Shown: positions 1 through 64,000 of the stretch, piece by piece
How positions within the stretch are numbered: the first letter of the stretch is position 1
Layout: each line of letters opens with the position of its first letter
From: an uncultured Acidimicrobiaceae bacterium
Lineage (GTDB): Bacteria; Actinomycetota; Acidimicrobiia; Spongiisociales; ZC4RG35
Reading direction: 5' to 3'
NCBI GenBank assembly: GCA_964571765.1
Contig: CAZNDH010000008.1
Coordinates: 141 to 64,140, forward strand
Length of the DNA: 64,000 nucleotides
Position numbers and translations under genes: made by a program
The notes under the pieces: model-generated
The model's input: the letters and a program-made list of their open reading frames with translations, nothing else
What the model was told of the DNA's origin: nothing
The model's database searches: none

Positions 1-3000
1 TCTGGCCTCGACCTTCTCCACCACCTCGACCCGGGCGACCACCTTCCCGACTCCGCCGTTGGGTGAGTCGACGAAGTCGGCTGCCCGCTGCAGCACTTCG
101 ATGTCGCCCTCGGCGGCGGCGTCGGTCAGGTCGAGCTGGATGCCGGCCTCCACAGCGAGACCTTTGGGCGGTTCGGCTAGCTCACCGTCACGCACAGGCG
201 GGACCTGAGCCAGTTCGTCTCGCTCCAGGTACTCCACTCCGAGGGCCCGGAACACATAGTCGATGATCGAGTTGGCCATCTTGATGTTCTGATGCCCTTC
301 GACCATGCCCCGGGGCTCGAAGGTCTGGAAGGTGAAGGTGTCGACGTACTCGTCCAAGGGCACCCCGTACTGGAGTCCCTTCGACACCGCGATGGCGAAG
401 CAGGAGAGGATCCCTTTGAGGGTGGCGCCCTCCTTGGCCAGGTCGATGAATATCTCGCCGAGGGTCCCGTCGTCGTACTCGCCGGTGCGCAGGTACACCT
501 TGTGACCACCGACCCGGGCCTCCTGGTTGAAGCCGGAGCGTCGCGCCGGGAGGAGGAATCTGGGCGGCTGCAGACCCTGGGCATAGGCTTGAGTCGGAGA
601 GAGCCCCTTGGGCAGGTTGCCCCAATGGATCGCTTTCTCCGCCTCGACCGCAGCAGTCACCGCGGCTTCCTCGTCTTCGCTCTCCTCACCCTCGTCCGAG
701 GTGGAGTTGAGTGGTTGGGCCGCCTTGGAGCCGTCCCGGTAGATGGCCATCGCCTTCAAGCCCAGCTCCCAGGAGACCCGGTAGGCCTCCTCGATGTCCT
801 CCACCGTGATCTCGTTGGGCATGTTGATCGTGTTGTGATTCACGATTCCGTTACCCAGGAAGGCGTGGGTGTCGGGGACCGAAATGTCGAAGACCTCCTG
901 GTGTCCAGCGTCCGAGACCTCGATCACCGGACTGAAGTGGAGGTCATCAATGAGGACCTCCACCAGCCATTCGGGCAGCTCGACACCTGGCACCATGGCG
1001 ACCCGCTCCAGCGTGCGACGACTCACATGTACTGTCCTCGGGTCGTTGAGGAATGAGAAGCGGAGGCGTTCGCTGTGACCGCCCTGATCGAGTCGATCGA
1101 GCGGCATCATCCGATACAGCTCGGGTCCGGTTATCCCGGGGACGACATCGGCAGTCGATTGTGAGAAGTCCCTCTCGAAGAGCGTTTCGGCACGTGCTGC
1201 CTTGTCGGCCTCGACGAAACGAACGAGCCGCGCCAACCGTTGGGCCGCAGCACCGGCGGCGTACACCTCGTGGTATGTGCGTCCCGATACCTTGTTCGGC
1301 TTCGCACTACGACCATGGACCACGCCCAGGTTGGTCAGGACCGCCTGCAGATCGTCAGTCAAACCCTTCGAGGCGACGGTGATCCCCATCTTCGCCGAGC
1401 CTGACAGGGTGACGTACCCATCGAGGAACACACCCGACAGGAACTCGAGGATCATGTGCCGGGGCGAACGGAGGACCGCGTCGGGTATGCGCTTCTCCAG
1501 AGCGGTGTGACCCACCCCGAGATAATCGAGGAATTCCACGATGGTCTTCGAGGACACTTGCACACCTGGGCATCGGTCGCGGTGGCGTCGGATCGGTGCC
1601 TCGACACCGAACAACTGAGCCCAGCTCCGGGAAACGCGTTGGAGGACGCCCTCGTCGGAGTTGGTCACGGTGACGGTCCAGTTGGTTCTGGTCATGTGGC
1701 CCTCGGCAACGATGGCCCCCAACAGGAACGCCAACTCCGCGGTCATCTCTGCCGGAATGCTCACCTTCTTCTGCCCCCCGTATGACGCAGTGGGAGTGAA
1801 GTCATCGAAACGGGCTGGCAGCGCCGACCACATGTCGGCTCCATACCGCGTGGCCGCGTACTCGCCGGGCCGGATCTCCGACAGTGTCCGCCATTCGAGA
1901 CCACCGGGGACCGAGACCAGGAGTCGGTGGTTCGGAGTTCCTATGACCTCGTGGCCGGAACGCAGCTCGACCCTTCTGACCTGGCGCACTCCTCCGTAGT
2001 AGAAGGCGTCGGTCTTGCGACTGCCGTTGCGGGAGGCAACCTCCATGACGTGGTCACGGAACGAATCGGGAGCCTCGTCTCGATGCAGGGACCCAATGCG
2101 GACCAGGCCATCCTCTGTGGTGATCAGCGTTTCACCGATGACGCACTTCGAGATCGCCCCCGAGATGAAGGGTTGGGCGGCGGCCATCATCAGGATGTGC
2201 CCGTTGTGGTGGATGAACCGCTCCCCGTACTTCCCGTTGCGGTTGGCGGTGTCGAACACCGGGAGGTGCTCCTCCCTGACGTGAGGGGCGCCCTCGATGG
2301 TCTGGCGGCCGCAGATGTGATCGTTGGCCTCGCTGATCTGCGCCGAGGTGAACCCGAGCGCCTTGAGCAGGTTGAAGTCCCAGGAGGTGTACTCGTCGGC
2401 GGTGAACCCGATCCGCTGCAACGTCTCCTCGCCGAAGGTGAACACGTTGAAGGCGTGCTTCAACTCGAACACCGAAGGCAGGGTCTTGGCCAGCCTCTCC
2501 AGATCCTCGTCGACGAAGCCCTTGTCCAGGAGGGATTCCCGGTTGACATGAGGGGCGCCGTCGATCGAGCTGGTCCCGACGATGTACTCGACTATCTCGC
2601 CGATCTGGTCGGCGTCGTAGCCGAGGTGGCGCAAGGCCGGGGTCACCGACTGGTTGACGATCTTGAAGTAGCCGCCGCCGGCCAGCTTCTTGAACTTGAC
2701 CAGGGCGAAGTCCGGCTCCACTCCGGTGGTGTCACAGTCCATCAGAAGGCCGATGGTTCCCGTAGGCGCAATGACCGTCGCCTGGGCGTTGCGGTAACCG
2801 TTGGCCTCGCCCAACTCGATTGCCTGATCCCAGGATGATCGGGCGGCGTCGAGCAGGTCGTCGGGACAGAGGTCGGGGTTGATGCCCACCACCACATGGC
2901 TGACACCCTCGTAGGAAGGCTCGTCGTATGCGGCGCGGCGGTGGTTGCGGATCACCCGGAGCATCGACTCCCGGTTCTCCCCGAATCGGGGGAAGGGGCC

Positions 3001-4545
3001 GACCACACCCGCCATCTCCGCCGAGGTGGCATAGGCCAATCCGGTGAGGATCGAGGTGAGGGCACCGGCGATCGCCCGCCCCTCTTCGGAGTCGTAGGCG
3101 ATCCCCTGGCGCATCAAGAGCGAGCCGAGGTTGGCGTACCCCAGACCCAGGGTCCGGTAGTCGTAGGAGCCCTGGGCGATCTCCGGGGAGGGGAAGTGGG
3201 CCATCGCCACCGAGATCTCGAGGACGATCGTCCAGAGTCGGATGGCGTGTTGGTAGCCCTCGATGTCGAACACCCCGGTGGAGTCGTCGTAGAACCGGAC
3301 CAGGTTGATCGAGGCCAGGTTGCAGGCGGTATCGTCGAGGAAGAGATACTCGGAGCACGGGTTGCTCGCCCGGATCCGCCCGCCGGCCGGGCTGGTGTGC
3401 CACTCGTTGATGGTGGTGTCGAACTGGAGGCCGGGGTCGGCACAGGCCCATGCGGCGTCGGCGATCCGCTTCCACAGGTCACGTGCCTTGACCGTCTTGC
3501 GCACCGCACCATCGGTGCGGTTGGTCAGGTCCCAGTCGCCGTCGTCGAGCACCGTCTGGATGAAGTCGTTGCTCACCCTCACCGAGTTGTTCGAGTTCTG
3601 ACCGGAGACGGTGGCGTAGGCCTCCCCGTTGAAGTCGGCCGGATAGCCGCCGTGCTGGATGAGGACCCGTGCCTTCTCCTCCTCGACTTTCTTCCACTCG
3701 ATGAACTTCTCGATGTCGGGATGGTCGACGTCGAGAATCACCATCTTGGCGGCGCGACGGGTCGTGCCCCCCGACTTGATCGCGCCGGCGGCCCGGTCAC
3801 CGATCTTGAGGAACGACATCACCCCCGACGACTTGCCCCCACCGGAGAGACGCTCGTTCTCTGAACGGATCATCGAGAAGTTGGACCCGGCTCCGGAGCC
3901 GAACTTGAAGATCCTCGCCTCGCGGACCCAGAGGTCCATGATCCCACCCGGATTGACCAAATCGTCGCGCGCAGACAGGATGAAACATGCATGGGGGGCG
4001 GGGCGGCTGTAGGAGTCGGGGGAGGCGGTCAGCTCATCGCCGGCACCGTCGACATACCAGAAGCCCTGAGCGGGACCTTCCAGCCCGTATGCCCAGTTGA
4101 GCCCGGTGTTGAACCACTGGGGGGAGTTCGGTGCCGCCATCTGGGCAGCGAGCATGTACTTGAGCTCGTCTTCGAAGGCCTCGGCATCCTCGGGAGAGGC
4201 GAAGTAGCCCTCCTTCTCGCCCCAGTGGCGCCAGGTGCCGGCGAGGCGGTCGAACACTTGCTTGGCGGAGCGCTCCGGGCCGAGCACCGGCTCAGCGGCC
4301 TCGTCGAACAGCTGGATGCCCTCCTCGTCGAACTGGGGGACACCCGCCTTGCGGAAATACTTCGACACCATGATGTCCGAGGCCACCTGACTCCATTGGG
4401 CAGGGATCTCCGCTCCGGTCATCTCGAAGACCACCGAGCCGTCGGGGTTGCTGATCCGGGAGTCCCGATAGGTCCACTCGAAGGTGTGGTAGGGGTCCTT
4501 GCCGACCTCGGTGAAGCGTCGGGTGATCCGCAAGCCTTCGCTCAT
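1..4545 (-). CDS. nrdJ: Class II (adenosylcobalamin-dependent) ribonucleotide reductase, intein-containing; 3' end lies beyond window start
   Basis: Not in the ORF track because the frame runs off the left edge. ATG is at 4545-4543, preceded by GAGGAGG (reverse complement of 4552-4558). I hand-translated long stretches of the minus frame: 4545-4441, 3840-3781, and continuously 2160-481 and 60-1. I met no stop in any of them. Sequence read includes MSEGLRITRRFTEVGKDPYHTFEWTYRDSRISNPD..., GGKSSGVMSFLKIGDRAAGA, GAISK|intein|TINMPNEITVEDIEEAY, RSGFNQEARVGGHKVYLRTG. These are typical NrdJ motifs. The region between 3780 and 2160 was read less rigorously. Confidence 0.9.
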   Translation of the reverse strand, partial: MSEGLRITRRFTEVGKDPYHTFEWTYRDSRISNPDGSVVFEMTGAEIPAQWSQVASDIMVSKYFRKAGVPQFDEEGIQLFDEAAEPVLGPERSAKQVFDRLAGTWRHWGEKEGYFASPEDAEAFEDELKYMLAAQMAAPNSPQWFNTGLNWAYGLEGPAQGFWYVDGAGDELTASPDSYSRPAPHACFILSARDDLVNPGGIMDLWVREARIFKFGSGAGSNFSMIRSENERLSGGGKSSGVMSFLKIGDRAAGAIKSGGTTRRAAKMVILDVDHPDIEKFIEWKKVEEEKARVLIQHGGYPADFNGEAYATVSGQNSNNSVRVSNDFIQTVLDDGDWDLTNRTDGAVRKTVKARDLWKRIADAAWACADPGLQFDTTINEWHTSPAGGRIRASNPCSEYLFLDDTACNLASINLVRFYDDSTGVFDIEGYQHAIRLWTIVLEISVAMAHFPSPEIAQGSYDYRTLGLGYANLGSLLMRQGIAYDSEEGRAIAGALTSILTGLAYATSAEMAGVVGPFPRFGENRESMLRVIRNHRRAAYDEPSYEGVSHVVVGINPDLCPDDLLDAARSSWDQAIELGEANGYRNAQATVIAPTGTIGLLMDCDTTGVEPDFALVKFKKLAGGGYFKIVNQSVTPALRHLGYDADQIGEIVEYIVGTSSIDGAPHVNRESLLDKGFVDEDLERLAKTLPSVFELKHAFNVFTFGEETLQRIGFTADEYTSWDFNLLKALGFTSAQISEANDHICGRQTIEGAPHVREEHLPVFDTANRNGKYGERFIHHNGHILMMAAAQPFISGAISKCVIGETLITTEDGLVRIGSLHRDEAPDSFRDHVMEVASRNGSRKTDAFYYGGVRQVRRVELRSGHEVIGTPNHRLLVSVPGGLEWRTLSEIRPGEYAATRYGADMWSALPARFDDFTPTASYGGQKKVSIPAEMTAELAFLLGAIVAEGHMTRTNWTVTVTNSDEGVLQRVSRSWAQLFGVEAPIRRHRDRCPGVQVSSKTIVEFLDYLGVGHTALEKRIPDAVLRSPRHMILEFLSGVFLDGYVTLSGSAKMGITVASKGLTDDLQAVLTNLGVVHGRSAKPNKVSGRTYHEVYAAGAAAQRLARLVRFVEADKAARAETLFERDFSQSTADVVPGITGPELYRMMPLDRLDQGGHSERLRFSFLNDPRTVHVSRRTLERVAMVPGVELPEWLVEVLIDDLHFSPVIEVSDAGHQEVFDISVPDTHAFLGNGIVNHNTINMPNEITVEDIEEAYRVSWELGLKAMAIYRDGSKAAQPLNSTSDEGEESEDEEAAVTAAVEAEKAIHWGNLPKGLSPTQAYAQGLQPPRFLLPARRSGFNQEARVGGHKVYLRTGEYDDGTLGEIFIDLAKEGATLKGILSCFAIAVSKGLQYGVPLDEYVDTFTFQTFEPRGMVEGHQNIKMANSIIDYVFRALGVEYLERDELAQVPPVRDGELAEPPKGLAVEAGIQLDLTDAAAEGDIEVLQRAADFVDSPNGGVGKVVARVEVVEKVEAR
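832..2145 (-). mobile_element. Intein (438 aa) with LAGLIDADG homing-endonuclease domain, inserted in nrdJ between ...GAISK and TINMPNE...
   Basis: Cys1 codon TGC is at 2145-2143 (CVIGETLITTEDGLVRIG). Block B reads GTPNHRL. Two LAGLIDADG motifs are present: LAFLLGAIVAEGH and ILEFLSGVFLDGY. The C-terminus reads DTHAFLGNGIVNHN (Asn codon 834-832), followed by the +1 Thr (ACG 831-829). The element is in frame with both exteins. Confidence 0.85.
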
Positions 4546-4618
4546 CTGTAGTGCCTCCTCGCACTCGTGCCCTGGCCGGGCCTTTGACTACTCAACAGAA
4601 CTCTGTTGACAAGTTTCA

Positions 4619-4665
4619 CCACAAGATGTAGTGGTGCGCGGGGAAGTGTCCACAACATCTGGTAT
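4619..4665 (-). promoter_or_regulatory. Two tandem NrdR-box-like 16-mers in the nrdJ leader
   Basis: Box 1 is 4619-4634, CCACAAGATGTAGTGG, embedded in the 20-bp inverted repeat CACCAC-N8-GTGGTG. Box 2 is 4650-4665, CCACAACATCTGGTAT. Against the published NrdR-box consensus acaCwAtATaTwGtgt I count 12/16 and 10/16 matches. Their centres are 31 bp apart, which is the usual tandem spacing. Confidence 0.5.
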
Positions 4666-4675
4666 GGACTTCAAC

Positions 4676-4704
4676 ACTGTAATTACACGCGTGTCACAGG
4701 TCAA
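4676..4704 (-). promoter_or_regulatory. Putative sigma70-type promoter of nrdJ
   Basis: The minus strand reads TTGACC (4704-4699), a 17-nt spacer, then TACAGT (4681-4676). It sits just upstream of the NrdR-like boxes. Confidence 0.35.
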
Positions 4705-4712
4705 GTACCCAG

Positions 4713-4721
4713 TTATCCACA
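4713..4721 (+). promoter_or_regulatory. Perfect DnaA box TTATCCACA upstream of the nrdJ promoter
   Basis: Exact 9-mer seen in sequence. A second near-match, GTGTCCACA, lies at 4646-4654 and overlaps NrdR-like box 2. Confidence 0.35.
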
Positions 4722-4869
4722 ACCTCTGAACAGCCGTTTGCGGGCGGGCGCCAGCCCAGGCGACGGGGAAGTCAGCGCTCAACAGGCCCGGGGGAAGTGC
4801 CCGAACCATAGAGCCCGAGGTCGGCCCCGACCAGCAGGGACCGACCTCAGATTTCGCGGTCTTCTCGGG

Positions 4870-5058
4870 TCAGGGACGTCGGTCCCGACCTACGGTGCCG
4901 ATGATGATGGCGACTCCGATCACCACCAGGACCAGGGGGCCGATCAACCGGAGGTCGACGAGCCGGATGGTCCACACCCCGAGGGCTTCGAGGAAGAAGA
5001 CCACCCCGATGATGATGAACACCACCCCGGCGAGAAGGGTTCCACGGTGAAGGTTCAT
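4870..5058 (-). CDS. Small hydrophobic membrane protein (62 aa)
   Basis: ORF track entry. Two predicted TM stretches (AGVVFIIIGVVFFLEALGVW, IGPLVLVVIGVAIIIG). The ATG at 5058 overlaps the upstream stop as ATGA. Confidence 0.5.
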   Translation of the reverse strand: MNLHRGTLLAGVVFIIIGVVFFLEALGVWTIRLVDLRLIGPLVLVVIGVAIIIGTVGRDRRP

Positions 5059-5699
5059 CTGCGCACCTCGATCTTTCCCGCCCCCACATTGATCTCGAGG
5101 GTGAGACTCTCCGATGCGGTATCGAAGTCAGGGTCGGTATAGCTCAATCGTGGCGACAGCCCGTCGGCGCGCTCACCGAGAAGGAGTATCTCGCCCGCCC
5201 CGACCGTGGCCTCGATCTTCACCGGCAGATCAGCGGGCGCGATGAGTTGGATCTCACCGGCGGCCACCCCCACCTTCACAACGACCGGCTCGGTTACCGT
5301 CAGGCCGCCCAGATCGAGCCGCACCTGTCCCAGAGCCACGCCATAGCTGGCTTCTAGATCGCTCTGCTGGGTGACGGTTATGTTCCGCTGTCCGATCCCT
5401 CCGGAGAACCCGACGGGGGTCAGGGCCACCACCAGGGTGGCGATGCTGAGAAACACCCCCAGGGTGATCAGACCGGGGTGACGCCCCCGGAAGGCGCCGG
5501 CCACCAGGGCGACACCCACTGCGGCCAGCGCCGCCGGCAAGACCAGGCGAGGGCTGAGGTCGAGCACGTCGGTGGCATCGAGGAGCCACAACACCCCGAG
5601 CACCACCAAGATGGTCCCGGCAACGATGGCGCCGTAGGGCCGACCCCACTCCTGGGGGACTTCCCTTTCCGGGCTGTCAGGAACTTCAGGCGCGGTCAC
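5055..5699 (-). CDS. LiaF-like cell-wall-stress membrane protein (N-terminal TM segments plus C-terminal beta-rich LiaF/DUF2154-like domain)
   Basis: The C-terminal repeats VVVKVGVAAGEIQLIAPADLPVKIEATVGAGEILLLG...LEINVGAGKIEVRR resemble the LiaF C-terminal domain. The start is uncertain: the track gives TTG at 5711, I prefer GTG at 5699. Confidence 0.6.
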   Translation of the reverse strand: MTAPEVPDSPEREVPQEWGRPYGAIVAGTILVVLGVLWLLDATDVLDLSPRLVLPAALAAVGVALVAGAFRGRHPGLITLGVFLSIATLVVALTPVGFSGGIGQRNITVTQQSDLEASYGVALGQVRLDLGGLTVTEPVVVKVGVAAGEIQLIAPADLPVKIEATVGAGEILLLGERADGLSPRLSYTDPDFDTASESLTLEINVGAGKIEVRR

Positions 5700-6108
5700 G
5701 ACGGCTCCCAAGGTAGATCAGCGCCACACCGGCGACGATGATCGCCGCCGGCCAGAACACTCGTCCCAGCCACGGCATGTACTGTCGGGCGAGGAGGAAC
5801 AAACCCATCCCGACCAGAAAGACGCCGGCGATCACCGAGCCCTCGGGGCCGATCGGGTTCCCGGCGCGGGCCGGATCTCCCGGCCTCTCCTCGGGGATGA
5901 CGATCCAGGCGACGATATAGATCAGGATCCCCGACCCGCCGGCCAGGGCGAGCACAACGAACCCCAGCCTGAACCACAGCGGATCGGTGCCGAAGTACTG
6001 GCCCAGGCCTCCAGAGACCCCGGCGATCATCCGGTCCGTGGCGCTTCGGGTCAGCCGGCCAGGCCCCGGTGACTCCTCGGGCGGGGGAGTCGGTTCGGTT
6101 TCGGACAT
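5686..6108 (-). CDS. PspC-domain membrane protein
   Basis: LTRSATDRMIAGVSGGLGQYFGTDPLWFRLGFVVLALAGGSGILIYIVAWIVIPE is a classic PspC domain. ATG at 6108 is preceded by GAGGAGG, so I prefer it to the track start at 6135. Confidence 0.8.
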   Translation of the reverse strand: MSETEPTPPPEESPGPGRLTRSATDRMIAGVSGGLGQYFGTDPLWFRLGFVVLALAGGSGILIYIVAWIVIPEERPGDPARAGNPIGPEGSVIAGVFLVGMGLFLLARQYMPWLGRVFWPAAIIVAGVALIYLGSRRDRA

Positions 6109-6193
6109 GTGTGCCTCCTCTGCTCCCCTGGGCAATCATTCTCGAAGACCGCACCGGGTGCAAGGGCCAGAAGTCCCACCCAGTTGGTTGGCG

Positions 6194-6694
6194 TCAGTCG
6201 ACGTCGACTCTGAGGTCGAGGCTCCCGTCGCGCCAGCGCGCTCTCACCCTCACCTCGGAGGTCTCGCCGACCAGCTCAACGCGCACCTCGGGAGGGCCCG
6301 GGTCGTCGACCGCCACGGCGAATCCCGGGTTGGGGACCGCCGACAGGTAGGTCACGCTTCCGGGAGCCACCCGGATGGTGACCGTCCCTCCGACGGTTGG
6401 AATCACCACGGTTTCGGGTCCATATCCTGGGTCCTCCGGGGCCACTACGGGCGGGGACGAGGTCACCGTTGGGTTGAGGGAAGTGGTGCCGTGGCTCGGC
6501 GTGGTGGTCGGCGAACTCGTCGAGGCAGGCTCGCCGGGCGCGGTCGAGGTGGGGAGGCCGGGAGCGGCCACGTCGAGGGGTGCTCCTGCCCGGATCCCGA
6601 TTCGGTCGTCGGCGGCGCCGACTATCTGCCAGGTGACCGTGGTCGCCACCAGGAGCGCGGCCAACCAGGCCGCCACTGATCGCCACCTCATCAT
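6194..6694 (-). CDS. Secreted or membrane-anchored protein with Ser/Thr/Pro-rich linker and C-terminal beta-rich domain (paralogue of 8744-9271)
   Basis: The N-terminus is MMRWRSVAAWLAALLVATTVTW. A PTSTAPGEPASTSSPTTTPSHGTTS linker follows. The C-terminal domain reads GGTVTIRVAPGSVTYLSAVPNPGFAVAVDD...VRVRARWRDGSLDLRVDVD. Confidence 0.55.
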   Translation of the reverse strand: MMRWRSVAAWLAALLVATTVTWQIVGAADDRIGIRAGAPLDVAAPGLPTSTAPGEPASTSSPTTTPSHGTTSLNPTVTSSPPVVAPEDPGYGPETVVIPTVGGTVTIRVAPGSVTYLSAVPNPGFAVAVDDPGPPEVRVELVGETSEVRVRARWRDGSLDLRVDVD

Positions 6695-6795
6695 GGTGCG
6701 ATCTTGCCCCGGCCGATGGCAAGCCACTCCCAAGGAAAGCTCAAGTAATCCTCAAGGCCGCTGGTGAGCTGCGTCTCCGCCGATAGGCTCCGGGG

Positions 6796-7479
6796 GTGGC
6801 GCGCATCGTCCTCATCGAAGACGACGTGGAGATCCGCAGGCTGGTAGCCGACGCCCTTGCCGGGGAAGGCCATGACGTGGAGAGCACCGATCGAGCCCTC
6901 CCCGGGTTGGAGCTGGCGGTCAAGGGGCGTCCCGACCTGGTGTTGATGGATCTGGGGCTCCCCGACATCGATGGGACCGAGTTGCTGCGGATGCTCCGGG
7001 CGGTGTCCGACGTACCCGTGGTGGTGATCACCGCTCGCGGTGGCGACGACGTTGTGGTCCGCACCCTCGACGCCGGTGCCGACGATTACCTGGTCAAGCC
7101 GTTCTCGGTGTCCCAGCTCGAGGCGAGGGTCCGGGCAGTTCTCCGTCGTGGGGCTGGTGGCGACATCCCCACGGTGCACCGGGTGGGCGGCCTCGAGGTC
7201 GACGTCGCCGCCCGGGAGGCCACGCTCGACGGGTCCCCGCTCGATCTCAGCCCCAAGGAATTCGACCTGCTCCGTGTCCTCGTCGAGCGGCGCGGGCAGG
7301 TTGTCACCAAGAGAGACCTGATGGCCGAGGTCTGGCGCGAGCCCTACGGCGGCGCCGAACGCACCATCGACGTCCATATCTCCTGGCTGAGGAAGAAGCT
7401 GGGGGAGAGCGCCCACAAGCCCAGATATCTGCAAACCGTCCACGGCGTCGGGGTGAAGCTCGTCGATCCCGCCAAGTGA
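6796..7479 (+). CDS. OmpR/PhoB-family response regulator
   Basis: Receiver motifs are present (IVLIEDD, DLVLMDLGLPDIDG, KPF). A winged-helix output domain is also present (LSPKEFDLLRVL..., YLQTVHGVGVKL). Confidence 0.9.
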   Translation: MARIVLIEDDVEIRRLVADALAGEGHDVESTDRALPGLELAVKGRPDLVLMDLGLPDIDGTELLRMLRAVSDVPVVVITARGGDDVVVRTLDAGADDYLVKPFSVSQLEARVRAVLRRGAGGDIPTVHRVGGLEVDVAAREATLDGSPLDLSPKEFDLLRVLVERRGQVVTKRDLMAEVWREPYGGAERTIDVHISWLRKKLGESAHKPRYLQTVHGVGVKLVDPAK

Positions 7480-8741
7480 GACGGAGCCTCGCCTTTCTCA
7501 GCCTGGCCATCACCACCCTGGTGGTGATCTCACTCCTCGTCCCTCTCGGGCTTCTGGTGCGTCGTCAGGCATTCGACCAGGCTCGGGTCGAGGCCGAGCG
7601 CGAGGCCCGCTCCACTGCTGCCCTGGTCGCCCTGGCCCTCAGCTTCGATGCCTCCACAGGGGCCATCGAAGGCGCAGTCGGCCCGTTGCCTCCGGGAGTG
7701 GTGGTGGTGGTCTCAGACGGGGATACCTTTGGTGACCCTCTGCCTGATCAGGGAACCCTGGTCGAGGGCTCGATGGGTCTCAAGGCGACGGTCACCGCCG
7801 TGGTCCCGGGGGGCTGGGAGATCGCTTTCCCGGTCATCGGTCGCGATCGGGTCGCGGTGGTCGACGTGTTCGTCACCGACGAGGAGCTCGGCGAGGGTGT
7901 CGTCGGGGCATGGCTGCTCCTCGGACTGCTCGGGCTGGTGCTGGTAGGTGTGGCAGTGTGGGTCGCCGACCGGCTGGGGAGGCGACTGGTGGCGCCGGTC
8001 CGGGAACTGGCCGATGCGGCCCATCGCCTCGGTGAAGGTGACCTCGAGGTCAGGGTGGCTGCCGCCGACCCCGAGGAGCTGCGTGAGGTGGCTTCCGCCT
8101 TCAACACCCTGGCGGCGCGTCTCGGCGGGCTCCTCGCCGCAGAGAGGGAGGTCGTGGCCGACATGTCTCACCGGCTCCGCACCCCGATCACCTCACTCCG
8201 GCTCCAGGCGGAGCGGGTGGCCGATCACGCCGACCGGGCCGACATCGTCGCCCAGGTCGATCGTCTCGAGGAGGCGGTCGACGCCCTCATCGTCGGCGCC
8301 CGTACCCGGGGAAGTGCCGTGGGGAGTTGCCATCTCGACGAGGTGGTGTCCCGGCGTGCCCGGTTCTGGGGGGTCCTCGCCGAGGAGCAGGATCGGACCA
8401 TGGGGCTGAGCACCGCCTCCGGCGACGCCGAGGTGGCCCTGGCCCCGGAGCAGGTGGAGGACATTGTCGATGCTCTGGTGGGCAATGTCTTCAGCCACAC
8501 CGCTTCGGGTACCGCCTTCGAGGTGGCCACCGGGGTGACCGGCGGGACCCCTTGGCTCCAGGTCGCCGACCGGGGCCCCGGGGTCGGCGACCTCAACCTG
8601 GTGCGGAGGGGCGCGAGCACCTCGGGGTCCACTGGTCTGGGTCTCGATATCGTCCGCCGCACCGCCGAGCTCAGCGGAGGGGGTGTCGAGGTCGGTGATC
8701 GCGCCGGTGGTGGCGCCGAGATCACCGTGTGGCTGGGCTGA
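7476..8741 (+). CDS. Sensor histidine kinase
   Basis: GTGA overlap with the regulator stop. Two TM segments, a HAMP-like region, an H-box (VADMSHRLRTPITSL) and a G-box (GSTGLGLDIV). Confidence 0.85.
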   Translation: MRRSLAFLSLAITTLVVISLLVPLGLLVRRQAFDQARVEAEREARSTAALVALALSFDASTGAIEGAVGPLPPGVVVVVSDGDTFGDPLPDQGTLVEGSMGLKATVTAVVPGGWEIAFPVIGRDRVAVVDVFVTDEELGEGVVGAWLLLGLLGLVLVGVAVWVADRLGRRLVAPVRELADAAHRLGEGDLEVRVAAADPEELREVASAFNTLAARLGGLLAAEREVVADMSHRLRTPITSLRLQAERVADHADRADIVAQVDRLEEAVDALIVGARTRGSAVGSCHLDEVVSRRARFWGVLAEEQDRTMGLSTASGDAEVALAPEQVEDIVDALVGNVFSHTASGTAFEVATGVTGGTPWLQVADRGPGVGDLNLVRRGASTSGSTGLGLDIVRRTAELSGGGVEVGDRAGGGAEITVWLG

Positions 8742-8743
8742 GG

Positions 8744-9271
8744 TCAGGTCCGTCTGATCTCGATCTCCAGCCGCCCGTCGGACCTCAGCCTGATCTCGAA
8801 CCGGGCCTCGGCATCTCCCCTGCGGAACTCCAGGCGCACCCGGTCGTGCCGGGCGTCCTTGATGCGGACTTCCCAGCCAGGGGCCGAAATGTCGGTGATG
8901 ACCAGGGCACCCAGGCTGGTCTCCACCGTGACCGACCCCACCCCCGGGATGTGGAAGGTGCCCCCGCCCTCGGCGGCCGTCTTCCGCTCGACGGTGGTTG
9001 AAGTCGAGTCCCCCCCGGCGGTGGTGACGCTCGTCGAACTGCCCGCCGAGGTCACACTGGTCGAGCTGCTCGCCGTGGTCACAGTGGTGGACGTGCTCGA
9101 GGGGAGGGTGACCCCGGTCGCCGACGTGCTCGAGGCGGCCAACCCGGCCGAAAGGTCGAGAGCGGTCTCGGTCTCAACGGGGCTCCCGTCATCACCAGCC
9201 GCCCAGGCGACGCTAACCGCGAGCAGCGCTGCGGTGATAGAGGTGGATACTCCCAACAACTTCCTCGTCAT
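8744..9271 (-). CDS. Secreted Ser/Thr-rich protein, paralogue of 6194-6694
   Basis: ATG at 9271 is preceded by AAGGAGG. The signal-like N-terminus is MTRKLLGVSTSITAALLAVSVAWA. A poly-S/T linker follows. The C-terminal domain reads GGTFHIPGVGSVTVETS...APGWEVRIKD...VRLEFRRGDAEARFEIRLRSDGRLEIEIRRT. Confidence 0.6.
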   Translation of the reverse strand: MTRKLLGVSTSITAALLAVSVAWAAGDDGSPVETETALDLSAGLAASSTSATGVTLPSSTSTTVTTASSSTSVTSAGSSTSVTTAGGDSTSTTVERKTAAEGGGTFHIPGVGSVTVETSLGALVITDISAPGWEVRIKDARHDRVRLEFRRGDAEARFEIRLRSDGRLEIEIRRT

Positions 9272-9349
9272 CTCTGACCTCCTTGTCATCCTGCGGTTGT
9301 CGTGGGGACAGCATCGGTCGCCGCCCCTCATCAGGTCCTCAGCCGAAGG

Positions 9350-9988
9350 TCAAGAAGGGGTCAAGGACCCTGGCGTCTCGGAGACGATCTCCCACCGTCT
9401 CAGGAAGAACTGCACCAGGGGCCCGATGGAGATGGCGAAGAGCACCGTTCCCACTCCGAAGGTGCCCCCGAGCAGCCAACCCGCCGCCAGGACGGTGACC
9501 TCGATGATGCTGCGGGTGAGCCGGATCGACGGTCCCCGCCGCGCGATCCCGGTCATCAGCCCGTCCCGGGGCCCCGGGCCCAGGTTGGCCCCGATATACA
9601 TCCCCGAGGCGATCCCGATGATGAGCACGCCGCCGAGGAGCATGGGCCACGCCGCCCAGGGACTCCCTGCCTCGGGGACCACAGCAGAGGTCACGTCGAT
9701 CATCACCCCGATCACCACCGCGTTGAGCACCGTCCCCAGGCCGAACCGTTCTCCGAGGGGGATCCAGGCCAGCAGCACCAGCAGCGAGACGATCACCGAC
9801 CAGATGCCAACGGTGAGTCCGAATCGGATCGCCAGCCCCTGATGGAGCACGTCCCACGGGGGCACACCGAGGTTGGAGCGCAGCATCAGGCCGATGCCCG
9901 CCCCGAAGAGCACGAGGCCGCAGACCAACTGGGCCAGGCGTCGTGCGAGATGCTCTCCGCCGATGGGAATGAACATGGGCCGGGGCAC
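9350..9988 (-). CDS. YczE/YitT-like polytopic membrane protein
   Basis: The motifs LGVPPWDVLHQGL and GPGPRDGLMTG are typical of the YczE/DUF6198-type family. An alternative ATG start lies at 9976. Confidence 0.6.
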   Translation of the reverse strand: MPRPMFIPIGGEHLARRLAQLVCGLVLFGAGIGLMLRSNLGVPPWDVLHQGLAIRFGLTVGIWSVIVSLLVLLAWIPLGERFGLGTVLNAVVIGVMIDVTSAVVPEAGSPWAAWPMLLGGVLIIGIASGMYIGANLGPGPRDGLMTGIARRGPSIRLTRSIIEVTVLAAGWLLGGTFGVGTVLFAISIGPLVQFFLRRWEIVSETPGSLTPS

Positions 9989-10183
9989 GGTAGGGGATAA
10001 GGTGAACCTTCCAATGGATGGCCGCCCCGGGTCCAGCCCACACTGGTCGCACCGTGTCCCCCCGATGGGGGAGTTGACCGTCTACTGGGCGCTGATCTAC
10101 GGGGATTGTCGGAGTCTCGAGGAGGTCGGACTCACCTCGGGAGTGCGCAGGCCACGTCCCCTGCACATGGCACAGGTCTACCG

Positions 10184-11161
10184 ATGGGCCTGAGACAGCC
10201 GCCTAAGCAGGAGAAGGCCACCAGGGTCCTGGCCCGGATCCTGTTGCTCGTCGTGCTGATCGCCGGAGCGGGGTTGCTGGTTTGGAACGTCTCCACCGAG
10301 CAGAGGATCGAACTCGTGGAGAACGTCACCATCAGCTCCCTGGAGCTGGATCCGGAGACCTTTGTCACCTCCGGTGACCTCCGGGTCAGGGTGGTCGACC
10401 TATCGGCGGCCCCCCAGCCTGTCATCCTTCTCCATGACGTCGACGTGGCCGGCGGAGTCATATTCGACCAGCTAGCCCCTCTCGTCCAGGGGGAGTTCCG
10501 CCCGGTGGTGATCGACCTCCCCGGATTCGGCCTCAGTCAGCGAATGACCGAGCCGGGGACCCATCACACCGTCGCCGCCATGTCGGCAGTGCTCGCCGAC
10601 GTGGTTGAACAGCGCTACGGGTCGCCGGTGATCATGGTCGGGGTGGGCCTCGGGGGGATGGTCGCCTCCGAGACCGCGGTGACCCGCCCCGACCTGGTGC
10701 GGGGTCTGGTCATGGTCGACGTCGACTTCTGGAAGACGGACGGGTGGCGAGAGCGTGCCCAGAAGCTCCCCTGGATCGGGCGCGCCATGACATACACCTA
10801 CGAGACTTCGGGACGGTTGTCCGGCCGGACCTGGGCCCCGCACTGCAATGATGGAGGGTGGTGCCCCACCCCCCAACAGGTGGCCAATCGCAACGTGACC
10901 GCGGTCATCGCTGGGTCCACCGACTCGATCAACGCCTTCCACAACACCCCGCCCGCGTCCTTCGTACCATCGGACCTCAAGGAGGTGACGGTTCCCACCA
11001 CCTACGTGTGGAGCCTGCGGGGCGACGTGCCCCGCGACTCGGTGCAGCGGGTCAAGGCCGCCATCCCTCATGCAGTGATCAGCGACGTGGACGTGTGGGC
11101 CGCTCACGTGGAGGCCCCAGCGTCGATCATGGCCGCAATCCAGGCGGTTGCCGGGGGCTGA
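10184..11161 (+). CDS. Membrane-anchored alpha/beta-fold hydrolase
   Basis: An N-terminal TM segment (ILLLVVLIAGAGLLVW), the motif PVILLHDVD, and a nucleophile-elbow-like VGVGLGG. I prefer the ATG at 10184 to the track start at 10106. Confidence 0.65.
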   Translation: MGLRQPPKQEKATRVLARILLLVVLIAGAGLLVWNVSTEQRIELVENVTISSLELDPETFVTSGDLRVRVVDLSAAPQPVILLHDVDVAGGVIFDQLAPLVQGEFRPVVIDLPGFGLSQRMTEPGTHHTVAAMSAVLADVVEQRYGSPVIMVGVGLGGMVASETAVTRPDLVRGLVMVDVDFWKTDGWRERAQKLPWIGRAMTYTYETSGRLSGRTWAPHCNDGGWCPTPQQVANRNVTAVIAGSTDSINAFHNTPPASFVPSDLKEVTVPTTYVWSLRGDVPRDSVQRVKAAIPHAVISDVDVWAAHVEAPASIMAAIQAVAGG

Positions 11162-11176
11162 CCCGGGTGAGAACGG

Positions 11177-12154
11177 CTATGAGGGCGGAGGCAGCAACAG
11201 CAGCTTGCCGGTCGTTGTGCGACTCTCCAGGCGGCGGTGGGCCTCGGCCGCATCCTCCAATGGGTAGCGCCCTCCGATCCTCACCGTGAGCCTCCCGTCG
11301 CCTGCCCAGCCGAACAACTCGTCGGCTCGTCTCATCAGCTCTTCAGGAGTGGCGGTGTAGTGGCCCAAGGAAGGCCTGGTGAGGAATAGTGAGCCCTTGC
11401 TTCCCAGGACAAGCGGCGATACCGGGGGGACCACACCCGAGGCGTTGCCGAAGGTGACCATGGTCCCCCGGGGTCGGAGCAGGTCGAGGCCCCCCTCGAA
11501 GGTGTCGGCGCCCACCCCGTCATAGACCACGTCGAGCGCTCTGGGGCCGTATGCCCCCGCGATGGCCTCGACAAAGTCGACCTCGCGGTACTCGATCACC
11601 ATGTCGGCACCCGCCTGGCGGCTCAGCTCGGCCTTTTCCGCAGAGCCGACGGTGGTGATCACGGTGGCCCCACGCAGCTTGGCGATCTGGGTGAGGAGCA
11701 GGCCAACCCCTCCGGCGCCGGCGTGGACCAGGCACTTGCTCCCCTCGACGAGCCGGTAGGTGTCGGTGGCCAGGTAGTGGGCGGTCATCCCCTGGAGGAG
11801 CAGGGCGGTGGCCACCTCGAGGTCAAGGGTACTGGGGAGGGGCACCAGCCGGTTGGCAGGCACTACATGTCGTTCCCGGTAGCTGCCCAGGGCGTTGACC
11901 CACCCAACCCGGTCCCCGGTGGCGATCCCCGCAACGCCCTCTCCCACTTCGAGGACCACCCCGGCACCCTCGACGCCGGGGGTGATCGGGAACTCGACGG
12001 GGTAGACCCCCTGCCGGTGGTAGACGTCGATGAAGTTGACCCCGGCAACAGCCACCTCCACCAGCACCGCACCCGGCACTGCCCGGGGACCTGGAACGTC
12101 CTCCAACACCAATTCCTCGGGGCCGCCCGGGCGATGCACCACCACGGTCTTCAT
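11177..12154 (-). CDS. qor: NADPH:quinone oxidoreductase (zinc-type alcohol dehydrogenase superfamily)
   Basis: MKTVVVHRPGGPEELVLEDVPGP..., the Rossmann motif VHAGAGGVGLLLTQIAK, and the C-terminal RLESRTTTGKLLLLP. The ATG at 12154 forms an ATGA overlap with the upstream stop. Confidence 0.85.
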   Translation of the reverse strand: MKTVVVHRPGGPEELVLEDVPGPRAVPGAVLVEVAVAGVNFIDVYHRQGVYPVEFPITPGVEGAGVVLEVGEGVAGIATGDRVGWVNALGSYRERHVVPANRLVPLPSTLDLEVATALLLQGMTAHYLATDTYRLVEGSKCLVHAGAGGVGLLLTQIAKLRGATVITTVGSAEKAELSRQAGADMVIEYREVDFVEAIAGAYGPRALDVVYDGVGADTFEGGLDLLRPRGTMVTFGNASGVVPPVSPLVLGSKGSLFLTRPSLGHYTATPEELMRRADELFGWAGDGRLTVRIGGRYPLEDAAEAHRRLESRTTTGKLLLLPPPS

Positions 12155-12624
12155 GGTCTCTCCACTCTCCATCCTCTCGTCCGTAACTCGTCGGCCAGGG
12201 TCTCATCGGCGAGGGGGGACAGGTCGATGCCGCTGCGTTCCACTCCGAGACGACGCTCCACCGTGTCGCGCAGGGTCCGGGCCCAGGCCCGTCCTCTCGC
12301 CTCCGCCTCGAGGCTGAGGGTGGCGTCGGGGTTGACGGTGTAAACCCGGGCGGTCACCTGGGGGCTGGCCCGTGATCCGCGCTCGCCGTAAACCAGGAGG
12401 ATCCCGCCGGCGGGCAGGTCCTGGATCCCTCCCACCTCGACAAAAGGACCCTCGTAGGCCCATCCGGAGCTCTTGGCGGTGTCCACCATCTCGACCACCT
12501 TGGCCCAGTTCTTGCGGCGCTCGTCGCCCACCAGGGGCACTTCGACCGGCACCAGGATCGTTTCGCCCATGGGTCGAGGGTAAGGGAATTGGAGCGCGAT
12601 CGGGGCATCGCCATATACCCTCAT
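12151..12624 (-). CDS. Hypothetical protein, translationally coupled to qor
   Basis: ORF track entry with high G/C at third codon positions. I recognise no family. The start is uncertain: 12624 lies only 3 nt from the divergent ATG at 12628, and 12570 is an alternative. Confidence 0.45.
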   Translation of the reverse strand: MRVYGDAPIALQFPYPRPMGETILVPVEVPLVGDERRKNWAKVVEMVDTAKSSGWAYEGPFVEVGGIQDLPAGGILLVYGERGSRASPQVTARVYTVNPDATLSLEAEARGRAWARTLRDTVERRLGVERSGIDLSPLADETLADELRTRGWRVERP

Positions 12625-12627
12625 CTC

Positions 12628-13623
12628 ATGGCCAAGGTTCGAATGTTCGCCAACCTGCGCGAGATCGCCGGCACCGGGCGCGCCGAGATCGATGCGGAGA
12701 CCGTCGCCGAGGTGATCATGGTGGCCTCAGAACGATACGGCGACGACTTCGCCCGCGGGGTCGAGGTCTCCCGGGTGTGGGTCAACGGTTTGGAGGCCGC
12801 ACCCGACTCAGCGGTGGGTGCCGACGACGAAGTGGTCCTCCTCCCCCCGGTGTCTGGTGGGAGCCAGCCGGCGGCGGTGCCCACGATAGACCTGCTCGCA
12901 TTCGTTCCTCTGGTGGCCGCGGTCGTGGCGGTGGCGGCCAGCCGCCAGGAGCAGGCCATCTGGGTAGCTGTCCTGGTCGCCCTGGTCGCCCTGTGGTCCG
13001 TCGACCTCAACTCGACCGTCACCGGGAGGGGCCGGCTCTTCGCCCCGCTCGCCGTGGTCACCTGCGGCGCCATTGGGGCCCTGTCGGCCCACGTGCTCGG
13101 GACCGGCGGATATGGCTTGGCCATGGCGGCCGCGGTGGTTGTGTGCCTTGGCTGGGCGGTCGCCTTCGAGGAGTACCGACAGGTAGAGGTGCTCACCTCA
13201 ACCGCCCTGGCCGGGCTCTTGGGAGCCTTGGCGGTGGCCTCCATGGTGCTCACCAACTCTGCCCATGCTCCCGACACCCGCGCCGTGGACATCTTCCTGG
13301 TGGCGGTGATCGCCGGGATCGCCCTCGGGGCCCTGGTCTCTCGGATTCCCGCCATCCCCTTCCTCGACCCCGTCACCACCACCGCCATGGTGGCGGTGTT
13401 GGGCACGGTCGTGGCCGCCTGGATCTGGGAGGCCGACGTCGTGGGATACCTCCTGGTCGGCTTGGGAGTGGCGGTGGCATTGGTCGGCGGGCGCGGCTTG
13501 TCCTCGATGATGCGTACCGGAGTGGTTCGGCTCACCGAGAGGACGCCTGGCCTGATCCCGTCACTCGATAGTGTGGTTCTTGCCGCGGCGATCTACTTCC
13601 CTCTGGTCGGGCTGATCCTCTGA
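12628..13623 (+). CDS. MoaD/ThiS-like beta-grasp domain (ending ...PPVSGG) fused to a polytopic membrane domain
   Basis: Residues 1-78 (MAKVRMFANLREIAGTGRAEIDAETVAEV...DDEVVLLPPVSGG) look like a complete MoaD-type sulfur carrier, including the diglycine (codons 12856-12861). The frame then continues for about 250 aa of hydrophobic helices. Confidence 0.65.
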   Translation: MAKVRMFANLREIAGTGRAEIDAETVAEVIMVASERYGDDFARGVEVSRVWVNGLEAAPDSAVGADDEVVLLPPVSGGSQPAAVPTIDLLAFVPLVAAVVAVAASRQEQAIWVAVLVALVALWSVDLNSTVTGRGRLFAPLAVVTCGAIGALSAHVLGTGGYGLAMAAAVVVCLGWAVAFEEYRQVEVLTSTALAGLLGALAVASMVLTNSAHAPDTRAVDIFLVAVIAGIALGALVSRIPAIPFLDPVTTTAMVAVLGTVVAAWIWEADVVGYLLVGLGVAVALVGGRGLSSMMRTGVVRLTERTPGLIPSLDSVVLAAAIYFPLVGLIL

Positions 13624-13675
13624 TCACCGTCCACTGACTACTCCAAGTGGTGGCTCGGGGTTAGCATCTCCTCGA

Positions 13676-14764
13676 ATGACAGCCCCCAAGCCGCTCGCCC
13701 GCGCGCTTCTCGTCGTCGTTCTCATCGCTGCGGTGAGCGCTGTGCCCCTGCCCTCGGCGGCGGTCACCCGGGCCCAGGTCGATGCCGCCTGCGAGGACTC
13801 CCGGGAGCAGCTGGCCAACTACCGCCTTGCCCAGCAGCGCTTCGGGGAGGCGGCCAATGCCTACGACGCCGTCCTCAACGAGATCGACCTCCTCGAACGT
13901 CAGCAGGCCAGGATCCAGACCTCGGTGGGCAACACCGCCAACGAGTTGGACTCGGCGAAGAAGCGGTTCGAGGACCACGCCGTTGAGCTCTACATGCGAG
14001 GCGGCGTCTCCAGCCCGGGGATCATCCTCAGCGCCTCTTCGGTCGACCAGCTCCTCACCACCACCGAGTTCCTCTCCTCGGCGGCGGTTGGGGGGCAACG
14101 CTCCATCCACGACCTGATCGCCCAGATCGGCGAACTGGAGAGGTTCCAGGTCGATCTCGACGAGATCCACTCTCAGCTCATGGACAAAGAGGCCGAGGCC
14201 GCTGCCCTGGCCTTCGAGCTCAACTCGGCCATGGAGGCCGAGCAGGCCGCCTACTCCCGGCTGAGCACTCGCTGCAAGCAGCTCACTTCGAAGTACGAGG
14301 CGGAGCAGGCGGCGCTCCGGGCTGCCGCCCGCCAGCGTGCCGCCGGGTCGGTCCAGGTCGGGCCGTTCATCTGCCCGTTCACCAAGGGCCGCACCTCTTT
14401 CACCAACAGCTGGGGGGCGCCTCGCTCCGGGGGTCGGAGCCACAAGGGGACCGACCTTTTCGCCGCCTTGAACGAGCCGACGTACGCCGTCGCCGCCGGG
14501 GTGGTCTTGACTGGCAACAGTGGTCTGGGTGGTCGCACCATCTGGCTGATAGCCACCAACGGGGTGGCCTACTACTACGCCCACCTCGCCAACTGGAACG
14601 TGTCCAATGGCCAGCAGGTCAGCCAGGGACAGACCATCGGCTTCAACGGCGACTCGGGCAACGCTCGGGGGGGGGCCCCTCACCTCCACTTCGAGATCCA
14701 CCCTGGCGGCAGGGGCAGCCCGGCGGTCAACCCCTATCCCACGCTGGTCGCAGCCTGCCGGTAA
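13676..14764 (+). CDS. Secreted M23-family metallopeptidase with N-terminal coiled-coil region
   Basis: Signal peptide plus a long heptad-like region. The M23 motifs GRSHKGTDLFA and HLHFEIHPGG are present. Confidence 0.85.
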   Translation: MTAPKPLARALLVVVLIAAVSAVPLPSAAVTRAQVDAACEDSREQLANYRLAQQRFGEAANAYDAVLNEIDLLERQQARIQTSVGNTANELDSAKKRFEDHAVELYMRGGVSSPGIILSASSVDQLLTTTEFLSSAAVGGQRSIHDLIAQIGELERFQVDLDEIHSQLMDKEAEAAALAFELNSAMEAEQAAYSRLSTRCKQLTSKYEAEQAALRAAARQRAAGSVQVGPFICPFTKGRTSFTNSWGAPRSGGRSHKGTDLFAALNEPTYAVAAGVVLTGNSGLGGRTIWLIATNGVAYYYAHLANWNVSNGQQVSQGQTIGFNGDSGNARGGAPHLHFEIHPGGRGSPAVNPYPTLVAACR

Positions 14765-14774
14765 CCTTGGCCGC

Positions 14775-15308
14775 GTGACCGAACGGCGACGGCGGATCGA
14801 TATGGTGCTCGAGCCCGAGTACCTCGACGACATCAGCACCATCCACCTCGAAGAGTTGAAGAAGCGGCGGGACACCGCCGAGGACGTCGAGTCCCAGATC
14901 TCCTATTACCGGCGGCTCATCCATGGCCGGATGGACCTGCTCGCCTTCGAGATGAAGCGACGGCGTGGGGAAGAGGAGCGGACCCTCATCGAGGCTCTAC
15001 CCGAGATACTCTCCTCCGGCCTGGTGCTGGGCAGCGAGCCCAGCCTCAAGCATCTGGACACCATGCCCCCTCTCCCCTCGACCACGGGTCGGCGTCTCAT
15101 CGACCAGATCATGGACGACGGCGTCCTCACCCAGCTCCCCGACCTCGGGGACGACGAAGTGTCCGAAGCGATGGAGCGACTCGGCGAGGTGGAAGTGGTG
15201 CTTTCCAATCAGCGCCGGCAGCTCCACTCGGTGATCGACGCGGTGCAGAGGGAGATCGTTTCGCGGTATCGCAGCCAGCAGGACGACGGGGCCGCCGTCT
15301 CCGGGTAG
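14775..15308 (+). CDS. RsiG-like (c-di-GMP-binding anti-sigma factor family) protein
   Basis: Two helices each carry ExxxSxxRxxxHxxxD: EDVESQISYYRRLIHGRMD (14889-14936) and EVVLSNQRRQLHSVID (15192-15239). This matches the RsiG ExxxSxxRxxxQxxxD signature except for Q to H. The start is GTG 14775 or ATG 14802. Confidence 0.6.
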   Translation: MTERRRRIDMVLEPEYLDDISTIHLEELKKRRDTAEDVESQISYYRRLIHGRMDLLAFEMKRRRGEEERTLIEALPEILSSGLVLGSEPSLKHLDTMPPLPSTTGRRLIDQIMDDGVLTQLPDLGDDEVSEAMERLGEVEVVLSNQRRQLHSVIDAVQREIVSRYRSQQDDGAAVSG

Positions 15309-15338
15309 GGCACCACCCTTGCCTGTACACGGCTGAAC

Positions 15339-16280
15339 ATGCTGGCGAGGAGCCTCCGCTCGGGGCTGGTGGAGACCTACCACGACGGGGTGGTGGCGGT
15401 CTGCGACCCCGCGGGGCAGATAGTGGCTTCGTCGGGGGACACCGAGCGCCCCTTCTACCTGCGCTCGGCGGCCAAGCCGTTCCAGGCGCTGGTTTCCCAG
15501 GAGAAGGGGGCTGGGTTGAAGCCGGTCGAGCTGGCTCTGGCATCGGCGTCCCACCGCGGGAATCCGGCGCAGGTGGCCGTCGTCGAGGCGATGCTGGCCG
15601 CCGCAGGGCTCGACGAGGATGACCTCGGATGCCCTCCCGACTGGCCACTGGCGCACCCTGCCTCGAGGCGCCTGGTTGCCTCGGGCCATCGGCGCCCCCG
15701 GCGCACATGGCATAACTGCTCGGGCAAACACGCCGGGTTCCTTCGGGCATGTGCCGCCCGTGGCTGGCCCATCGACGGCTACCTCGACCCGGGACACCCG
15801 CTGCAGATGGCCGTCGTTTCCCTGGTATCCGAGTTGGGCGGCTACCGGGTCGACCCCGTGGGGGTCGACGGCTGTGGTGCCCCGGTCCTTCGTACCAACG
15901 CCGCCGCCATGGCCCGCCTCTTTGCCTCTCTGGCCTCTGATCCGGCGCTGGCCGAGGTGTATCGGGTGATGCACCGGTATCCCGCCCTGGTTTCGGGGGT
16001 AGACGAGGGTGATGCCGCCATCGCCACGGTGATCGATGCGGTAGCCAAGGGGGGCGCCCAAGGTTGTCTCGGGGTGGCCGTGGCCCCAAGTCTCGGGGTG
16101 GCGGTCAAGTCGTGGGACGGAGACCACGCCGTGGCGGTGATCGGAGCGGTTGCCGCCCTGGAACGCCTGGGGGTGCTGACACCCAACGCCTCTGCCCGGC
16201 TGGGAGGACACGCCCGCCCTTCGGTGCTCGGAGGGGGCGAGCCGGTCGGCGAGGTGGAGCCCGTGGTGGACTGGTCGTGA
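15339..16280 (+). CDS. Asparaginase-II family protein (Rhizobium-type)
   Basis: The motifs RSAAKPFQA, SASHRG and HNCSGKHAGFL are characteristic of the family. Confidence 0.8.
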   Translation: MLARSLRSGLVETYHDGVVAVCDPAGQIVASSGDTERPFYLRSAAKPFQALVSQEKGAGLKPVELALASASHRGNPAQVAVVEAMLAAAGLDEDDLGCPPDWPLAHPASRRLVASGHRRPRRTWHNCSGKHAGFLRACAARGWPIDGYLDPGHPLQMAVVSLVSELGGYRVDPVGVDGCGAPVLRTNAAAMARLFASLASDPALAEVYRVMHRYPALVSGVDEGDAAIATVIDAVAKGGAQGCLGVAVAPSLGVAVKSWDGDHAVAVIGAVAALERLGVLTPNASARLGGHARPSVLGGGEPVGEVEPVVDWS

Positions 16281-16693
16281 GGGAAGTCCTCGAGGAGCGG
16301 ATCGAACGCTGGCTCGACGACCCCGACTCCAGCGTGGAGTACGCCGAGGAGGTCGAGGGGCGCTGGGCGGTGCGGATGGGCCAGCAGGTCCGCGACGCCA
16401 CCACGGTGTGGTTCGAGGTCGGGGAGCGCAGCCTGATGGTCGAGGCCTACGTATTCCCCGGTCCCGAGCACCCGGGGCCCAGCCACCACCTCGCCCTGGT
16501 GAGAAACCGACGCGCCTGGCGGGTGTTCTTCGCCGTCGACGAGGAGGACGCCCTGGTGCTCCGGGGTCGGATCGCTGCCGAACGGGTCACCCTCGAGGAG
16601 CTCGACATGGTCCTCGGCGAGTTGTACGAGATGGTGGAGCTCTCGTTTCGCGGGTTCATCGAGTTCGCGAAAAATCCACCTAGAAACTTGTGA
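16277..16693 (+). CDS. YbjN-like (putative sensory-transduction or chaperone-like) domain protein
   Basis: GTG at 16277 overlaps the upstream stop as GTGA. The sequence WFEVGERSLMVEAYVF...FAVDEEDALVLRGRIAAERVTLEELDMVLGELYE resembles actinobacterial YbjN-domain proteins. Confidence 0.55.
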   Translation: MREVLEERIERWLDDPDSSVEYAEEVEGRWAVRMGQQVRDATTVWFEVGERSLMVEAYVFPGPEHPGPSHHLALVRNRRAWRVFFAVDEEDALVLRGRIAAERVTLEELDMVLGELYEMVELSFRGFIEFAKNPPRNL

Positions 16694-16743
16694 ACAAAGC
16701 GGTGTGGACAAAGCCTGTGGATAAGCCGGATTGCTGTGGGTAA
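16689..16743 (+). promoter_or_regulatory. Array of four co-oriented DnaA-box-like 9-mers
   Basis: TGTGAACAA (16689-16697), TGTGGACAA (16703-16711, reverse complement of TTGTCCACA), TGTGGATAA (16716-16724, reverse complement of TTATCCACA) and TGTGGGTAA (16735-16743). Confidence 0.4.
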
Positions 16744-16960
16744 CTACGGATCGGCTCACTGCGGATCCCAGATCGGCGCTGGCTTACACTGCATTACGCT
16801 GTCGGAGGTTCCTCAGATGGTGATTGAAACCGGGTGGGGGGTTGTCGTAGATTCGCCAGCGAACGCCCCAGAGGCCATTCGGAGAAGCGTCCGTTCGGGG
16901 AAGTGCGGAGGAGGCTCCGGAGGTCACTGGGGCGTTCGTCGTTGCATTGAGCCCGGGGCA

Positions 16961-17617
16961 TCAGTCCCGGCAGGTCCACCAAAGTCGGGTGACCCCGAGA
17001 CAGGACTCACCGGGAGTGACCGCCTTGTCCGGGCCGACGATCAGGGTGGTGGTTGTGGTGGGGGGCAGGGTGGTGGTGGGGGGAAGGGTGGTCGTGGTGG
17101 TGGCCGGCTGGGGTGCGGTGGTTGCGGCCGGCTGGGGAGCGGTGGTGGTCGGGCTCGAGCTTCCCCCAGACGGACTCGTGGTCTTCTTCATGAAGACCAC
17201 GGTCACGTAGAGGCGACCGTCGGGGGCGTAGGCGGTACCGACGCCTACGTAGTTGAAGTCGCCGAGGATGTTTTCCCGGTGGCCCGCGGAGTTCATGAAC
17301 GCGCTGTGGAGCGAGTCGACGGTGCCGCCCCTGCCAACGTTCTCGCCCATCTTCTCCCATCCGGTGCCTCCCGCCGGGGTGAAGTTGGAGTGGTAGATCT
17401 TGTCGGCGTCGATCATCGCCTGGGTGTGGTTGCGGGCATGGGAGACCAGGTTGCCCTCGGTGGTCAGGGATCCCAGACCGCGGGCGGCTCGCTCACCGTT
17501 GATCTTGGCCAGGAACCCGGCTTCGGAGGATGCGTCGGCAGCCGCCGTGGTGGCCAGCCCGGCGACGGCCAGCACCGCGACCAGGAGTACCGACAGCCAA
17601 TGCTTCAGTCCCAGCAT
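16961..17617 (-). CDS. Secreted CAP/SCP (PR-1-like) domain protein with Thr/Pro-rich C-terminal tail
   Basis: Signal peptide present. The motifs HARNHTQAM...GENVG...AFMNSAGHRENIL...YVGVG are typical of the domain. The tail contains a 24-nt tandem duplication (17102-17125 and 17126-17149) encoding TTAPQPA(A/T). Confidence 0.8.
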   Translation of the reverse strand: MLGLKHWLSVLLVAVLAVAGLATTAAADASSEAGFLAKINGERAARGLGSLTTEGNLVSHARNHTQAMIDADKIYHSNFTPAGGTGWEKMGENVGRGGTVDSLHSAFMNSAGHRENILGDFNYVGVGTAYAPDGRLYVTVVFMKKTTSPSGGSSSPTTTAPQPAATTAPQPATTTTTLPPTTTLPPTTTTTLIVGPDKAVTPGESCLGVTRLWWTCRD

Positions 17618-17748
17618 CCACTCTCATCGGCCCTTCCCACGGCCAACTTGAGCACCCTGAGTGGTCGCACTTTCCGCTTAGTGGGGACGAGACCGGTCGA
17701 TCCCTGGTTTGAGGGGTGCATGCCCCGCAGGCTCTCCCGGAGGAATGG

Positions 17749-18630
17749 TCAGATCCCGAACATCACCTCGCGGAGGTTGAGCATCTGGGGTTGGTAGGTG
17801 TCGAGGTCGATGCGCATCGAGCCGAGACGGAGGCCGGTCATCCCCTCCCCGACGTTGGTCATCACCCGCAACGTCCCTTCGTCGTGGCTGAGGACCCCCA
17901 GCCCGAGGCAGCCGCCACCAGCGCTCTGCACCCCGACCAGCACCCCGTCGAGCCGGGAAAGCTGCAGACCGGCGGGAAGGGTGGGGGCGAACACGGTGGG
18001 GCGAACCTTCCACCGGTCGAGTGGTGCCCGCAGCGCGGCGGCGAACCCCTCGGAGCGTTTCCGGGCGCGGGTGTCGGGTGACATGGGGAGGATGGCCGGA
18101 TCGGTGGCGGTCACGGCCACCTCGACCCCGAAGAAGCGCCGGAGCATTCCCACCAGCGGCTCCATCTCCTCGCCCCTCTGCAGGGCGATGATCCGGTCGG
18201 GACGGCACAACTCGGCCTTGTGGTACTTGAGGGTCTCTCCGGCCACGCCCGAGATCACCGCGGTGGTGTCGATGATGACCACGTCGCCCAGCTCCCGGGC
18301 CCTCCGGGTCATCACCGACGTGGCGATCACCTGCTGGAGGACGAGACGCGAGGGGGTGACGGTCCCCACGAAGTGGAGACCGTCGGGCCGATCGAGACGG
18401 CCCATGTCGTCGAGGGTGTGGAACACCTTGAGGGAGACACAGGCCGGGGGGCCGACCGTGGCGTTGCCCACGTCGGCGTCGACCAGGACCGGGGTCCGGC
18501 CCAAGGCCAGGGCGTGTCGCACCGCCTCCAGGGCGATCGAGGTCTTGCCGGTGTCCAACCCGCCGATGAGCATCGAAACCGGGGTGGCGCCCACCAGCCG
18601 GGCCACAGCATCGAAGGTCATCTCGGCCAT
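17749..18630 (-). CDS. Clp1/Grc3-like P-loop protein (putative polynucleotide kinase family)
   Basis: The P-loop GGLDTGKTSIA is followed by VLVDADVGN, a Clp1_P-like arrangement. I prefer ATG at 18630: the minus strand reads TATATT (18642-18637), 6 nt, then ATG, which suggests a leaderless start. The track start at 18699 would overlap the divergent gene. Confidence 0.5.
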   Translation of the reverse strand: MAEMTFDAVARLVGATPVSMLIGGLDTGKTSIALEAVRHALALGRTPVLVDADVGNATVGPPACVSLKVFHTLDDMGRLDRPDGLHFVGTVTPSRLVLQQVIATSVMTRRARELGDVVIIDTTAVISGVAGETLKYHKAELCRPDRIIALQRGEEMEPLVGMLRRFFGVEVAVTATDPAILPMSPDTRARKRSEGFAAALRAPLDRWKVRPTVFAPTLPAGLQLSRLDGVLVGVQSAGGGCLGLGVLSHDEGTLRVMTNVGEGMTGLRLGSMRIDLDTYQPQMLNLREVMFGI

Positions 18631-18697
18631 CGGGGCAATATAGGGAGTCGCCCCCCGGCGAGGACCGGGCTGCCCCAGGTCGTCTACCGTCGCCGGC

Positions 18698-19501
18698 ATG
18701 TCGTTGCCGATCAGCTTTCTCTCCGACTTCGGGCATCAGGACGAGTTCGTCGGGGTGGTCCACGGTGTTCTCGCCCGGCTCTCACCGGAGTCGACGGTGA
18801 TCGACGTGGGCCATGGGTTCGCCCCGGGAAACGTGAGGGCCGCCGCCCTCGCCCTGACCCGGGCTATCCAGTACCTCCCCGAAGGGGTGTGCCTGGCGGT
18901 AGTCGACCCGGGGGTGGGGTCGGCACGGCGGGCGCTCGCCGTCCGCAGTGAGTGGGGCTTCTTCGTCGGGCCCGACAACGGGCTGCTCTCCCCGGCAGTG
19001 GCCATGACCGGGGGGGCGGAGCAAATGGTCTCCGTCGAGAACCCCGAGGTCATGATCCCCTCACCCGGCGCCACCTTCCACGGTCGCGACCTCTTCGCTC
19101 CCGCGGCCGCCCTGCTCGCCTCGGGTGAGGCGGTGTTGGAGGACCTCGGCCCTGAGGTCTCCGGCAACGAGTTGGTCCCGCTCCTCCTCCCGCTCACCGA
19201 GGCCGACGGCTCCCGGGTCACCGGTGAGGTCTGGTGGGTCGATCGCTTCGGCAACGCCGAGACGAACATCGCCCCCGAGGATCTGGCGGCCTTGGGAGCG
19301 GCTCCGGGCGACACGGTCACCGTCCGTGTGGGCCCGGCCATCCACAATCTCGCCTGGGTGATCAGCTATTCCGATGTCGAGGAAGGACAGGGCCTGGTCC
19401 ACGTCGACTCCGCCGGCCTGATGGCCCTGGCGGTCCGCGGCGGTCGCGCCGATGAGACTTTCAACCTCATGGACGGCGTGGCGGTGACTATGGCCCGGTG
19501 A
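18698..19501 (+). CDS. SAM hydroxide adenosyltransferase family protein (DUF62)
   Basis: ISFLSDFGHQDEFVGVVHGVL, VVDPGVGSARR and FHGRDLFAPAAA are family motifs. Confidence 0.8.
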   Translation: MSLPISFLSDFGHQDEFVGVVHGVLARLSPESTVIDVGHGFAPGNVRAAALALTRAIQYLPEGVCLAVVDPGVGSARRALAVRSEWGFFVGPDNGLLSPAVAMTGGAEQMVSVENPEVMIPSPGATFHGRDLFAPAAALLASGEAVLEDLGPEVSGNELVPLLLPLTEADGSRVTGEVWWVDRFGNAETNIAPEDLAALGAAPGDTVTVRVGPAIHNLAWVISYSDVEEGQGLVHVDSAGLMALAVRGGRADETFNLMDGVAVTMAR

Positions 19502-19607
19502 AGATCAGCCAGAGCTGGACGATCCCGGCGACGGCGATCATGGCGAGAAGGATGACGAGGACTATCGCTGTGGCCGGTCGCACCGGCCGAAGAGAGTACA
19601 AAATTGT

Positions 19608-19633
19608 CGGGGCCCCCGTGAAAGGGGGCCCCG
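19608..19633 (-). terminator. Putative intrinsic terminator (minus-strand sense)
   Basis: A perfect 10-bp stem (CGGGGCCCCC / GGGGGCCCCG) with a 6-nt loop. On the minus strand it is followed by ACAATTTTG. Confidence 0.5.
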
Positions 19634-19825
19634 ACTACATGAAGGAGGGTTCCGTTACCGTGGGGCGGGCTGGGAGGCTATCCGTTCACACCAAGGACAA
19701 AGAACGTGCCCTAGGCATGAGGGGAACGGAGTTCCCTCCTTCCTGCATGCCTCCACATTATCGACCACTGTGCGTGTTAGTTGAGCACTTTCTGCGAATT
19801 CCTGTTGGGTCAGAAATCAGCAGGA

Positions 19826-20863
19826 TCAACCGGTAGATGGAGCCGCCGACGGGTCCCGGGCCTCGGTCATCCCCGGGTCCTCGTCGGGCCCCTCCCCAGG
19901 CTCCTCGCCGTCGCCCCCGTCCGGGACATCGGCGAGGCCACAGTCGACCAGGACCGTCTCGGTGTCGCCACCGCCGAAGCGCACCCGCTCGAAGGCGACC
20001 ACCGCGGCCAGTTGCTCCTCGCTGAGAGCACCTCCGAATCCGGGCATGACGCCCCCACCGCCGACCGGCTTGTCGGTGTCCCCGTAGGTTCCCCGGCCCG
20101 CATTCTGGAACCCGGTCGTTCCCAGGTTGACCCACTCGATATGGTCGGAGCAGGCCCCAAAGGTGGTGATCACCCCGGTCATGGGGAGCGCCACGCCTCC
20201 CTGGCCCTGGGCGCCGTGGCAGGAGGAGCAGTTGACGCCTCCCACCGCACCGCCGGCATAGATCGTCCCCCCGATGGCGATGAAGTCCTGACCGTCGGTC
20301 GCCGGCGTCCTCCCGGTGAACTCGGAGCCGTCGCAGTCGACGATCTCGCCGGTGATCACGTCGGTTCGCAACTCTGTGGCCTCTCCGCACTCGCCGGTGG
20401 CCGCCCCACCCAGGGCGAACAAGGCGATGAGGGGGGCTGCGAGCAGAAGGGAGGTCAGCCAGCGAGGGATGGCGGTGTTGGTTCGCTCCCTGATCCCGGC
20501 GGTGGGCACGGTGATCACCTCAGGGAGGTGGGCCGCCTCCCGGGATGTGACTTCGGCGGGCGGGGTGGCCACGGTGGCCGCCACCGGGGCTGGTGTCGTC
20601 GGTACCGGGGGCGCTGGGGACGCTTCCGGCTCCTCAGATGGGGCCGCCTCCTCGCTGGGCGGCTCCGCCGGGGGCGCCGTCTCAACAGTGGGCTCGGGCA
20701 CACCGGAGACACCGGTGGCGGGGATGTCACCACCGCCGGCCCAGGCGGTGAGCACCTCATCGACGGTGGCGCCGGTCTCGGCTGCCCTGGCCGCGGCGGA
20801 GCGCTGCACCAGGGGCTCGGGAAGGCCCATGACGGCGGCGGCTGCGCTGAGAAGCTCGCTCAT
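19826..20863 (-). CDS. Membrane-anchored monohaem c-type cytochrome (CcoP-like) with N-terminal cytoplasmic module
   Basis: A single haem-c motif CSSCHG and a VMPGFGGALSEEQLAAVVAF class-I cytochrome c tail. One TM segment (WLTSLLLAAPLIALFAL). The stop-start overlaps the upstream gene. Confidence 0.75.
   Translation of the reverse strand: MSELLSAAAAVMGLPEPLVQRSAAARAAETGATVDEVLTAWAGGGDIPATGVSGVPEPTVETAPPAEPPSEEAAPSEEPEASPAPPVPTTPAPVAATVATPPAEVTSREAAHLPEVITVPTAGIRERTNTAIPRWLTSLLLAAPLIALFALGGAATGECGEATELRTDVITGEIVDCDGSEFTGRTPATDGQDFIAIGGTIYAGGAVGGVNCSSCHGAQGQGGVALPMTGVITTFGACSDHIEWVNLGTTGFQNAGRGTYGDTDKPVGGGGVMPGFGGALSEEQLAAVVAFERVRFGGGDTETVLVDCGLADVPDGGDGEEPGEGPDEDPGMTEARDPSAAPSTG
20729..20863 (-). 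repeat. About 135-nt segment duplicated at 21487-21621 (5' ends of the two cytochrome c genes)
   Basis: The two stretches align by eye at high nucleotide identity (not computed). They encode SELLSAAAAVMGLPEPLVQRSAAARAAETGATVDEVLTAWAGG and SELLSAAAAALGLPEPLVRRSAEARAAETGTTVDEVLTAWAGG. Confidence 0.8.
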
Positions 20864-21621
20864 CGGTCGCCCATGGTTACCGACTCGGAGAGATAGGCGA
20901 CCAGCGCCTCGAGATGTTCCTCACGGAGGTTGTGGGGAGGATGGCCCCCCGCACCGGCCACCACTGCGGCGGTCTCGGCCTGATTGAGACGGGCGCCCAC
21001 GTTGGCCAGGTCGGGGCCGAAACGACGTGAGCCCAGGACCTGGTTGGTGTCGTTCAGAGTGACGGCGCCCAGTCCGACGTCGGCGATCACCGGCCGGACC
21101 ATCTGGGTGTGGCAGGCGGCACATCCGAGGTTGACGTAGACCGAGCGGCCCTCCTCTGCCAGGGCACCGAAGGGGAGCGCCGAGGTGCGTTCGCCTGGGC
21201 TGTCGATGGGCACCGACGGTCCGATCAACGCCACCAGCAGCACCACCAGGAACAAACCGACCACCCCGGCGAACATCTTGAGCGGTTTGTCGGCCGCACC
21301 AACCAGCACTGGAGGCCTGTAGGGAACCATGGCCTCCTCGGGGAGCTCCTCAGCCGCCGGTGGTGTCGGGGCGGTGGGAGGAGGCGCCTCGGGCGTCGCC
21401 GGGGCCTGATCCCCCTCCGGTGGGACACCCTCATCCACCGGGGATTCCTCGGCCTCGCCTGCAGTTGGGGAGGCAGTGGGTGCCGGGGCACCACCCGCCC
21501 AGGCGGTGAGCACCTCGTCGACCGTGGTCCCGGTCTCGGCGGCCCGGGCCTCGGCCGACCGGCGCACCAGGGGCTCGGGGAGCCCGAGGGCGGCGGCGGC
21601 TGCACTGAGCAACTCGCTCAC
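20860..21621 (-). CDS. ccoO: CcoO-like monohaem cytochrome c subunit (cbb3 oxidase subunit II family)
   Basis: GRSVYVNLGCAACHTQMVRP and LGSRRFGPDLANVGAR match CcoO/FixO signatures. GTG at 21621 forms a GTGA overlap with the CcoN-like stop. The track's longer N-terminus overlaps that gene. Confidence 0.75.
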   Translation of the reverse strand: MSELLSAAAAALGLPEPLVRRSAEARAAETGTTVDEVLTAWAGGAPAPTASPTAGEAEESPVDEGVPPEGDQAPATPEAPPPTAPTPPAAEELPEEAMVPYRPPVLVGAADKPLKMFAGVVGLFLVVLLVALIGPSVPIDSPGERTSALPFGALAEEGRSVYVNLGCAACHTQMVRPVIADVGLGAVTLNDTNQVLGSRRFGPDLANVGARLNQAETAAVVAGAGGHPPHNLREEHLEALVAYLSESVTMGDR

Positions 21622-23054
21622 GAGCTCTGCTCCACGGTGACCAGCATCTCCTGGGTGCGCGCCGGGCCCCTGACCACCGTCCCCAGGATGGTTGAGGCGT
21701 AGGCCGCATGACCGAGGAAGGCGATCAGCGATGCGCCCAAGGCGAACAGCAGGAAGGTGTCGACCACCGGCCCGGCTCCGGCCCCCCATCCCTCCCCGGC
21801 ATCGACATAGGCGCCCGAGTTGGACCCGGCTATCCAGGAGTAGCCGCTGACCAGCCCGGCGGCGGTGAGGAACACCAGGACGCCGATGGAGCCGATCAGG
21901 GTGAGGCGTATGAAGCTGCGGGCTCGCCTCGGCGAGGGCATGTCCCTGCCGATCAGTCGGGGCAGTGCGGCAAAGGACACCCCGGCGACGAGCAGGACGC
22001 CGACCCCGGCGATGGCGGTGTACTCCACCGCCTCCCAGAAGGAGGTGAGAGTGGCCACCGCCGCCACCGAGCGGAAACCGGCTATGGCGGCCAGGGCGCC
22101 CACCCCGGCGGCGAGGAAGAGCCCGTACACCCCGGCGGACACCCCCGGGTGGTCACCGAGACGCGACCAGGAGCCCTCCAGCGTCAACGATACGTTGGCC
22201 GCGTTGGCCACGGCACCGATGGGGAAGGCCAGGCCCAGGGCGGCGGCGACACCGGCCAGCCAGCCGGGCCCCGGCCCGAAGATCAACTGGGCAGTGCCCC
22301 ACCAGACCGAGGCGAGGCCAAGTGACCAGAACCCCACCGCGGCCAGGGTGCGGCTGGCCAGTGGGACGTCCAATTCCCTGACGACGGTGTAGTAGAAGAC
22401 CCCGGTGCCCAGCGTCATCACAACCATGGTCACCAGACCGGCGGCGAGGAACATGTCGTTATAGGCCATGGCCACCGGGGTGAGGAACGGCGAGTGCCCG
22501 GCGGCGTAGGCCGCGTAGAGCAAGGGAAGCCAGGTGACCCCGCCCAGGACGAACCAGATGGTCACATACGAGTGCTTCTCCTCCCGCTCTGCGATGGTAC
22601 GGGCGGTGACCAGGAACGGCACTGCCAGCACCCCCACCATGGGGAGGTCGATCCACCAGGGGAGGGAGAACGGCTGGCGGCCGCTACCCAGCCCCAACCC
22701 GATGACGACAACCCCAAGTAGGACCAGGCCAGCTGTTCCGAGGAGCCCCAGTCCAGCGAGACGAGGGTTCCACAGCCTGACCCCGGTCAACCTGGGAAGC
22801 ACGTAGTACACCCCACCAACCAGAGAGATCACCCCGAATCCGAGGAGTAGGACCAGGTTCGCCATCGGCTCGAGCCGGCCGAAGCTGATCAGGGAAAGGC
22901 CGGCGAAGCGGAGCGAGGCCAGGGAGAGCACCGCGAGCAGGCTGCCTGCCACAAGGAACAGTGCCCCGACCACGAAATGGGTGACCGCCACGCGGTCCCC
23001 CTCGGCGCCACCGCCGAGGATGGCCCTGATGTCGGTTGTTCGGGTGCCGGTCAA
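21618..23054 (-). CDS. CcoN-like haem-copper oxidase subunit I homologue lacking canonical His ligands
   Basis: A 478-aa, 12-TM-like protein. Blocks SFGRLEPMANLVLLLGFG, YYVLPRL, LPWWIDLP and EEKHSYVTIWF resemble cbb3 CcoN. The protein has only 5 His, with no HH or HxH pair (see findings). Confidence 0.75.
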   Translation of the reverse strand: MTGTRTTDIRAILGGGAEGDRVAVTHFVVGALFLVAGSLLAVLSLASLRFAGLSLISFGRLEPMANLVLLLGFGVISLVGGVYYVLPRLTGVRLWNPRLAGLGLLGTAGLVLLGVVVIGLGLGSGRQPFSLPWWIDLPMVGVLAVPFLVTARTIAEREEKHSYVTIWFVLGGVTWLPLLYAAYAAGHSPFLTPVAMAYNDMFLAAGLVTMVVMTLGTGVFYYTVVRELDVPLASRTLAAVGFWSLGLASVWWGTAQLIFGPGPGWLAGVAAALGLAFPIGAVANAANVSLTLEGSWSRLGDHPGVSAGVYGLFLAAGVGALAAIAGFRSVAAVATLTSFWEAVEYTAIAGVGVLLVAGVSFAALPRLIGRDMPSPRRARSFIRLTLIGSIGVLVFLTAAGLVSGYSWIAGSNSGAYVDAGEGWGAGAGPVVDTFLLFALGASLIAFLGHAAYASTILGTVVRGPARTQEMLVTVEQSS

Positions 23055-23292
23055 ACGTCTTCCTCACAAGGGACGAGACGGCGGGAGCTTAACCCGGCGA
23101 TCCGTCGCACTCGCCTTGGTGCCTGGAGGGAATGGCCAACGGCTGAGAAGACGTCCTCTCCTCCCCGCCCAGTCGTGTCGGAGGTGCGGGGTCGCATCCA
23201 GAGGTACTCCACGCCGAACTCAGGGTGCCGGGTGTTTTGTGGTACAAACATCGTGACAGGGGATCGAGAGACGCGAGGTCCCGACACCAGCC

Positions 23293-23925
23293 ATGTACCG
23301 CCTTGCAGAACTGAGCGACACCCGGCGCCGAACCATCGGTGCAGCCCTGCTGATCGCCGGGCTCCTCGGTTTGGTGGTAGGGGTAGTCGTCATCCACTGG
23401 GCCTCCTTTCCCGAGACCGAGGTGGTCAACGGGCTCGAGGTCCCGGTGGTGGTCGACTACCTGAACTGGTTCCCCAGGGGCTCACTGTGGCTAGGGCTCG
23501 GTTATCTCATCGTCTTCGGGGCAACCAGCCTGGCCCTGGTCGGTGGCACATTCCTCTGGGTCCTCAACCAGAAGATGACCTGGGCCCGGGCCACCATCGC
23601 GGCCATGCTCACCTGGATAGCCCTGGTCTTCTACCTGGGGATGGTCCCCTCGGAGTTCCTCACCTTTGCCCAGACCGACCTCGACTGGTCGTCCCAGCGG
23701 ATCGCCATCACGATTCCACCGATCCTGGTCCTGGGCAACGAGATCGACATCAGCTGGGCAGCGGTACGCGACTCGATCCAAGCGGGATACAGCATGGGCA
23801 TGTTGGGGCTGGCCATCGTGCTCGGGCTCCAGATTCAGAAGATCAAGGACGGCAGGCCGGCCAAGGCGCAGCCCTCCGAGTTGCTCTCCCCCTATGGTCG
23901 GCCGCTGCTGAGGGGTGACCGCTGA
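23293..23925 (+). CDS. Polytopic membrane protein, first gene of the b6c-type operon
   Basis: ORF track entry with 4-5 hydrophobic helices. TGATG overlap with the ferredoxin gene. I recognise no family. Confidence 0.5.
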   Translation: MYRLAELSDTRRRTIGAALLIAGLLGLVVGVVVIHWASFPETEVVNGLEVPVVVDYLNWFPRGSLWLGLGYLIVFGATSLALVGGTFLWVLNQKMTWARATIAAMLTWIALVFYLGMVPSEFLTFAQTDLDWSSQRIAITIPPILVLGNEIDISWAAVRDSIQAGYSMGMLGLAIVLGLQIQKIKDGRPAKAQPSELLSPYGRPLLRGDR

Positions 23926-24374
23926 TGCCCAGAGGCGTCGTCGACGAGACCCCGCCGATCAGGGATGACTACCAGCTGGCACTGGTGGAGGGCGACTACT
24001 TCGCCGACAAGCTGCGTCCCAAGCAGTTTCTCCACATCGACCAGTCGGAGTGCATCCTCTGCGAGGGGTGTGTCGACATCTGCCCATGGAAGTGCATCCA
24101 CTACCTGTCGCTCGACGCCATTTCCGAAGGGGTCAACGTCGACCATCCCGCCGACGATGCGCAGAACTACGGCTTCTTCATCGTCGACGAGGACGAGTGC
24201 ACCCGATGTGCCCTGTGCATCGACCGCTGTCCCACCGGGGTGATCTCCCTGGGCAAGTTCGAGGGCTCGCTGGCCGAACAGGCCGCCGAGCTGGGGCTGG
24301 ATCGCCGTCCCTGGGACTTCGACACCGGCCAACGTGACTTCAAGAACGGCTACTCGTACGGTATGCGCTGGTAG
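23925..24374 (+). CDS. 2[4Fe-4S] ferredoxin-like protein
   Basis: Two cluster motifs: CILCEGCVDICP and CTRCALCIDRCP. Confidence 0.8.
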   Translation: MPRGVVDETPPIRDDYQLALVEGDYFADKLRPKQFLHIDQSECILCEGCVDICPWKCIHYLSLDAISEGVNVDHPADDAQNYGFFIVDEDECTRCALCIDRCPTGVISLGKFEGSLAEQAAELGLDRRPWDFDTGQRDFKNGYSYGMRW

Positions 24375-24383
24375 GGAGGTGTA

Positions 24384-25160
24384 GTGGCCAACGGCAACGG
24401 GAGAACGGGTCTGAAGGACCGGGTGAAGGAGGCCCAGGAAAAGCTCTGGGGCTCACAGGTGGTTGATGCCATCCTCCGCCCGGGGTCTCCCTTCAAGCAG
24501 GGCTACCAGGACAGTCCGCGGAACCGCTCCTACGTGGTCATGAACAACGTCCTCTACCACCTGCACCCGGTCAAGGTGAAGCGCCACGGGGTGAAGCTCT
24601 CCTACACGTTGTGTCTAGGCGGGCTCAGCTTCTTCCTCTTCATCCTGCTCACCATCACCGGCATCTTCCTCATGTTCTATTACACCCCGACCACCGAGCT
24701 CGCCTACGCCGACATCGAGCGTCTCTCCACCGACGTGGCCTTCGGGACCATGGTGCGCAACCTGCACCGTTGGGGGGCCCACCTCATGGTCCTATCGGTG
24801 TTCCTCCACATGAGCCGGGTCTTCTACCACGGCGCCTACAAGCCGCCCCGTGAGTTCAACTGGGTGATCGGGGTCATCCTCCTCTTCCTCACGCTGTTCC
24901 TCTCATTCTCGGGGTACCTGCTCCCCTGGGATCAGCTCGCCTACTGGGCTGTGACCGTGGGCTCCAACATGGCGGCGGCTTCACCGGTTATCGGCGACCA
25001 GGTCCAGTTCGCCCTGTTCGGAGGGGTGGAGGTCAGCGGGGCCAGCCTGCTCCGCTTCTATGTCCTTCACGTGCTGGGCTTTCCCTTCATCATCGTCATC
25101 TTCATGGCCGTCCATTTCTGGCGTGTCCGCAAGGACGGCGGGATCTCGGGGCCTCTGTAG
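24384..25160 (+). CDS. petB: Cytochrome b6-like (N-terminal four-helix half of cytochrome b)
   Basis: GGGAGG lies upstream of the GTG start. The motifs RNLHRWGAHLMVLSVFLHM, YLLPWDQLAYWA and LHVLGFPFIIVIFMAVHF supply the haem-b ligand histidines. Confidence 0.9.
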   Translation: MANGNGRTGLKDRVKEAQEKLWGSQVVDAILRPGSPFKQGYQDSPRNRSYVVMNNVLYHLHPVKVKRHGVKLSYTLCLGGLSFFLFILLTITGIFLMFYYTPTTELAYADIERLSTDVAFGTMVRNLHRWGAHLMVLSVFLHMSRVFYHGAYKPPREFNWVIGVILLFLTLFLSFSGYLLPWDQLAYWAVTVGSNMAAASPVIGDQVQFALFGGVEVSGASLLRFYVLHVLGFPFIIVIFMAVHFWRVRKDGGISGPL

Positions 25161-25168
25161 GTGTAGCC

Positions 25169-26110
25169 ATGGTGGACATACCCGAAGACCTTCTGAGGAG
25201 ATCTGCGGAGGCCAAGGCCCGCGCCTTGGGCGTCCCGGTTGAGGACGTCCTCGCCGAGATGAAGGGGGAGGGCCCTCCGGTGGAGATCCCCCCACCCGAC
25301 GAGCCGCCCGCACCGGAGACCGCCGAAGAGGTCGCCGCGGAGACCGAGCCTGATCCGGAGCCGGTCCTCGAGGTCCCACAGGAGGACCAGCCCGACGCCG
25401 AGGTCGAGGTCGAGGCCGACGGCGATCAGGAGGTGGACCCGGAGGAGCCCAAGGTGGCGGTCTACGACGAAGAGCCGGTCCCCGAGCCCGAGCCGGTGGC
25501 GGCACCGCCTCCGGGCAACGGAGGGGGCCGGGTGGCCGCGTTGGTGACCCCGCGTCCGGTGGTTCCACCCACCGGTGTCCCTGAAGGGGTCCGTACCCAG
25601 CGCCTGCTCACCGTGGTCAAGGCGCGGGCCATCCAGAACGTCAAGGCCGAGCCCAGCGACAAGGTCAACACGTGGCCCCACCTGATGCTCCTCGAGTTCG
25701 GTGCCCTGCTCGCCATAACCGGCCTCTTGGTGATCATGGCGGTGGTAATCCACTCGCCCTTGCTCGACCCGGCCAACCCCAACGCCACACCCAACCCATC
25801 CAAGGCGCCCTGGTACTTCCTCGGCCTCCAGGAGCTGCTCAGCTACTTCGACCCTCAGATCGCCGGTGTGATGATCCCGCTGTTCATCGGGATCATCGGC
25901 TTCATGGCAATACCCTTCGTCGACAAGAACCCGTCCACCCGGCCCAGTGACCGCAAGTTCGCCATCATGCTGTACTCGATCTTCCTCGCCGGGTCGGCCA
26001 CGCTGACCATTTTCGGTGTCCTCTTCCGAGGTCTCGGGTTCAACTTCTCCTATCCGTGGCGGGACGGGATCTTCTTCGACGACCTACTCGACTGGGTGCA
26101 CTTCGAATGA
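25169..26110 (+). CDS. petD: Cytochrome b C-terminal half (subunit IV-like) with long acidic N-terminal extension
   Basis: PSKAPWYFLGLQELLSYF is the PEWY-type Qo motif region. The N-terminus MVDIPEDLLRRSAEAKARALGVPVEDVLAEMKG repeats the module seen on the two cytochrome c genes. Confidence 0.85.
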   Translation: MVDIPEDLLRRSAEAKARALGVPVEDVLAEMKGEGPPVEIPPPDEPPAPETAEEVAAETEPDPEPVLEVPQEDQPDAEVEVEADGDQEVDPEEPKVAVYDEEPVPEPEPVAAPPPGNGGGRVAALVTPRPVVPPTGVPEGVRTQRLLTVVKARAIQNVKAEPSDKVNTWPHLMLLEFGALLAITGLLVIMAVVIHSPLLDPANPNATPNPSKAPWYFLGLQELLSYFDPQIAGVMIPLFIGIIGFMAIPFVDKNPSTRPSDRKFAIMLYSIFLAGSATLTIFGVLFRGLGFNFSYPWRDGIFFDDLLDWVHFE

Positions 26111-26991
26111 CCTTCACCAACATGGTCCTGATCGGGGTGGCCGTCTTCGCCATCCTCGGCGCCATCGGAGCCTTCACCATCGCCTTCCGCCGCTCCCAGG
26201 CAGCCAGACCCCGGTCACCGGTGGAGGGGGTCTCCGAGGAGACCAGGCGGGCCGATCGCTCCCTGGTCGGGGTGAGGGTGGAGCCGATTGTGGTGGAGAT
26301 GGCCGAGCCGGAAGCCGAGGTCGAAGAGGGGCCCGAAGAGGTCGAGGAGCCGGACGCTGTCTCGGTCCGGCTGGTCGAGTCCCAGCGAGTGATCGAGGTC
26401 TCCCCCGAGGAGTCCGGAGTGAGCCGGCGCCAGTTCTTCAACCGGGCGATGAACGCCACCTTCTTCTCCTTCCTCGGCTTGATGGGAGTGAGCTCCCTGG
26501 CGATGTTCTGGCCCCGGCTGACCGGAGGGTTCGGAGCGGACATCGACGCCGGTGGGGTCACCGACCTGCAGACCCAGGTGGTGGCTCCCGACGGCTCGGT
26601 GGTGCCGGTGTTCGTCCCCGAGGCCCGGGCCTACGTGGTACCGGCACCCGACACCCTCTCCGAGCAATTCGTCGACCAGCCGGTCGCCGCTGCCGGCCTG
26701 ATGGCCCTCTTCCAGCGTTGTGTTCACCTCGGATGCCGGGTGCCCTGGTGTGCCACGGCGGTCGGCTTCGAATGCCCCTGCCACGGTTCCCGTTACAACG
26801 CCATCGGCGAGTACTTCGGAGGCCCCGCCGGCCGTAACCTCGACCGCTTCGCCGTCGAGCTCAGCGGCGACCGGTTCATCATCCGCACCGGGACCATCAT
26901 CGAGACCCCTCGCGCCCCCGCCCTCTCGGTGGCCTACCCGCAGGGCCCGAGTTGCATCGGCGTGGTCGGAGAGGACGAGGAAGACCACTAG
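26107..26991 (+). CDS. Rieske [2Fe-2S] protein
   Basis: ATGA overlap with the previous gene. The motifs CVHLGC and CPCHGS are present, with an internal SRRQFF twin-arginine-like segment. Confidence 0.9.
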   Translation: MTFTNMVLIGVAVFAILGAIGAFTIAFRRSQAARPRSPVEGVSEETRRADRSLVGVRVEPIVVEMAEPEAEVEEGPEEVEEPDAVSVRLVESQRVIEVSPEESGVSRRQFFNRAMNATFFSFLGLMGVSSLAMFWPRLTGGFGADIDAGGVTDLQTQVVAPDGSVVPVFVPEARAYVVPAPDTLSEQFVDQPVAAAGLMALFQRCVHLGCRVPWCATAVGFECPCHGSRYNAIGEYFGGPAGRNLDRFAVELSGDRFIIRTGTIIETPRAPALSVAYPQGPSCIGVVGEDEEDH

Positions 26992-27007
26992 TGGGGCCGA
27001 TGCCGGC

Positions 27008-28705
27008 ATGACCACCGAGATCATCACCGTCCTCGCCGTTATTGCCGGGATCGCCTGGCTCGGTGTGATGCTGGTCGCCGCATTCCGCAACCGCGGAGGC
27101 GAGGAGGTCCCCCCCAACCTGCAGCCCGGGATCGATGACCAGCAACTCGAGACCCGGCGGCTCGAGGGTGGTCAGAAGGCGGCGATCGTCTTCTCCGCCT
27201 TCCTCGCGGTGGCCCTCCCCCTCCATTTCCTCTCTGAGCCCAGCCGCCAGGCCGGCTTCGTCGAGGAGTTCGCCGAGGCCTCGGTGTCCCGGGGCGAGTC
27301 GCTGGCAATCGAGTTCGCTTGCTTCAGCTGCCACGGCCCCCTCGGGGCGGGCGGGGTGGCTCGTTTCGTCGAGCAGCGTTCCGGGGTGACTGTGGACTGG
27401 TTGACCCCCCGGCTCGACGACATCTTCTACCGCTACGGCGACGACGAGGTGGCCTTCTGGATCACCTATGGCCGTCCCAACACCCCGATGCCTCCTTGGG
27501 GCCTGGCCGGGGGTGGCCCGATGAACGAGCACCAGGTGCAGGATTTGGTCAGCTACTTGCGCACCATCCAGCGACCCCAGCAGGAGGTGGCGAACCAGGC
27601 GGCCGCGGCCCCGGGCAGCGAAGCGGCCCGGCTAGCCGGTGCCGACGCCGCGGTCGAGGCGGCGATCATCGACCAGTTGCAGGTGATAGCCGAGATGGAC
27701 CAGGCGCCCGAGGACCTCGCATTCGTTGGTCCTCTCGCCGAGAGAGCTCGCCAGGTCTTTGACGGGGCAGGCTCCGGCTTCGACACCGATGCCGACGGGC
27801 TCAGCGACGTCGCCGAAGTCGAGCTCACCGAGATCTCTGAGGCCGCCTATCTGTACTTCCAGGCGTTCGATCCCATCCAACTCGACCCCGAGGTAGCCGA
27901 CGCAGAGCTATTCGACGAGGCGATGGATCGGCTCCGCCAGGCGGCTCAGCGGGATCCGATCCTCCGCCCCCAAGTGGACGTCATCGAGAGAATCCTGGAG
28001 ACCGCCGAAGGGGAGGACACCGACGGCGACGGCATCCCCGACGCCGCCGAGACCCGGATCAACGCCCAGCTGACCGAGGCGGCCAGGGCGACCATCCCCG
28101 GTGAGGTGGCGACGGTGGTCCGTCTCGATCCGTCCAACCCGGAGACCACGTCGGGAGTGCCCGACCGCACCGCGGCGAGCAGGCTGGTGGGCGCACTGGA
28201 GTCGGTGGCGGTGGCCAAACGGGTCCTGGTGGAGAACGAGGACCGGATCAGGCCGGCCGAGGAGGCCGGGCTCGCCTTCCTTCGTCAGGCCCAACGAGAA
28301 CGGCGGTGGGATGTCGATGTCCCCGGTGTCGCCGCCGCCATGGGAGCCACCGAGGGGGAGGCTGCTCGAGCGGTCGGGCTGTTCAACGCCAACTGCGCCC
28401 GTTGTCACACCGCCGGCTTTTCGGCCGGCATGGCCTTCACCCAGGAGGTCGGGTCCGGTGGCTTCGGCCCGGCCCTATGGGAAGGCCGGCCGGTGGTCCA
28501 GTTCGGCGAGGCCCCCACCGACGAGACCCAGACCGACCTGTTGGTCGATTTCCTAACCAACGGCTCGGAGCCTCAGCGGCCCTACGGGCTCAACGGGGTG
28601 GGCACGGGCCGGATGCCAGGGTTCGGTCCCGTACTCCCGGAGTCCGACATCGAGCTTCTCGCTCGTTACCTGAGATCGGGCAACCTCAGCGGGAGGGAGG
28701 AATAG
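27008..28705 (+). CDS. Membrane-anchored dihaem c-type cytochrome (QcrC-like) with about 250-aa insert between the haem domains
   Basis: Haem motifs CFSCH (27320-27334) and CARCH (28394-28408). N-terminal TM segment. The start ATG at 27008 is in frame within track ORF 26720-28705. Confidence 0.8.
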   Translation: MTTEIITVLAVIAGIAWLGVMLVAAFRNRGGEEVPPNLQPGIDDQQLETRRLEGGQKAAIVFSAFLAVALPLHFLSEPSRQAGFVEEFAEASVSRGESLAIEFACFSCHGPLGAGGVARFVEQRSGVTVDWLTPRLDDIFYRYGDDEVAFWITYGRPNTPMPPWGLAGGGPMNEHQVQDLVSYLRTIQRPQQEVANQAAAAPGSEAARLAGADAAVEAAIIDQLQVIAEMDQAPEDLAFVGPLAERARQVFDGAGSGFDTDADGLSDVAEVELTEISEAAYLYFQAFDPIQLDPEVADAELFDEAMDRLRQAAQRDPILRPQVDVIERILETAEGEDTDGDGIPDAAETRINAQLTEAARATIPGEVATVVRLDPSNPETTSGVPDRTAASRLVGALESVAVAKRVLVENEDRIRPAEEAGLAFLRQAQRERRWDVDVPGVAAAMGATEGEAARAVGLFNANCARCHTAGFSAGMAFTQEVGSGGFGPALWEGRPVVQFGEAPTDETQTDLLVDFLTNGSEPQRPYGLNGVGTGRMPGFGPVLPESDIELLARYLRSGNLSGREE

Positions 28706-29062
28706 ATGTTCCGTGAGCTGTTCCGATCCCTGCTCTCGGCGAACATGTTCGTCACCGGGATCATCCTCACCCTGGTCTCGGTCCTCCTCTTCTACGGGTC
28801 GATGTATCTGTTCAACTACACCAACTTGGGCAAGAAGCTCGGCTTCTTGGTGACCGGTGCCGCGGTCTTCGGCTGGTTGTCGATCAGCTCACTCCTGTTC
28901 GTGGTCTACGCCCCACGGGGTCCCCGTCCGGCGAGCATCGAGGGGCTCAACGCCTTCGAAGTCCGGATCATCCCCCTCACCTACCTCATGGTCGCGGCGG
29001 TCCTCTTCTTGGTATTCCTCACCGCCCTCCACCAGTACGAGGAGACCCGCGAAGGCGACTAG
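28706..29062 (+). CDS. Small three-TM membrane protein, last gene of the b6c-type operon
   Basis: The ATG comes immediately after the upstream stop. Three hydrophobic helices. Confidence 0.5.
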   Translation: MFRELFRSLLSANMFVTGIILTLVSVLLFYGSMYLFNYTNLGKKLGFLVTGAAVFGWLSISSLLFVVYAPRGPRPASIEGLNAFEVRIIPLTYLMVAAVLFLVFLTALHQYEETREGD

Positions 29063-29152
29063 GTGTCTCCCGCCCGAGCAGGGACTTCGTACTTCGTTCC
29101 CCTGCAGTCACAGCACGAGTAGCGGGAGCCAGCAGGCAGGGAGCTTCAGGGC

Positions 29153-29761
29153 TCAGCCGTAATAGCTGAGGATTTGGAGCTCGTGGGAAAGGTCGACCTG
29201 TCGCACCGCCACCGACGGGGGCACATCCACCCTGACCGGGGCGAAGTTGAGGATCGAGGTGATCCCGGTGCCGACCAGGGCGTCGGCCACCTTCTGGGCA
29301 GCCCCGGCAGGCACCGTGAGAATGGCCATGTCGAACAACTCGGCGGCGCGGTCCTCAGGCATCAGATCCAGAGAGCGCACCTCGATTCCCGAGACCTTCT
29401 CGCCGATCCGTCTCGGGTCGACGTCGTATATGACTGCCACGTCGAATCCCCTCCGAGTCAGGCCGGAGTACCGGGCCAGGGCAGTCCCCAGGTTGCCGGC
29501 GCCGAAGATCGCGACCCGCCGACGCTTCTCGATGCCCAGCTCCCGGCGTATCCGATCGCGTAGGTTGGCCGCTGGATAACCCACCCCGCGGATCCCCTGG
29601 AAGCCGAGCGCCGCCAGGTCCCGCCGGACGTTGGCCGCGGTCACCCCTCCGGCCTCGGCCAGCTCGTCGGAGCTGACCGTTTCCCGGGAGCCGTTGCCGT
29701 CTTCGAGGAGACGCAGATACCTGGGGAGCCTGACCACGGTGGCCCGGGAGAGGTGAGTCAT
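29153..29761 (-). CDS. rex: Redox-sensing transcriptional repressor Rex
   Basis: MTHLSRATVVRLPRYLRLLE..., VTAANVRRDLAALG and the Rossmann motif VAIFGAGNLGTALA. The upstream part of track ORF 29153-30427 is antisense to the next gene. Confidence 0.9.
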   Translation of the reverse strand: MTHLSRATVVRLPRYLRLLEDGNGSRETVSSDELAEAGGVTAANVRRDLAALGFQGIRGVGYPAANLRDRIRRELGIEKRRRVAIFGAGNLGTALARYSGLTRRGFDVAVIYDVDPRRIGEKVSGIEVRSLDLMPEDRAAELFDMAILTVPAGAAQKVADALVGTGITSILNFAPVRVDVPPSVAVRQVDLSHELQILSYYG

Positions 29762-29830
29762 CGACAGGCGACGATACATCCGCTCACCGGTTCTGCTTTC
29801 TGCCCGGGCGCCTCCTACGCTCGGGACTCG

Positions 29831-31069
29831 ATGAGCTCTTTTGGGGTCCTGGTCGTGGGTGGTGGCCCAGCGGGAAGCGCCGTTGCTCTGTGGCTGGCCA
29901 GGGCCGGCCACCAGGTGACCATGGTCGAGGCCAAGGAGTACCCCAGGGAAAAGACCTGCGGCGACGGCCTCACCCCGAGGGCGATCCTCCAACTCGATGA
30001 GATGGGTTTCGACTTCGACGTTCCCGGCTTCCACCGCATCGATGGGCTGCGTTCCTTTGCCGGAGACGAGCTGATGATCGAGATGCCCTGGCCGGAACAC
30101 AGCCGGTTCCCCAACTGGGGTGGGGTGATCCGCCGGCGTGATCTCGACGAGCAGGTCGCCCGTCTCGCCGAGAAGGAGGGGGTGGCAATCCGGGAGAAGA
30201 CCACGGCGACCCCGATGATCGAGGAGGGGAGGCTGGCCTTGGTCGAGCTCAACAGTGGCGGGGAACGCGAACTGGTCACCCCGGACATCACGGTGATCGC
30301 CGACGGCTCGATGAACCGCTTCGGGAGGGAGCTGGGGACCGCCCGGCGCAAGGACTACCCGCTGGGCCTGGCCGCCCGCGGCTACTACAGCTCCCCGCGA
30401 TCCGACGACCCCTTCCTGGAGAGCCAACTCGACCTGCGAGACTCCTCGGGGGCGACCATGCCCGGATATGGATGGGTGTTCCCGCTAGGGGACGGGACGG
30501 TCAACGTGGGAGTCGGACTGCTCTCCACCTTCAAGAGGTGGAAGCACGTCAACACCACCCACATGATGAACGACTATGCGGCCAATGCCCCCGAGTACTG
30601 GGGTCTCTCCGAGGGGACCAAGCTGACCAAGCCGGTGGGTGGCAAGCTGATCATGTCGTTCTCCCGGGGCCCCCTGGTCGGCGCCAACTGGATAACCATC
30701 GGCGACGCTGCCGGCTCGATCAACCCGTGGAACGGAGAGGGGATCTCCTATGCCTACGAGACTGGCCGTCTTGCCGCCGACTACGTGGGTCAGGCGATCG
30801 CCACCGGCGACCTCGGGTTGCTCCGACGCTACCCCCAGCGCCTCGAGGACGAGTTCGGGCTCTACTACAAGATGGCCCGGATCTTCGTCAAGTTGATCGG
30901 CAACCCCCCGGTGATGCGCACCCTGGCCCACACCGGCCTGCGTAACCGGCCCCTCATGGAGTGGACCCTCAAAGTGATGGCCAACCTTCTCGACGAAGAC
31001 GAGAAGCACGTCGGCGAGCGGGCTTACGACGCACTGGCCGCCATCGTCCGCACCCTTCCCACCAAGTGA
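29831..31069 (+). CDS. Geranylgeranyl reductase-family FAD-dependent oxidoreductase (MenJ-like candidate)
   Basis: FGVLVVGGGPAGSAVALWLARAGHQVTMVEAKEYPREKTCGDGLTPRA is the family N-terminus. Confidence 0.8.
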   Translation: MSSFGVLVVGGGPAGSAVALWLARAGHQVTMVEAKEYPREKTCGDGLTPRAILQLDEMGFDFDVPGFHRIDGLRSFAGDELMIEMPWPEHSRFPNWGGVIRRRDLDEQVARLAEKEGVAIREKTTATPMIEEGRLALVELNSGGERELVTPDITVIADGSMNRFGRELGTARRKDYPLGLAARGYYSSPRSDDPFLESQLDLRDSSGATMPGYGWVFPLGDGTVNVGVGLLSTFKRWKHVNTTHMMNDYAANAPEYWGLSEGTKLTKPVGGKLIMSFSRGPLVGANWITIGDAAGSINPWNGEGISYAYETGRLAADYVGQAIATGDLGLLRRYPQRLEDEFGLYYKMARIFVKLIGNPPVMRTLAHTGLRNRPLMEWTLKVMANLLDEDEKHVGERAYDALAAIVRTLPTK

Positions 31070-31169
31070 CCGCTGAGTCGCCGGTGGGGTGCCACTCACA
31101 CGGGAGACGGCGACCGGAGACCCGCTCACATCTGCTCTCCGGATGCCGATATGAGGTTCAGGTAGAAAC

Positions 31170-31835
31170 ATGGACCGTCCTGAGCTGCTCGCCTTCGACG
31201 TGAATGAGACCCTGCTCGATCTGGCGCCGCTGATGCGGCGGGTCGACGACGTGGTGGGCGCCCCGGCCGGGGAGTGGCTGGTGCGGGCGCTCCATGCCTC
31301 GCTGGTGGCCAACGAGGTGGGGTGGTACCGGCCATTCGACGAGATAGGGGTCGACGCCCTGGTCGGCCTGGCGAGAAGGCGCGGCCTATCGCTGAGTCCG
31401 GCGTCGGCCGGTGAGGTGGTGCAGACCATGTGGCGGCTCCCCATCCACCTCGACGTCTACAACGCCCTGGAGCGTCTCTTCGACGACGGATACGCCATGG
31501 TGGCGCTGACCAACAACTCGACGGCCGCGGCCAACGCCCAGATCGAGGCCGCCGGGCTCCACGTCTTCTTGAGGCGGGTGATCTCGGTCGAGGAGGTGGA
31601 GCTGTTCAAGCCGGCGGCCGAGGTCTACCTCCACGCCGCCAGGGTGATGAAAGTCGAGTCGAGGTCGATGATGATGGTGGCCGCCCACGACTGGGACTGC
31701 GCCGGGGCGATGGCCATCGGTGCCCGGGCCGCCCTGGTCGCACGTCACGGCGCCCGGTGGTCGCTGCCCGGGTCTGGGCCCGAGCTGACCGTCGAAGACC
31801 TGACCGCCCTGGCCGCCGCCCTCACCGGGGCCTGA
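31170..31835 (+). CDS. HAD-superfamily hydrolase (haloacid dehalogenase type II-like)
   Basis: LLAFDVNETLLDL (DxN/DxT motif I), LTNNS, and KP...MMVAAHDWDCAGA. Confidence 0.7.
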   Translation: MDRPELLAFDVNETLLDLAPLMRRVDDVVGAPAGEWLVRALHASLVANEVGWYRPFDEIGVDALVGLARRRGLSLSPASAGEVVQTMWRLPIHLDVYNALERLFDDGYAMVALTNNSTAAANAQIEAAGLHVFLRRVISVEEVELFKPAAEVYLHAARVMKVESRSMMMVAAHDWDCAGAMAIGARAALVARHGARWSLPGSGPELTVEDLTALAAALTGA

Positions 31836-31848
31836 GAACCCCGTTCCC

Positions 31849-32297
31849 GTGATTTCGGGCCGATTCGCGGCCGCCTCTATGCTCCAAACGGTGACTCTGG
31901 GCGACTACCTGCCGATCGCCGTGATGATGATTCTGGCCGCCGGATTCGTCGCGGTCTCGCTGCTGGTGTCCCGTCTCTTCAGCCCGGACCGGCCCACTCC
32001 GGAGAAGCTCGACCCCTACGAGTGCGGGATCGTCCCCGAGGTGGAGCCCTCCCAGCGGTTCCCGATCAAGTTCTATCTGGTGGCGATGCTCTTCGTCATC
32101 TTCGATGTGGAGATCATCTTCCTCTTCGCCTGGGCCTCGATCTGGGTCGACCTGGGATGGTATGGGGTGGCCGCCATCCTCATCTTCACCTTTTTCGTGG
32201 CCGAGACGCTGGCCTACGTGTGGAAGCGGGGTGCCCTCGACTGGAACGTGAGAGGCCGGACCCGCTACCTGCCCCGGTCCGGTGAGGAGGCCGCCTG

Positions 32298-32298
<1 letters not shown>
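31849..32298 (+). CDS. nuoA: NADH-quinone oxidoreductase subunit A (operon 1)
   Basis: YECGI...[27 protein letters not shown]. An alternative start ATG lies at 31879. Confidence 0.85.
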
Positions 32299-32761
<463 letters not shown>

Positions 32762-32765
<4 letters not shown>

Positions 32766-33235
32766 TCCCTGAGCTCGAGGCGGTGGCGGGCCGGTTCGAA
32801 GGGGTGCGATGGGAGGAGTCCCAAGGCCAGGCCGTTGCCGAGGTCCCCTCAGACCAGTGGTATCCGTTCGCCGAAGCCCTCAAAGGGGCCGGCTTCGAGA
32901 TGTGCTCCGATGTGACCGCGGTCGACTGGATGCGGGCACGTCCCCAGCGCTACCAGGTAGTGGCCAACCTGACGTCCATCGGTCTTCTCACCCGGGTGCG
33001 GATGGTCACCGCGCTCGACCGCGAACAGCCCTCGCTGGCCTCGATCACCCCGATCTGGCCCGGCGCCGGTTTCGCCGAGCGCGAGGTCTACGACATGTTC
33101 GGCATCATTTTCGAGGGACACCCCGACCTGACCCGGATCCTCATGCCCGACGACTGGGAGGGCCACCCCCTGCGCAAGGACTTCGGGGTGGGGTCTGTAC
33201 CTGTCCAGTTCAAGACCTCACCAAAGGCGACCTGA
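32762..33235 (+). CDS. nuoC: NADH-quinone oxidoreductase subunit C (operon 1)
   Basis: TTG at 32762 overlaps the nuoB stop. ANWHEREV-type motif [40 protein letters not shown]. Confidence 0.85.
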
Positions 33236-34581
33236 TGGACACGGGCAAGGATCTGGAGCAGGTCGACCTCTGGGTGGCCGGGACCGAGGAGCCCCGGTTC
33301 CAACCCACCGACGAAGGGGCCCAGGAGATGGCCGACGTGGAGACCGAGCCTCGCCTCGCCGAGCAGTCCGGCCGGGTAGTCGAGGACGACTACCTCTTCG
33401 ACGACGAGGCCCCCGGCGAGGAGCGAATGATCGTCAACATGGGTCCCCAACACCCCTCTACCCACGGTGTCCTCCGATTGCAGATCGAGATGGAGGGGGA
33501 GGTGGTACGGCGGAGCAAGCCGATCATCGGTTACCTCCATACCGGGATGGAGAAGACCGCGGAGCAGCTCACTTTCGGCCAAGGACCCACCAACGTGACC
33601 CGGATGGACTACCTGGCCCCGCTGCACTGCGAGCTGGCCTACTGCCTGGCAGTGGAGAGACTCCTCGGGGTGGAGGTCCCCCCCCGGGCCCAGGCCATCC
33701 GGGTGCTGATGACCGAGCTCAACCGAGTCTCCTCGCACCTGGTGGCTCTGGCCACCAACGGGATGGACATCGGGGCAATCTCGATGATGATCTACGGGTT
33801 CAGGGAACGGGAATCGATTCTCGCCTTCTTCGAAAAGACCACCGGGCTGAGGATGAACCACAACTACATCCGGCCCGGGGGCGTCGCCGCCGACCTTCCC
33901 CCAGGATGGAAGGACGATGTCGGCGCCCTACTCACCGAGCTGCCGGGCCGGATCCGCCAGTACGACGACCTCCTCGAGAACAATCCGATCTGGCTGGCCC
34001 GCACCAAAGGAGTAGGGGTGATCACTGCCGAAGAGGCGATTGCCTACTCGATCACCGGGCCGGCCCTGCGTGCCGCCGGTGTGGCCTGGGACCTGCGCAA
34101 GGCGTTCCCCTACTCCGGCATCGAGGACTACCAGTTCGAGGTGGTCACCGGTGAGAGCGGCGATGTCTACGACCGCTACCGGGTGCGGGTCGATGAGATC
34201 GGCGAGTCGCTCAAGATCGTCGAGCAGGTGATGGATGCCATGCCCCGAGGTGACTTCCGGGTGCCCGACCGCAAGATCACCCCGCCGCCCCGCGCCCGGA
34301 TCGACGAGTCGATGGAAGCCCTGATCCACCACTTCAAACTGTTCACCGAGGGTTTCAAGGTGTCTCCCGGGGAGACCTATGCGGCGGTTGAGTCACCCCG
34401 AGGGGAGCTGGGCTGCTACCTGGTCTCTGACGGGGGTGCCCGCCCCTACCGGATGCACACCCGGGCCCCCTCCTTCTACAACCTGCAGGGCCTGCCCATC
34501 GCCATGGTCGACAGCTTGATGGCCGACACCGTGGCCACCATCGCCTCGATGGACCCGGTCATGGGGGACGTGGACCGTTGA
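33235..34581 (+). CDS. nuoD: NADH-quinone oxidoreductase subunit D (operon 1)
   Basis: ATGA overlap with nuoC. NMGPQHPSTHGVLRL, and a C-terminus ending ...MGDVDR. Confidence 0.95.
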   Translation: MDTGKDLEQVDLWVAGTEEPRFQPTDEGAQEMADVETEPRLAEQSGRVVEDDYLFDDEAPGEERMIVNMGPQHPSTHGVLRLQIEMEGEVVRRSKPIIGYLHTGMEKTAEQLTFGQGPTNVTRMDYLAPLHCELAYCLAVERLLGVEVPPRAQAIRVLMTELNRVSSHLVALATNGMDIGAISMMIYGFRERESILAFFEKTTGLRMNHNYIRPGGVAADLPPGWKDDVGALLTELPGRIRQYDDLLENNPIWLARTKGVGVITAEEAIAYSITGPALRAAGVAWDLRKAFPYSGIEDYQFEVVTGESGDVYDRYRVRVDEIGESLKIVEQVMDAMPRGDFRVPDRKITPPPRARIDESMEALIHHFKLFTEGFKVSPGETYAAVESPRGELGCYLVSDGGARPYRMHTRAPSFYNLQGLPIAMVDSLMADTVATIASMDPVMGDVDR

Positions 34582-35198
34582 GCCACTGGCCGGATCCCAC
34601 CCAGGCCAGGGCCAGGGAGATCCTGTCCCGCTACCCGGAGAGGAGGTCGGCGGTGATGCCCCTGCTCTACCTGGCGATGTCCGAGGAGGGCTATCTCAGT
34701 GAGGAAGGCATGGCGGAGGTGGCCGATTGGTGCGGGATCACCCCCGCCCAGGTGCAGGCGGTTGCCTCGTTCTACACCATGTACAAACGCGAGCCCACCG
34801 GCCGCTACCTGATCTCCTGCTGCACTTCGATCAGCTGCATGCTCCTGGGTGCCGATGAGGTGCTCCATGCCCTCGAGGACGAATCGGGGGTCCCCCACGG
34901 GGAGACCGACCCCGAGGGTCTCGTCTCGGTGGAGCACGTGGAGTGCATTGGTGCCTGCGGCGGGGCGGTGGCCGTCCAGGTCAATTATGAGCTCATCGAG
35001 GGGGTCACCCCGGAGCGGGCCCGTTCCCTGGTCAACTGGCTGCGTGACGCCCGTCCCGGGACCTTGGTCTCCGACGAGATGCAGGGGCTCTTCGGTGGGA
35101 CCCGGTCGTTCGACTGGGCGATCAGGGAGAGCGTCGGCGCCACCGGCCCCTTCCCGGCCTTCCAGCCGCTGGGCACCGTCGGGGAGGACGCCAGGTGA
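34578..35198 (+). CDS. nuoE: NADH-quinone oxidoreductase subunit E
   Basis: [2Fe-2S] cysteine pattern in CCTSISCML and ECIGACG. The TTG start overlaps the nuoD stop. Confidence 0.9.
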   Translation: MSHWPDPTQARAREILSRYPERRSAVMPLLYLAMSEEGYLSEEGMAEVADWCGITPAQVQAVASFYTMYKREPTGRYLISCCTSISCMLLGADEVLHALEDESGVPHGETDPEGLVSVEHVECIGACGGAVAVQVNYELIEGVTPERARSLVNWLRDARPGTLVSDEMQGLFGGTRSFDWAIRESVGATGPFPAFQPLGTVGEDAR

Positions 35199-36637
35199 CC
35201 ACCCTTCTCGTCACCCGCCGAATGGTGGAGCACCCCACCGACTCCCACACCATCGAGCGCTACCTGGCTACCGGCGGGTATCAGCAGGCTCGCCGGGCCA
35301 TGGGGATGACCCGGGACCAGCTGATCGAGGAGGTCAAGGCGTCGGGTCTGCTGGGCAGGGGTGGGGCCGCCTTCTCCGCCGGCCTCAAGTGGAGCTTCCT
35401 CGCCCCGGCCAGGCCCGCCTATCTGGTGGTCAACGGGGACGAGTCCGAGCCGGGCACCTTCAAGGACCGCCAACTCCTCGAGCGCGACCCGCATCAGCTC
35501 ATCGAGGGGATCATCATCACCGCGGTGGCCAACGAGGTCCATCACGCCTTCGTCTACATCAGGGGCGAGTACTCCAAGCCGGCGAGACGGGTCCAGGCGG
35601 CGGTCGACGAGGCCTATGCCCAGGGCTTCCTGGGAGAGGGGATCTTCGGCACCGACTACGACCTGGAGGTGGTGATCCATCTCGGCGCCGGGGCCTACAT
35701 CTGCGGGGAGGAGACCGCCCTGATCAACTCCCTGGAAGGTCTAAGGGGCGAGCCCCGACTCAAGCCTCCCTATTTCCCGGCGGCCAAAGGCCTCTACATG
35801 ATGCCCACCATCGTCAACAACGTGGAGACGCTTTCCCACCTGCCACACATCATGGAGATGGGCGCCGACAGCTACGCCTCGGTCTCACCGAGCCCCGATA
35901 CCGGCACCTTCCTCATGTCGCTCTCCGGTCACCTCCGCCGGCCGGGCAACTACGAGCTGCCCCACGGGATCACCTGGCGGGAGCTGATCTACGACATCGG
36001 TGGAGGCATCCCCGGGGACAAGGCCCTCAAGGCGTGGATTCCCGGCGGAGCGTCGGCGCCATGGTTCGTGCCCGACCTCCATCTCGACCTCGAGGTCTCC
36101 AAGGACGCCACCGCCGCGGCCGGCTCGATGCTCGGCTCCGGTGCGGTGATCGTCATGGACGAGGACACCTGCATGGTGCGGGCCGCCGAGAGGGTGGTCC
36201 GCTTCTTCGCCCACGAGTCGTGCGGCCAGTGCACCCCTTGCCGCGAAGGCACCACCTGGCTGGAGATGATCCTGCGTCGCATCGAGGAAGGCACCGGGCG
36301 GGCGGTCGACCTCGACTTGATGGTCGACGTCAGCGACGGGATCAGCATCGGATTGGGCTGGCCTCCGAAGATGACCACCATCTGCCCGCTGGGCCCGTCG
36401 GCGGTGTCCCCGATCAAGGCGCTCAAGGACTACTTCCGCCACGAGATCGATGCCCACATCGCCCACGGTGGATGCCCGTTCGCGATGACCAATGGGGGGC
36501 CTCCCCCAGAGCCCGCCCCGCCGGGCGACGGCGGGGCCACCGAGGCTGGGCGATCAGCAGAGGCGGTCGGCGACCATGAGGATCACGAGGAAGGCAAGCA
36601 GCCGCCAGGTCCCCGCTCGATGGAGGAGGAGGAATGA
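35195..36637 (+). CDS. nuoF: NADH-quinone oxidoreductase subunit F
   Basis: GLLGRGGAAFSAGLKW (FMN/NADH site), YICGEETALINSLEG and ESCGQCTPCREG. Confidence 0.95.
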   Translation: MTTLLVTRRMVEHPTDSHTIERYLATGGYQQARRAMGMTRDQLIEEVKASGLLGRGGAAFSAGLKWSFLAPARPAYLVVNGDESEPGTFKDRQLLERDPHQLIEGIIITAVANEVHHAFVYIRGEYSKPARRVQAAVDEAYAQGFLGEGIFGTDYDLEVVIHLGAGAYICGEETALINSLEGLRGEPRLKPPYFPAAKGLYMMPTIVNNVETLSHLPHIMEMGADSYASVSPSPDTGTFLMSLSGHLRRPGNYELPHGITWRELIYDIGGGIPGDKALKAWIPGGASAPWFVPDLHLDLEVSKDATAAAGSMLGSGAVIVMDEDTCMVRAAERVVRFFAHESCGQCTPCREGTTWLEMILRRIEEGTGRAVDLDLMVDVSDGISIGLGWPPKMTTICPLGPSAVSPIKALKDYFRHEIDAHIAHGGCPFAMTNGGPPPEPAPPGDGGATEAGRSAEAVGDHEDHEEGKQPPGPRSMEEEE

Positions 36638-39063
36638 GCGACCCGGAGATGGTCATGATCACCATCGACGGGGTGGAGCGTGAGGTTCCCGCCGGGGAGC
36701 TGTTGATCAAGGCCGCCGAGGACGAGGGCACCTACATCCCCCGCTTCTGCTGGCATCCGCGGATGGCCCCGGTGGGCATGTGCCGGATGTGCCTGGTCGA
36801 GATCGACACTCCACGCGGCCCGGCGATGGTCACCGCCTGCACCACCACCGTGGCCGAGGGGATGGCGGTCGACACCGTCGGTGACGAGGTGAAGAAGGCA
36901 CAGGAGGCCATCCTCGAGTTCCTCCTGGCCAACCATCCCCTCGACTGCCCGGTTTGCGACAGAGGAGGCGAGTGCCCCCTCCAGGACCAAGCTCTCTCCC
37001 ATGGTCCGGGGGAGAGCCGGTTCGTCGAGATCAAGCGGACCTACGAGAAGCCGATTCCGATATCCGACCTGGTCCTCCTCGACCGGGAGCGGTGCATCCT
37101 CTGCGCCCGCTGTACCCGGTTCTCCGACGAGATCTCCGGCGACCCGCTGATCGAGTTCAAGGAGCGGGCCAACGTGACCGAGGTCAACACCTTCCCCGAC
37201 CTGCCCTTCTCCTCCTACTTCTCGGGGAATACCGTCCAGATCTGCCCGGTGGGGGCGCTGACCGCCAGACCCTACCGTTTCAAGGCCCGACCCTGGGACC
37301 TGGCAAGAGTGGAGAGCTCGTCGTTGTTCGACACCGCCCATCCCCGGGTGGAGGTCCATGCCAGCCAGAACGTGATCCTCCGGATCACCGGGGTCGACAA
37401 CGATGCCACCAACCACGGCTGGCTCTCCGACAAGGCCCGCTTCGGGTTCGAGCATCTCGACGTGCCGGAGCGGCTGACCACCCCCCTGGTCCGCCGCGAC
37501 GGCGAGCTGGTCGCCGTGGGGTGGCACGAGGCACTGGAGATCGCCGCCAACCGACTCGACCTGATCCGCGCCGATGACGGCGGCGAGGCCCTGGCGGTGA
37601 TCGGAGGCGCCCAGGGGACCAACGAGGACGCCTACGCCATCTCCAAGTTCGCCCGGGTGGCCCTGGGCACCAACCACGTCGACTGTCGTGTGGACGATGC
37701 CCTGGGCTCGCACTTTCTCGCAGCCACCGTGGATCGGGCCCTGATCGCCGACCTGGACCGGGCCGACACCATCCTGGTTTGGGGTCCCGACCTCAAGGAG
37801 GAGCACCCGACGCTGTACCTCCGGGTGCGCCGCGCCGTCCAGGACCTGGGAGCCACCCTGGTGGTGGTCCATCCCCGGGCCACCGGTCTCGACGACCGGG
37901 CTGCCATCAAGCTCCACTACCGCCCCGGAGGCGGGTTCGACCTGCTCGACGCCATCGCCGACGGCTCCCACCCGGAGGTGAGCCGGGCCCTGACCGCCGA
38001 GCGGGTGGTTGCCCTGGTGGGGACGACCGGGGTGACCGACGGCAGGCGACTTCCCGAGTCGGTAGCCGCCCTGGTCCGTCAGAAGGCGGCAACCTGTCGG
38101 ATCCTTCCCCTCAACTCGCGGGCCAACACCTACGGGGCCCTGGACATGGGTCTTGCTCCCGACCTGCTCCCCGGCAGGGTGGCTCTCGACGCCGGGGCGG
38201 CCGCCACCCTGGAAGCCTGGTGGGGCCCGGTCCCATCCCGACAGGGGCGCGACACCGGTGGAATCCTCGAGGGGCTGGTCAGCGGTGAGGTGCGCGGTCT
38301 GATCTTGGTGGGGGCCGATCCCTTGGGCGACGTCCCCGACCGTGCGCTGGCCGTCGAGGCCATCGACGCCGCCGAGTACCTGGTCTCGATGGACACCTTC
38401 CTCCACGACTCCAACCGGGACGCAGACCTGATCCTGCCCGCAGCCACCTTCACCGAGAAGGACGGCACGGTGACCAACGTCGAGGGGCGGGTGCAGCGTC
38501 TCAACCAGCTGAGACCGCCTCCCGGCCAGGCACGGGTCGACTGGGCGGTCCTCGAGGACCTGGCGACCCTTCTCGGCAATGGCCTGGGCCTGGTCTCGGC
38601 GGAGACGGTGACCAAGGAGATCTCTGAGGTGGCTCCGGTCTACCGCGGGATCACCTGGGATCTCCTCGACTGGGACCAGCGCGACGGGGTGGTGGTCCCA
38701 CTCGAGGGTTCCCAACCACTGAGCCACATCCCGGTGGCGCTCGAGGGCAACCGGGCACCGTCGGCGGAACTGGTCCTCCATGCCGCCCGGGTGATGTACG
38801 ACGACGGGGTCCGCCTCCGCCATTCTGCATCGTTGCACCATCTCGCCCCGGGGCCGGTAGCCCATATCAGCCCTGGAGACGCGCCCGGCCTCGGCGCCCG
38901 GGAGGGGTCTCCGCTGAGGCTGGTGACCAAGACCGGCGAGGGGGACTTCCGCGCGATCGTCGACGAGAGCACCCCCCGCGGTGTGGTCTACGTCCCCCTC
39001 AACCAGCCAGGTGCCGCTGCCCTCGGCACCGACCCGGTAGTCAGGGTGAAGGTGGTGACATGA
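36634..39063 (+). CDS. nuoG: NADH-quinone oxidoreductase subunit G
   Basis: N-terminal [2Fe-2S] and [4Fe-4S] motifs (CRMCLVEID, HPLDCPVCDRGGEC, CILCARCTRF) plus a molybdopterin-oxidoreductase-like body. Confidence 0.95.
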   Translation: MSDPEMVMITIDGVEREVPAGELLIKAAEDEGTYIPRFCWHPRMAPVGMCRMCLVEIDTPRGPAMVTACTTTVAEGMAVDTVGDEVKKAQEAILEFLLANHPLDCPVCDRGGECPLQDQALSHGPGESRFVEIKRTYEKPIPISDLVLLDRERCILCARCTRFSDEISGDPLIEFKERANVTEVNTFPDLPFSSYFSGNTVQICPVGALTARPYRFKARPWDLARVESSSLFDTAHPRVEVHASQNVILRITGVDNDATNHGWLSDKARFGFEHLDVPERLTTPLVRRDGELVAVGWHEALEIAANRLDLIRADDGGEALAVIGGAQGTNEDAYAISKFARVALGTNHVDCRVDDALGSHFLAATVDRALIADLDRADTILVWGPDLKEEHPTLYLRVRRAVQDLGATLVVVHPRATGLDDRAAIKLHYRPGGGFDLLDAIADGSHPEVSRALTAERVVALVGTTGVTDGRRLPESVAALVRQKAATCRILPLNSRANTYGALDMGLAPDLLPGRVALDAGAAATLEAWWGPVPSRQGRDTGGILEGLVSGEVRGLILVGADPLGDVPDRALAVEAIDAAEYLVSMDTFLHDSNRDADLILPAATFTEKDGTVTNVEGRVQRLNQLRPPPGQARVDWAVLEDLATLLGNGLGLVSAETVTKEISEVAPVYRGITWDLLDWDQRDGVVVPLEGSQPLSHIPVALEGNRAPSAELVLHAARVMYDDGVRLRHSASLHHLAPGPVAHISPGDAPGLGAREGSPLRLVTKTGEGDFRAIVDESTPRGVVYVPLNQPGAAALGTDPVVRVKVVT

Positions 39064-40154
39064 GCTGGCCCGGGTTCTGGATCGTGGTCCTCCGGGTGGT
39101 CCTCACCTTCGGATTGCTGCTGACGGTCACGGTGATCAACGTGTGGGCCGAGCGAAAGATCCTGGCCGACATGCAGAGCCGGCTGGGGCCCACCCGGGCT
39201 GGTCCCTGGGGGATCCTGCAGACGGTGGCCGACGGGCTCAAGCTGTTCTTCAAGGAGTCGGTGACCCCGCGCAAGGTCGAGCTGGGGATGTACATGCTCG
39301 CACCGTTCCTCGCGGTGATCCCCGCCTTCCTCATCTTCATGGTTATCCCCTGGGGCCGCCCCTTCAGCATCGGAGGCCATGAGGTGGCCCTGCAGGGGAC
39401 CGACCTCAACGTCGGGCTGCTCTTCATCCTGGCGATGTCGTCCATGGCGGTGTACGCCGTGGTCCTGGCCGGCTGGTCCTCGGGCTCGAAGTACCCACTG
39501 ATCGGGGGGGTGCGGGCCACCGCCCAGGCGATCTCCTATGAAGCAGCCATGGGGCTGTCCATGGTGGCGGTGGTCCTGTTCACCGCCACGCAGGGAGAGG
39601 GAGGCACCCTCTCCCTGGCCGAAATCGTGGCTCGCCAGTCGGGCAACTGGGGCGACGTCCTCCCGGTCTTCTCGGTGGTTCCCCGTTGGAACCTGTTTCC
39701 CCAGCTGGCGGCGTTCGCCATCTTCATGATCGCCATCGTCGCCGAGACGAACCGGGCCCCCTTCGACCTGGTCGAAGCAGAGCAGGAGATCGTCGGCGGG
39801 TTCCACACCGAGTACTCCGGGATGAGGTTCGCCATGTTCTTCCTCGCCGAGTACATCAACATCTTCTCGATGTCGGCGCTGGCCGCCACCCTGTTCCTCG
39901 GCGGCTGGAACGGGCCCACCTTCGACGGTGTCCTGCCCGGGTTCGTCTCCGGGCTGCTGCCCACGGTGTGGTTCCTGCTCAAGACCTACCTCATCGTCTT
40001 CGTCTTCTTCTGGATCCGGGCGACGCTGCCCCGGCTGAGATACGACCAACTGATGACCTTGGGCTGGAAACGGCTCATCCCGGCGGCACTGGCCTGGATC
40101 GTGGTGTCGAGCGTGGTCATGGGGTGGAGGCAATTCGGAGCACCCTGGAGCTGA
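39060..40154 (+). CDS. nuoH: NADH-quinone oxidoreductase subunit H (operon 1)
   Basis: AERKILADMQSRLGP, GWSSGSKYPLIGG and ETNRAPFDLVEAEQEIVGGFHTEYSG. Confidence 0.95.
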   Translation: MSWPGFWIVVLRVVLTFGLLLTVTVINVWAERKILADMQSRLGPTRAGPWGILQTVADGLKLFFKESVTPRKVELGMYMLAPFLAVIPAFLIFMVIPWGRPFSIGGHEVALQGTDLNVGLLFILAMSSMAVYAVVLAGWSSGSKYPLIGGVRATAQAISYEAAMGLSMVAVVLFTATQGEGGTLSLAEIVARQSGNWGDVLPVFSVVPRWNLFPQLAAFAIFMIAIVAETNRAPFDLVEAEQEIVGGFHTEYSGMRFAMFFLAEYINIFSMSALAATLFLGGWNGPTFDGVLPGFVSGLLPTVWFLLKTYLIVFVFFWIRATLPRLRYDQLMTLGWKRLIPAALAWIVVSSVVMGWRQFGAPWS

Positions 40155-40155
40155 C

Positions 40156-40800
40156 ATGGGAATCATCACCGAGCTGATCAAGGGACTGGCGGTCACCGGC
40201 AAGACCATGTTGGGGACCATCACGGGCAAGGAGCTGGTCACGACCCCCTATCCCGATGTGATGAGAGAGAAGCCCCAACGCTTCCACGGGCGTCACGTCC
40301 TCAACCGCTACCCGGATGGGATGGAGAAGTGCATCGGCTGCCAGCTGTGCGCTGGGGCCTGCCCCGCCGATTGCATCTACGTGCGGGGGATGGACAACGA
40401 CCCCGAGCACCCGACCTCGCCTGGGGAGCGCTTCGGCTACGTCTACGAGATCAACATGCTCCGCTGCATCTTCTGCGGCCTGTGTGTCGAGGCTTGCCCC
40501 ACCGAGGCGATCACCATGACCCACCTCTTCGAGATGTCGACCACCACCCGCGAGGACGCCATCTACACCAAGGAGACGCTGCTCATGGACGACCGGGGCC
40601 GGGTGCCCCACATGTTCCCCGACGATCCTCTCGCCGACCTCGCCGAGCTCGACCGGGCTGACGGGTGGCTCCGGGCCACCTCCCCTGCCGGGATTGCCGC
40701 CTACCAGGGCGAGGTGATGTGGCAGGGGACGCCGGGGCCGGCGGAATGGGATCCCGAGCCGTCCCAGGAGGCAGGCGACCGCCGAGGGACGTCCGGATGA
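40156..40800 (+). CDS. nuoI: NADH-quinone oxidoreductase subunit I (operon 1)
   Basis: CIGCQLCAGACP and CIFCGLCVEACP. Confidence 0.95.
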   Translation: MGIITELIKGLAVTGKTMLGTITGKELVTTPYPDVMREKPQRFHGRHVLNRYPDGMEKCIGCQLCAGACPADCIYVRGMDNDPEHPTSPGERFGYVYEINMLRCIFCGLCVEACPTEAITMTHLFEMSTTTREDAIYTKETLLMDDRGRVPHMFPDDPLADLAELDRADGWLRATSPAGIAAYQGEVMWQGTPGPAEWDPEPSQEAGDRRGTSG

Positions 40801-41321
40801 TCGAGGCGATCCTCTTCGTCCTGATGGGGACGACCGCGGTCGCCGGGGGGGTCGCCGTGGTGATCGCCCGCAACCCGGTGTACTCGGCAATGGGCCTTCT
40901 GGCCACACTGTTCTCGGTGGCGGTGCTCTATGTAGTCCATCTCGCCCATCTGGTTGCCGCGGTCCAGGTCATCGTGTACGCCGGGGCGGTGATGACCCTG
41001 TTCCTCTTCGTCATCATGCTCATTGGGGTAGACAAGAGCGAGACCCGTGATGAGCGCCTCCCCTACCAGCGGTTGATCGTCATCGTGCTCGGGATGCTCA
41101 TCGTCGCCGGTGGTATCGGGATCACCGTGTTCGGTGACTTCGACTGGGTGCCGGCAGCGGCCGCCTCGATGTCGCCGGAGGCCACCAACGGCACCGTGCA
41201 GGCGGTGGCCGAGCCGCTGTTCACCGAGTGGGTGCTCGCCTTTCAGGCGACCGCCTTGCTCCTCACCATCGCCGCCGCCGGTGCCGTCGCCCTGGCCCAC
41301 TTCCGCCGGAGGGGGAGCTGA
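40797..41321 (+). CDS. nuoJ: NADH-quinone oxidoreductase subunit J (operon 1)
   Basis: ATGA overlap with nuo[23 protein letters not shown]...[19 protein letters not shown]. Confidence 0.9.
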
Positions 41322-41623
41322 TGGTCGATCCCGGCTGGTACATGTCCCTCGCTGCCGCCCTCTTCACCATCGGCGCCCTGGGCATGCTGGTGCGTCGCAA
41401 CGCCCTGGTGATGTTCATGTGCATCGAGCTGATGCTCAACGCGGTCAACCTCACCCTCATCGCGGCGGGGCGGGCTCTCAACGACATCGCCGGCCAAGTT
41501 GCGGTGTTCTTCATCCTGGTGGTGGCCGCCGCCGAGGTGGTGGTCGGGTTGGCGATCATCGTCTCCATCTTCCGGCTCCGTTCGACCGCCTCCGTAGACG
41601 AGCTGGCGGAGCTCCGAGGATGA
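41321..41623 (+). CDS. nuoK: NADH-quinone oxidoreductase subunit K (operon 1)
   Basis: [11 protein letters not shown]...[17 protein letters not shown]. Confidence 0.9.
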
Positions 41624-41678
41624 GCTCGCTTCACTCGCTCATCCTCGGTACCAAGTTCCAAATACTGGGGGTCACGGA

Positions 41679-43565
41679 GTGACCTCCCTCCTCTGGCTGA
41701 TAATCGCTCTCCCGCTCGGCGGGGCACTGTTCCTCCACTTCGCCGGGAGGTTCCTCAGGGAGCCACTACCGGGGTGGCTGGCCACCGCGGCCATGTCGGG
41801 GTCCTTTCTGATTGCTTTGGCCGCCGCCATTCCCTTCTTCCGGGGCGACGGACCCACCGAGACCCTGCTCCTCTGGGAGTGGATGCCGGCGATCGGGGCC
41901 AATCTGGAGATCCAATGGGACCCGCTGTCGGCACTGATGACCCTGGTGGTCACCGGGGTGGGCTCGTTGATCCACCTGTTCTCCATCGGCTACATGCATG
42001 GCGACGATCGGTTCGGCCGGTTCTTCACCTACCTCAACCTCTTCGCTGCCTCGATGCTCACCCTGGTCCTCGCCGGCAACTTCGCCATGCTCTTCCTCGG
42101 CTGGGAGCTGGTGGGGCTGTGCTCCTACCTGCTCATCGGGTTCTGGTTCACCCGGCACTCGGCGGCCGGGGCCGCCAAGAAGGCGTTCGTGGTCAACCGG
42201 ATCGGCGACCTCGGCCTGATGGTGGGGCTGATGCTGGTGTTCGCCACATTCGGCACCCTGTCCTACACCGGGGTCCTCGACCGGGCCGATGAGCTGTCAA
42301 CCGCCACGGCGACCGCCATCGGCCTCCTCTTCCTCCTCGGGGCGGCGGGCAAGTCGGCGCAGATCCCCCTCTACGTGTGGCTTCCCGACGCCATGGAAGG
42401 CCCCACCCCGGTGTCGGCCCTGATCCACGCGGCCACCATGGTCACCGCCGGGGTCTACCTGGTGGCCCGCTCGGCGGCCATCTTCGACCTGTCCGAGGTG
42501 GCCCAGGTGACGGTGGCCACCGTGGGCGCCGTCACCGCCCTGTGGGCGGCATCGATCGCCCTGGCCCAGCGTGACATCAAGAAAGTCCTTGCCTACTCCA
42601 CGGTGTCTCAACTCGGGTTCATGTTCCTCGCGGTGGGTGCCACCGCCTATGTGGCCGGGATATTCCACCTGATGACACACGCCTTCTTCAAGGCGCTGCT
42701 CTTCCTCGGGGCCGGTGCGGTGATCCACGGCATGTCCGGGGAGCAGGACATGCGCCGCATGGGCGGGCTCTTCACGCGGATGCGGGTCACTGCGGTGACC
42801 ATGGCCATCGGCGTCCTCGCCATTTCGGGCATCCCCCCCCTGGCCGGGTTCTGGTCGAAGGACGAGATCGTCGCCAGCGCTTTCGCCCGCAGCGGGTGGT
42901 TCGGCGCCCTCATGGTGGTGGCCCTCTTGGCCGCGGTGCTGACAGCCTTCTACATGACCCGTCTCTGGGTGATGGTGTTTCTCGGTCAGCCCCGCTGGGA
43001 CGAGGCCGAGGTCCATCCCCATGAGGCGCCCCGGGTGATGACCCTCCCCCTGGTGGCCCTGGCCGGGCTCACCCTGGTCGGCGGTCTGATCAACACCCCG
43101 TTCCGCTACACCCTGGAGCACTTCCTCGAGCCGGCCTTCGAGGGTGTCGCCATGCAGCACCCTCCGGAGGGGTGGTTGATGTTCACCGTCCTCGCCGGGG
43201 TCTCGGTGCTCGCCGGGGTGGCCGGGATCGCCGCCGCCTTCTTGGCCTACCACCGTCCCGAGGAGCAGTGGCTCGACTTCGAGGACAGCCTCCAGCCGGT
43301 GTGGGGGGCCTGGGAGGGCGCCTATCGGGTCGACGATCTGTACGGGGCGGCCATCGTCGCCCCCGGCCGCAAGGCCGCCGGGTGGGCCGCCTTCTCGGTC
43401 GACGTCCCCGTGATCGACGGGCTGGTCAACGGGGTGGGCCGGGTGGTGCGTGGCGTCGGTGACACGGTGCGGCAGCTCCAGACCGGCCAGGTGCGGACCT
43501 ACGGCGCCCTGCTCCTCACCGGCGGCATCGCAGTGGTCCTTTGGCTGGTGGCGACAGGCTCATGA
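41679..43565 (+). CDS. nuoL: NADH-quinone oxidoreductase subunit L (operon 1)
   Basis: LGWELVGLCSYLLIGFW, GKSAQIPLYVWLPDAMEGPTPVSALIHAATMV and STVSQLGFM. Confidence 0.95.
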   Translation: MTSLLWLIIALPLGGALFLHFAGRFLREPLPGWLATAAMSGSFLIALAAAIPFFRGDGPTETLLLWEWMPAIGANLEIQWDPLSALMTLVVTGVGSLIHLFSIGYMHGDDRFGRFFTYLNLFAASMLTLVLAGNFAMLFLGWELVGLCSYLLIGFWFTRHSAAGAAKKAFVVNRIGDLGLMVGLMLVFATFGTLSYTGVLDRADELSTATATAIGLLFLLGAAGKSAQIPLYVWLPDAMEGPTPVSALIHAATMVTAGVYLVARSAAIFDLSEVAQVTVATVGAVTALWAASIALAQRDIKKVLAYSTVSQLGFMFLAVGATAYVAGIFHLMTHAFFKALLFLGAGAVIHGMSGEQDMRRMGGLFTRMRVTAVTMAIGVLAISGIPPLAGFWSKDEIVASAFARSGWFGALMVVALLAAVLTAFYMTRLWVMVFLGQPRWDEAEVHPHEAPRVMTLPLVALAGLTLVGGLINTPFRYTLEHFLEPAFEGVAMQHPPEGWLMFTVLAGVSVLAGVAGIAAAFLAYHRPEEQWLDFEDSLQPVWGAWEGAYRVDDLYGAAIVAPGRKAAGWAAFSVDVPVIDGLVNGVGRVVRGVGDTVRQLQTGQVRTYGALLLTGGIAVVLWLVATGS

Positions 43566-43701
43566 GATTGCTGAGCAACCTCATGGGTCGTACTCGGTAC
43601 CCCGTACCGGGGATCTCGACTCCCCTTCCCCTGCTGGCGGAGTGGGCGATACGGGTGCGCCGAGCGAGCCGGGTAGGGAGCGGAGCAGAGCGGAGCGACC
43701 G

Positions 43702-45234
43702 ATGCTGACCGCCCTCGTGCTATTGCCCTTGGCAGGTGCCGCCATAGTGGCGGTGGTTCCGGCCCGCCGGCGCGAGCTCCACGTTCCACTGGGGATCGCC
43801 TCGTCGATGGCCCCGCTCGCCCTGGCCGGCTATCTGTTCTGGGTGTTCGAGCCGATCGACCGGTTCCAGTTCGCGGTCGACGTCCCCTGGTACCGGCCCT
43901 GGGGAATCGGGTGGAGTCTCGGTGTCGACGGGATCTCGATGCCGCTGGTGGTGCTCACCGCCCTGCTCATCCCGATCGCCCTGGGCGCTTCGACGGCGAT
44001 AACCCACAAGACCCGCCAGTTCGTCGCCCTCACCCTCCTCCTCGAGGCCGGGATGATCGGCGCCTTCCTCGCCACCGACCTGTTCCTCTTCTTCGTGTTC
44101 TTCGAGGCGATCCTGATCCCCATGTACTTCATAATCGGGGTGTGGGGGAGCGAGCGCCGGGTGTACGCCGCGGTCAAGTTCTTCATCTACACCGCCCTGG
44201 GCTCGGCCCTGATGCTGGCGGGGATCATCGCCATGGCGGTCCTCCACTCGGCTCAGACCGGGGCGCCCTCCTTCGCCCTGGCCGACCTGATGGCCCTGGA
44301 ACTTTCGGCCGGCGCCGAGCGCTGGCTGTTCGCCGCGTTCGCCATCGCCTTCGCGGTCAAGGTACCCCTTTTCCCGTTGCACACCTGGCTGCCCGATGCC
44401 CATACCGAAGCGCCCACCGCCGGGTCGGTGCTCCTCGCCGGGGTCCTCCTCAAGCTGGGAACCTACGGGCTGATCCGGTTCAACCTGAGCTTCTTCCCCC
44501 AGGCCTCGGTGGACGCGGTGTGGGTGATGGGGGGCCTCGCAGTGGTGGGGATCGTCTACGGGGCGGTGGTGGCCATCGTCCAGCCCGACCTGAAGCGCCT
44601 GGTCGCCTATTCCTCGGTGAGCCACCTGGGGTTCATCGTCCTGGGCACCTTCGCCCTCACCTCCTCCTCGCTCCAGGGTGCGGTGATCCAGAACTTCAAC
44701 CACGGGCTGACCACCGGGGCGTTGTTTCTCCTGGTGGGGATGATCTACGAGCGACGCCACACCAAGCAGATCGCCGAGTTCGGCGGGTTGCAGAAGGTGA
44801 TGCCGGTGTTCGCCGGCTTCTTCCTCCTCATGGTCTTCGCCTCCATTGGCCTTCCCGGGCTCAACGGGTTCATTGGCGAGTTCCTGGTCCTGGTGGGCAG
44901 CTTCCCCACCCTTCCCGCACTGGCGGTGGTCGCTGCCCTCGGGGTGATCCTGGCCGCGGTATACCTGCTGTGGGCATACCAGCGTGTGTTCACCGGTCTC
45001 CCCGAGAGGGAGGAGAACCGTCTCCTCGTCGATCTCACTCCCCGCGAGATCTCCCTGCTCGCCCCGTTGGCGGTGTTGGTGGTGGTCCTCGGCCTCTTCC
45101 CCAACGTCCTCCTCGACAAGATCGCCCCTTCCACCGAGTCGACGCTCGACCGCATCGAGGCCGCCACTGACTATGTGGTGCCCTTCCCGGGGCGTCTCGG
45201 TGATGTGTTCCTCGCCGGGGATGGTGGAGGATGA
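43702..45234 (+). CDS. nuoM: NADH-quinone oxidoreductase subunit M (operon 1)
   Basis: ATG at 43702 (MLTALVLLPLAG...). FAVKVPLFPLHTWLPDAHTEAPTAGSVLLAGVLLK. The track ORF starts upstream, in the spacer. Confidence 0.9.
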   Translation: MLTALVLLPLAGAAIVAVVPARRRELHVPLGIASSMAPLALAGYLFWVFEPIDRFQFAVDVPWYRPWGIGWSLGVDGISMPLVVLTALLIPIALGASTAITHKTRQFVALTLLLEAGMIGAFLATDLFLFFVFFEAILIPMYFIIGVWGSERRVYAAVKFFIYTALGSALMLAGIIAMAVLHSAQTGAPSFALADLMALELSAGAERWLFAAFAIAFAVKVPLFPLHTWLPDAHTEAPTAGSVLLAGVLLKLGTYGLIRFNLSFFPQASVDAVWVMGGLAVVGIVYGAVVAIVQPDLKRLVAYSSVSHLGFIVLGTFALTSSSLQGAVIQNFNHGLTTGALFLLVGMIYERRHTKQIAEFGGLQKVMPVFAGFFLLMVFASIGLPGLNGFIGEFLVLVGSFPTLPALAVVAALGVILAAVYLLWAYQRVFTGLPEREENRLLVDLTPREISLLAPLAVLVVVLGLFPNVLLDKIAPSTESTLDRIEAATDYVVPFPGRLGDVFLAGDGGG

Positions 45235-46685
45235 GCGGCGAGGTCAATTGGCTGGCCATCCTCCCCGAGCTGATCCTCGCCGTAGGTGCAGCCGGGGTGC
45301 TTCTCGCCGAGGTGCAGTGGAAACCCCGGGCCCGGGTGTTGGCCGCGGTCGCCGCCGGCTCGTTGCTCCTCTCCGCCGGGGTCACCCTGGTGCAGTGGGC
45401 GGTGGCCGGGGACGCATCGGGGGCGGGCACAACCGACGACCTGGTCGCCTTCTCGGGAATGGTGCTCATGGACCGGTTCGCCATCTTCGGCCGCTTCGCC
45501 TTGATCGTGCTCACCGCGGTCGGCCTGGTCGCTGCCTGGCGGCTGGTCCAGTCCCTGGGTCGGCGGGCCGCCGAGATGGTGGCTTTGGTTCTCCTCGCCA
45601 CCACCGGGTTCTCCTTGATGGTCTCGGCCAACAACCTGGTGATGCTGTTCCTCGGCCTCGAGGTGGGCTCGATTGCCCTCTACGTGCTGGCGGGTATGAC
45701 CCGGGACCGTATTGGCTCGGACGAGGCGGCGATCAAGTACTTCCTGCTGGGATCGTTTGCCTCGGCGATCTTCGTCTACGGGGTTGCCCTCCTCTACGCC
45801 GGGACCGGCGAGTTCGAGATCATCGCCATCCGCCAGTTCCTCCTCGCCAATGTGGTGACCAGCCCGGCGATCATCCTGGTTGCCCTGGGCCTGATGATCG
45901 TGGGGTTGGGTTTCAAGATCTCGGCGGCCCCGTTCCACAGCTGGGCTCCCGACGTCTACCAGGGCGCTCCTGCCGGGGTGGTCGGCTACATGGCGGCGAT
46001 GGCCAAGGTGGCCGGGTTCGTGGCCCTGGCCCGGATATTCCTCACCGGCGTCATCGAGTTCGAGGCGTCCTGGGTCCCGGTGATGGCCGCGGTGTCTGCC
46101 GTCTCGATGCTTCTCGGGGCGCTGGCCGCCCTGGTTCAGAGCGACCTGCGCCGGATGCTGGCCTACTCCGGTGTCGCCCATGCCGGGTTCATCATGACCG
46201 GGGTGGTCGGGGGCAGCTCGACGGCGATGCTGTTCTACGTGGCGATCTACGCGGTTCAGCTGGTAGGGGCCTTCGCCGTGGTCACCGCGGTGAGCGGCCC
46301 CCGGGGCTCGGCGTCGGCCCTCTCCGACTACCGGGGCATGGCGGCGAGGAGCCCGGGCTTGGCCGCCGGGTTCACCGTGATCCTCTTTGGGATGGCCGGC
46401 CTCCCGTTGACCGCAGGCTTCATCGCCAAGTTCGGGGTGTTCTCCGACGCCTGGGCCGGCGGTCTCCCCTGGCTGGTGGTGGTGGCGGTGCTCGCCTCGG
46501 TGATCGCCCTCGCCTTCTACCTGCGGGTGATCGTCACCATGTACATGGAGGATGAGGAGGCCGAGGCGCTCCCGGTGCCTGTCACGGTGAGGCTGGTCCT
46601 GGGGGCGGCAGTGGCCGCCACCTTGGTCTGGGGGGTGTTCCCCGGCTCCCTCCTCGATCTTGCCGCCGATGCCTTCCCTCTGTAG
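45231..46685 (+). CDS. nuoN: NADH-quinone oxidoreductase subunit N (operon 1)
   Basis: GFKISAAPFHSWAPDVYQGAP and LAYSGVAHAGF. Confidence 0.9.
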   Translation: MSGEVNWLAILPELILAVGAAGVLLAEVQWKPRARVLAAVAAGSLLLSAGVTLVQWAVAGDASGAGTTDDLVAFSGMVLMDRFAIFGRFALIVLTAVGLVAAWRLVQSLGRRAAEMVALVLLATTGFSLMVSANNLVMLFLGLEVGSIALYVLAGMTRDRIGSDEAAIKYFLLGSFASAIFVYGVALLYAGTGEFEIIAIRQFLLANVVTSPAIILVALGLMIVGLGFKISAAPFHSWAPDVYQGAPAGVVGYMAAMAKVAGFVALARIFLTGVIEFEASWVPVMAAVSAVSMLLGALAALVQSDLRRMLAYSGVAHAGFIMTGVVGGSSTAMLFYVAIYAVQLVGAFAVVTAVSGPRGSASALSDYRGMAARSPGLAAGFTVILFGMAGLPLTAGFIAKFGVFSDAWAGGLPWLVVVAVLASVIALAFYLRVIVTMYMEDEEAEALPVPVTVRLVLGAAVAATLVWGVFPGSLLDLAADAFPL

Positions 46686-47862
46686 GGCCGGGCTGACCCT
46701 GATCGGAGGCGTGGTGCTGGCCATGGTCGGAGCCGTGCCCGCCCAGGCCGCGGAGACCACCAACAGCGAGATCGTTCTCATTCGCCAGGGCGACGTCGTC
46801 GACGACGACCTCTACGCCACCGCCATCTCGGTGAGGGTGACCGGGGTCATCGACGGCGATCTGATCGCCTTTGCCGCCGAACAGGTGGTCATCGACGGTC
46901 GGGTGACCGGTTCGGTGACGGTGGTCGCCCCCCGGGTCGTGGTCGACGGCACGATCGAAGGGTCACTGCGTCTGGTGGTCAACGATCTCGTGGTCGGGGG
47001 TACCGTCGGTGGCGATGTGGTCGGGGTCGGCGCCGACCTCAGGTTCGGCTCCGACTCGAGGGTCGAGGGCGAGATCCTGGCATGGACCTACCGCATGGAG
47101 GCGATGGGCTCGATCGGGTCGAGGCTGGGAGGAACCCAGAGGCACCTCGACCTCGCCGGTGCGGTCGGAGGAAGCGTGGATGTCACCGTCAACCGGCTTC
47201 GGGTGGTGGGGCCGCTGACCGTGGGGGGCGATCTGGTCTACCGCTCGCGCCACAGCGGCGAAGGCCTCGACCAGGCCGAGGTTGCCGGGACCCAGGTGCA
47301 GCGCCAGCCTCTCCCGCCCAACCTCCGGGTGCGCGCCCTTGGGGCCCTCGCCCGGGTCATGGCAGTGATCTTCCTCGGGATCGCCGCGGTGACCACTGTC
47401 TGGGGCTGGCCTGACCGCACCGCCATGGCCGCCGATCAGGTCGGGGCCCATCCCTTGCGGGCCTGGCTGGGGGGCGCCTCGGTGTTTCTCTCGCCGGTTC
47501 TGGTGGTCCTGGTCGCGGGGCTGGTAATCGCCCGGGCCCCTCCAGCCGCCGGGGTCCCGCTCCTCGCCCTGGCGGTTCCCATCTTCTTCGCCCTCCTCGG
47601 GGTCCTCCTGGTCGTCTCTCTGGTCGCCGGGGTGCCGGTTTCGGCATGGACGGGCCGCCAGATGTTCAGGAGATGGGGTGTGCACGGCTCCACCCTGGCC
47701 GGCTCGCTGGTGCTCGGCATGGTCTGGCTGCTCCCCTGGGTGGGGCTCCTGGTGCCACTGGTCGCTCTACCCCTGGGGCTGGGAGCCTGGCTACGGGCGC
47801 TTCGGCCTCAGGAGGTGGTAGCGGCCCCTTCTGATGAGTCCGCGGTGTCCGCCTCCTCCTGA
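46669..47862 (+). CDS. Signal-peptide protein with repetitive beta-helix-like (bactofilin-like) region and C-terminal multi-TM domain
   Basis: The ATG at 46669 overlaps the nuoN 3' end. The signal peptide is MPSLCRAGLTLIGGVVLAMVGAVPAQA. Degenerate repeats occur (V.GxIDGDL, V.GRVTGSV, VDGTIEGSL, VGGTVGGDV). The last 170 aa or so are hydrophobic. Confidence 0.5.
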   Translation: MPSLCRAGLTLIGGVVLAMVGAVPAQAAETTNSEIVLIRQGDVVDDDLYATAISVRVTGVIDGDLIAFAAEQVVIDGRVTGSVTVVAPRVVVDGTIEGSLRLVVNDLVVGGTVGGDVVGVGADLRFGSDSRVEGEILAWTYRMEAMGSIGSRLGGTQRHLDLAGAVGGSVDVTVNRLRVVGPLTVGGDLVYRSRHSGEGLDQAEVAGTQVQRQPLPPNLRVRALGALARVMAVIFLGIAAVTTVWGWPDRTAMAADQVGAHPLRAWLGGASVFLSPVLVVLVAGLVIARAPPAAGVPLLALAVPIFFALLGVLLVVSLVAGVPVSAWTGRQMFRRWGVHGSTLAGSLVLGMVWLLPWVGLLVPLVALPLGLGAWLRALRPQEVVAAPSDESAVSASS

Positions 47863-48011
47863 CCCTCGAAGGCGTCGTGGAGGTAACCCAGGCTGACGTG
47901 GCCGCAGGTACCACACACGGTCCGCTGCAGGCCGTAGTTGTGGGTGGCAGTCACCTGCTCGTGCAGGCAGGCCTCGCCGCCACCTCGGTTACGGAAGCTC
48001 TTGGTCCACAT
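47808..48011 (-). CDS. Small Cys/His-containing protein (67 aa), possible zinc ribbon
   Basis: ATG at 48011 is preceded by AAGGAG. Third codon positions are G/C-rich. The CLH...CGTCGH pattern is present. Confidence 0.5.
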   Translation of the reverse strand: MWTKSFRNRGGGEACLHEQVTATHNYGLQRTVCGTCGHVSLGYLHDAFEGQEEADTADSSEGAATTS

Positions 48012-48159
48012 TTGCTCGTTTCTCCTTCGGAACGGCATTTCCCCTATTGATCGGCAGGTCGGGTCGGCATATCGCGAACCAATCCTGGATCGGGCGATCG
48101 GACTAGTCAGCAGGCCGGCCAGTTCCTCAGACCGGAGATTCGCTTATCGTCTTAGGCGG

Positions 48160-49164
48160 ATGGCCCCGGTGAGCGACCTCTTCGACCGCCCGGTCCGGGA
48201 TTTGAGGATCTCGGTGACCGACCGCTGCAACTTCCGGTGCACCTATTGCATGCCCCGGGAGGTGTTCGGGCCCGAGCACGTCTTCCTGCCCCGTGACCAG
48301 CTGCTCACCTTCGAGGAGATCAGGGCCTTGGTGGCCGTTTTCACCGCACGAGGGGTGAACAAGGTGCGGATCACCGGAGGCGAGCCGCTGCTCCGCAAGG
48401 GCGTCGAGGAGCTGGTGGCGATGATCGCCTCCGTGGACGGGATCGAGGACCTCACCCTGACCACCAACGCCTCCCTCTTGTCGAGGAAGGCCGCCGACCT
48501 GGCCGCTGCCGGGCTGAATCGGGTCACGGTGAGCCTTGACGCCATCGACGACCCCACTTTCATGGCGATGAACGACGTCGGGTTCCCGGTGTCGACGGTG
48601 CTCACCGCCATCGAGGATGCCGCCGCGGTCGGGCTGGGCCCGATCAAGGTGAACTGCGTGGTGAAACGGGGGGTCAACGAGCACGCCGTGGTCGCCATGG
48701 CCCGTCATTTCAAAGGCTCGGGTCACATCGTCCGCTTCATCGAGTACATGGACGTGGGGAGCACCAACGGCTGGCGTCTCGACGACGTGGTCCCGGCGGC
48801 GAAGATGTTGGAGATGGTGAGCCGGGTGTTTCCGTTGGAGCCGGTGCCCCCCAACTACCCGGGTGAGGTGGCCAACCGGTTCCGCTATCTCGACGGGGAA
48901 GGCGAGATCGGGATCATCGCCTCGGTCACCCGGCCGTTCTGCGGATCGTGCACCCGGGCCCGGGTGTCGGCGGAGGGGATGATGTACACCTGCCTCTTCG
49001 CCTCCACCGGCACCAGCCTCCGAGATGCCCTCCGTTCCGGCGAGGACATCGGCGCCCTGGTCGACGAGGTCTGGGGCAAACGCGACGACCGATACTCCGA
49101 GATCCGGTCGTCTCACACCAGACGGCTCTCCGTCCCCGTGGAGATGTCCTACATCGGGGGCTGA
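48160..49164 (+). CDS. moaA: GTP 3',8-cyclase (molybdenum cofactor biosynthesis protein A)
   Basis: Radical-SAM motif DRCNFRCTYCMP, RITGGEPLLR, and the C-terminal FCGSCTRARVSAEG cluster motif. Confidence 0.9.
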   Translation: MAPVSDLFDRPVRDLRISVTDRCNFRCTYCMPREVFGPEHVFLPRDQLLTFEEIRALVAVFTARGVNKVRITGGEPLLRKGVEELVAMIASVDGIEDLTLTTNASLLSRKAADLAAAGLNRVTVSLDAIDDPTFMAMNDVGFPVSTVLTAIEDAAAVGLGPIKVNCVVKRGVNEHAVVAMARHFKGSGHIVRFIEYMDVGSTNGWRLDDVVPAAKMLEMVSRVFPLEPVPPNYPGEVANRFRYLDGEGEIGIIASVTRPFCGSCTRARVSAEGMMYTCLFASTGTSLRDALRSGEDIGALVDEVWGKRDDRYSEIRSSHTRRLSVPVEMSYIGG

Positions 49165-49838
49165 CCCACAGGCGGCGTCCTCTTCCCCGAGGCGACCCGG
49201 TAGCCGGCCCAGATCAGAGTGACCGCGAGAAACAACGACAGGGCGAAGCCGCTCGACTCGCCCAGCGCCAGACCGGTGCCTCCCCAGGCGGCGGCGAGCA
49301 CCCCGCCGACGATGAGCAGGCTGCCCCATACAACGGCACGATTGCGTCTCCAGAAGCGGACCACGCTGACCAGAGCGAGGGCGATGAGGATGGTCGACCC
49401 GGTGGCCCCACCGATGATTGCGAACAGCCGGGGGCCGAACCCAGCAGCGAACATGTCGTGGGGGATCCCGTCGGCGGGGAGGGGCTGCTGGAAGGGGACG
49501 GTCGCCACCAGGGTGGTGGAGATGGCGGTGATCGCCCCGAGGATGATCAACATGACATTGCCGCTGCGCTTGCCCACCACCAGGAACATCGAACCCAGGG
49601 CGAGGAAGGGGATGTTGAGGACCCCTCCGAAGAGGTAGAAGACCCGGTAGGAGAAGCCGGTCCATCCGGCGGTGAGACCGTAGAACAGCGCCCAGGTGGC
49701 GATGGCGAACATGGTGATCCCCGCCCCGTAGGCGGCGATGTGGGGTCGGGGGCGGCGGCGATGGTCCCTCCACAGGTCGACGGCGAACCAGGTGGCCGCC
49801 CCGGCGGCGACGAAGGAGAGCACCGAGTCGAGGTCCAT
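49149..49838 (-). CDS. Polytopic membrane protein, unknown family
   Basis: ORF track entry with about 7 hydrophobic helices. It converges on moaA and overlaps it by 16 nt. Confidence 0.5.
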   Translation of the reverse strand: MDLDSVLSFVAAGAATWFAVDLWRDHRRRPRPHIAAYGAGITMFAIATWALFYGLTAGWTGFSYRVFYLFGGVLNIPFLALGSMFLVVGKRSGNVMLIILGAITAISTTLVATVPFQQPLPADGIPHDMFAAGFGPRLFAIIGGATGSTILIALALVSVVRFWRRNRAVVWGSLLIVGGVLAAAWGGTGLALGESSGFALSLFLAVTLIWAGYRVASGKRTPPVGQPPM

Positions 49839-49864
49839 CCCGGTGTGAGGTTATTGCCGCCGCG

Positions 49865-50416
49865 ATGACCCCCGACCCGACACCGTGTCGGTACAACAAT
49901 GTCCCGATGCGCCCGGTGGTGGTCCAATTCCTCAAGTATCCCGATGCCCTCCATTGGGGGTTCGACGCGGTATACCTGGGAGAGGATGAGCACGGGTGGT
50001 GGGTAGGGCTGCCCGCCGGGTCGAGACGATGGAAGGGTGATCGCCCGGTGGCCCCTTCCGCCGAGGACGCGGTCCTGTGCGCACCTTGGGAGGGGTGGTG
50101 GCACCTCCACTACACCGGCGTCGGCCATGACACCTACACCCACTTCGTCGACATCGTGACCCAACCGCTGTGGCAGTCGGAAGGCCGCTACGAGATGGTC
50201 GACCTCGATCTCGACGTGGCCCTCACCCCTGAAGGGCGAGTGGTTGTCGAAGACGAGGACGAGTTCCTGATCCACCAGGTGAAGTACGGGTACACCCCGG
50301 AGATGATCGAGCGGGCGCTGGCCGAGACCACCCGGATCATCCGGGCCCTCGAGCACCGTGAAGAGCCGTTTTTCGCCGTGGCCGAAGGCTGGCTGCGCCG
50401 GCTCGGCACGAGCTAG
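49865..50416 (+). CDS. DUF402-domain protein
   Basis: HFVDIVTQP...YEMVDLDLDV...DEDEF is typical of DUF402. An alternative start ATG lies at 49907. Confidence 0.65.
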   Translation: MTPDPTPCRYNNVPMRPVVVQFLKYPDALHWGFDAVYLGEDEHGWWVGLPAGSRRWKGDRPVAPSAEDAVLCAPWEGWWHLHYTGVGHDTYTHFVDIVTQPLWQSEGRYEMVDLDLDVALTPEGRVVVEDEDEFLIHQVKYGYTPEMIERALAETTRIIRALEHREEPFFAVAEGWLRRLGTS

Positions 50417-50422
50417 CGAGGT

Positions 50423-50469
50423 GTGCATTTGCACGGAGGTGCGAAAAGCGCGACCTGGTGCATATGCAT
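50423..50469. repeat. Left repeat module: palindromes GTGCATTTGCAC and GTGCATATGCAT, 35 bp apart
   Basis: 50423-50439 (GTGCATTTGCACGGAGG) is the perfect reverse complement of 51424-51440. 50449-50469 (CGCGACCTGGTGCATATGCAT) is a 19/21 direct repeat of 51455-51475. Confidence 0.8.
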
Positions 50470-50548
50470 GCCCAGCTCGAGGGGGTTGAACCGGTTGGTG
50501 TGGTCGAGCAGAGTCGGGCGTGTGGGGGATCGTCGTCGGATTGACGCC

Positions 50549-51454
50549 ATGGCTTCACGGCAGTACGGGGTGTTCAACACCCGGCAGGCCCGCGAGGCCG
50601 GCTTCGACAAGAGCGCCGTCATGCGCCGGCTGGCGTCGGGGGAGTGGCTCAGGCTCGACCCCAGCGTGTACTGCGTCGCCTCCGCTCCTCCCAGATGGGA
50701 GCGGAGCCTGGCGGCTGCCGTCCTCAGCCGTAGTAACGCCCTGGTCACCGGTGGCTCGGCAGCGTGCCTTCACGGTCTACGCGGTTTCAGTCCCGGACGC
50801 CCGGTGATCATGGTGCCGATCGGCTCCAATGCCCGGTCGGAGATCGCCGACGTGGTTCAGGCGAAGAGGTTCGACTCGGTCGCCAGAACCCGTGTTAGTG
50901 GGTTCGAGGCGACCACGGTGGCCGAGACCCTGTTGGTGTTGGCCCGCACCCTCCCGGAAAGCAGAGTGGAGGCGGTCTTCGACGACGCCCTTCTCTCCAA
51001 GAAGATGAGGCTGAGCGAGTTGGAGGTGCCGCTGGCCAGAGAGGTGGCCAGCCGGGCAAAGGGTTTGTCGCTGATCCGTCGGCTCGTGGCCGAACGTCAT
51101 CCCCTGGCGCCCAGCCTTGACTCGACCTATCTGGAGGCAATGTTGGAGATGGTGCTGAGCGGGGCGAGCCTGCCGCCCTGGACCCGCGAGTACCGGTTCC
51201 GGATCCGCGGGGCATCACCGAGGGTCGACGTGTTCATCCCGGCGTGGTCACTGGTCGTCGAGGCCGACGGCCGCAACTGGCACGCCCGTCGCTCGGACTT
51301 CGAAAAGGACCGCAAGCGGGACAACAGCCTGGCCACTAAGGGCATACAGGTCTTACGGTTCACTTACGAGATGCTGGAGTCCGATCCAGGCGGGTGCCTC
51401 GACACCATCATCCGCACCGGTTCCCTCCGTGCAAATGCACTGGGGCTCGGATAA
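50549..51454 (+). CDS. AbiEi-like N-terminal wHTH domain fused to DUF559 (Vsr-like endonuclease fold) domain
   Basis: The N-terminus is GVFNTRQAREAGFDKSAVMRRLASGEWLRLDPSVY. The C-terminus is VDVFIPAWSLVVEADGRNWHARRSDFEKDRKRDNSLATKGIQVLRFTYEML. Confidence 0.75.
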   Translation: MASRQYGVFNTRQAREAGFDKSAVMRRLASGEWLRLDPSVYCVASAPPRWERSLAAAVLSRSNALVTGGSAACLHGLRGFSPGRPVIMVPIGSNARSEIADVVQAKRFDSVARTRVSGFEATTVAETLLVLARTLPESRVEAVFDDALLSKKMRLSELEVPLAREVASRAKGLSLIRRLVAERHPLAPSLDSTYLEAMLEMVLSGASLPPWTREYRFRIRGASPRVDVFIPAWSLVVEADGRNWHARRSDFEKDRKRDNSLATKGIQVLRFTYEMLESDPGGCLDTIIRTGSLRANALGLG

Positions 51455-51475
51455 CGCGACCAGGTGCAAATGCAT
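51424..51475. repeat. Right repeat module: palindromes GTGCAAATGCAC and GTGCAAATGCAT, 35 bp apart
   Basis: See the left module. Seen directly in sequence. Confidence 0.8.
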
Positions 51476-52548
51476 CAGCCGACGAGGAGCGGAATCTCAA
51501 CTTCGGCCCGGCTCAGACCGCCGTGGTAGCAGGCCAGCCGCTTGTCGAAGCCTTTGGGGATGACGGCGAGGTGGTCGGGGGGTAGCAAGACCTGTTCGCC
51601 GAGGCGAGACCGGGCGGCCGGCCCCGGCTCCGGTCCCACCAGGGTGGCGGGGTCGGCCAGATCGCCACCCGTCTCGGCGGCCAGATCCTCCATAACCTTC
51701 CGGTCACCCCACATCTGCACCCCGCGGGTGTCGCCGGCGAACCTGAGGCCGGAGTAGGCCGGGCTTCGCACCAGGTGCTTGTTGTGGTCGGGAAACGCAG
51801 CCAGACCGTGGTCGGCGGTCCCGACCAGGGCGACCCGAGCCGGCAGGTGGTTGGCGATCCCATCCCAGAGACGGGCCGCCTCGGCGATCGCCTCGGCGAA
51901 CTCCCCGGATTCGAGGCCGAAGACATGGCCGGCAAAGTCGACCTGGGGGAAGTAGGTGAAGAGAAGACGTCCCGGTTTGGCGAGCTGCAAGGTGGCTTGG
52001 GCCATCTCCGAGGTCTCCCACACCCCCTCGAAACGAGCCCCCCGATAGACCGCCTGAGACAGCGGGGACCCGGTGAAACCCCCAGGCTGGACGGTGATCG
52101 GCTCGACCCCGGCCCCCCGGAGCCGCTCCCACAGGTTGGGGCGGGGCAACAGCTCCGGATAGGGATACTCCACCGGGTCACCGGCCAGGTCGACCCACTT
52201 CAATGTGTTGACCACCCGTCCGGCCTCCTCCATCCAGGCGAGGTGGGCCACCAGACCATGGCGCGATGGCGCGGTGCCGGTGGCCACCGTGGCCAGTGAG
52301 ACGCTGGTCGTGGTGGGGAAGGGAGCGTCGATGATGGCCCGCATCGCCGATCGGAAGGTGGCCGCCGCGGGATGGCCCAGCTGGGCGACCCCGAGGCCGT
52401 CGAATAGAAGGAGAACGTAGGTGTCGGCCTCGGGAACCAGGTCCGGGTCGTGCAGCCGGGGTGAGGGCGCGCTCCCGGTGAGGCGGAACTCGATCTCGGC
52501 CACCAGGTTGACCAGGCCACTGCCGTCGTATGAGGGGCTCACCGCCAT
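51475..52548 (-). CDS. Alkaline-phosphatase-superfamily protein (type I phosphodiesterase/nucleotide pyrophosphatase-like)
   Basis: LLLFDGLG, FPTTTSVSLATVATG, DFAGHVFG and GTADHG match the metal-ligand pattern of this superfamily. Confidence 0.65.
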   Translation of the reverse strand: MAVSPSYDGSGLVNLVAEIEFRLTGSAPSPRLHDPDLVPEADTYVLLLFDGLGVAQLGHPAAATFRSAMRAIIDAPFPTTTSVSLATVATGTAPSRHGLVAHLAWMEEAGRVVNTLKWVDLAGDPVEYPYPELLPRPNLWERLRGAGVEPITVQPGGFTGSPLSQAVYRGARFEGVWETSEMAQATLQLAKPGRLLFTYFPQVDFAGHVFGLESGEFAEAIAEAARLWDGIANHLPARVALVGTADHGLAAFPDHNKHLVRSPAYSGLRFAGDTRGVQMWGDRKVMEDLAAETGGDLADPATLVGPEPGPAARSRLGEQVLLPPDHLAVIPKGFDKRLACYHGGLSRAEVEIPLLVG

Positions 52549-52586
52549 GGCGGCAGGCTAGGGACCGGCGGCCTCTCCGCCCTGAC

Positions 52587-52615
52587 TTCGACCGCAAAGA
52601 GGGTCTGCTTATACT
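52587..52615 (+). promoter_or_regulatory. Putative promoter of the second nuo operon
   Basis: TTCGAC (52587-52592), a 17-nt spacer, then TATACT (52610-52615), 35 nt upstream of the nuoA2 ATG. Confidence 0.35.
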
Positions 52616-52650
52616 CGCCGACAGGTCGTGATTCCCCAGGTACCACAGGC

Positions 52651-53016
52651 ATGAGCACGTACTTCGAGAGTTATGTGACCGTGGGTGCATTCGCCGCCCT
52701 CGGGGCGGTTCTCGTCCTCATCATGCTGGGCATTGCAACAGTGCTCCGCCCCAACAAGCCAAGTCAGGCAAAGCGGACCACATACGAGTGTGGGGTCGAT
52801 CCGGTGGGCACCGGGTGGAGCCAGACATATGTCCGCTACTACGTGTTCGGCCTGCTCTTCCTGGTGTTCGACGTCGAGGCGGTGTTCATCTTCCCCTGGG
52901 CGATCGCCGCCGAGGAGTTGGGGATGTTCGGCCTGGTGGCGATGATCCTGTTCATGCTGACCCTGGTCGAAGGTCTCGTCTATGCGGTCAAGAAAGGTGT
53001 GCTGAGGTGGGAGTAG
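52651..53016 (+). CDS. nuoA: NuoA-like subunit (operon 2)
   Basis: YECGV...[22 protein letters not shown]. Confidence 0.9.
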
Positions 53017-53504
53017 TCCAGAAGTTCGGGGCCCCCAAGCCGGTCTCGTGGCTGCTCAACTGGTCCCGCAAGTACTCCCTGTGGCTGTTCCAGTTCGGCC
53101 TTGCCTGCTGCGCAATCGAGCTGATGGCGGCATCGGGGCCCCGCTACGACTTCATGAGGTTCGGGATCATTCCCCTACCCGCCTCGCCCCGCCAGGCGGA
53201 TCTGATGGTGGTGGCGGGCACGGTCACCGACAAGATGGCCCCTGCGGTCCGGCGTCTCTACGACCAGATGCCCGAGCCCAAGTACGTGATCTCAATGGGC
53301 TCATGCGCCAATTGCGGCGGCCCCTACTGGGACTCCTACTCGGTGACCAAAGGGGTAGATCAGGTGATCCCGGTCGACGTCTACGTTCCCGGCTGCCCAC
53401 CCCGCCCCGAGGCTCTCATGGAGGGGATCGTCCTCCTGCAACGTCTCATCCAGGACGAGAACATCAAGGAGAAGTGGAACCGGCGTGACCTCCAACCAGT
53501 CTGA
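53007..53504 (+). CDS. nuoB: NuoB-like subunit (operon 2)
   Basis: GTG at 53007 overlaps the nuoA2 3' end. [23 protein letters not shown] and VPGCPP. Confidence 0.9.
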
Positions 53505-54078
53505 GACCACGGCCAACCCGCTCCAGGATCTCGCCGACCGGGTGACCGGGTCGGTTGGCGGGACTTCCGAGATCCAGTTCGACACCATCAAGGTGCGGGT
53601 CCCCATCACCGACTGGGTGGAGGCCCACCGCAAAGCCCGCGAAGATCTCGGGCTGGTCTTTTTCTCCTGGCTGTCGGCGATCGACTGGGCCAATCAGGTG
53701 GAGGCGGGCGATCCGCTCGGCGAAGAAGTCGAGGAGAGGCTGGAGTTGCTCACCACCCTGTCGGACATCACCGAGGGACATCGGGTCACATTCTCCACCG
53801 ACCTGCCCCGGGAGGAGGCGTCGATCCCCACCCTGGTGGAGGTGTTCCCCGGGGCCAACTGGCATGAGCGGGAGGCTCACGAGATGTTCGGCATAGTCTT
53901 CGAGGGCCATCCCGACCTGAGCCATCTCTACCTCCCCGACTCATTCATCGGCCACCCGTTGCGCAAGAGCTATCCACTGCTGAGCCGGGAGGTCAAGCCA
54001 TGGCCGGGCACGGTGGACGTCGAGGCGATGCCCGGCGAGGACGATGACCAGCCGACCACCGAGAACCCGGAGGCCTGA
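53485..54078 (+). CDS. nuoC: NuoC-like subunit (operon 2)
   Basis: [39 protein letters not shown]. Confidence 0.9.
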
Positions 54079-55268
54079 TGGCGCTCGACGCCGACACCGT
54101 TCGCCACCTCAGCGAGGCCACCGTCTCGGTCGAGTTGGAGACCGGGGACATGACCCTCAACATCGGGCCCCAACATCCCTCCACCCACGGCGTGCTCCGT
54201 CTGGTGGCCCGGGTCGACGGGGAACGGGCCTTCGACGTCAAGCCGGTGATCGGGTACATGCACCGGGGGTACGAGAAGTTGGTCGAGGTGCGGACCTACC
54301 CCCAGATCACCACCATCATCAACCGGATCGACTGGGTGTCGGGATACGCCAACGAGGTCCCATTCATCGTGGCAGCCGAGAAGCTGATGGAGCTCGAGGT
54401 CCCCGAGCGGGCCCAGTACATCCGGCTGATCCTCACCGAGATGGCCCGGATGTCGTCGCACTTGGTGTTCATGGCCTCCTACCCCCTGGAGCTGGGGGCA
54501 GCCACCCCGCTCTTCTTCGCCCTCCGGGAGCGGGAGCGGATCCTCGACCTCCTGGAGAGCGTCACCGGTGGAAGGTTCCATCCCAACTTCAACCGAATCG
54601 GTGGGGTCAAGCCGGCATACGGCGCCGGGTCGTCCACCCGCAAGATGGTCCAGGACCTGCCCGCAGGGTTCCTCGCCGAGACCCGGGCTGCCATGGACCG
54701 GGTGGGCGAGGTTTGTGACGAGCTGGAGGCTCTGGTCGCCGGGAACGAGATCATCCTGGCCAGGACCAAGGGAGTGGGTGTGATCCCACCGGAGGTGGCC
54801 GCCGCCTACGGGGTGTCCGGGCCCAACCTGCGGGCATCGGGGGTGTCCTTCGATCTACGCCGGGTGGAGAATTACCTTCCCTACGACGATTTCGACTTTC
54901 GGGTGGTCACCGCGGAGAACGGCGACAGCTGGGACCGCTGGTGGGTCCGGCTCCAGGAGATCCGTGAGTCCTCGAAGATCGTCCAGCAGGCCATCGACGG
55001 GATCCCCGCAGGCCCGCTCCAGGCAAAGGTGCCCCGCATCATCAAGGTGCCCAAAGGGGAGACCTACGTCCGGGCGGAGAACCCCAAGGGGGAAATGGGG
55101 TACTACCTGGTATCCGACGGTGGTCTGGGGCCCTACCGGCTCAAGATCCGCTCGGCCAGCTTCTCCAACCTCTCCATCCTCCCCTGGGTTCTGGAAGGCG
55201 CCCTGGTCCCCGACATCATCGCCATCATGGGCTCGTTGGACTTCGTTTTGGGGGACGTGGACCGATGA
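54078..55268 (+). CDS. nuoD: NuoD-like subunit (operon 2)
   Basis: NIGPQHPSTHGVLRL, and a C-terminus ending ...LGDVDR. Confidence 0.95.
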   Translation: MALDADTVRHLSEATVSVELETGDMTLNIGPQHPSTHGVLRLVARVDGERAFDVKPVIGYMHRGYEKLVEVRTYPQITTIINRIDWVSGYANEVPFIVAAEKLMELEVPERAQYIRLILTEMARMSSHLVFMASYPLELGAATPLFFALRERERILDLLESVTGGRFHPNFNRIGGVKPAYGAGSSTRKMVQDLPAGFLAETRAAMDRVGEVCDELEALVAGNEIILARTKGVGVIPPEVAAAYGVSGPNLRASGVSFDLRRVENYLPYDDFDFRVVTAENGDSWDRWWVRLQEIRESSKIVQQAIDGIPAGPLQAKVPRIIKVPKGETYVRAENPKGEMGYYLVSDGGLGPYRLKIRSASFSNLSILPWVLEGALVPDIIAIMGSLDFVLGDVDR

Positions 55269-55285
55269 TTCGGTTTGTCGTGGTG

Positions 55286-55345
55286 CTTGGTACTTGGCGC
55301 TTGGTACTTGGACCTTCCCGGTACCCGGTACCCAGTACCCAGTAC
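55286..55345 (+). repeat. GTAC-core tandem repeats in the nuoD2-nuoH2 spacer
   Basis: 2 x CTTGGTACTTGG (55286-55297 and 55300-55311), then CGGTACC CGGTACC CAGTACC CAGTAC (55319-55345). The two arms are imperfectly complementary. Confidence 0.85.
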
Positions 55346-55368
55346 AGGGCGCGCAGAAAGGCCACGCA

Positions 55369-56373
55369 GTGGAGTTCTTGACCGACCTCCTCTCCAATTT
55401 CTGGATCGCCTTGGCGGCCAAACTGGCCCTGGTCGCACTGATGATCCCGCTCCTCGGGATGGCCATCGGATTCGCCGAGATCAAGCTGTCGGCAAAGATG
55501 CAGGCTCGGATGGGGCCCTATTTCGCCGGAGGTCGCTGGGGCTGGGCCCAGTTGATCGCCGACGGGATCAAGTTCTTCCAGAAGGAGGACCTCATCCCCG
55601 AGGAAGCCGACCGCCCGGTGTTCAAGCTCGCCCCGCTGGTGGTGATGGTGGGCACGGTTGCGTTATTCGTGGTGATCCCCTTCGGGCCCGGCCTGATCTT
55701 TCGCGACCTCTCGGTGGGGATCTTCTACGCCCTCGCGATCTCCTCGCTGAGCACCGTGGGGGTGCTCATGGCCGGCTGGTCGTCGGCCAACAAGTACTCC
55801 CTTCTCGGTGGTCTGCGCGCCGCAGGCCAGCTGATCGCCTACGAGGTGCCCCTGGTGTTCGCCGCGGTCGGTGTGGTGATCATGGCGGGGACGATGAGCA
55901 TGGCGGGGATCGTCGAAGCCCAGATCAACGCGGGATACCCCTTCGTCATCTTCCAGTTCATCGGATTCGCCATCTTCATCATCGCCTCCCTTGCCGAGCT
56001 CTCCCGAATCCCCTTCGACCTCCCCATAGCCGAGTCGGAGCTGGTCATGGGGTACCTCACCGAATATTCCGGGTTCCGCTTCCTCTTCTTCTTCCTCGCC
56101 GAGTTCGCCAACATGTTCACTCTGTCGGCGATCGCGGTCACCTTGTTCCTCGGCGGCTACTGGCTGCCCGGGATCCCCGAGGGCATCCTCGAGTTCGCCG
56201 GCCCGGCGATCCTCATCGGCAAGGTGTTCCTCCTGGTGTTCGCCATGATCTGGTTCCGCTGGACCTTCCCCCGGTTCCGCCAGGACCAGCTCCAGACCCT
56301 GGCTTGGAAGTGGTTGATCCCCATCGCCCTGGTCAACCTGACCCTGACCGGGATCTTCAAGGTGGTGCTGTGA
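55369..56373 (+). CDS. nuoH: NuoH-like subunit (operon 2)
   Basis: GTG at 55369 follows GAAAGG. AEIKLSAKMQARMGP, GWSSANKYSLLGG and RIPFDLPIAESELVMGYLTEYSG. Confidence 0.9.
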   Translation: MEFLTDLLSNFWIALAAKLALVALMIPLLGMAIGFAEIKLSAKMQARMGPYFAGGRWGWAQLIADGIKFFQKEDLIPEEADRPVFKLAPLVVMVGTVALFVVIPFGPGLIFRDLSVGIFYALAISSLSTVGVLMAGWSSANKYSLLGGLRAAGQLIAYEVPLVFAAVGVVIMAGTMSMAGIVEAQINAGYPFVIFQFIGFAIFIIASLAELSRIPFDLPIAESELVMGYLTEYSGFRFLFFFLAEFANMFTLSAIAVTLFLGGYWLPGIPEGILEFAGPAILIGKVFLLVFAMIWFRWTFPRFRQDQLQTLAWKWLIPIALVNLTLTGIFKVVL

Positions 56374-56870
56374 TGACGACCGAGCCGAGGCGCAATATCC
56401 CCGGCCGGGGGTTGCTCAAAGGGATGGCGGTGACTTTCGGCACCATGGTGCGCACCATCTTCCGTCCCAAGCGTTACCTGCGGACGGTCAACTACCCCAA
56501 GGACAAGGAAGTCCCGGTACCCCGGGCCCGGGGGGTGATCGCCCTCGACCAGGAGGCGTGCACGGTGTGCATGCTCTGCGCCCGGTCCTGTCCCGACTGG
56601 TGCATCTACATCGAGGGTCACAAGGAGGAGATCCCGCCGGACAAGCCTGGCGGCCGGATCAAGGTCCGCTCCAAGCTCGACCGGTTCGACATCGACTACG
56701 CCCTGTGCATGTACTGCGGGATCTGCGTCGAGGTGTGTCCCTTCGACGCATTGTTCTGGAGCCCGGAGTACGAGTACTCCGAGCCCAACATGGGCGCCAT
56801 GCTCCACGACATGGACCGTCTCCAGGACTGGCTGGAGACCGTCCCTGACCAACCTGGGCTCGAGAAGTGA
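56373..56870 (+). CDS. nuoI: NuoI-like subunit (operon 2)
   Basis: CTVCMLCARSCP and CMYCGICVEVCP. Confidence 0.9.
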   Translation: MTTEPRRNIPGRGLLKGMAVTFGTMVRTIFRPKRYLRTVNYPKDKEVPVPRARGVIALDQEACTVCMLCARSCPDWCIYIEGHKEEIPPDKPGGRIKVRSKLDRFDIDYALCMYCGICVEVCPFDALFWSPEYEYSEPNMGAMLHDMDRLQDWLETVPDQPGLEK

Positions 56871-57418
56871 GCTTCGGGGACTGGATCGGGGAGCCTGTCA
56901 ACTGGGTTTTCGCTGCAATCGGGGCGGGCATCCTCTTCGCCGGGCTCAGGGTGGTCACCGCCCCCAACCTGGTGCACGCCGCCCTCTACCTGGTTGCCAC
57001 CTTCGCCGGGATCGCCGGGTTGTTCCTCATCCTCTCCGCCGAGTTCGTCGCCTGGGCCCTGGTGCTGATCTACATAGGGGCGGTGGTGGTCCTCTTCCTC
57101 TTCGGGATCATGATCACCAGGGCTCCCACCGGGGTCGACGAGGGTCTCAGCGCCCAACATCGGATGGGGCCTGCGGTGCTCGCCGCCGGGCTGTTCGCCC
57201 TGATGGCATGGACCGCCTTCCAGGCGTTCGGTACCGACGCCCTGATCGCCACCGGTCAACCCACCGAGACAGAGGTGCTCGGCCGGGCCCTGCTGGGCAG
57301 GTTCGTCATACCCTTCGAGGTGGTCGGCTTCATCCTGCTCGCCGCCCTCATCGGCGGCATCACCATCGCCCGCCGAGACCTCACCCCGGCAGAAGAGGAA
57401 GAGAGGGCATCGGTGTGA
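56867..57418 (+). CDS. nuoJ: NuoJ-like subunit (operon 2)
   Basis: GTGA overlap with the previous gene. VTAPNLVHAALYLVATFAGIAGLF...LIYIGAVVVLFLFGIM. Confidence 0.9.
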   Translation: MSFGDWIGEPVNWVFAAIGAGILFAGLRVVTAPNLVHAALYLVATFAGIAGLFLILSAEFVAWALVLIYIGAVVVLFLFGIMITRAPTGVDEGLSAQHRMGPAVLAAGLFALMAWTAFQAFGTDALIATGQPTETEVLGRALLGRFVIPFEVVGFILLAALIGGITIARRDLTPAEEEERASV

Positions 57419-57720
57419 CCCTTATCCAGTTTCTCATCCTCGGTGCCGGACTGTTCTCGCTTGGGGTCTACGGGCTGCTGGTGAGGCGGAACATCGTGCT
57501 CATCCTCCTCTCCGTCGAGCTGATGCTGGCCGCGGTCAACATAAACCTTGTGGCCTTCGAGGCGTTCCTGGTCACCTCCGAGGCCATCGGTCAGGTCTTC
57601 GCCCTCTTCGTGATCACCGTGGCCGCCGCCGAGGTGGGCATCGGCCTGGCCATCGTCCTGATGATCTTCCGCAACCGGCGGTCCGCCAACGTCGACGAGC
57701 TCTCCCTGATGAGGTGGTAG
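57415..57720 (+). CDS. nuoK: NuoK-like subunit (operon 2)
   Basis: SVELMLAAVNINL...AAAEVGIGLAIVLMIFR. Confidence 0.9.
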   Translation: MTLIQFLILGAGLFSLGVYGLLVRRNIVLILLSVELMLAAVNINLVAFEAFLVTSEAIGQVFALFVITVAAAEVGIGLAIVLMIFRNRRSANVDELSLMRW

Positions 57721-57784
57721 TGATGGGCTCGCTCGGCCCGCTGTCTTTCGTACTTGGTATCAGGTGCCAGGAGATGGGCTCGTG

Positions 57785-59806
<2,022 letters not shown>

Positions 59807-59828
59807 GTTATGGAGGAGAGGCCTAGAG

Positions 59829-61454
59829 ATGGAATGGTTTGAAAGCTGGGGTCTGACGATGATCGTCTTCCTCCCCCTGGTCGGAGCGTTGCTCATCGGG
59901 GTCATCCCCGAGGACAACGAGGAGGCGATCAAGCGCACCGGCCTCACCATGGCGGTCCTCGCCTTCCTCGCCAGCCTCTTCCTCGTCAGTCAGTTCGACT
60001 ACTCGGCCCGGGGCTACAACAATTACCAATTCGAGGTCGACGTCACCTGGATCGGGGCGATCAACTCCAACTACCACATCGGGGTCGACGGGATCAGCCT
60101 GCCTCTGTTGGTCCTGTCCACCTTCATCGTGGTCCTGGCGGTGATCTACTCGTGGAACCACTGGGAGGAGCCGAGGAATCCCAAGGCCTTCCTGATTCTC
60201 ATGATGATCCTGGCCACCGGGATGAACGGCACCTTCGTCGCCCTCGACCTGGTGCTGTTCTTCATCTTCTTCGAGGTGGTGCTGCTCCCCATGTACTTCA
60301 TGATCGGGATCTGGGGGGATAAGACCCCGCGGCGGATCCCCGGGTTCAAAAGGGAGTTCGAGACCCGGCTCTATGCGGCGATCAAGTTCTTCCTCTTCAC
60401 CCTGTTCGGCTCGGCGTTCATGCTCCTCGGGTTCCTCGCCCTCTATTTCGAGTCGGGCAACGTCAGCGACCTGGGGCGGACTTTCGACATCCCCTTGCTC
60501 ACCGAGTTGGGGGCCGCCGGCGCATTCACCGGCACCTTCGCCTTCCTGGTTTTCGGGGCGATGTTCTTGGGGTTCGCGGTCAAGGTGCCAATGTGGCCGC
60601 TTCACACTTGGCTTCCCGACGCCCACACTGCGGCGCCCACGGTGGGCTCGGTGCTCCTGGCCGCCATCCTCCTCAAGCTGGGCTCGTACGGGTTCATCCG
60701 GATCTCGCTGCCGATACTCCCCGACGAGGCGGCGCGCTGGGCCCCGGTCATCGCCATCCTGGCGGTGATCGGGATCATCTACGGCTCACTGGCCTGTCTC
60801 GCCCAGACCGACATGAAACGGCTGATCGCTTTCTCCTCGGTGGGCCACATGGGTTTCGTCATGCTGGGGATCGCCACCCTGACCGACATCGGGATCAACG
60901 CCGCCATCATCGGGATGGTGGCCCACGGTCTGATAACCGGGCTCCTCTTCTTCCTCGCCGGCTCGCTCAGCCACCGATACCACACCCGGGAGATGGCACG
61001 TCTCGGAGGCAACATGAAGCTGATGCCGGTGATGGGAGGGATCCTCGCCTTCACCGCCATGGCCTCTCTGGGGCTCCCCGGCCTGGCCGGGTTCTGGGGG
61101 GAGTTCATGTCGCTGGTCGGCGCCTACAACCCCCTCGACGGGCTGTCGCTGGGGGTGTTCCGCACCGCCATGGTGTTGGGCGCCATCGGAACCGTGCTCA
61201 CCGCGGGCTACATGCTGATGATGCTGCAGAAGGTGAACCTGGGCGAGCCCTCAGCCGAGTGGGCGGGACACCAGCTCCACGACGTCAACCGATTCGAGCT
61301 GGCCTCATGGGCGCCGCTCATCGTGCTCATCGTGGTCATCGGGCTCTACCCAAGGCTGATCTTCGACACCACCACCGATACCGTGACCTCCCTGGTGGAG
61401 ATGGCGTTCCATGGAGACACGGTCGCCTCACTCTCTTCGTCCGGGGGTGGCTAG
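59829..61454 (+). CDS. nuoM: NuoM-like subunit (operon 2)
   Basis: FAVKVPMWPLHTWLPDAHTAAPTVGSVLLAAILLK. Confidence 0.9.
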   Translation: MEWFESWGLTMIVFLPLVGALLIGVIPEDNEEAIKRTGLTMAVLAFLASLFLVSQFDYSARGYNNYQFEVDVTWIGAINSNYHIGVDGISLPLLVLSTFIVVLAVIYSWNHWEEPRNPKAFLILMMILATGMNGTFVALDLVLFFIFFEVVLLPMYFMIGIWGDKTPRRIPGFKREFETRLYAAIKFFLFTLFGSAFMLLGFLALYFESGNVSDLGRTFDIPLLTELGAAGAFTGTFAFLVFGAMFLGFAVKVPMWPLHTWLPDAHTAAPTVGSVLLAAILLKLGSYGFIRISLPILPDEAARWAPVIAILAVIGIIYGSLACLAQTDMKRLIAFSSVGHMGFVMLGIATLTDIGINAAIIGMVAHGLITGLLFFLAGSLSHRYHTREMARLGGNMKLMPVMGGILAFTAMASLGLPGLAGFWGEFMSLVGAYNPLDGLSLGVFRTAMVLGAIGTVLTAGYMLMMLQKVNLGEPSAEWAGHQLHDVNRFELASWAPLIVLIVVIGLYPRLIFDTTTDTVTSLVEMAFHGDTVASLSSSGGG

Positions 61455-61654
61455 GTGCCGGGGAGCATCGGTGTGCCTGTCCCTGTGGGGGGACCGTCTG
61501 AAGGGAAGCAAGGGCAAGGGGGATATGAACCGCCAGCGAACTCGTCCGCGACCGATAGGCCCTCCGGAGGCGGGAGGCGGCCTCGGCTTCGCCTCGGGCC
61601 CCCCTGGACGGCCCTCCGGGCTGGCGGTTCCCCGGTGGACAAGGGGACATCGCG

Positions 61655-63136
61655 ATGACCTGGGAGGTCGACTACCTTGCGCTGTCACCCGAGCTGATCG
61701 TGGTCGGCACCTTGTTGGTGGTGCTGGTGCTCGACCTGGTGTTGCCCCGGCCGCTCAAGTACTGGACGGCCACGGTCGCCGTCGCCGGCACGGCAATGGC
61801 CTTGATCCCCCTGGCCTTCATGGCGTTCGACGGCACGGTGCGATCGATGTTCGACGGGTCGTTCGTCGTTGACCAGTTCGCCGTGGTGCTCAAGGTGGTC
61901 TTCCTCATCGCCGCCTATGTGGTCTTCCTCATGTCGCACCACTACATCGAGTCGGACCGCTACTACCAGGGGGAGTACTACTTCCTCCTGCTCGCCTCGC
62001 TGCTCGGCTCGCTGGTCATGGCCTCGGCCCGCGACCTCATCGTCCTTTTCATCGGGCTGGAGCTGACCACCGGGCCGCTGTACATGCTGGCCGGGTGGCG
62101 CAAAGGTGACGTCAAGTCCAACGAGGCCTCGATGAAGTACTTCGTCCTCGGGGTGCTCTCCACCGCGATCATGCTCTACGGGATGTCGCTCCTGTTCGGG
62201 GTCACCGGGGAGATCACCTTCGCCGGTCTCGCCGAGGCCACCGCCGGCCGGGCCGGGGAGCCCATGCTGGTGATGGCGGTGCTGTTCGTCATCGTCGGCT
62301 TCGCCTTCAAGGTGTCGGCGGTTCCCTTCCACTTCTGGGCCCCGGACACCTACGAGGGGGCACCGACACCGATCACCGCCTACCTCTCGGTCAACTCCAA
62401 GGCGGCGGGGTTCGTCGCCATGCTCCTGGTGATGTACCTCGCCCTCCCCGGGCTCTCCGAGATCTGGGCGCCGGCGCTGTGGCTGCTGGCAGCCCTGTCG
62501 ATGACCGTCGGCAACCTAACGGCTCTCCGCCAGTCGAACATCGTCCGTCTGCTTGCCTACTCGTCGATCGCCCAGGCCGGTTTCATGCTGGTGCCTTTCG
62601 CCGCCGCCGGGGTCGCCGGGGCCGACCTCGAGGAGGCTTTCGCCGCCACGGTCATCTACCTGGTGATCTACGCGGTGATGAACCTGGGGGCGTTCGCGGC
62701 GGTCATCGCCGGAGCCCGGGTCACCCGATCGGGCGAGATCCCCGCCTGGGCCGGTCTGGCGAGGATCGACCCCCGAGCCGGGGTGCTGCTGGCGGTGTTC
62801 TTCTTCAGCCTGGCAGGGATCCCACCGCTGGCGGGATGGTTCGCCAAGTTCGTCATGTTCCGATCGGTGATGATCGCCGGCGGGGCAGCAACCGTTGTCC
62901 TGGCGGTGATCGCCGCGGTCAATGCGGTGGTCTCGCTGTACTACTACGCCCGAGTGGTGCGCACCGTGTGGATGGACGACGCCGAGTTGGGATCGGCCGA
63001 GCCGGTCTCCCCCCCGGCTGGTTCGCTCCGGTTGGCGCTGGGGATCGCGGCGGTGCTGACGGTGGTGGTGGGCTTCTACCCGGCGATCGCCACATTCGTC
63101 GGCGAGGCCTCGAGGGTCATTGCCACCGGTGGATGA
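61655..63136 (+). CDS. nuoN: NuoN-like subunit (operon 2)
   Basis: GFAFKVSAVPFHFWAPDTYEGAPTPITAYL and LAYSSIAQAGF. Confidence 0.9.
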   Translation: MTWEVDYLALSPELIVVGTLLVVLVLDLVLPRPLKYWTATVAVAGTAMALIPLAFMAFDGTVRSMFDGSFVVDQFAVVLKVVFLIAAYVVFLMSHHYIESDRYYQGEYYFLLLASLLGSLVMASARDLIVLFIGLELTTGPLYMLAGWRKGDVKSNEASMKYFVLGVLSTAIMLYGMSLLFGVTGEITFAGLAEATAGRAGEPMLVMAVLFVIVGFAFKVSAVPFHFWAPDTYEGAPTPITAYLSVNSKAAGFVAMLLVMYLALPGLSEIWAPALWLLAALSMTVGNLTALRQSNIVRLLAYSSIAQAGFMLVPFAAAGVAGADLEEAFAATVIYLVIYAVMNLGAFAAVIAGARVTRSGEIPAWAGLARIDPRAGVLLAVFFFSLAGIPPLAGWFAKFVMFRSVMIAGGAATVVLAVIAAVNAVVSLYYYARVVRTVWMDDAELGSAEPVSPPAGSLRLALGIAAVLTVVVGFYPAIATFVGEASRVIATGG

Positions 63137-63157
63137 GGTAGGCCTCGCTGCGTCCGG

Positions 63158-63736
63158 CTAGCGAGTGAGCTCGCCTCGTTTCAGCGCCCGGTACTCGCGG
63201 TCGAGCAACGACCAGTGGGAGTGGTCTACCCAGTTGCCCCTGATGAGGAGCTCCTCACGCAGCACCCCCTCGCGAGTGAACCCCAGCTTCTGGGCGACCC
63301 GGTCGGAGGCGTCGTTGCCCACGGCGATGCGGAGGACCGCCTTGTGATAGCCCAGGGCGTCGAATGCCTCTCGTAGGATGCGGTCGACCGCCTCGGTGCA
63401 CACGCCGTGGCCGGTCTCGCCGGAATGCACCCAGTACCCGATCTCGACGATTTTTCCCAGTTTGGACACCGTCCAGAACGAGACGTTGCCGATGTGGCGG
63501 GTGGGGTCGTCCTTTCTCCTGATCGAGTAGTCCCAGGCGCGCTCCTCCCGCCAGGCCAGCATCGACTCGCGGAGGAATGCTGCGGTGTCGCCGGAGTTGT
63601 AATCCATGCGGGCCCAGGGAAGCCACTGGTTGAGATCGGGAAGCGACGCCCGGATTGCCTCGTCCACGGTGTGGGCGTCACGGCGGGCGAAGCGCTGGAG
63701 CTGGAGACGCTCGGTTTCGAGGAGGCCCCTGGGCAT
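63158..63736 (-). CDS. GNAT-family N-acetyltransferase (RimJ/RimL-like)
   Basis: ATG at 63736 (MPRGLLETERLQLQRF...). IGYWVHSGETGHGVCTEAV...LGYHKAVLRIAVGNDASDRVAQKLGF. The track ORF extends upstream to the window edge. Confidence 0.85.
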   Translation of the reverse strand: MPRGLLETERLQLQRFARRDAHTVDEAIRASLPDLNQWLPWARMDYNSGDTAAFLRESMLAWREERAWDYSIRRKDDPTRHIGNVSFWTVSKLGKIVEIGYWVHSGETGHGVCTEAVDRILREAFDALGYHKAVLRIAVGNDASDRVAQKLGFTREGVLREELLIRGNWVDHSHWSLLDREYRALKRGELTR

Positions 63737-63775
63737 CGGTTCAGGATATAGGCAGGAATAACCTCTACAACGCCC

Positions 63776-64000
63776 ATGTGGGAGCATCTCAAGATCCACG
63801 ACGACTACCCCAACCCCGGGGACCGGCCAATGGCCGCGGTCCTGGCTCCGCTGTACCTCGATGACGACGGGCGTATCAGGGTGGTGCTCACCAAGCGGCC
63901 TGAAACCATGCCCACCCATGCCGGGCACATATCCTTCCCCGGGGGGCGACCCCACCCCGGTGACGATGGACCGGTGGCCACCGCCTTGCGGGAGGCGCAC
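63776..64000 (+). CDS. Nudix hydrolase (CoA-pyrophosphatase-like), 3' end beyond window
   Basis: Not in the ORF track because there is no stop in the window. Hand translation from ATG 63776 gives MWEHLKIHDDYPNPGDRPMAAVLAPLYLDDDGRIRVVLTKRPETMPTHAGHISFPGGRPHPGDDGPVATALREAH. This ends inside the Nudix box (GGx5Ex7REAxEE). Confidence 0.7.
   Translation, partial: MWEHLKIHDDYPNPGDRPMAAVLAPLYLDDDGRIRVVLTKRPETMPTHAGHISFPGGRPHPGDDGPVATALREAH

What the first reader, a model, noticed from the sequence alone, without database searches (positions are those of the whole stretch)
832..2145. LAGLIDADG intein inside a nrdJ gene that the ORF track does not show
The largest gene at the left edge is missing from the six-frame track because its frame never closes inside the window. 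The track lists only antisense artefacts there. Hand translation shows a class II RNR interrupted at the conserved ...GAISK / TINMP... active-site-proximal motif. The interruption is a 438-aa element with every intein hallmark: Cys1, a TxxH block, two LAGLIDADG motifs, a terminal HN, and a +1 Thr. This is a selfish mobile genetic element in an essential gene. The apparently intact endonuclease motifs suggest it may still be capable of homing.
Basis: partly seen in the sequence, partly recalled or inferred. Interest (0 to 1): 0.6.

Follow-up and report, generated by a model that had tools for sequence, protein, structure and literature searches.

The report
Ordinary homing intein in nrdJ
The vitamin-B12 ribonucleotide reductase gene at the left edge of this Acidimicrobiia genome carries a complete, well-preserved self-splicing intein with its own DNA-cutting enzyme; it is real, but it is an ordinary member of a large, already catalogued family of such selfish elements.

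Summary
Window 1-4545 (minus strand) is one open 1515-aa frame that runs off the window and the contig. It encodes a long class II ribonucleotide reductase (NrdJ). Residues 801-1238 (window 832-2145) are a 438-aa in-frame insert between GAISK and TINMP. Intein-free NrdJ from six species of the same genus, and a solved NrdJ structure, run straight across that junction.

The insert has every class 1 intein residue: Cys1, TPNH, block F Asp, His-Asn and +1 Thr. It also has two LAGLIDADG motifs with their acidic residues, Glu148 and Asp242. Its predicted fold (pLDDT 92) matches intein homing endonucleases.

It belongs to a large same-site family. Relatives were found in 207 species genomes, and all 80 examined are intact, 429-444 aa and at the same site. 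They occur in Actinomycetota and Eremiobacterota. RNR is the second commonest bacterial intein host.

The intein and host-gene trees disagree strongly (AU p 4e-4 and 2e-5), and identical vacant target sites exist, so past horizontal homing is well supported. Present endonuclease activity is inferred, not shown. NrdJ is the only RNR detected in the genome, so splicing must work.

Verdict: real, correctly interpreted, ordinary.

The parts
1..4545 (-). nrdJ precursor ORF: class II, adenosylcobalamin-dependent ribonucleotide reductase with one intein. It is 1515 aa in the window and 1561 aa to the contig end. The last few residues are missing because the contig ends.
2146..4545 (-). N-extein, aa 1-800. 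It holds Ribonuc_red_2_N and the RNR barrel domain, with the NPCSEY active-site motif, and ends ...PFISGAISK.
832..2145 (-). Intein, 438 aa (precursor residues 801-1238): CVIGETL...GNGIVNHN.
2143..2145 (-). [quoted passage not shown] Invariant in 81/81 family members.
1927..1941 (-). Block B GTPNH (Thr70, His73). Invariant in 81/81.
1216..1770 (-). LAGLIDADG homing-endonuclease core, intein aa ~126-310. The model shows two alpha-beta-beta-alpha-beta-beta-alpha halves.
1699..1734 (-). LAGLIDADG motif 1, LAFLLGAIVAEG. The catalytic acid Glu148 is kept in 80/81.
1417..1452 (-). LAGLIDADG motif 2, ILEFLSGVFLDG. The catalytic acid Asp242 is kept in 77/81.
949..1215 (-). Helical region between the endonuclease core and the C-terminal splicing strands, intein aa 311-399. 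It is the least conserved part. An extra DNA-contacting domain is a possibility, but this is inferred only.
859..894 (-). Block F VFDISVPDTHAF. Asp420 is invariant in 81/81; His427 is kept in 62/81.
832..837 (-). Block G His437-Asn438, needed for Asn cyclisation. Invariant in 81/81.
1..831 (-). C-extein, starting with +1 Thr (codon 829-831): TINMPNE... It continues through the TSCPD domain towards the Cys-rich tail.
4619..4665 (-). Two NrdR-box-like 16-mers upstream of nrdJ, ATACCAGATGTTGTGG and CCACTACATCTTGTGG, with starts 31 bp apart. These are context and not part of the intein.
   Evidence: also noted by earlier finding e1-3597772

Best explanation
Window 832-2145 (-) encodes a canonical class 1 intein with an embedded double-motif LAGLIDADG homing endonuclease. 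It is inserted in frame between Lys800 and Thr801 (spliced numbering) of the only ribonucleotide reductase of an uncultured Acidimicrobiia bacterium.

The gene is translated as a ~1565-aa precursor. The inferred splicing route is the standard four steps. First, Cys1 attacks the Lys800 carbonyl (N-S acyl shift, helped by block B Thr70/His73 and block F Asp420). Second, the +1 Thr hydroxyl takes over the N-extein by transesterification. Third, Asn438 cyclises, helped by His437, and releases the intein. Fourth, an O-N shift leaves the native ...GAISK-TINMP... peptide bond. This yields an active ~1125-aa NrdJ and a free 438-aa protein.

The free protein (or the precursor) is predicted to recognise the ~20-40 bp uninterrupted GAISK/TINMP-coding DNA of intein-free nrdJ alleles. 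It would cut both strands with the Glu148/Asp242 metal site, so that repair from the intein-bearing allele copies the intein in (homing).

Shown here: the insertion, all catalytic residues, the fold, family membership, purifying selection, and a history of horizontal movement between nrdJ alleles. Inferred: that splicing occurs (required, since no other RNR was found) and that the endonuclease of this particular copy is still active (I put this at about 0.6-0.7).
For: Insertion and coordinates.

The host is NrdJ.

Orthologues lack the insert and are collinear across the junction. Six same-genus species align over residues 1-1056 to 1-1077 at 83-87% identity. SKTIN is identical in all 39 relatives. 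The spliced extein aligns without a gap to PDB 7b9p and 1xje.

Intein models exceed their cut-offs. The best PDB sequence matches are VMA, GyrA and DnaB inteins.

The AF2 model has pLDDT 92 and pTM 0.91. Foldseek gives the TliVMA intein 7qss at TM 0.71, E 4e-27, followed by PI-PkoII, PI-PfuI (itself an RNR intein), PI-SceI and I-DmoI.

Family: 207 species genomes and 588 proteins hold relatives. All 80 examined sit at the same site, are 429-444 aa and have no stops. Catalytic residues are invariant or nearly so. This copy departs from consensus at only 6 of 155 columns that are >=90% conserved, against a family median of 4.

dN/dS is ~0.1-0.2 in the endonuclease core, like the Hint part and the extein.

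Mobility: eight site-bearing alleles need eight state changes on the extein tree. The intein tree is incongruent with it (AU p 4e-4 and 1.6e-5). GC3 steps from 0.89 to 0.76 to 0.85 inside one ORF.

Vacant targets: same-genus alleles differ by as little as 1 nt in +/-21 bp. Five intein-free metagenomic nrdJ genes carry an identical 39-bp site.

Sole RNR and sole intein in the genome.

Mechanism and homing cycle as reviewed in PMC7765530. RNR is the second commonest bacterial intein host, with 211 inteins (PMC4760082).
Against: There is no experimental evidence for splicing or DNA cleavage of this copy.

dS values exceed 1, so they are saturated and the dN/dS figures are approximate.

No co-conversion tract is visible around the site. 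The closest intein relative is only 79% identical, so no recent homing event can be traced.

The groups used in the AU tests were named after the trees had been seen.

The MAG is ~90% complete, so a second RNR on a missing contig cannot be excluded.

The lower GC3 of the intein could reflect weaker codon selection rather than foreign origin.
Confidence: 0.92

Rival explanations
1. The intein is splicing-competent but its endonuclease is no longer active. Either it no longer finds targets, or it is in the late, pre-degeneration phase of the homing cycle, or it is kept only because the endonuclease domain has become structurally necessary for splicing.
For: No recent transfer is detectable. The nearest relative is 79% identical and there is no co-conversion tract. 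This copy has non-conservative changes at two highly conserved endonuclease positions, C256T and L263T. Reviews note cases where removing the endonuclease domain inactivates splicing (PMC7765530).
Against: Both catalytic acids and the flanking glycines are intact. Purifying selection on the endonuclease core is as strong as on the splicing domain. No mini-intein or stop-containing derivative appears among 80 same-site relatives. The intein and extein trees are strongly incongruent, which needs an active mobility function in the family's history.
Confidence: 0.3
2. The intein has been co-opted as a conditional post-translational switch. Splicing, and so maturation of the only RNR, would respond to a signal such as redox state, so that dNTP supply is gated at the protein level.
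For: NrdJ is the only RNR detected. The intein sits in an invariant barrel motif, so the precursor is very probably inactive. The nucleophile is a Cys, and one further Cys (C192) is invariant in 81/81 relatives. Conditional splicing has been reported for other replication and repair inteins (PMC4513877 and PMC11409957, listed).
Against: Only 1 of 10 assessable species in the genus, and 4 of 57 relatives, have this intein. Each carrier's nearest NrdJ relative lacks it. That is the pattern of a selfish element, not a retained regulator. Nothing here tests conditionality.
Confidence: 0.07
3. It is not an intein. It would be a lineage-specific insertion domain of NrdJ, an assembly chimera, or a disrupted pseudogene.
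For: The gene lies at a contig end.
Against: The reading frame is uninterrupted over 4.5 kb. The boundaries fall exactly on Cys1 and His-Asn|Thr, and the flanks rejoin into an invariant motif. All intein profile models pass. The same arrangement occurs in hundreds of independent assemblies, including cultured Micromonospora, Actinomadura and Sphaerisporangium.
Confidence: 0.01

Closest known systems
Same-site NrdJ inteins of other Actinomycetota and Eremiobacterota. Examples are Micromonospora haikouensis DSM 45626, Actinomadura physcomitrii LD22, Sphaerisporangium spp. and many Acidimicrobiia or Nitriliruptorales MAGs. NCBI names them 'LAGLIDADG family homing endonuclease' or 'vitamin B12-dependent ribonucleotide reductase'.
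   Same: They share the insertion point (GAISK|C...HN|T[IV]N), the size (429-444 aa) and all splicing and endonuclease catalytic residues. Full-length identity is 54-79%.
   Different: This is simply another allele. Its nearest relatives are two Acidimicrobiia MAG inteins at 79% identity, and its host genus otherwise lacks the element.
PI-PfuI (Pfu RIR1-1 intein of the Pyrococcus furiosus class II RNR, PDB 1dq3) and the InBase 'RIR1' intein alleles rir1-a...m
   Same: It is the same kind of element in the same host enzyme family: a full-size class 1 intein with a double-motif LAGLIDADG endonuclease. The fold match has E 4.6e-18. RNR is a classic intein sink (PMC4760082; rir1 alleles in PMC4071816).
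   Different: Sequence identity is only ~15%. The Pyrococcus-type RNR profile places its matching intein upstream of the extein segment that corresponds to residues 398-646 here, so it is at a different site. I could not map this GAISK|T site to an InBase allele letter with the tools available.
Thermococcus litoralis VMA intein (PDB 7qss), a homing-endonuclease-associated intein
   Same: It is the best structural and sequence match among solved structures: TM 0.71, 23% identity, phmmer E 3e-16. It has the same Hint-endonuclease-Hint order and a similar length of 432 aa.
   Different: Its host protein is the V-ATPase A subunit and it comes from a different domain of life. The region 311-399 aligns poorly.
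PI-SceI (Saccharomyces VMA1 intein), the experimentally characterised paradigm for intein homing
   Same: Same architecture and same presumed mechanism of splicing plus double-strand cleavage of the empty allele. Foldseek probability is 1.0.
   Different: TM is only ~0.47 and identity 12-14%. PI-SceI activity is demonstrated, whereas activity here is inferred.

Membership tests
Class 1 intein (Hint splicing domain) | In-frame insertion that is absent from orthologues, with flanks that rejoin into the normal host sequence | tested here: met
   Intein-free NrdJ of 6 same-genus and >30 other relatives is collinear across the site. The spliced extein aligns without a gap to PDB 7b9p and 1xje.
Class 1 intein (Hint splicing domain) | N-terminal nucleophile (Cys/Ser/Thr at position 1, block A) | tested here: met
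   Cys1 at window 2143-2145, invariant in 81/81.
Class 1 intein (Hint splicing domain) | Block B Thr-x-x-His | tested here: met
   T70-P-N-H73, invariant in 81/81.
Class 1 intein (Hint splicing domain) | Block F Asp, block G penultimate His and terminal Asn | tested here: met
   D420, H437 and N438 are invariant in 81/81.
Class 1 intein (Hint splicing domain) | +1 extein nucleophile (Cys/Ser/Thr) | tested here: met
   Thr, codon 829-831. Thr in all 80 relatives.
Class 1 intein (Hint splicing domain) | Match to curated intein profiles and the Hint fold | tested here: met
   PF14890 scores 52.3 bits against 35.8; TIGR01445 38.5 against 24.5; TIGR01443 28.7 against 15.6. The model matches intein structures.
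Class 1 intein (Hint splicing domain) | Actual protein splicing: free intein plus ligated exteins | not testable with these tools
   Inferred from intact residues and from nrdJ being the only RNR found.
LAGLIDADG homing endonuclease (monomeric, double-motif) | Two LAGLIDADG motifs, each ending in a catalytic Asp/Glu followed by Gly/Ala | tested here: met
   LAFLLGAIVAE148-G and ILEFLSGVFLD242-G. E is kept in 80/81 and D in 77/81.
LAGLIDADG homing endonuclease (monomeric, double-motif) | Profile match and alpha-beta-beta-alpha-beta-beta-alpha fold, twice | tested here: met
   PF14528 scores 51.8 bits against 22.5, in two stretches. I-DmoI and I-Tsp061I match at target-normalised TM 0.66-0.70.
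LAGLIDADG homing endonuclease (monomeric, double-motif) | Site-specific double-strand cleavage of the intein-less allele | not testable with these tools
   Indirect evidence only: purifying selection, tree incongruence and conserved vacant sites.
Class II (adenosylcobalamin-dependent) ribonucleotide reductase NrdJ (host protein) | Curated equivalog models and domain set | tested here: met
   TIGR02504 scores 561.6 against 399.95 and NF005122 scores 1161.8 against 859. Pfam finds Ribonuc_red_2_N, Ribonuc_red_lgC and TSCPD. The NPCSEY active-site motif is present.
InBase RIR1 allele (rir1-a...m) assignment | Same insertion point as a named InBase allele | tested here: inconclusive
   The papers available name the alleles but do not give the junction sequences. 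The site differs from the Pyrococcus-type intein position in NF006207.

The most novel reading that the evidence does not exclude
The intein is more than a parasite. It sits in an invariant barrel strand of the organism's only ribonucleotide reductase, uses Cys1 and carries a second family-invariant cysteine (C192). It could therefore act as a redox- or stress-sensitive splicing switch that gates dNTP synthesis post-translationally.
Probability: 0.06. Interest if true: 0.55.

Novelty: new member of a known kind. Interest (0 to 1): 0.15.

Why it matters
It matters little beyond correct annotation. The gene should be called an intein-containing nrdJ, not 'LAGLIDADG family homing endonuclease' as several database relatives are named. 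Its length and the missing closed ORF are explained by the intein and by the contig edge.

Two modest points of value remain. First, the Acidimicrobiia order sampled here uses at least six different intein insertion sites in NrdJ. Every carrier of this site's intein has an intein-free nearest relative, which makes a clean natural data set for studying the homing cycle. Second, the family is an untapped source of full-size Cys1/+1 Thr inteins and of LAGLIDADG enzymes with a defined, highly conserved 40-bp target.

Tried and rejected
1. Co-conversion tract. I made a sliding-window nucleotide comparison of the spliced extein against 6 same-genus intein-free alleles and 7 intein-bearing alleles. 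There was no local dip or rise around codon 800. All alleles are 70-90% identical throughout, so they are too diverged to show a recent event.

2. dS as a clock. The intein dS (1.3) exceeds the extein dS (0.74) against the same partner genome. However, dS is saturated and GC3 differs between intein and extein, so I do not use this as evidence of transfer.

3. Phage vectors. A tblastn search of 50,697 phage records found only <=27%-identical inteins in other host proteins such as helicase and RecA. No phage copy of this family turned up.

4. Same-population intein-free allele. An exact 39-bp spliced-junction search of metagenome contigs gave 5 vacant alleles, but all are from other species, at 69-82% nucleotide identity.

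6. RNA elements. No Rfam match, including no cobalamin riboswitch, in window 1-9000.

7. Kinship of the nearest intein donors. The tool does not report it for genomes reached through loci.

8. InBase allele letter. It could not be assigned from the accessible literature.

Full report
**Observation**

With open-ended frames allowed, window 1..4545 on the minus strand is one 1515-aa ORF.
- It starts at ATG 4545, 8 nt downstream of GAGGAGG.
- It has no stop.

The window is C8:141-64140 of a 2.17-Mb, 79-contig, 66% G+C, ~90% complete assembly. With the extra 140 bases the frame reaches 1561 aa and still runs into the contig end, inside a C-terminal CxxC...CxxC tail.

The insert CVIGETL...GIVNHN is residues 801-1238. 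That is window 832-2145 and 438 aa, exactly as reported.

**Host protein**

- Pfam finds Ribonuc_red_2_N, the RNR barrel domain and TSCPD.
- NCBIfam equivalogs for adenosylcobalamin-dependent RNR pass their cut-offs: TIGR02504 at 561.6 against 399.95, and NF005122 at 1161.8 against 859.
- No second PF02867 hit, no class I small subunit (PF00268) and no class III NrdD (PF13597) is present in the assembly, while control genomes were detected in each search.
- NrdJ is therefore the only RNR detected, so the intein must splice for the cell to make dNTPs. This is an inference, limited by the ~90% completeness.

**The insert is foreign to NrdJ**

- In 61 related genomes, six species of the same genus have NrdJ collinear with the spliced extein over residues 1-1056 to 1-1077, at 83-87% identity.
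- The junction reads ...PFISGAISKTINMPNE... in all of them, and SKTIN is invariant in 39/39 sequences.
- The spliced extein aligns without a gap across the junction to solved NrdJ structures 7b9p and 1xje.

**The insert is a canonical intein with an endonuclease**

- Pfam Intein_splicing and LAGLIDADG_3 (two stretches), and NCBIfam intein_Nterm and intein_Cterm, all exceed their curated cut-offs.
- The best solved relatives by sequence are VMA, GyrA, DnaB, RadA and RecA inteins.
- An AlphaFold2 model built on an 81-sequence alignment has mean pLDDT 92 and pTM 0.91.
- By Foldseek it matches the TliVMA intein (7qss, TM 0.71, E 4e-27). Next come PI-PkoII, PI-PfuI (itself an RNR intein), PI-SceI, and the free-standing LAGLIDADG enzymes I-Tsp061I and I-DmoI.
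- Residues and nucleotide positions were verified for Cys1, GTPNH, LAFLLGAIVAE148G, ILEFLSGVFLD242G, block F, His437-Asn438 and +1 Thr.
- These are the residues of the four-step class 1 splicing pathway as reviewed in PMC7765530.

**Family**

- A scan of one genome per species found 207 genomes encoding a relative.
- A protein search found 588 proteins at E <= 1e-10. All the best ones are long NrdJ proteins, often with further inteins, up to ~2600 aa.
- All 80 loci retrieved carry the element at the same site (GAISK|C...HN|T[IV]N). They are 429-444 aa and have no stop codons.
- Hosts are Acidimicrobiia, Nitriliruptoria, Actinomycetes (including cultured Micromonospora haikouensis, Actinomadura physcomitrii and Sphaerisporangium) and Eremiobacterota/Vulcanimicrobiota.
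- C1, T70, H73, D420, H437 and N438 are invariant. E148 is kept in 80/81 and D242 in 77/81.
- The endonuclease region is as conserved as the splicing region.
- This copy departs from consensus at 6 of 155 columns that are >=90% conserved, against a family median of 4.
- dN/dS is ~0.1-0.2 in the endonuclease core, similar to the Hint part and the extein, though dS is saturated.

**Mobility**

Within the order, NrdJ is an intein hot spot with at least six sites:
- HA|CF
- GSG|T
- AIK|S
- NP|C
- PTG|T
- ISK|T

This intein's site (ISK|T) is occupied in only 4 of 57 relatives, each in a different genus. In its own genus it is occupied in only 1 of the 10 species that can be assessed.

The extein tree follows taxonomy. 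On it, the eight ISK|T-bearing alleles included need eight changes of state, so each has an intein-free nearest relative.

The intein tree groups this copy with the inteins of hosts from distant extein clades (G017, L058). It excludes the inteins of closer hosts (G024, G033). Forcing host-congruent groupings is rejected on both data sets: AU p 4e-4 on intein data and 1.6e-5 on extein data. The groups were chosen after the trees had been seen.

GC3 drops from 0.89 (N-extein) to 0.76 (intein) and rises again to 0.85 (C-extein). The genome's genes average 0.80 +/- 0.055.

Vacant target sites are highly conserved:
- Same-genus alleles differ by as little as one base in +/-21 bp.
- Five intein-free metagenomic nrdJ genes share an identical 39-bp site.

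Together these results show the family has moved horizontally between nrdJ alleles. That is what an active homing endonuclease does.

They do not show a recent event:
- The nearest relative is 79% identical.
- No co-conversion tract is visible.
- No phage carrier was found.

**Comparison with what is known**

RNR is the second most common bacterial intein host, with 211 inteins in many phyla including Actinobacteria (PMC4760082). Multiple named RIR1 insertion alleles exist (PMC4071816).

Everything about this element is canonical: architecture, residues, host, sporadic distribution and incongruent phylogeny. Earlier notes of this scan describe an equivalent 440-aa nrdJ intein elsewhere as a well-known kind, and I agree. 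I could not assign the InBase allele letter for the GAISK|T site.

**Verdict**

This is a new member of a known kind, of low interest. The only less ordinary reading not excluded is a regulatory, conditional-splicing role in the sole RNR. The sporadic distribution argues against it.

Noticed in passing
window 4619-4665 (-): Two NrdR-box-like 16-mers, ATACCAGATGTTGTGG and CCACTACATCTTGTGG, with starts 31 bp apart. They lie ~75-120 nt upstream of the nrdJ ATG. No cobalamin riboswitch or other Rfam match occurs in 1-9000. No nrdR gene lies directly upstream; the next genes look like PspC/LiaF-type membrane proteins.
   Followed up: partly
loci L043-L055 (relatives G002, G007, G009, G013, G014, G016, G024, G025, G038, G047, G053): NrdJ of this Acidimicrobiia order is an intein hot spot with at least six insertion sites: HA|CF, GSG|T, AIK|S, NP|C (the catalytic Cys), PTG|T and ISK|T. 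G024 carries two full-size inteins in a 1979-aa frame. G009 carries a 139-aa mini-intein plus a 433-aa intein. Four species of the window's own genus each carry inteins at different sites.
   Followed up: partly
L044, L049, L050, L051, L053 (NP|C-site inteins): The inteins at the catalytic-cysteine site end in Ser-Asn (for example GVLVSN|C) and not His-Asn, so they lack the penultimate block G histidine.
   Followed up: no
G053:C12:435928-441679 (L054): The nrdJ of this relative appears as four or more separate matches in different open frames, one with an internal TAA. It may be a fragmented or decaying multi-intein nrdJ, or an assembly problem.
   Followed up: no
window 832-2145 compared with 1-831 and 2146-4545: There is a sharp codon-composition step inside one ORF. 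GC3 is 0.89 in the N-extein (0.97 in the last 100 codons before the intein), 0.76 in the intein and 0.85 in the C-extein.
   Followed up: partly
proteins P0005, P0008, P0012, P0015, P0115 and others: Public annotation often names the whole 2000-aa intein-containing NrdJ 'LAGLIDADG family homing endonuclease', and in one case 'polymorphic toxin-type HINT domain-containing protein'. These names hide the essential host enzyme.
   Followed up: no
L099, L104, L108, L131: In a few same-site relatives the extein flanks contain a stop within 190 aa upstream or 90-240 aa downstream of the intein. These may be shorter C-termini, further interruptions or broken genes.
   Followed up: no
intein aa 192 (window ~1570-1572): A cysteine in the endonuclease domain (DRCP) is invariant in all 81 family members. 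It is not part of any motif I know to be catalytic.
   Followed up: no

What the first reader, a model, noticed from the sequence alone, without database searches (positions are those of the whole stretch)
12628..13623. Complete MoaD/ThiS-type ubiquitin-like domain, with internal Gly-Gly, fused to a polytopic membrane domain
Residues 1-78 read like a free-standing sulfur-carrier protein ending in the canonical ...LLPPVSGG. In MoaD, ThiS and CysO this diglycine must be the free C-terminus to be adenylated and thiocarboxylated. Here the frame continues without a stop into about 250 aa of transmembrane helices. One possibility is a precursor that is cleaved after GG, as with ubiquitin-like precursors that need a JAMM-type or other protease. 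Another is a membrane-tethered beta-grasp domain with a non-sulfur-carrier role. The extreme C-terminus (PGLIPSLDSVVLAAAIYFPL) faintly recalls the CdsA/CTP-transferase C-terminal motif, but this is a weak impression only. The gene is divergent from the qor-hypothetical pair, with start codons only 3 nt apart if the track start is right. moaA lies 35 kb away, and no moaE or moeB is adjacent.
Basis: partly seen in the sequence, partly recalled or inferred. Interest (0 to 1): 0.7.

Follow-up and report, generated by a model that had tools for sequence, protein, structure and literature searches.

The report
MoaD-like domain fused to CdsA-like membrane protein
A real, conserved gene of uncultured Acidimicrobiia joins a complete MoaD-type ubiquitin-like sulfur-carrier domain, with its Gly-Gly end intact, to a nine-helix membrane domain that is a remote, active-site-altered relative of CDP-diglyceride synthase; the combination is undescribed and is probably cut into two proteins after the Gly-Gly.

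Summary
ORF 12628-13623(+) encodes 331 aa. Residues 4-78 match the whole ThiS/MoaD profile and end in PPVSGG exactly at the profile's end. Nine transmembrane helices follow in the same frame.

It is not a frameshift. Hundreds of homologues of about 331 aa share the architecture, all from uncultured Acidimicrobiia. The membrane domain occurs in only 96 clusters among 1.84 billion proteins, almost always behind a MoaD domain.

The MoaD part is much better conserved than the membrane part (55% against 30% identity). PPV[S/A]GG is present in 214 of 219 full-length members and is followed by a variable linker.

Two lineages have split the gene, one with MoaD ending exactly in GG-stop. At least three lineages, and possibly five, have lost MoaD.

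Profile-profile comparison shows that the last 155 or so residues are a remote homologue of the CdsA catalytic core (probability 87-91%, controls below 5%). Most CdsA catalytic residues are replaced, and Foldseek finds no fold match.

Best reading (about 0.5): a precursor cut after Gly78, as in MoaX. It would release a GG-ended carrier and a CdsA-like membrane protein that always sits next to a secreted M23 peptidase. Cleavage and biochemical function remain untested.

The parts
12628..13623 (+). Whole gene: 331-aa MoaD-like domain plus nine-helix membrane domain, including the stop codon
   Evidence: Homologues of about 331 aa.
12628..12861 (+). MoaD/ThiS-type beta-grasp domain (residues 1-78), predicted cytoplasmic
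   Evidence: PF02597 E 5.7e-8 over the full profile. Foldseek matches to SAMP1 and MoaD. The positive-inside count places it in the cytoplasm.
12844..12861 (+). PPVSGG tail (residues 73-78), the proposed cleavage site after G78
   Evidence: P73, P74, V75, G77 and G78 are invariant in 48 diverse full-length sequences. PPV[SA]GG is present in 214 of 219 members. pLDDT is below 50 for residues 76-81.
12862..12885 (+). Variable linker (residues 79-86); the residue after GG is small or polar
   Evidence: The residue after GG is S in 110 members, A in 60, T in 23, then Q, E, G or N, and never Pro. The linker varies in sequence and length.
12886..13620 (+). Nine-helix membrane domain (residues 87-331). 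Its conserved polar residues D126, R184, D247, R296 and D314 all lie on the predicted cytoplasmic face.
   Evidence: AlphaFold model of this domain alone: pLDDT 89, pTM 0.86. Conservation. Topology.
13144..13620 (+). CdsA-like core (residues about 173-331, helices 5-9), with a remodelled active site
   Evidence: hhalign probability 91.5% (E 8.7e-7) and 87.2% (E 3.9e-6). Controls. Residue mapping.
12571..12627 (.). 57-nt intergenic region between the divergent start codons
   Evidence: The conserved start of the neighbour is its Met19, at 12570.
12151..12570 (-). Divergent 139-aa protein of unknown function. It is a conserved neighbour in the closer relatives only.
   Evidence: No Pfam or PDB match.
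13676..14764 (+). Secreted coiled-coil M23 metallopeptidase. It is the downstream neighbour of the membrane gene in every fused, split or MoaD-less variant whose contig reaches that far.
   Evidence: PF01551 E 1e-21. Synteny. No terminator-like site in the 52-nt gap.
14802..15308 (+). RsiG-like protein, the next gene of the conserved block
   Evidence: PF22802 E 1.6e-22. Synteny.

Best explanation
The gene encodes one polypeptide with two modules. The first is a cytoplasmic MoaD-type beta-grasp that keeps its full PPVSGG tail. The second is a nine-helix membrane domain that is a distant relative of the CdsA (CTP-transferase) family with a remodelled catalytic site. A short, flexible, variable linker joins them. 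These points are shown by the analyses.

My inference is that the protein is a precursor. A cytoplasmic protease, most plausibly of the JAMM/MPN+ type encoded elsewhere in the genome, cuts after Gly78. The same happens in the MoaD-MoaE fusions MoaX (cut at GG|S) and Deinococcus DR2607. Cleavage would release an 8-kDa carrier with a free Gly-Gly end that an E1-like MoeB/MoeZ enzyme can adenylate and thiocarboxylate. It would also release a 26-kDa membrane protein. That protein probably binds or modifies a phosphorylated lipid or lipid-linked envelope precursor at the inner leaflet, next to the conserved secreted M23 peptidase.

It is open whether the two products work together or are merely co-expressed, as ubiquitin and ribosomal proteins are in ubiquitin-ribosomal-protein fusions.
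For: The architecture is real and ancestral. The MoaD domain averages 55% pairwise identity against 30% for the membrane domain, and it is the higher of the two in all 946 pairs. P73, P74, V75, G77, G78 and other MoaD signature residues (F7, A8, L10, R11, E12, W51, N53, D67, E68) are invariant or nearly so. PPV[SA]GG occurs in 214 of 219 members and is followed at once by a linker of variable sequence and length. Residues 76-81 are the only segment with pLDDT below 50. pTM falls from 0.86 for the membrane domain alone to 0.68 for the whole protein, so no fixed interface between the domains is predicted.

Two independent gene fissions exist. In L085 MoaD ends in PPVSGG-stop and a 200-nt spacer precedes the membrane gene. 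In L086 and L087 it ends in PPVSGGDR-stop. At least three lineages carry the membrane gene without MoaD, in the same genomic context and with its conserved residues kept. The membrane protein therefore works as a separate polypeptide.

There are precedents. MoaX must be cleaved between Gly82 and Ser83 (PMC4326299). DRJAMM cleaves the Deinococcus MoaD-MoaE fusion (PMC8832034). The carriers QbsE and CxnE have C-terminal extensions beyond GG, which JAMM proteases are thought or proposed to remove (PMC5925218).

CdsA homology of the membrane domain.
Against: There is no direct evidence of cleavage. No JAMM, E1-like, MoaE or other sulfur-acceptor gene was found within 10 kb of the gene in the 91 loci, or in the window (and the Pfam contexts). 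Ubiquitin-like domains permanently fused to polytopic membrane domains do exist, for example EccD. The fusion has been stable across a whole class-level clade, which suggests an advantage in keeping the parts together. The N-terminal domain scores below the cut-offs of the MoaD and SAMP1 equivalog models. The function of the membrane domain is unknown. Its CdsA relationship rests on profile-profile comparison alone and is not backed by Foldseek.
Confidence: 0.5

Rival explanations
1. The beta-grasp is tethered and never cleaved. The MoaD-like domain stays attached and acts as a cytoplasmic interaction or regulatory module of the CdsA-like membrane protein. This would resemble the YukD-like ubiquitin domain of EccD in type VII secretion. 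It would recruit a partner or gate the cytoplasmic cavity, with no sulfur-carrier chemistry.
For: There is precedent for a ubiquitin-like domain joined to a polytopic membrane domain in Actinobacteria (PMC1779556). Foldseek gives a weak whole-chain match to EccD3 (E 0.027). No protease or E1 gene lies nearby. The fusion is retained in most lineages. All conserved polar residues of the membrane domain face the cytoplasm, where the tail is anchored.
Against: Non-carrier beta-grasp domains such as YukD/EccD lack the diglycine (from my own knowledge of these families). Here PPVSGG is nearly invariant while the residues after it vary freely. The tail is modelled as disordered rather than docked. 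Repeated loss or detachment of the domain, with the membrane gene staying intact, is hard to reconcile with an integral regulatory domain. One split form ends exactly at GG.
Confidence: 0.33
2. The two parts form one pathway at the membrane. After cleavage, or in cis, the C-terminus of the MoaD-like protein is the substrate of the remodelled nucleotidyl-transferase-like domain. That domain would either activate the Gly carboxylate or join it to a lipid head group, in the manner of Atg8.
For: The GG tail is encoded directly in front of a domain descended from an enzyme that transfers a nucleotidyl group from CTP to a lipid phosphate at the cytoplasmic face. Adjacency is kept even after fission. 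The conserved residues D126, R184, D247, R296 and D314 cluster on the cytoplasmic side.
Against: Most CdsA catalytic residues are missing. These include one Asp of the metal-binding pair (D235 becomes R289), K188, K242, K248/D249, H257 and D262/R263. Lineages without MoaD keep the membrane gene. No such chemistry is known in bacteria.
Confidence: 0.07
3. The fusion is an artefact: two adjacent genes, moaD and a membrane gene, joined by a sequencing or assembly error at the GG codons.
For: Split versions of the locus do exist in nature.
Against: The identical ORF is found in three independent assemblies. More than 400 homologues of 326-380 aa carry the continuous frame. 214 of 219 full-length members read straight through PPV[SA]GG.
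Confidence: 0.01

Closest known systems
MoaX of Mycobacterium tuberculosis and DR2607 of Deinococcus (MoaD-MoaE fusions that must be cleaved after GG)
   Same: A complete MoaD domain has an internal Gly-Gly that is followed by a small residue (GG|S) and then a second domain in the same frame. In MoaX, cleavage between Gly82 and Ser83 is required (PMC4326299). In Deinococcus a JAMM protease makes the cut (PMC8832034).
   Different: Here the downstream partner is a nine-helix membrane domain, not soluble MoaE. No Moco gene is adjacent. Cleavage has not been shown.
EccD (YukD-like ubiquitin domain plus a polytopic membrane domain, type VII secretion)
   Same: It is an actinobacterial protein with an N-terminal cytoplasmic beta-grasp followed by many transmembrane helices (PMC1779556). 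Foldseek gives a weak whole-chain match.
   Different: The YukD-type domain has no diglycine and is not of the MoaD family. EccD is described with 12 helices (PMC1779556), not nine. Its setting is an ESX gene cluster. The membrane domains are unrelated: the model of the membrane domain alone gives no EccD match.
CdsA / CTP_transf_1 (PF01148) phosphatidate cytidylyltransferase superfamily
   Same: Helices 5-9 align in order with the CdsA catalytic core (probability 87-91%). The loop and helix layout matches, and P186, G234, S239, R243, G259, D265 and S/G266 (E. coli numbering) are kept. The domain is of similar size (253 aa) and has nine helices, as T. maritima CdsA does (the last point from my own knowledge).
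   Different: It scores below the Pfam threshold (at most 14.6 bits against 24). About two thirds of the residues invariant in CdsA are replaced, including D165, K188, D235 (now Arg), K242, K248/D249, H257 and D262/R263. Foldseek finds no match to 4Q2E or 4Q2G.
Sulfur carriers with C-terminal extensions: QbsE (GG-CF) and CxnE (GG plus 10 residues)
   Same: They are MoaD-family carriers made as precursors whose diglycine has to be exposed; QbsD and CxnF (JAMM proteases) are thought or proposed to do this (PMC5925218). The split homologue in L086 ends in GG-DR.
   Different: Those extensions are 2-10 residues long, not a 253-residue membrane protein, and their protease is encoded in the same cluster.
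Eukaryotic ubiquitin-ribosomal protein fusions (UBA52, RPS27A)
   Same: A ubiquitin-fold module ending in GG is fused in frame to an unrelated protein and removed after translation, and the arrangement is stable over long evolutionary times (from my own knowledge).
   Different: These are eukaryotic, involve ubiquitin itself and have soluble partners.

Membership tests
ThiS/MoaD family (PF02597) | Profile HMM match above the curated threshold over the full domain | tested here: met
   E 5.7e-8, 33.6 bits against a cut-off of 22.5, residues 4-78 on profile positions 1-76 of 76. All 44 members scanned that carry the domain match, out of 50 scanned.
ThiS/MoaD family (PF02597) | Beta-grasp fold | tested here: met
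   In the AlphaFold model pLDDT is 76-87 over most of the domain and falls in the tail. Foldseek's top matches are SAMP1, E. coli MoaD and M. tuberculosis MoaD2 (TM-score 0.65-0.81 on the target).
ThiS/MoaD family (PF02597) | Gly-Gly at the free C-terminus, available for adenylation and thiocarboxylation | tested here: inconclusive
   The GG is present and nearly invariant, but it is internal in the primary product. It is free in the split homologue of L085. Cleavage cannot be tested here.
MoaD proper (molybdopterin synthase small subunit, TIGR01682 equivalog) | Score above the equivalog cut-off, and a MoaE/MoeB partner or Moco gene context | tested here: not met
   36.5 bits against a cut-off of 66.15. 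The moaD_arch model gives 41.9 against 49.5. No moaE, moeB or moaC within 10 kb in the 91 loci. The whole-genome gene content could not be tested.
MoaX-type cleavable MoaD fusion | MoaD domain, GG followed by a small residue, and a second domain in the same frame | tested here: met
   The sequence reads PPVSGG|SQP. The residue after GG is S, A or T in 193 of 214 members.
MoaX-type cleavable MoaD fusion | The downstream domain is MoaE | tested here: not met
   The downstream domain is a nine-helix membrane domain with no MoaE match.
MoaX-type cleavable MoaD fusion | Post-translational cleavage after GG | not testable with these tools
   This needs protein-level data.
CdsA / CTP_transf_1 (PF01148) | Profile HMM match above the gathering threshold | tested here: not met
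   The query itself gives no hit. Family consensus sequences give 12.3-14.6 bits against a cut-off of 24 (E 0.029-0.15), although this is the only or the top family. 3 of 50 members give weak hits.
CdsA / CTP_transf_1 (PF01148) | Remote homology by profile-profile comparison | tested here: met
   hhalign probability 91.5%, E 8.7e-7, 155 columns. Replicate: 87.2%, E 3.9e-6, 157 columns. Profiles reversed on one side score 17-19 and 20 block-shuffled profiles score 12-24, against 50 for the real comparison. A narrow, enterobacteria-only CdsA profile failed.
CdsA / CTP_transf_1 (PF01148) | Catalytic signature: D165, S-P-x-K-T, G-D235, S-x-x-K-R, K-D249, P-G-H-G-G, D262-R-x-D265 | tested here: not met
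   Only P186, G234, S239, R243, G259, D265 and S/G266 have equivalents. D235 becomes R289. D165, K188, K242, K248/D249, H257 and D262/R263 are lost.
CdsA / CTP_transf_1 (PF01148) | Structural similarity to the solved CdsA (4Q2E, 4Q2G) | tested here: not met
EccD / YukD-type ubiquitin-membrane fusion | YukD-like domain, 11-12 helices, ESX (type VII) gene context | tested here: not met
   The domain is of MoaD type with GG. There are nine helices. The neighbours are M23, RsiG and asparaginase II, with no ESX genes.

The most novel reading that the evidence does not exclude
The locus encodes a self-contained, membrane-bound ubiquitin-like system. The GG-ended MoaD-like protein would be activated by, or conjugated to a lipid or lipid-linked envelope precursor by, the remodelled CdsA-like domain. 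This would be a bacterial analogue of Atg8 lipidation, or an activating enzyme unrelated to E1, working with the neighbouring M23 peptidase, FemAB-like and GT4 envelope genes.
Probability: 0.06. Interest if true: 0.9.

Novelty: new variant of a known kind. Interest (0 to 1): 0.6.

Why it matters
MoaD-family proteins are the prokaryotic ancestors of ubiquitin, and their chemistry needs a free Gly-Gly end. In this family of uncultured Acidimicrobiia that end is encoded in front of a membrane protein. It has been kept almost unchanged while the membrane part diverged to about 30% identity. If the protein is cleaved, this extends the precursor principle of MoaX and of ubiquitin fusions to a membrane protein, and it predicts a processing protease that is not yet identified. 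If it is not cleaved, the invariant diglycine needs a new explanation. Either way, the membrane domain defines an unannotated, catalytically remodelled branch of the CdsA superfamily that is tied to cell-envelope genes. Current annotation ('MoaD/ThiS family protein', 'molybdopterin converting factor small subunit') describes only a quarter of the protein and would mislead metabolic reconstructions.

Tried and rejected
1. Frameshift or assembly artefact: rejected.

2. Sequence search of solved structures with the membrane-domain profile: nothing.

3. Foldseek against the PDB with the whole model and with the membrane-domain model. Only MoaD/SAMP matches and a weak EccD3 match driven by overall architecture were found. 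The membrane domain gave nothing (best E 0.72).

4. hhalign against a narrow, enterobacteria-only CdsA profile gave probability below 1%, and I nearly dropped the CdsA lead. It became significant only with a diverse CdsA profile and a deeper family profile, and I checked it with reversed and block-shuffled controls.

5. Search for JAMM motifs, other GG-stop MoaD genes, and MoaE, MoeB or MoaC in the window and the 91 loci (1.5 Mb): none apart from the split variants. E. coli baits limit the sensitivity of this search.

6. Intramembrane protease ideas (rhomboid, site-2 protease, presenilin or prepilin-peptidase type, CPBP, exosortase) were considered from the conserved residues. I dropped them because no signature motif is present, no Cys or His is conserved across the whole family, and no HMM hit appeared.

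7. Self-cleavage by an N-O or N-S acyl shift: unlikely, because the residue after GG is often Ala.

8. Cleavage of the GG by the neighbouring M23 Gly-Gly endopeptidase: unlikely, because M23 carries a signal-peptide-like N-terminus while the MoaD domain is predicted to be cytoplasmic.

9. Internal translation start for the membrane domain: no start codon is conserved in the linker.

10. The divergent 139-aa neighbour has no Pfam or PDB match.

11. Literature search for a MoaD plus CdsA or membrane fusion found nothing.
Full report
**Observation.** The ORF 12628-13623(+) is intact and encodes 331 aa. Residues 4-78 match the whole Pfam ThiS/MoaD model (positions 1-76 of 76, E 5.7e-8, 33.6 bits against a cut-off of 22.5). 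They also match the NCBIfam MoaD, archaeal MoaD and SAMP1 models, but below their equivalog cut-offs. The match ends on G77-G78 of ...LLPPVSGG (codons 12856-12861), and the frame continues without a stop. AlphaFold models a beta-grasp followed by nine long helices (pLDDT 82.5). Foldseek's best matches for the N-terminal domain are SAMP1, E. coli MoaD and M. tuberculosis MoaD2 (30-33% identity, TM-score 0.65-0.81 on the target).

**Not an artefact, and a restricted family.** The identical protein is on three independent contigs. A word-indexed search returned 404 homologues. The best 120 are all 326-380 aa, cover 98-100% of the query and carry PF02597. An exhaustive HMMER search of 1.84 billion cluster representatives with a profile of the membrane domain alone found only 96 clusters at E of 0.001 or better. 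Apart from fragments, almost all are about 330 aa, with the membrane domain starting near residue 80-100. Wherever a source gives a name, the organisms are uncultured Acidimicrobiia or Actinomycetota. A few metagenome-assembled genomes with identical synteny are titled Acidobacteriota. No cultured organism appeared.

**Conservation pattern.** Across 50 diverse members the MoaD domain averages 55% pairwise identity and the membrane domain 30%. MoaD is the higher of the two in all 946 pairs. P73, P74, V75, G77 and G78 are invariant. F7, A8, L10, R11, E12, G38, F41, W51, N53, G54, D67 and E68, the residues typical of MoaD, are conserved in at least 92% of sequences. PPV[S/A]GG occurs in 214 of 219 full-length members. 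Of the other five, three are fragmentary or frameshifted and two read TPVSGG. The next residue is S (110), A (60), T (23), Q, E, G or N. After it the linker varies in sequence and length. In the model, residues 76-81 are the only stretch with pLDDT below 50. pTM falls from 0.86 for the membrane domain alone to 0.68 for the whole chain. Nothing therefore suggests a fixed interface between the two domains.

**Topology.** Lys plus Arg average 6.2 per sequence in the even-numbered loops and 2.3 in the odd-numbered loops. This fits an N-terminus-inside topology, with the MoaD domain in the cytoplasm. The few conserved polar residues of the membrane domain are D126, R184, D247, R296 and D314, together with G161, G288 and G308. 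All lie on the predicted cytoplasmic side.

**What the membrane domain is.**
- Direct Pfam, NCBIfam and PDB sequence searches gave nothing significant.
- Foldseek with a confident model of the domain alone (pLDDT 89) found no PDB match (best E 0.72, TM-score at most 0.26).
- There were recurrent weak hints towards the CdsA superfamily. CTP_transf_1 was hit weakly by 3 of 50 members, and one member hit archaeal CarS at E 0.02. For family consensus sequences CTP_transf_1 was the only or the top Pfam hit (E 0.029-0.15, 12-15 bits, below the cut-off of 24).
- hhalign against a narrow enterobacterial CdsA profile was not significant.
- With a diverse CdsA profile of 58 sequences and a deep family profile, hhalign gave probability 91.5%, E 8.7e-7 and score 50 over 155 columns in the same order. 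The built-in tool reproduced this with probability 87.2% and E 3.9e-6.
- Controls were clean. Reversing one profile gave scores of 17-19. Twenty block-shuffled CdsA profiles gave 12-24, with probability at most 4.6%.
- The alignment places helices 5-9 on E. coli CdsA residues 102-282 or so, with matching loops. 'FLDP..T' falls on 'VSPGKT', 'GRGLSSM.R' on 'GDLTESMFKR' and 'G....LD[GS]' on 'GG..DRIDS'.
- Of the roughly 20 residues invariant in CdsA, only P186, G234, S239, R243, G259, D265 and S/G266 have equivalents.
- D235 and D265 correspond to the metal-binding pair D219/D249 of T. maritima CdsA. That assignment is my own knowledge of the 4Q2E/4Q2G work, mapped through. D235 has become R289, and only D265 survives, as D314.
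- I conclude that the domain is a probable remote member of the CdsA superfamily with a remodelled active site, not a canonical cytidylyltransferase. The disagreement with Foldseek is unresolved.

**Natural variants.**
- In L085 a 78-aa MoaD gene ends in ...PPVSGG-stop. A 200-nt spacer and a separate 264-aa membrane gene follow.
- In L086 and L087 MoaD ends in ...PPVSGGDR-stop, and the membrane gene starts 4 nt later. This form is seen on ten contigs.
- In L091 and in the contig that carries P0181 the membrane gene has no MoaD at all. The upstream genes are unrelated, and the conserved residues of the membrane domain are kept.
- In L026 a deletion has removed MoaD and left the remnant 'VTGRSQP'.
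- On a neighbour-joining tree of the membrane domain these variants are scattered among fused relatives. Fusion is therefore ancestral. There have been at least two independent fissions. MoaD has been lost at least three times, and possibly five. The two extra cases, P0172 and P0177, sit on contigs too short to check.

**Genomic context.** In every locus whose contig extends far enough, the membrane gene is followed on the same strand by a coiled-coil M23 peptidase. This holds for the fused, split and MoaD-less forms. The M23 protein has a signal-peptide-like N-terminus and intact HxxxD and HxH motifs (read directly from the sequence). An RsiG-like gene and asparaginase II follow it. In most of the annotated loci a FemAB-like acetyltransferase and a GT4 glycosyltransferase come next, and several also have YbjN. 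A crcB or methyltransferase gene on the opposite strand is sometimes inserted between the membrane gene and M23. The upstream side varies. In the window the gap to the M23 gene is 52 nt, with no terminator-like site. No MoaE, MoeB or MoaC gene, and no further free MoaD gene beyond the split variants, was found in 1.5 Mb of held DNA, and the window holds no JAMM motif on a credible ORF. moaA lies alone at 47938-49164.

**Mechanism.** The analyses show a cytoplasmic MoaD-type domain with an intact, strongly constrained diglycine tail. A flexible variable linker follows it, and then a CdsA-derived nine-helix domain with a cytoplasm-facing conserved site. The two modules are evolutionarily separable.

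I infer, with about 0.5 probability, that the protein is a precursor cut after Gly78. The constraint on PPVSGG makes sense only if the tail is used as a MoaD tail. That use needs a free carboxylate, according to the established chemistry of MoaD, ThiS and CysO. The split and MoaD-less forms show that the membrane protein works as a separate polypeptide.

Actinobacteria and Deinococcus already provide MoaD fusions that must be cleaved at GG|S. For MoaX the protease is unidentified. For DR2607 it is a JAMM enzyme (PMC4326299, PMC8832034). QbsE and CxnE are carrier precursors with short extensions after GG (PMC5925218).

Whether the released carrier serves Moco synthesis or a function linked to the membrane protein cannot be decided without whole genomes. 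The main rival, at about 0.33, is a permanently tethered domain of the EccD kind. A speculative third reading, at about 0.06, is that the GG end is itself a substrate of the CdsA-like domain.

**Comparison and novelty.** The closest known systems are described in detail in the Closest known systems section. They are MoaX-type fusions (same GG|S junction, different partner), EccD (same kind of architecture, unrelated domains, no GG), CdsA (remote homology, catalytic signature not met) and ubiquitin-ribosomal protein fusions (analogy only). I found no description of a MoaD domain joined to a CdsA-like or other membrane domain. Databases name the protein only after its first 78 residues. I rate it a new variant of a known kind, with moderate to high interest.

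Noticed in passing
window 13676-16280 and beyond; L003, L086, L088-L090: The gene block M23 peptidase, RsiG-like, asparaginase II, then a FemAB-like acetyltransferase (PF13480), a GT4 glycosyltransferase and YbjN keeps its order across very divergent Acidimicrobiia. In the window itself YbjN directly follows asparaginase II. The block looks envelope-related, and it is the invariant partner of the membrane gene.
   Followed up: partly
window 12151-12570 (-): This 139-aa protein has a strongly conserved 'GDERHKNWAKVVESVD...SGWAFEG' motif and no Pfam or PDB match. It is the divergent neighbour of the fusion gene in the closer relatives only. Its ORF extends 18 codons upstream of the conserved Met, which gave the false impression that the start codons are 3 nt apart.
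   Followed up: partly
L026 9761-10762: A deletion has removed the MoaD domain. It leaves 'VTGRSQP' in place of 'VSGGSQP' in front of an intact membrane domain, so the loss looks recent.
   Followed up: yes
L003 10993-11355, L089 11104-11475, L088 11021-12172: A crcB fluoride-channel gene, or a methyltransferase gene with a small ORF, lies on the opposite strand between the fusion gene and the M23 gene in some lineages. The two genes are therefore syntenic but not always co-transcribed.
   Followed up: no
window 12850-12880: The Gly-Gly codons and the bases that follow (GGTGGGAGCC) resemble a Shine-Dalgarno sequence. In the split variant L086 the equivalent GGGGGAGACAGG lies just upstream of the membrane gene's start codon. 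No in-frame start codon is conserved in the linker of the fused forms.
   Followed up: partly
window 41679-46685 and 52651-56373: Two separate sets of respiratory complex I-type genes are present. ORFs ending in a Proton_antipo_M (NuoN-like) gene at 45231-46685 are followed, some 6 kb later, by nuoA, nuoC and nuoD-like genes from 52651. Between them lie a bactofilin-like gene, moaA on its own, a DUF402 gene, an AbiEi/DUF559 gene and a phosphodiesterase.
   Followed up: no
window 1-4545 (-): A very long ORF (more than 1,500 codons, high third-position GC) runs off the start of the window. It was not examined.
   Followed up: no
L024, L030, L033, L039, L040 and others: Several metagenome-assembled genomes whose titles say 'uncultured Acidobacteriota bacterium' carry the gene with the same synteny as the Acidimicrobiia records. 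The record titles are probably mislabelled.
   Followed up: no

What the first reader, a model, noticed from the sequence alone, without database searches (positions are those of the whole stretch)
20729..21621. A cytoplasmic module of about 30-45 aa duplicated at nucleotide level on CcoO-like and CcoP-like cytochromes and present again on cytochrome b subunit IV
The first 45 codons or so of the two c-type cytochrome genes (20863-20729 and 21621-21487) are near-identical even at DNA level (SELLSAAAA.(M/L)GLPEPLV.RSA.ARAAETG.TVDEVLTAWAGG). Each copy is followed by a Pro/Glu/Ala-rich linker and a single TM helix. The N-terminus of the subunit-IV-like protein of the divergent b6c-type operon (25169-25270, PEDLLRRSAEAKARALGVPVEDVLAEMKG) carries the same motif: PE.L(L/V)RRSAEA(K/R)A...G..V(E/D)(D/E)VL. 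Three membrane subunits from two different respiratory modules therefore share a small N-terminal helical domain that topology places in the cytoplasm. This looks like a common docking or assembly handle, for example for supercomplex formation or a shared cytoplasmic partner. I do not recognise it as a described domain.
Basis: partly seen in the sequence, partly recalled or inferred. Interest (0 to 1): 0.65.

Follow-up and report, generated by a model that had tools for sequence, protein, structure and literature searches.

The report
New tethered domain on respiratory subunits
A small, previously undescribed three-helix protein domain sits on long flexible cytoplasmic tethers at the start of several unrelated respiratory membrane proteins in Acidimicrobiia bacteria, probably as a shared docking handle; the neighbouring "cbb3 oxidase" also turns out to lack every metal-binding residue.

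Summary
The first 44 codons of the CcoO-like and CcoP-like genes are 86% identical in protein and 82-84% in DNA. The N-terminus of the subunit-IV-like protein is a significant third copy, lacking the first helix (E=3e-10 with a profile built only from other genomes).

It is not a local duplication. It is an undescribed domain of about 43 aa, confidently predicted as three helices (pLDDT 96), with no Pfam, NCBIfam, PDB-sequence or Foldseek match. 426 protein clusters carry it, almost all from Acidimicrobiia.

It always lies before the first membrane helix, on a Pro/Ala/Glu-rich acidic tether of conserved length, in 1-7 tandem copies. Five unrelated membrane-protein families carry it, all linked to the cytochrome c branch of respiration:
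- subunit IV
- the small last subunit of the b6c operon
- the CcoO-like cytochrome
- the CcoP-like cytochrome
- a 7-8-helix protein next to caa3 oxidase operons

Copies are under purifying selection, with occasional gene conversion.

I infer a tethered protein-docking handle that organises these complexes or recruits a shared partner. This is untested.

The CcoN-like subunit lacks all six histidine ligands in about 170 homologues, yet databases annotate it as cbb3 oxidase.

The parts
21490..21621 (-). Module copy 1: aa 1-44 of the CcoO-like cytochrome c, full three-helix form (VSELLSAAAAALGLPEPLVRRSAEARAAETGTTVDEVLTAWAGG)
   Evidence: AF2 helices 2-12, 16-30, 34-41 at pLDDT 96
21277..21489 (-). 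Acidic Pro/Ala/Glu-rich tether of the CcoO-like protein (aa 45-115)
   Evidence: P 26%, net charge -11; tether length conserved in 44 orthologues, median 67 aa, IQR 64-71
21220..21276 (-). Single membrane anchor helix of the CcoO-like protein (aa 116-134)
   Evidence: hydropathy; AF2 helix 111-133
20860..21219 (-). Periplasmic mono-haem c domain of the CcoO-like protein (FixO-type, CAACH)
   Evidence: Pfam FixO, E=7.8e-13, 48.9 bits
20732..20863 (-). Module copy 2: aa 1-44 of the CcoP-like cytochrome c, full three-helix form
20459..20731 (-). Acidic Pro/Ala/Glu-rich tether of the CcoP-like protein (aa 45-135)
   Evidence: tether length conserved in 42 orthologues, median 87 aa, IQR 83-91
20402..20458 (-). 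Single membrane anchor helix of the CcoP-like protein (aa 136-154)
19826..20401 (-). Periplasmic cytochrome c domain of the CcoP-like protein (one CSSCH motif)
   Evidence: Pfam Cytochrom_C, E=1.1e-5; one CxxCH in the sequence
25169..25270 (+). Module copy 3: aa 1-34 of the subunit-IV-like protein. Two-helix form lacking helix 1 (MVDIPEDLLRRSAEAKARALGVPVEDVLAEMKGE)
   Evidence: First start codon in its frame, 9 nt after the cyt b6 stop
25271..25696 (+). Long acidic tether of the subunit-IV-like protein (aa 35-176)
   Evidence: aa 36-172 measured: D+E 23%, net charge -22
25697..26110 (+). Subunit IV (PetD/ExtQ-like) core with three membrane helices
   Evidence: Pfam Cytochrom_B_C, E=1.2e-8; NCBIfam ExtQ, E=3.3e-13
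21618..23054 (-). CcoN-like haem-copper-oxidase homologue lacking all six His ligands and the cross-linked Tyr. First gene of the operon that carries module copies 1 and 2
28706..29062 (+). Small membrane protein (118 aa; three helices by hydropathy), last gene of the b6c-type operon. It has no module here, but homologues elsewhere carry 3-7 N-terminal copies (P0016, P0012)
   Evidence: (E=1e-27 and 5e-30)
23293..25160 (+). Upstream genes of the b6c-type operon, none carrying the module: 210-aa membrane protein (23293-23925), 2x[4Fe-4S] ferredoxin (23925-24374), cytochrome b6 (24384-25160)
26056..28705 (+). Downstream genes of the b6c-type operon, neither carrying the module: Rieske protein (26056-26991) and di-haem cytochrome c (likely start 27008, end 28705)

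Best explanation
What is shown.
- The repeated N-terminus is a previously undescribed domain of about 43 residues, specific to the Acidimicrobiia lineage.
- It is predicted to fold as three helices. Consensus: x-S-D/E-L-L-x-A-A-A-x-A-L/M-G-V/L/M-P-E-x-L-V/L-x-R-S-A-x-A-R/K-A-x-x-x-G-x-x-V-D/E-x-V/I-L-x-x-W/M-x-G.
- It always lies on the cytoplasmic side, at the very N-terminus and before the first membrane helix.
- It is held on an acidic, proline-rich, sequence-variable tether whose length is conserved for each carrier family.
- It occurs singly or in ordered tandem arrays of up to seven.
- Five unrelated membrane-protein families carry it: subunit IV of the b6c-type complex; the small last subunit of that operon; the CcoO-like cytochrome c; the CcoP-like cytochrome c (both encoded behind a ligand-less CcoN homologue); and a 7-8-helix protein encoded next to the caa3-type oxidase operon.

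What is inferred.
- The module is a tethered protein-protein docking handle.
- The tethers are 65-165 residues long. From general polymer considerations, not computed here, an extended proline-rich chain of that length could span tens of nanometres. That would let the modules reach each other, or a common cytoplasmic partner, across neighbouring complexes.
- In this way the b6c complex, the membrane-anchored c-type cytochromes and the terminal oxidase would be co-assembled or kept together.
- Putting the same handle on all of them, and multiplying it, gives multivalent avidity.

The near-identity of the two copies in this window reflects strong purifying selection on an old paralogous pair, plus some gene conversion between the adjacent genes.
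For: Reality and homology.

Fold: AF2 on a 70-copy alignment gives pLDDT 95.9 with helices 2-12, 16-30 and 34-41. Even without an alignment, residues 1-45 score 80-94.

Undescribed:
- No Pfam or NCBIfam hit for the module or for full carriers.
- No PDB sequence hit with a single sequence or a profile.
- No Foldseek hit at E<0.5.
- Database names are only 'hypothetical protein', 'mono/diheme cytochrome c family protein' or 'MFS family permease'.

Spread:
- 426 clusters at E<1e-3 and 216 at E<1e-10 among 1.84 billion representatives.
- Of 79 GTDB-species loci, 66 are titled Acidimicrobiia, Acidimicrobiaceae or Actinomarina. Most of the rest are labelled only Actinomycetota, Actinomycetes or 'bacterium'.

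Position and copy number:
- Every copy lies before the first membrane helix. The only exceptions are apparent gene-call read-throughs (P0026, P0071).
- Copy numbers: CcoO-like 1, CcoP-like 1-5, subunit IV 1-5, 118-aa family 3-7, 7-8-helix family 1.

Specificity:
- In 50 syntenic loci the module is on subunit IV, CcoO-like and CcoP-like.
- It is never on cyt b6, Rieske, di-haem cyt c, ferredoxin, the 210-aa protein or the CcoN-like protein, apart from one apparent read-through segment.
- No copy is found anywhere else in the window, which includes a run of complex I genes.
- The 7-8-helix carrier lies convergent to COX2-COX1-COX4-CtaG in 18 of 23 loci.

Selection and exchange:
- Between the CcoO and CcoP copies of 38 genomes, pN=0.14 against pS=0.54.
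- Within-genome identity is 0.79, against 0.69 between genomes.
- DNA is near-identical in four lineages (L076, L008, L020, L051).
- A copy's nearest relative is often on a different carrier family.

Tether: length is conserved (CcoO median 67, IQR 64-71; CcoP median 87, IQR 83-91) while sequence is not.

Charge: module mean net charge is -2.3 and linkers are -10 to -22. This argues for a protein partner rather than nucleic acid or anionic lipid.

Compensation: where CcoO is fused to the CcoN homologue and cannot carry an N-terminal copy, CcoP carries four (L082).
Against: - No interaction, homo- or heterotypic, was tested.
- No partner protein was identified. No soluble carrier or partner turned up, and the apparent stand-alone copies are fragments or frameshifts.
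- Most of the strongly conserved residues (S22, A23, A25, A27, L18, V19, L38) look like core-packing positions in a helical-wheel reading. That reading is my inference. It means no conserved binding surface has been demonstrated.
- Only the best 150 of the 426 hits could be inspected, so carriers outside respiration may exist.
- The link of the 7-8-helix carrier to the caa3 oxidase rests on gene neighbourhood in related genomes only.
- One array carrier (P0012) sits in a different context, next to a response regulator.
Confidence: 0.5

Rival explanations
1. The module is a shared handle for a biogenesis or quality-control factor. A cytoplasmic chaperone, insertase-associated factor or membrane protease such as FtsH would recognise it, so that these subunits are inserted, matured or degraded in a coordinated way. 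It would not hold finished complexes together.
For: - It is always at the extreme N-terminus, the first part to emerge from the ribosome.
- The carriers are cofactor-bearing or complex-forming membrane subunits.
- In one locus the 7-8-helix carrier lies near an FtsH-like gene.
Against: - Tandem arrays of up to seven copies with position-specific conservation, and conserved tether lengths, are hard to explain for a simple recognition tag.
- Haem attachment for c-type cytochromes happens on the other side of the membrane (established knowledge).
- The FtsH neighbourhood was seen in a single locus and is not among the recurrent neighbours.
Confidence: 0.15
2. The module has no specific partner. 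It is a fast-folding N-terminal cap which, with the acidic tether, fixes the N-in topology, keeps the long acidic tail from being translocated, or acts as an entropic spacer that prevents crowding around the complexes.
For: - Acidic N-terminal tails can otherwise be translocated (established knowledge).
- Most conserved residues look structural (alignment A3; my reading).
- The module is a minimal, very stable-looking helical fold.
Against: - One cap would suffice, yet arrays of 3-7 ordered copies exist.
- The first subunit-IV copy lacks one helix in all orthologues and is still conserved.
- The module is restricted to one functional set of proteins rather than spread over many N-in membrane proteins of these genomes.
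- Homogenisation between carriers suggests the copies must match each other.
Confidence: 0.12
3. The module is a regulatory sensor. It binds a cytoplasmic metabolite or a regulatory protein, such as a redox or energy-state signal, and transmits this to several respiratory complexes at once.
For: - The same module on several complexes would allow coordinated control.
- The window places a Rex-like regulator gene next to the operons.
- In chloroplasts a stromal region of subunit IV is reported to act in kinase activation (my own knowledge, not checked here).
Against: - A 43-residue three-helix unit has no obvious ligand pocket.
- It has no Cys or His for redox or metal sensing.
- A 65-165-residue disordered tether is a poor route for transmitting a conformational signal to the membrane domain (inference).
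Confidence: 0.08
4. The module is a membrane-tethered helix-turn-helix that binds DNA or RNA and so links the nucleoid or transcripts to respiratory complexes.
For: - The stretch 'AAAALG-hP-E-x-L-V-x-R' resembles a helix-turn-helix signature.
- A few members give weak hits to HTH families: HTH_23 for 3 of 70 members, best E=0.014; also Xre-like, HTH_3 and Myb.
- The Rv1626 entries among the Foldseek matches reach TM-score 0.72. From my own knowledge that protein contains an RNA-binding ANTAR domain.
Against: - All these hits are at noise level.
- The module is acidic (mean net charge -2.3, range -7 to +1) and sits on strongly acidic tethers.
- The first subunit-IV copy lacks the first helix of the putative motif.
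Confidence: 0.03
5. It is only a recent local duplication or gene conversion between two adjacent genes with no function of its own, and the third copy is a chance resemblance.
For: 82-84% DNA identity between adjacent genes in this window. Gene conversion does happen in some lineages.
Against: - The pair is present in 38 genomes with mean pS 0.54 and pN 0.14, so it is old and under purifying selection.
- The third copy is significant at E=3e-10 with an independent profile.
- 426 clusters in five carrier families have it.
Confidence: 0.02

Closest known systems
Peripheral subunit-binding domain (and lipoyl domains) on Pro/Ala-rich swinging arms of the E2 cores of 2-oxoacid dehydrogenase complexes
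   Same: A very small helical domain (about 35-45 aa). It is flanked by Pro/Ala/Glu-rich flexible linkers, sometimes occurs in tandem copies, and serves (in E2) as a tethered docking site for partner proteins. This is the best analogy for how the module may work.
   Different: No sequence relationship: Pfam E3_binding is not hit. The PSBD has two helices, this module three. E2 is soluble, whereas here the tether is anchored in the membrane at the N-terminus of respiratory subunits. No binding partner is known here.
bc1-cbb3 respiratory supercomplexes of Rhodobacter capsulatus (PMC7876108) and Pseudomonas aeruginosa (PMC10556555), and the membrane-anchored cytochrome cy
   Same: A Rieske/cyt b complex is physically joined to a CcoNOP unit. 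In R. capsulatus the closest contact is the CcoP N-terminal membrane helix with cyt b helix 7. Cytochrome cy needs its full 69-residue flexible linker for rapid electron transfer. In P. aeruginosa an extension of cyt c1 contacts cbb3. This parallels a tether of defined length attached to c-type cytochromes of both units.
   Different: Those contacts are in the membrane or periplasm, and the cy linker carries the haem domain. Here the tether is cytoplasmic and carries a non-redox three-helix domain. The CcoN here has no metal ligands. No physical association has been shown.
Obligate bcc-aa3 supercomplexes of Mycobacterium and Corynebacterium (Actinomycetota)
   Same: Same phylum. There is no soluble cytochrome c, so the bc complex and oxidase must be held together (established knowledge). 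This gives a rationale for a dedicated assembly device in a sister class.
   Different: Different complex type: unsplit QcrB and di-haem QcrC, against split b6 plus subunit IV here. No N-terminal module of this kind has been described for those supercomplexes, to my knowledge.
cbb3-type cytochrome c oxidase CcoNOP (C-family haem-copper oxidase)
   Same: Gene order N-O-P. The CcoN fold is recognisable (E=1e-17 to PDB 3mk7/9g6b). CcoO-like carries a FixO domain with CxxCH. Databases name the protein cbb3 subunit I.
   Different: All six His ligands and the cross-linked Tyr are replaced, in 48 of 48 and 120 of 120 homologues. CcoP-like has one haem motif rather than two. Both cytochromes carry the N-terminal module and tether.
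Small three-helix bundles (HTH, ANTAR, designed helical repeats)
   Same: Overall three-helix topology. Foldseek TM-scores reach 0.72-0.81 to designed toroid repeats and Rv1626.
   Different: No match is significant (best E=0.57). The module is acidic rather than basic. No sequence relationship.

Membership tests
Any curated domain family (Pfam-A 2025 copy, NCBIfam 20.0) | Significant profile-HMM match over the module | tested here: not met
   No family hit for the three window copies even at E<=10. None over the N-termini of the full proteins. Among 70 copies, at most 3 match any one family, best E=0.014.
Any protein of known structure | Sequence or fold match to a PDB chain | tested here: not met
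   phmmer best E=0.17. Profile search best E=0.77. Foldseek on the pLDDT-96 model best E=0.57, to designed proteins.
Helix-turn-helix DNA-binding domains | Match to an HTH profile, and a basic DNA-contacting surface | tested here: not met
   Only noise-level hits. Mean net charge -2.3, range -7 to +1, on tethers of net charge -10 to -22.
Peripheral subunit-binding domain (Pfam E3_binding) | Profile match to E3_binding | tested here: not met
   E3_binding is absent from all Pfam results.
Peripheral subunit-binding domain (Pfam E3_binding) | Small helical domain flanked by Pro/Ala-rich flexible linkers (architecture only) | tested here: met
   Linkers are P 17-26% and A 10-23%. This is a resemblance in design, not evidence of membership.
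Tat (twin-arginine) signal peptide | S/T-R-R-x-F-L-K motif followed within about 20 residues by a hydrophobic h-region | tested here: not met
   The first Arg of 'RRS' varies (R/Q/K/E) in the alignment. The next hydrophobic stretch is 65-165 residues away.
cbb3-type (C-family) haem-copper oxidase | Six conserved His ligands for haem b, haem b3 and CuB in CcoN, plus the cross-linked Tyr | tested here: not met
   Window residues at these positions are A65, A205, A255, Q256, V343, Y345 and V250. The pattern holds in 48 genomic homologues and 120 database homologues.
cbb3-type (C-family) haem-copper oxidase | Mono-haem CcoO subunit (FixO) with an N-terminal anchor | tested here: met
   Pfam FixO 48.9 bits against a cut-off of 29.6. 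CAACH motif and a single membrane helix. The NCBIfam CcoO score is far below its cut-off.
cbb3-type (C-family) haem-copper oxidase | Di-haem CcoP subunit | tested here: not met
   Only one CxxCH motif in the window protein. NCBIfam ccoP scores 21 bits against a cut-off of 180.
b6f/b6c-type Rieske-cytochrome b complex | Cytochrome b split into b6 (four helices) and subunit IV (three helices), with a Rieske protein in the operon | tested here: met
   PF00033 E=2e-50 on the b6 gene, PF00032 E=1e-8 on the next gene, Rieske PF00355. NCBIfam ExtP scores 298.5 against a cut-off of 290. Three helices in the subunit IV core.
Supercomplex docking element (functional class) | Physical contact between the module and another complex, another module or a common partner | not testable with these tools
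   No multimer prediction or experiment was available. Only circumstantial evidence exists.

The most novel reading that the evidence does not exclude
Acidimicrobiia use a dedicated cytoplasmic 'sticker and tether' system. One three-helix domain, placed in 1-7 copies on long acidic proline-rich arms of subunits of the b6c complex, of a catalytically dead CcoN scaffold carrying two c-type cytochromes, and of a protein associated with the caa3 oxidase, binds itself or a hub protein. It thereby zips the whole quinol-to-oxygen branch into one supercomplex or membrane patch. This would be a new principle of respiratory-chain organisation, acting from the cytoplasmic side. It would also give a new role to a degenerate haem-copper oxidase as an electron-wire scaffold.
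Probability: 0.3. Interest if true: 0.85.

Novelty: new variant of a known kind. Interest (0 to 1): 0.68.

Why it matters
Acidimicrobiia are abundant in oceans, soils, sediments and wastewater, yet their respiratory chain is known almost only from automated annotation.

Three points follow:
1. A conserved domain family of unknown function marks exactly the membrane proteins of the cytochrome c branch of respiration. This gives a concrete handle (bait, deletion target, multimer-prediction target) for asking how a b6c-type complex, membrane-anchored cytochromes and the terminal oxidase are wired together in a lineage that, like other Actinomycetota, probably lacks a soluble cytochrome c.
2. If the module is a multivalent cytoplasmic docking device, it would be a way of building respiratory supercomplexes not seen in the solved examples, whose contacts are in the membrane or periplasm.
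3. The gene annotated throughout public databases as "cbb3-type cytochrome c oxidase subunit I" in these organisms cannot bind its metals. Metagenomic inferences of high-affinity, microaerobic respiration in Acidimicrobiia that rest on this gene are likely to be wrong.

Tried and rejected
- Known-domain searches found nothing: Pfam, NCBIfam, PDB sequences (single sequence and profile) and Foldseek.
- The HTH or nucleic-acid reading is rejected on charge and on the noise-level hits.
- A Tat signal is rejected: the first Arg varies and no h-region follows.
- The word-indexed protein search with the 44-aa profile returned only proteins under 80 aa, mostly fragments, so it was useless for defining architectures.
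- Apparent stand-alone module proteins were checked. P0241 lies in a long-read contig where neighbouring genes are also split, so it is a frameshift artefact. No solid stand-alone or soluble carrier was found.
- I tested whether the 7-8-helix carrier is related to the 118-aa subunit (hhalign probability 0.5%) or to any PDB or Pfam family. It is not.
- No homologue of the 7-8-helix carrier is present in the window.
- I expected the 7-copy protein P0012 to follow a di-haem cytochrome c gene as in the window. It does not: its upstream neighbour resembles the 210-aa protein and its downstream neighbour is a response regulator.
- The first attempt to scan genomes with the mixed alignment failed for lack of a conserved stretch. 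A narrower alignment worked, but it biases the loci towards the 'V-x-RSAEARA' subtype.
- Literature searches for the module, for Acidimicrobiia supercomplexes and for ligand-less CcoN found nothing relevant.
Full report
**1. The observation**

On the minus strand, three genes overlap by four bases each:
- a CcoN-like gene (23054-21618)
- a CcoO-like gene starting at GTG 21621
- a CcoP-like gene starting at ATG 20863

The first 44 codons of the last two are 38/44 identical in protein. DNA identity is 82% over the first 135 nt by codon comparison and 84% over the 132-nt repeat found by the repeat finder (20731-20862 / 21489-21620). Thirteen codons differ only synonymously. Similarity vanishes after codon 44.

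Each copy is followed by a linker and one hydrophobic helix:
- Linkers are Pro/Ala/Glu-rich: P 22-26%, net charge -10 and -11.
- The helices are at aa 116-134 and 136-154.
- A c-type haem domain follows.

On the plus strand, the subunit-IV-like gene (25169-26110) starts 9 nt after the cytochrome b6 stop, at the first possible start codon of its frame. Its first 34 residues align with helices 2 and 3 of the module.

The third copy is statistically sound:
- A profile of the two cytochrome copies finds it as the only other hit in the six-frame translation of the window (E=7e-5).
- A profile of 59 copies from other genomes finds it at E=3.3e-10, with the best noise hit at 0.41. This profile contained no window sequence and no subunit-IV-type copy.

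No further copy exists in the window.

**2. What the module is**

No curated family covers it:
- Pfam and NCBIfam hits on the three proteins start only at the membrane or haem domains.
- The isolated copies hit nothing at E<=10.
- Among 70 diverse copies scanned one by one, no family is matched by more than three, and never better than E=0.014.
- PDB sequences give nothing, with a single copy or a profile.

AlphaFold2 on a 70-copy alignment predicts three helices (2-12, 16-30, 34-41) at mean pLDDT 95.9. Even the alignment-free run of the whole CcoO-like protein gave block means of 80-94 for residues 1-50. Foldseek against the PDB finds only insignificant matches, best E=0.57, to designed helical repeats.

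An exhaustive profile search of 1.84 billion representative proteins found 426 clusters at E<1e-3 and 216 at E<1e-10.

Many hits contain several copies, up to seven in P0012, separated by Pro/Ala/Glu-rich spacers. Internal copies in subunit-IV arrays have all three helices and bridge the two sequence subtypes. The subtypes are '...VLxAWAGG' on the cytochromes and '...VLAEMKGEG' on subunit IV. Within CcoP-type arrays, the second copy has its own conserved signature ('DYLVxLAAxAKRMP...') in several proteins. The arrays are therefore ordered and old, not fresh duplications.

**3. Who carries it**

I classified the best 150 hits by what follows the module:

| Carrier family | Hits | Copies per protein |
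|---|---|---|
| CcoO-like | 21 | 1 |
| CcoP-like | 19 | 1-5 |
| Subunit IV | 14 | 1-5 |
| Homologues of window ORF 28706-29062 (118 aa, last gene of the b6c operon) | 2 | 3 and 7 |
| Uncharacterised family of about 390 aa with 7-8 membrane helices | 8 | 1 |

The remainder are fragments or frameshifted calls. The module is always N-terminal to the first membrane helix. The only exceptions are read-through gene calls.

A scan of one genome per GTDB species returned 79 loci. Sixty-six are titled Acidimicrobiia, Acidimicrobiaceae or Actinomarina. Nine are labelled only Actinomycetota or Actinomycetes, three only 'bacterium', and one Acidobacteria, which I suspect is a mislabel.

In these loci the arrangement of the window is conserved. 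The operon 210-aa protein / ferredoxin / cyt b6 / subunit IV / Rieske / di-haem cyt c / 118-aa protein is transcribed divergently from CcoN-like / CcoO-like / CcoP-like.

The module is on subunit IV, CcoO-like and CcoP-like. The few apparent absences fall mostly in loci where the module sits on a separate unclassified segment, consistent with frameshift-split genes. It is never on the other subunits, apart from one CcoN segment that looks like a read-through.

The 7-8-helix carrier lies elsewhere in the same genomes. For example, L028 and L073 come from one chromosome. It sits convergent to a COX2(+cyt c)-COX1-COX4-CtaG operon in 18 of 23 loci. All five carrier families therefore belong to, or sit beside, the cytochrome c branch of the respiratory chain. 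No copy is found elsewhere in the window, which includes a run of complex I genes.

**4. Evolution of the pair**

For the CcoO and CcoP copies of 38 genomes, the mean proportion of synonymous differences is 0.54 and of non-synonymous differences 0.14. The pair is old and under purifying selection.

Within-genome identity (0.79) exceeds between-genome identity (0.69). Four lineages have nearly identical DNA: L076 at 100%, and L008, L020 and L051 at 94-96%. Gene conversion therefore occurs now and then. The window (pS 0.39, pN 0.07) is intermediate.

Across the whole family, a copy's nearest relative is often on another carrier family. The recurrent pairs are subunit IV with CcoP, the 7-8-helix protein with CcoO, and the 118-aa family with subunit IV. 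This indicates shuffling or homogenisation between carriers.

Tether sequences are not conserved, but tether lengths are:

| Carrier | Median tether length (aa) | IQR |
|---|---|---|
| CcoO-like | 67 | 64-71 |
| CcoP-like | 87 | 83-91 |
| Subunit IV | 165 | 139-176 |

**5. Topology**

This part is inference from established knowledge. A c-type haem domain must be periplasmic. With a single anchor helix, the N-terminus is therefore cytoplasmic in both cytochromes.

Subunit IV corresponds to helices E-G of cytochrome b, whose N-terminus is on the n-side. The module has no Cys or His and no signal sequence. The 'RRS' motif is not a Tat motif: the first Arg varies, and the next hydrophobic stretch is 65-165 residues away.

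**6. Mechanism**

Shown: a folded, conserved, acidic mini-domain on a long flexible acidic arm, multiplied in some carriers and confined to one functional set of membrane proteins.

Inferred: it is a protein-docking handle. The charge argues against DNA, RNA or anionic lipid as the target (mean -2.3 for the module, -10 to -22 for the tethers).

Several features are what one expects if the copies must recognise the same thing: conserved tether length, ordered arrays, matching subtypes on different carriers, and occasional homogenisation. That target could be each other or a common cytoplasmic partner.

In L082, CcoO is fused to the CcoN homologue and so has no free N-terminus. There CcoP carries four copies and subunit IV at least two.

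The nearest working analogy is the peripheral subunit-binding and lipoyl domains on Pro/Ala arms of E2 cores. The nearest biological context is the bc1-cbb3 supercomplexes:
- In R. capsulatus the closest contact is the CcoP N-terminal helix with cyt b helix 7, and cytochrome cy needs its 69-residue linker (PMC7876108).
- In P. aeruginosa an extension of cyt c1 contacts cbb3 (PMC10556555).

Those devices are in the membrane or periplasm; this one is cytoplasmic. I put about 0.5 on the docking-handle reading. The remainder is split among the rival readings scored separately (a biogenesis or turnover tag, a topology or spacer role, a regulatory sensor, nucleic-acid binding, a functionless duplication) and explanations not considered.

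**7. An unexpected finding next door**

The CcoN-like protein aligns with solved cbb3 CcoN chains over about 380 residues (E=1e-17). Every metal ligand is replaced:

| Ligand (3mk7 numbering, from my own knowledge; displays the 9g6b alignment) | Window residue |
|---|---|
| H60 | A65 |
| H207 | A205 |
| H257 / H258 | A255 / Q256 |
| H345 / H347 | V343 / Y345 |
| Y251 (cross-linked Tyr) | V250 |

The same holds in 48 of 48 homologues from the genomic loci and in 120 of 120 database homologues of at least 60% identity. At one of the seven sites, a single homologue in each set retains a His. Many of the database homologues are named 'cbb3-type cytochrome c oxidase subunit I' by NCBI or JGI.

This unit cannot be a haem-copper oxidase. 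It is more likely a scaffold for the two membrane-anchored c-type cytochromes. That fits a role between the b6c complex and the caa3 oxidase, and makes a shared assembly handle more plausible. This last step is inference.

**8. Limits**

- No interaction was tested and no partner identified.
- Only 150 of the 426 hits were seen.
- The genome scan used the pattern [LIM]V[RKE]RSAEARA and so favours one subtype.
- Nearly all related sequences are from metagenome-assembled genomes, some with frameshifts.
- The organism of the window is not identified beyond its closest relatives. L018 is 89% identical over the module and is titled Acidimicrobiaceae.

Noticed in passing
window 21618-23054 (-): The CcoN-like haem-copper-oxidase homologue has lost all six histidine ligands and the cross-linked tyrosine. 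The same is true in 48 genomic and 120 database homologues, many annotated 'cbb3-type cytochrome c oxidase subunit I'. It is probably a non-catalytic scaffold, and a systematic mis-annotation in Acidimicrobiia genomes.
   Followed up: yes
L073 7959-9134, and 22 other loci (e.g. L059 7953-9146); proteins P0104, P0141: An uncharacterised family of about 390 aa: one N-terminal module, a tether and 7-8 membrane helices. It has no Pfam or PDB relative. It lies convergent to COX2-COX1-COX4-CtaG (caa3-type oxidase) in 18 of 23 loci. It is not present in the window.
   Followed up: partly
window 23925-24374 (+) and 24384-26110 (+): A cytoplasmic 2x[4Fe-4S] ferredoxin gene sits directly upstream of cytochrome b6 in the b6c-type operon. 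The b6 protein scores above NCBIfam's cut-off for ExtP (298.5 against 290), and subunit IV resembles ExtQ, both from the 'selenite/tellurite reduction operon'. This suggests the complex is related to ferredoxin-containing cytochrome b complexes known from other phyla.
   Followed up: no
window 27008-28705 (+); motifs at about 27782 and 28016: The di-haem cytochrome c of the b6c operon has about 350 residues between its two haem motifs (aa 201 and 559 of the ORF). This stretch holds two acidic DxDxDG-type motifs (DTDADGLSD, DTDGDGIPD), one of which gives a bacterial TSP3-repeat hit. That is an unusual insert for a cytochrome c subunit.
   Followed up: no
window 29153-30427 (-) and about 32800-46700 (+): A Rex-like redox regulator gene (Put_DNA-bind_N + CoA_binding) and a run of complex I genes (49-kDa, 51-kDa, NuoG-, NuoH-, NuoL- and NuoN-like hits) follow the b6c operon. 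The window is thus a respiratory gene island. No module copy is found in any frame of that region.
   Followed up: partly
L082 6075-7997 (+) and 3636-5240 (+): In one relative (GCA_030431785.1) the ligand-less CcoN and CcoO are fused into one 640-aa protein. A 534-aa cupredoxin/multicopper protein and an Rrf2 regulator lie between it and the b6c operon. The CcoP-like protein there has four modules.
   Followed up: partly
L081 668-2524 (protein P0012): The record holder has seven module copies in front of a homologue of the 118-aa subunit. It follows a gene resembling the 210-aa first gene of the b6c operon and precedes a response-regulator gene, so this carrier also occurs outside the canonical operon.
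   Followed up: partly
window 26056-26991 (+): The Rieske protein has an unusually long N-terminal part (about 200 aa before the cluster-binding domain) with one hydrophobic helix and an acidic Glu-rich stretch, but no module.
   Followed up: no
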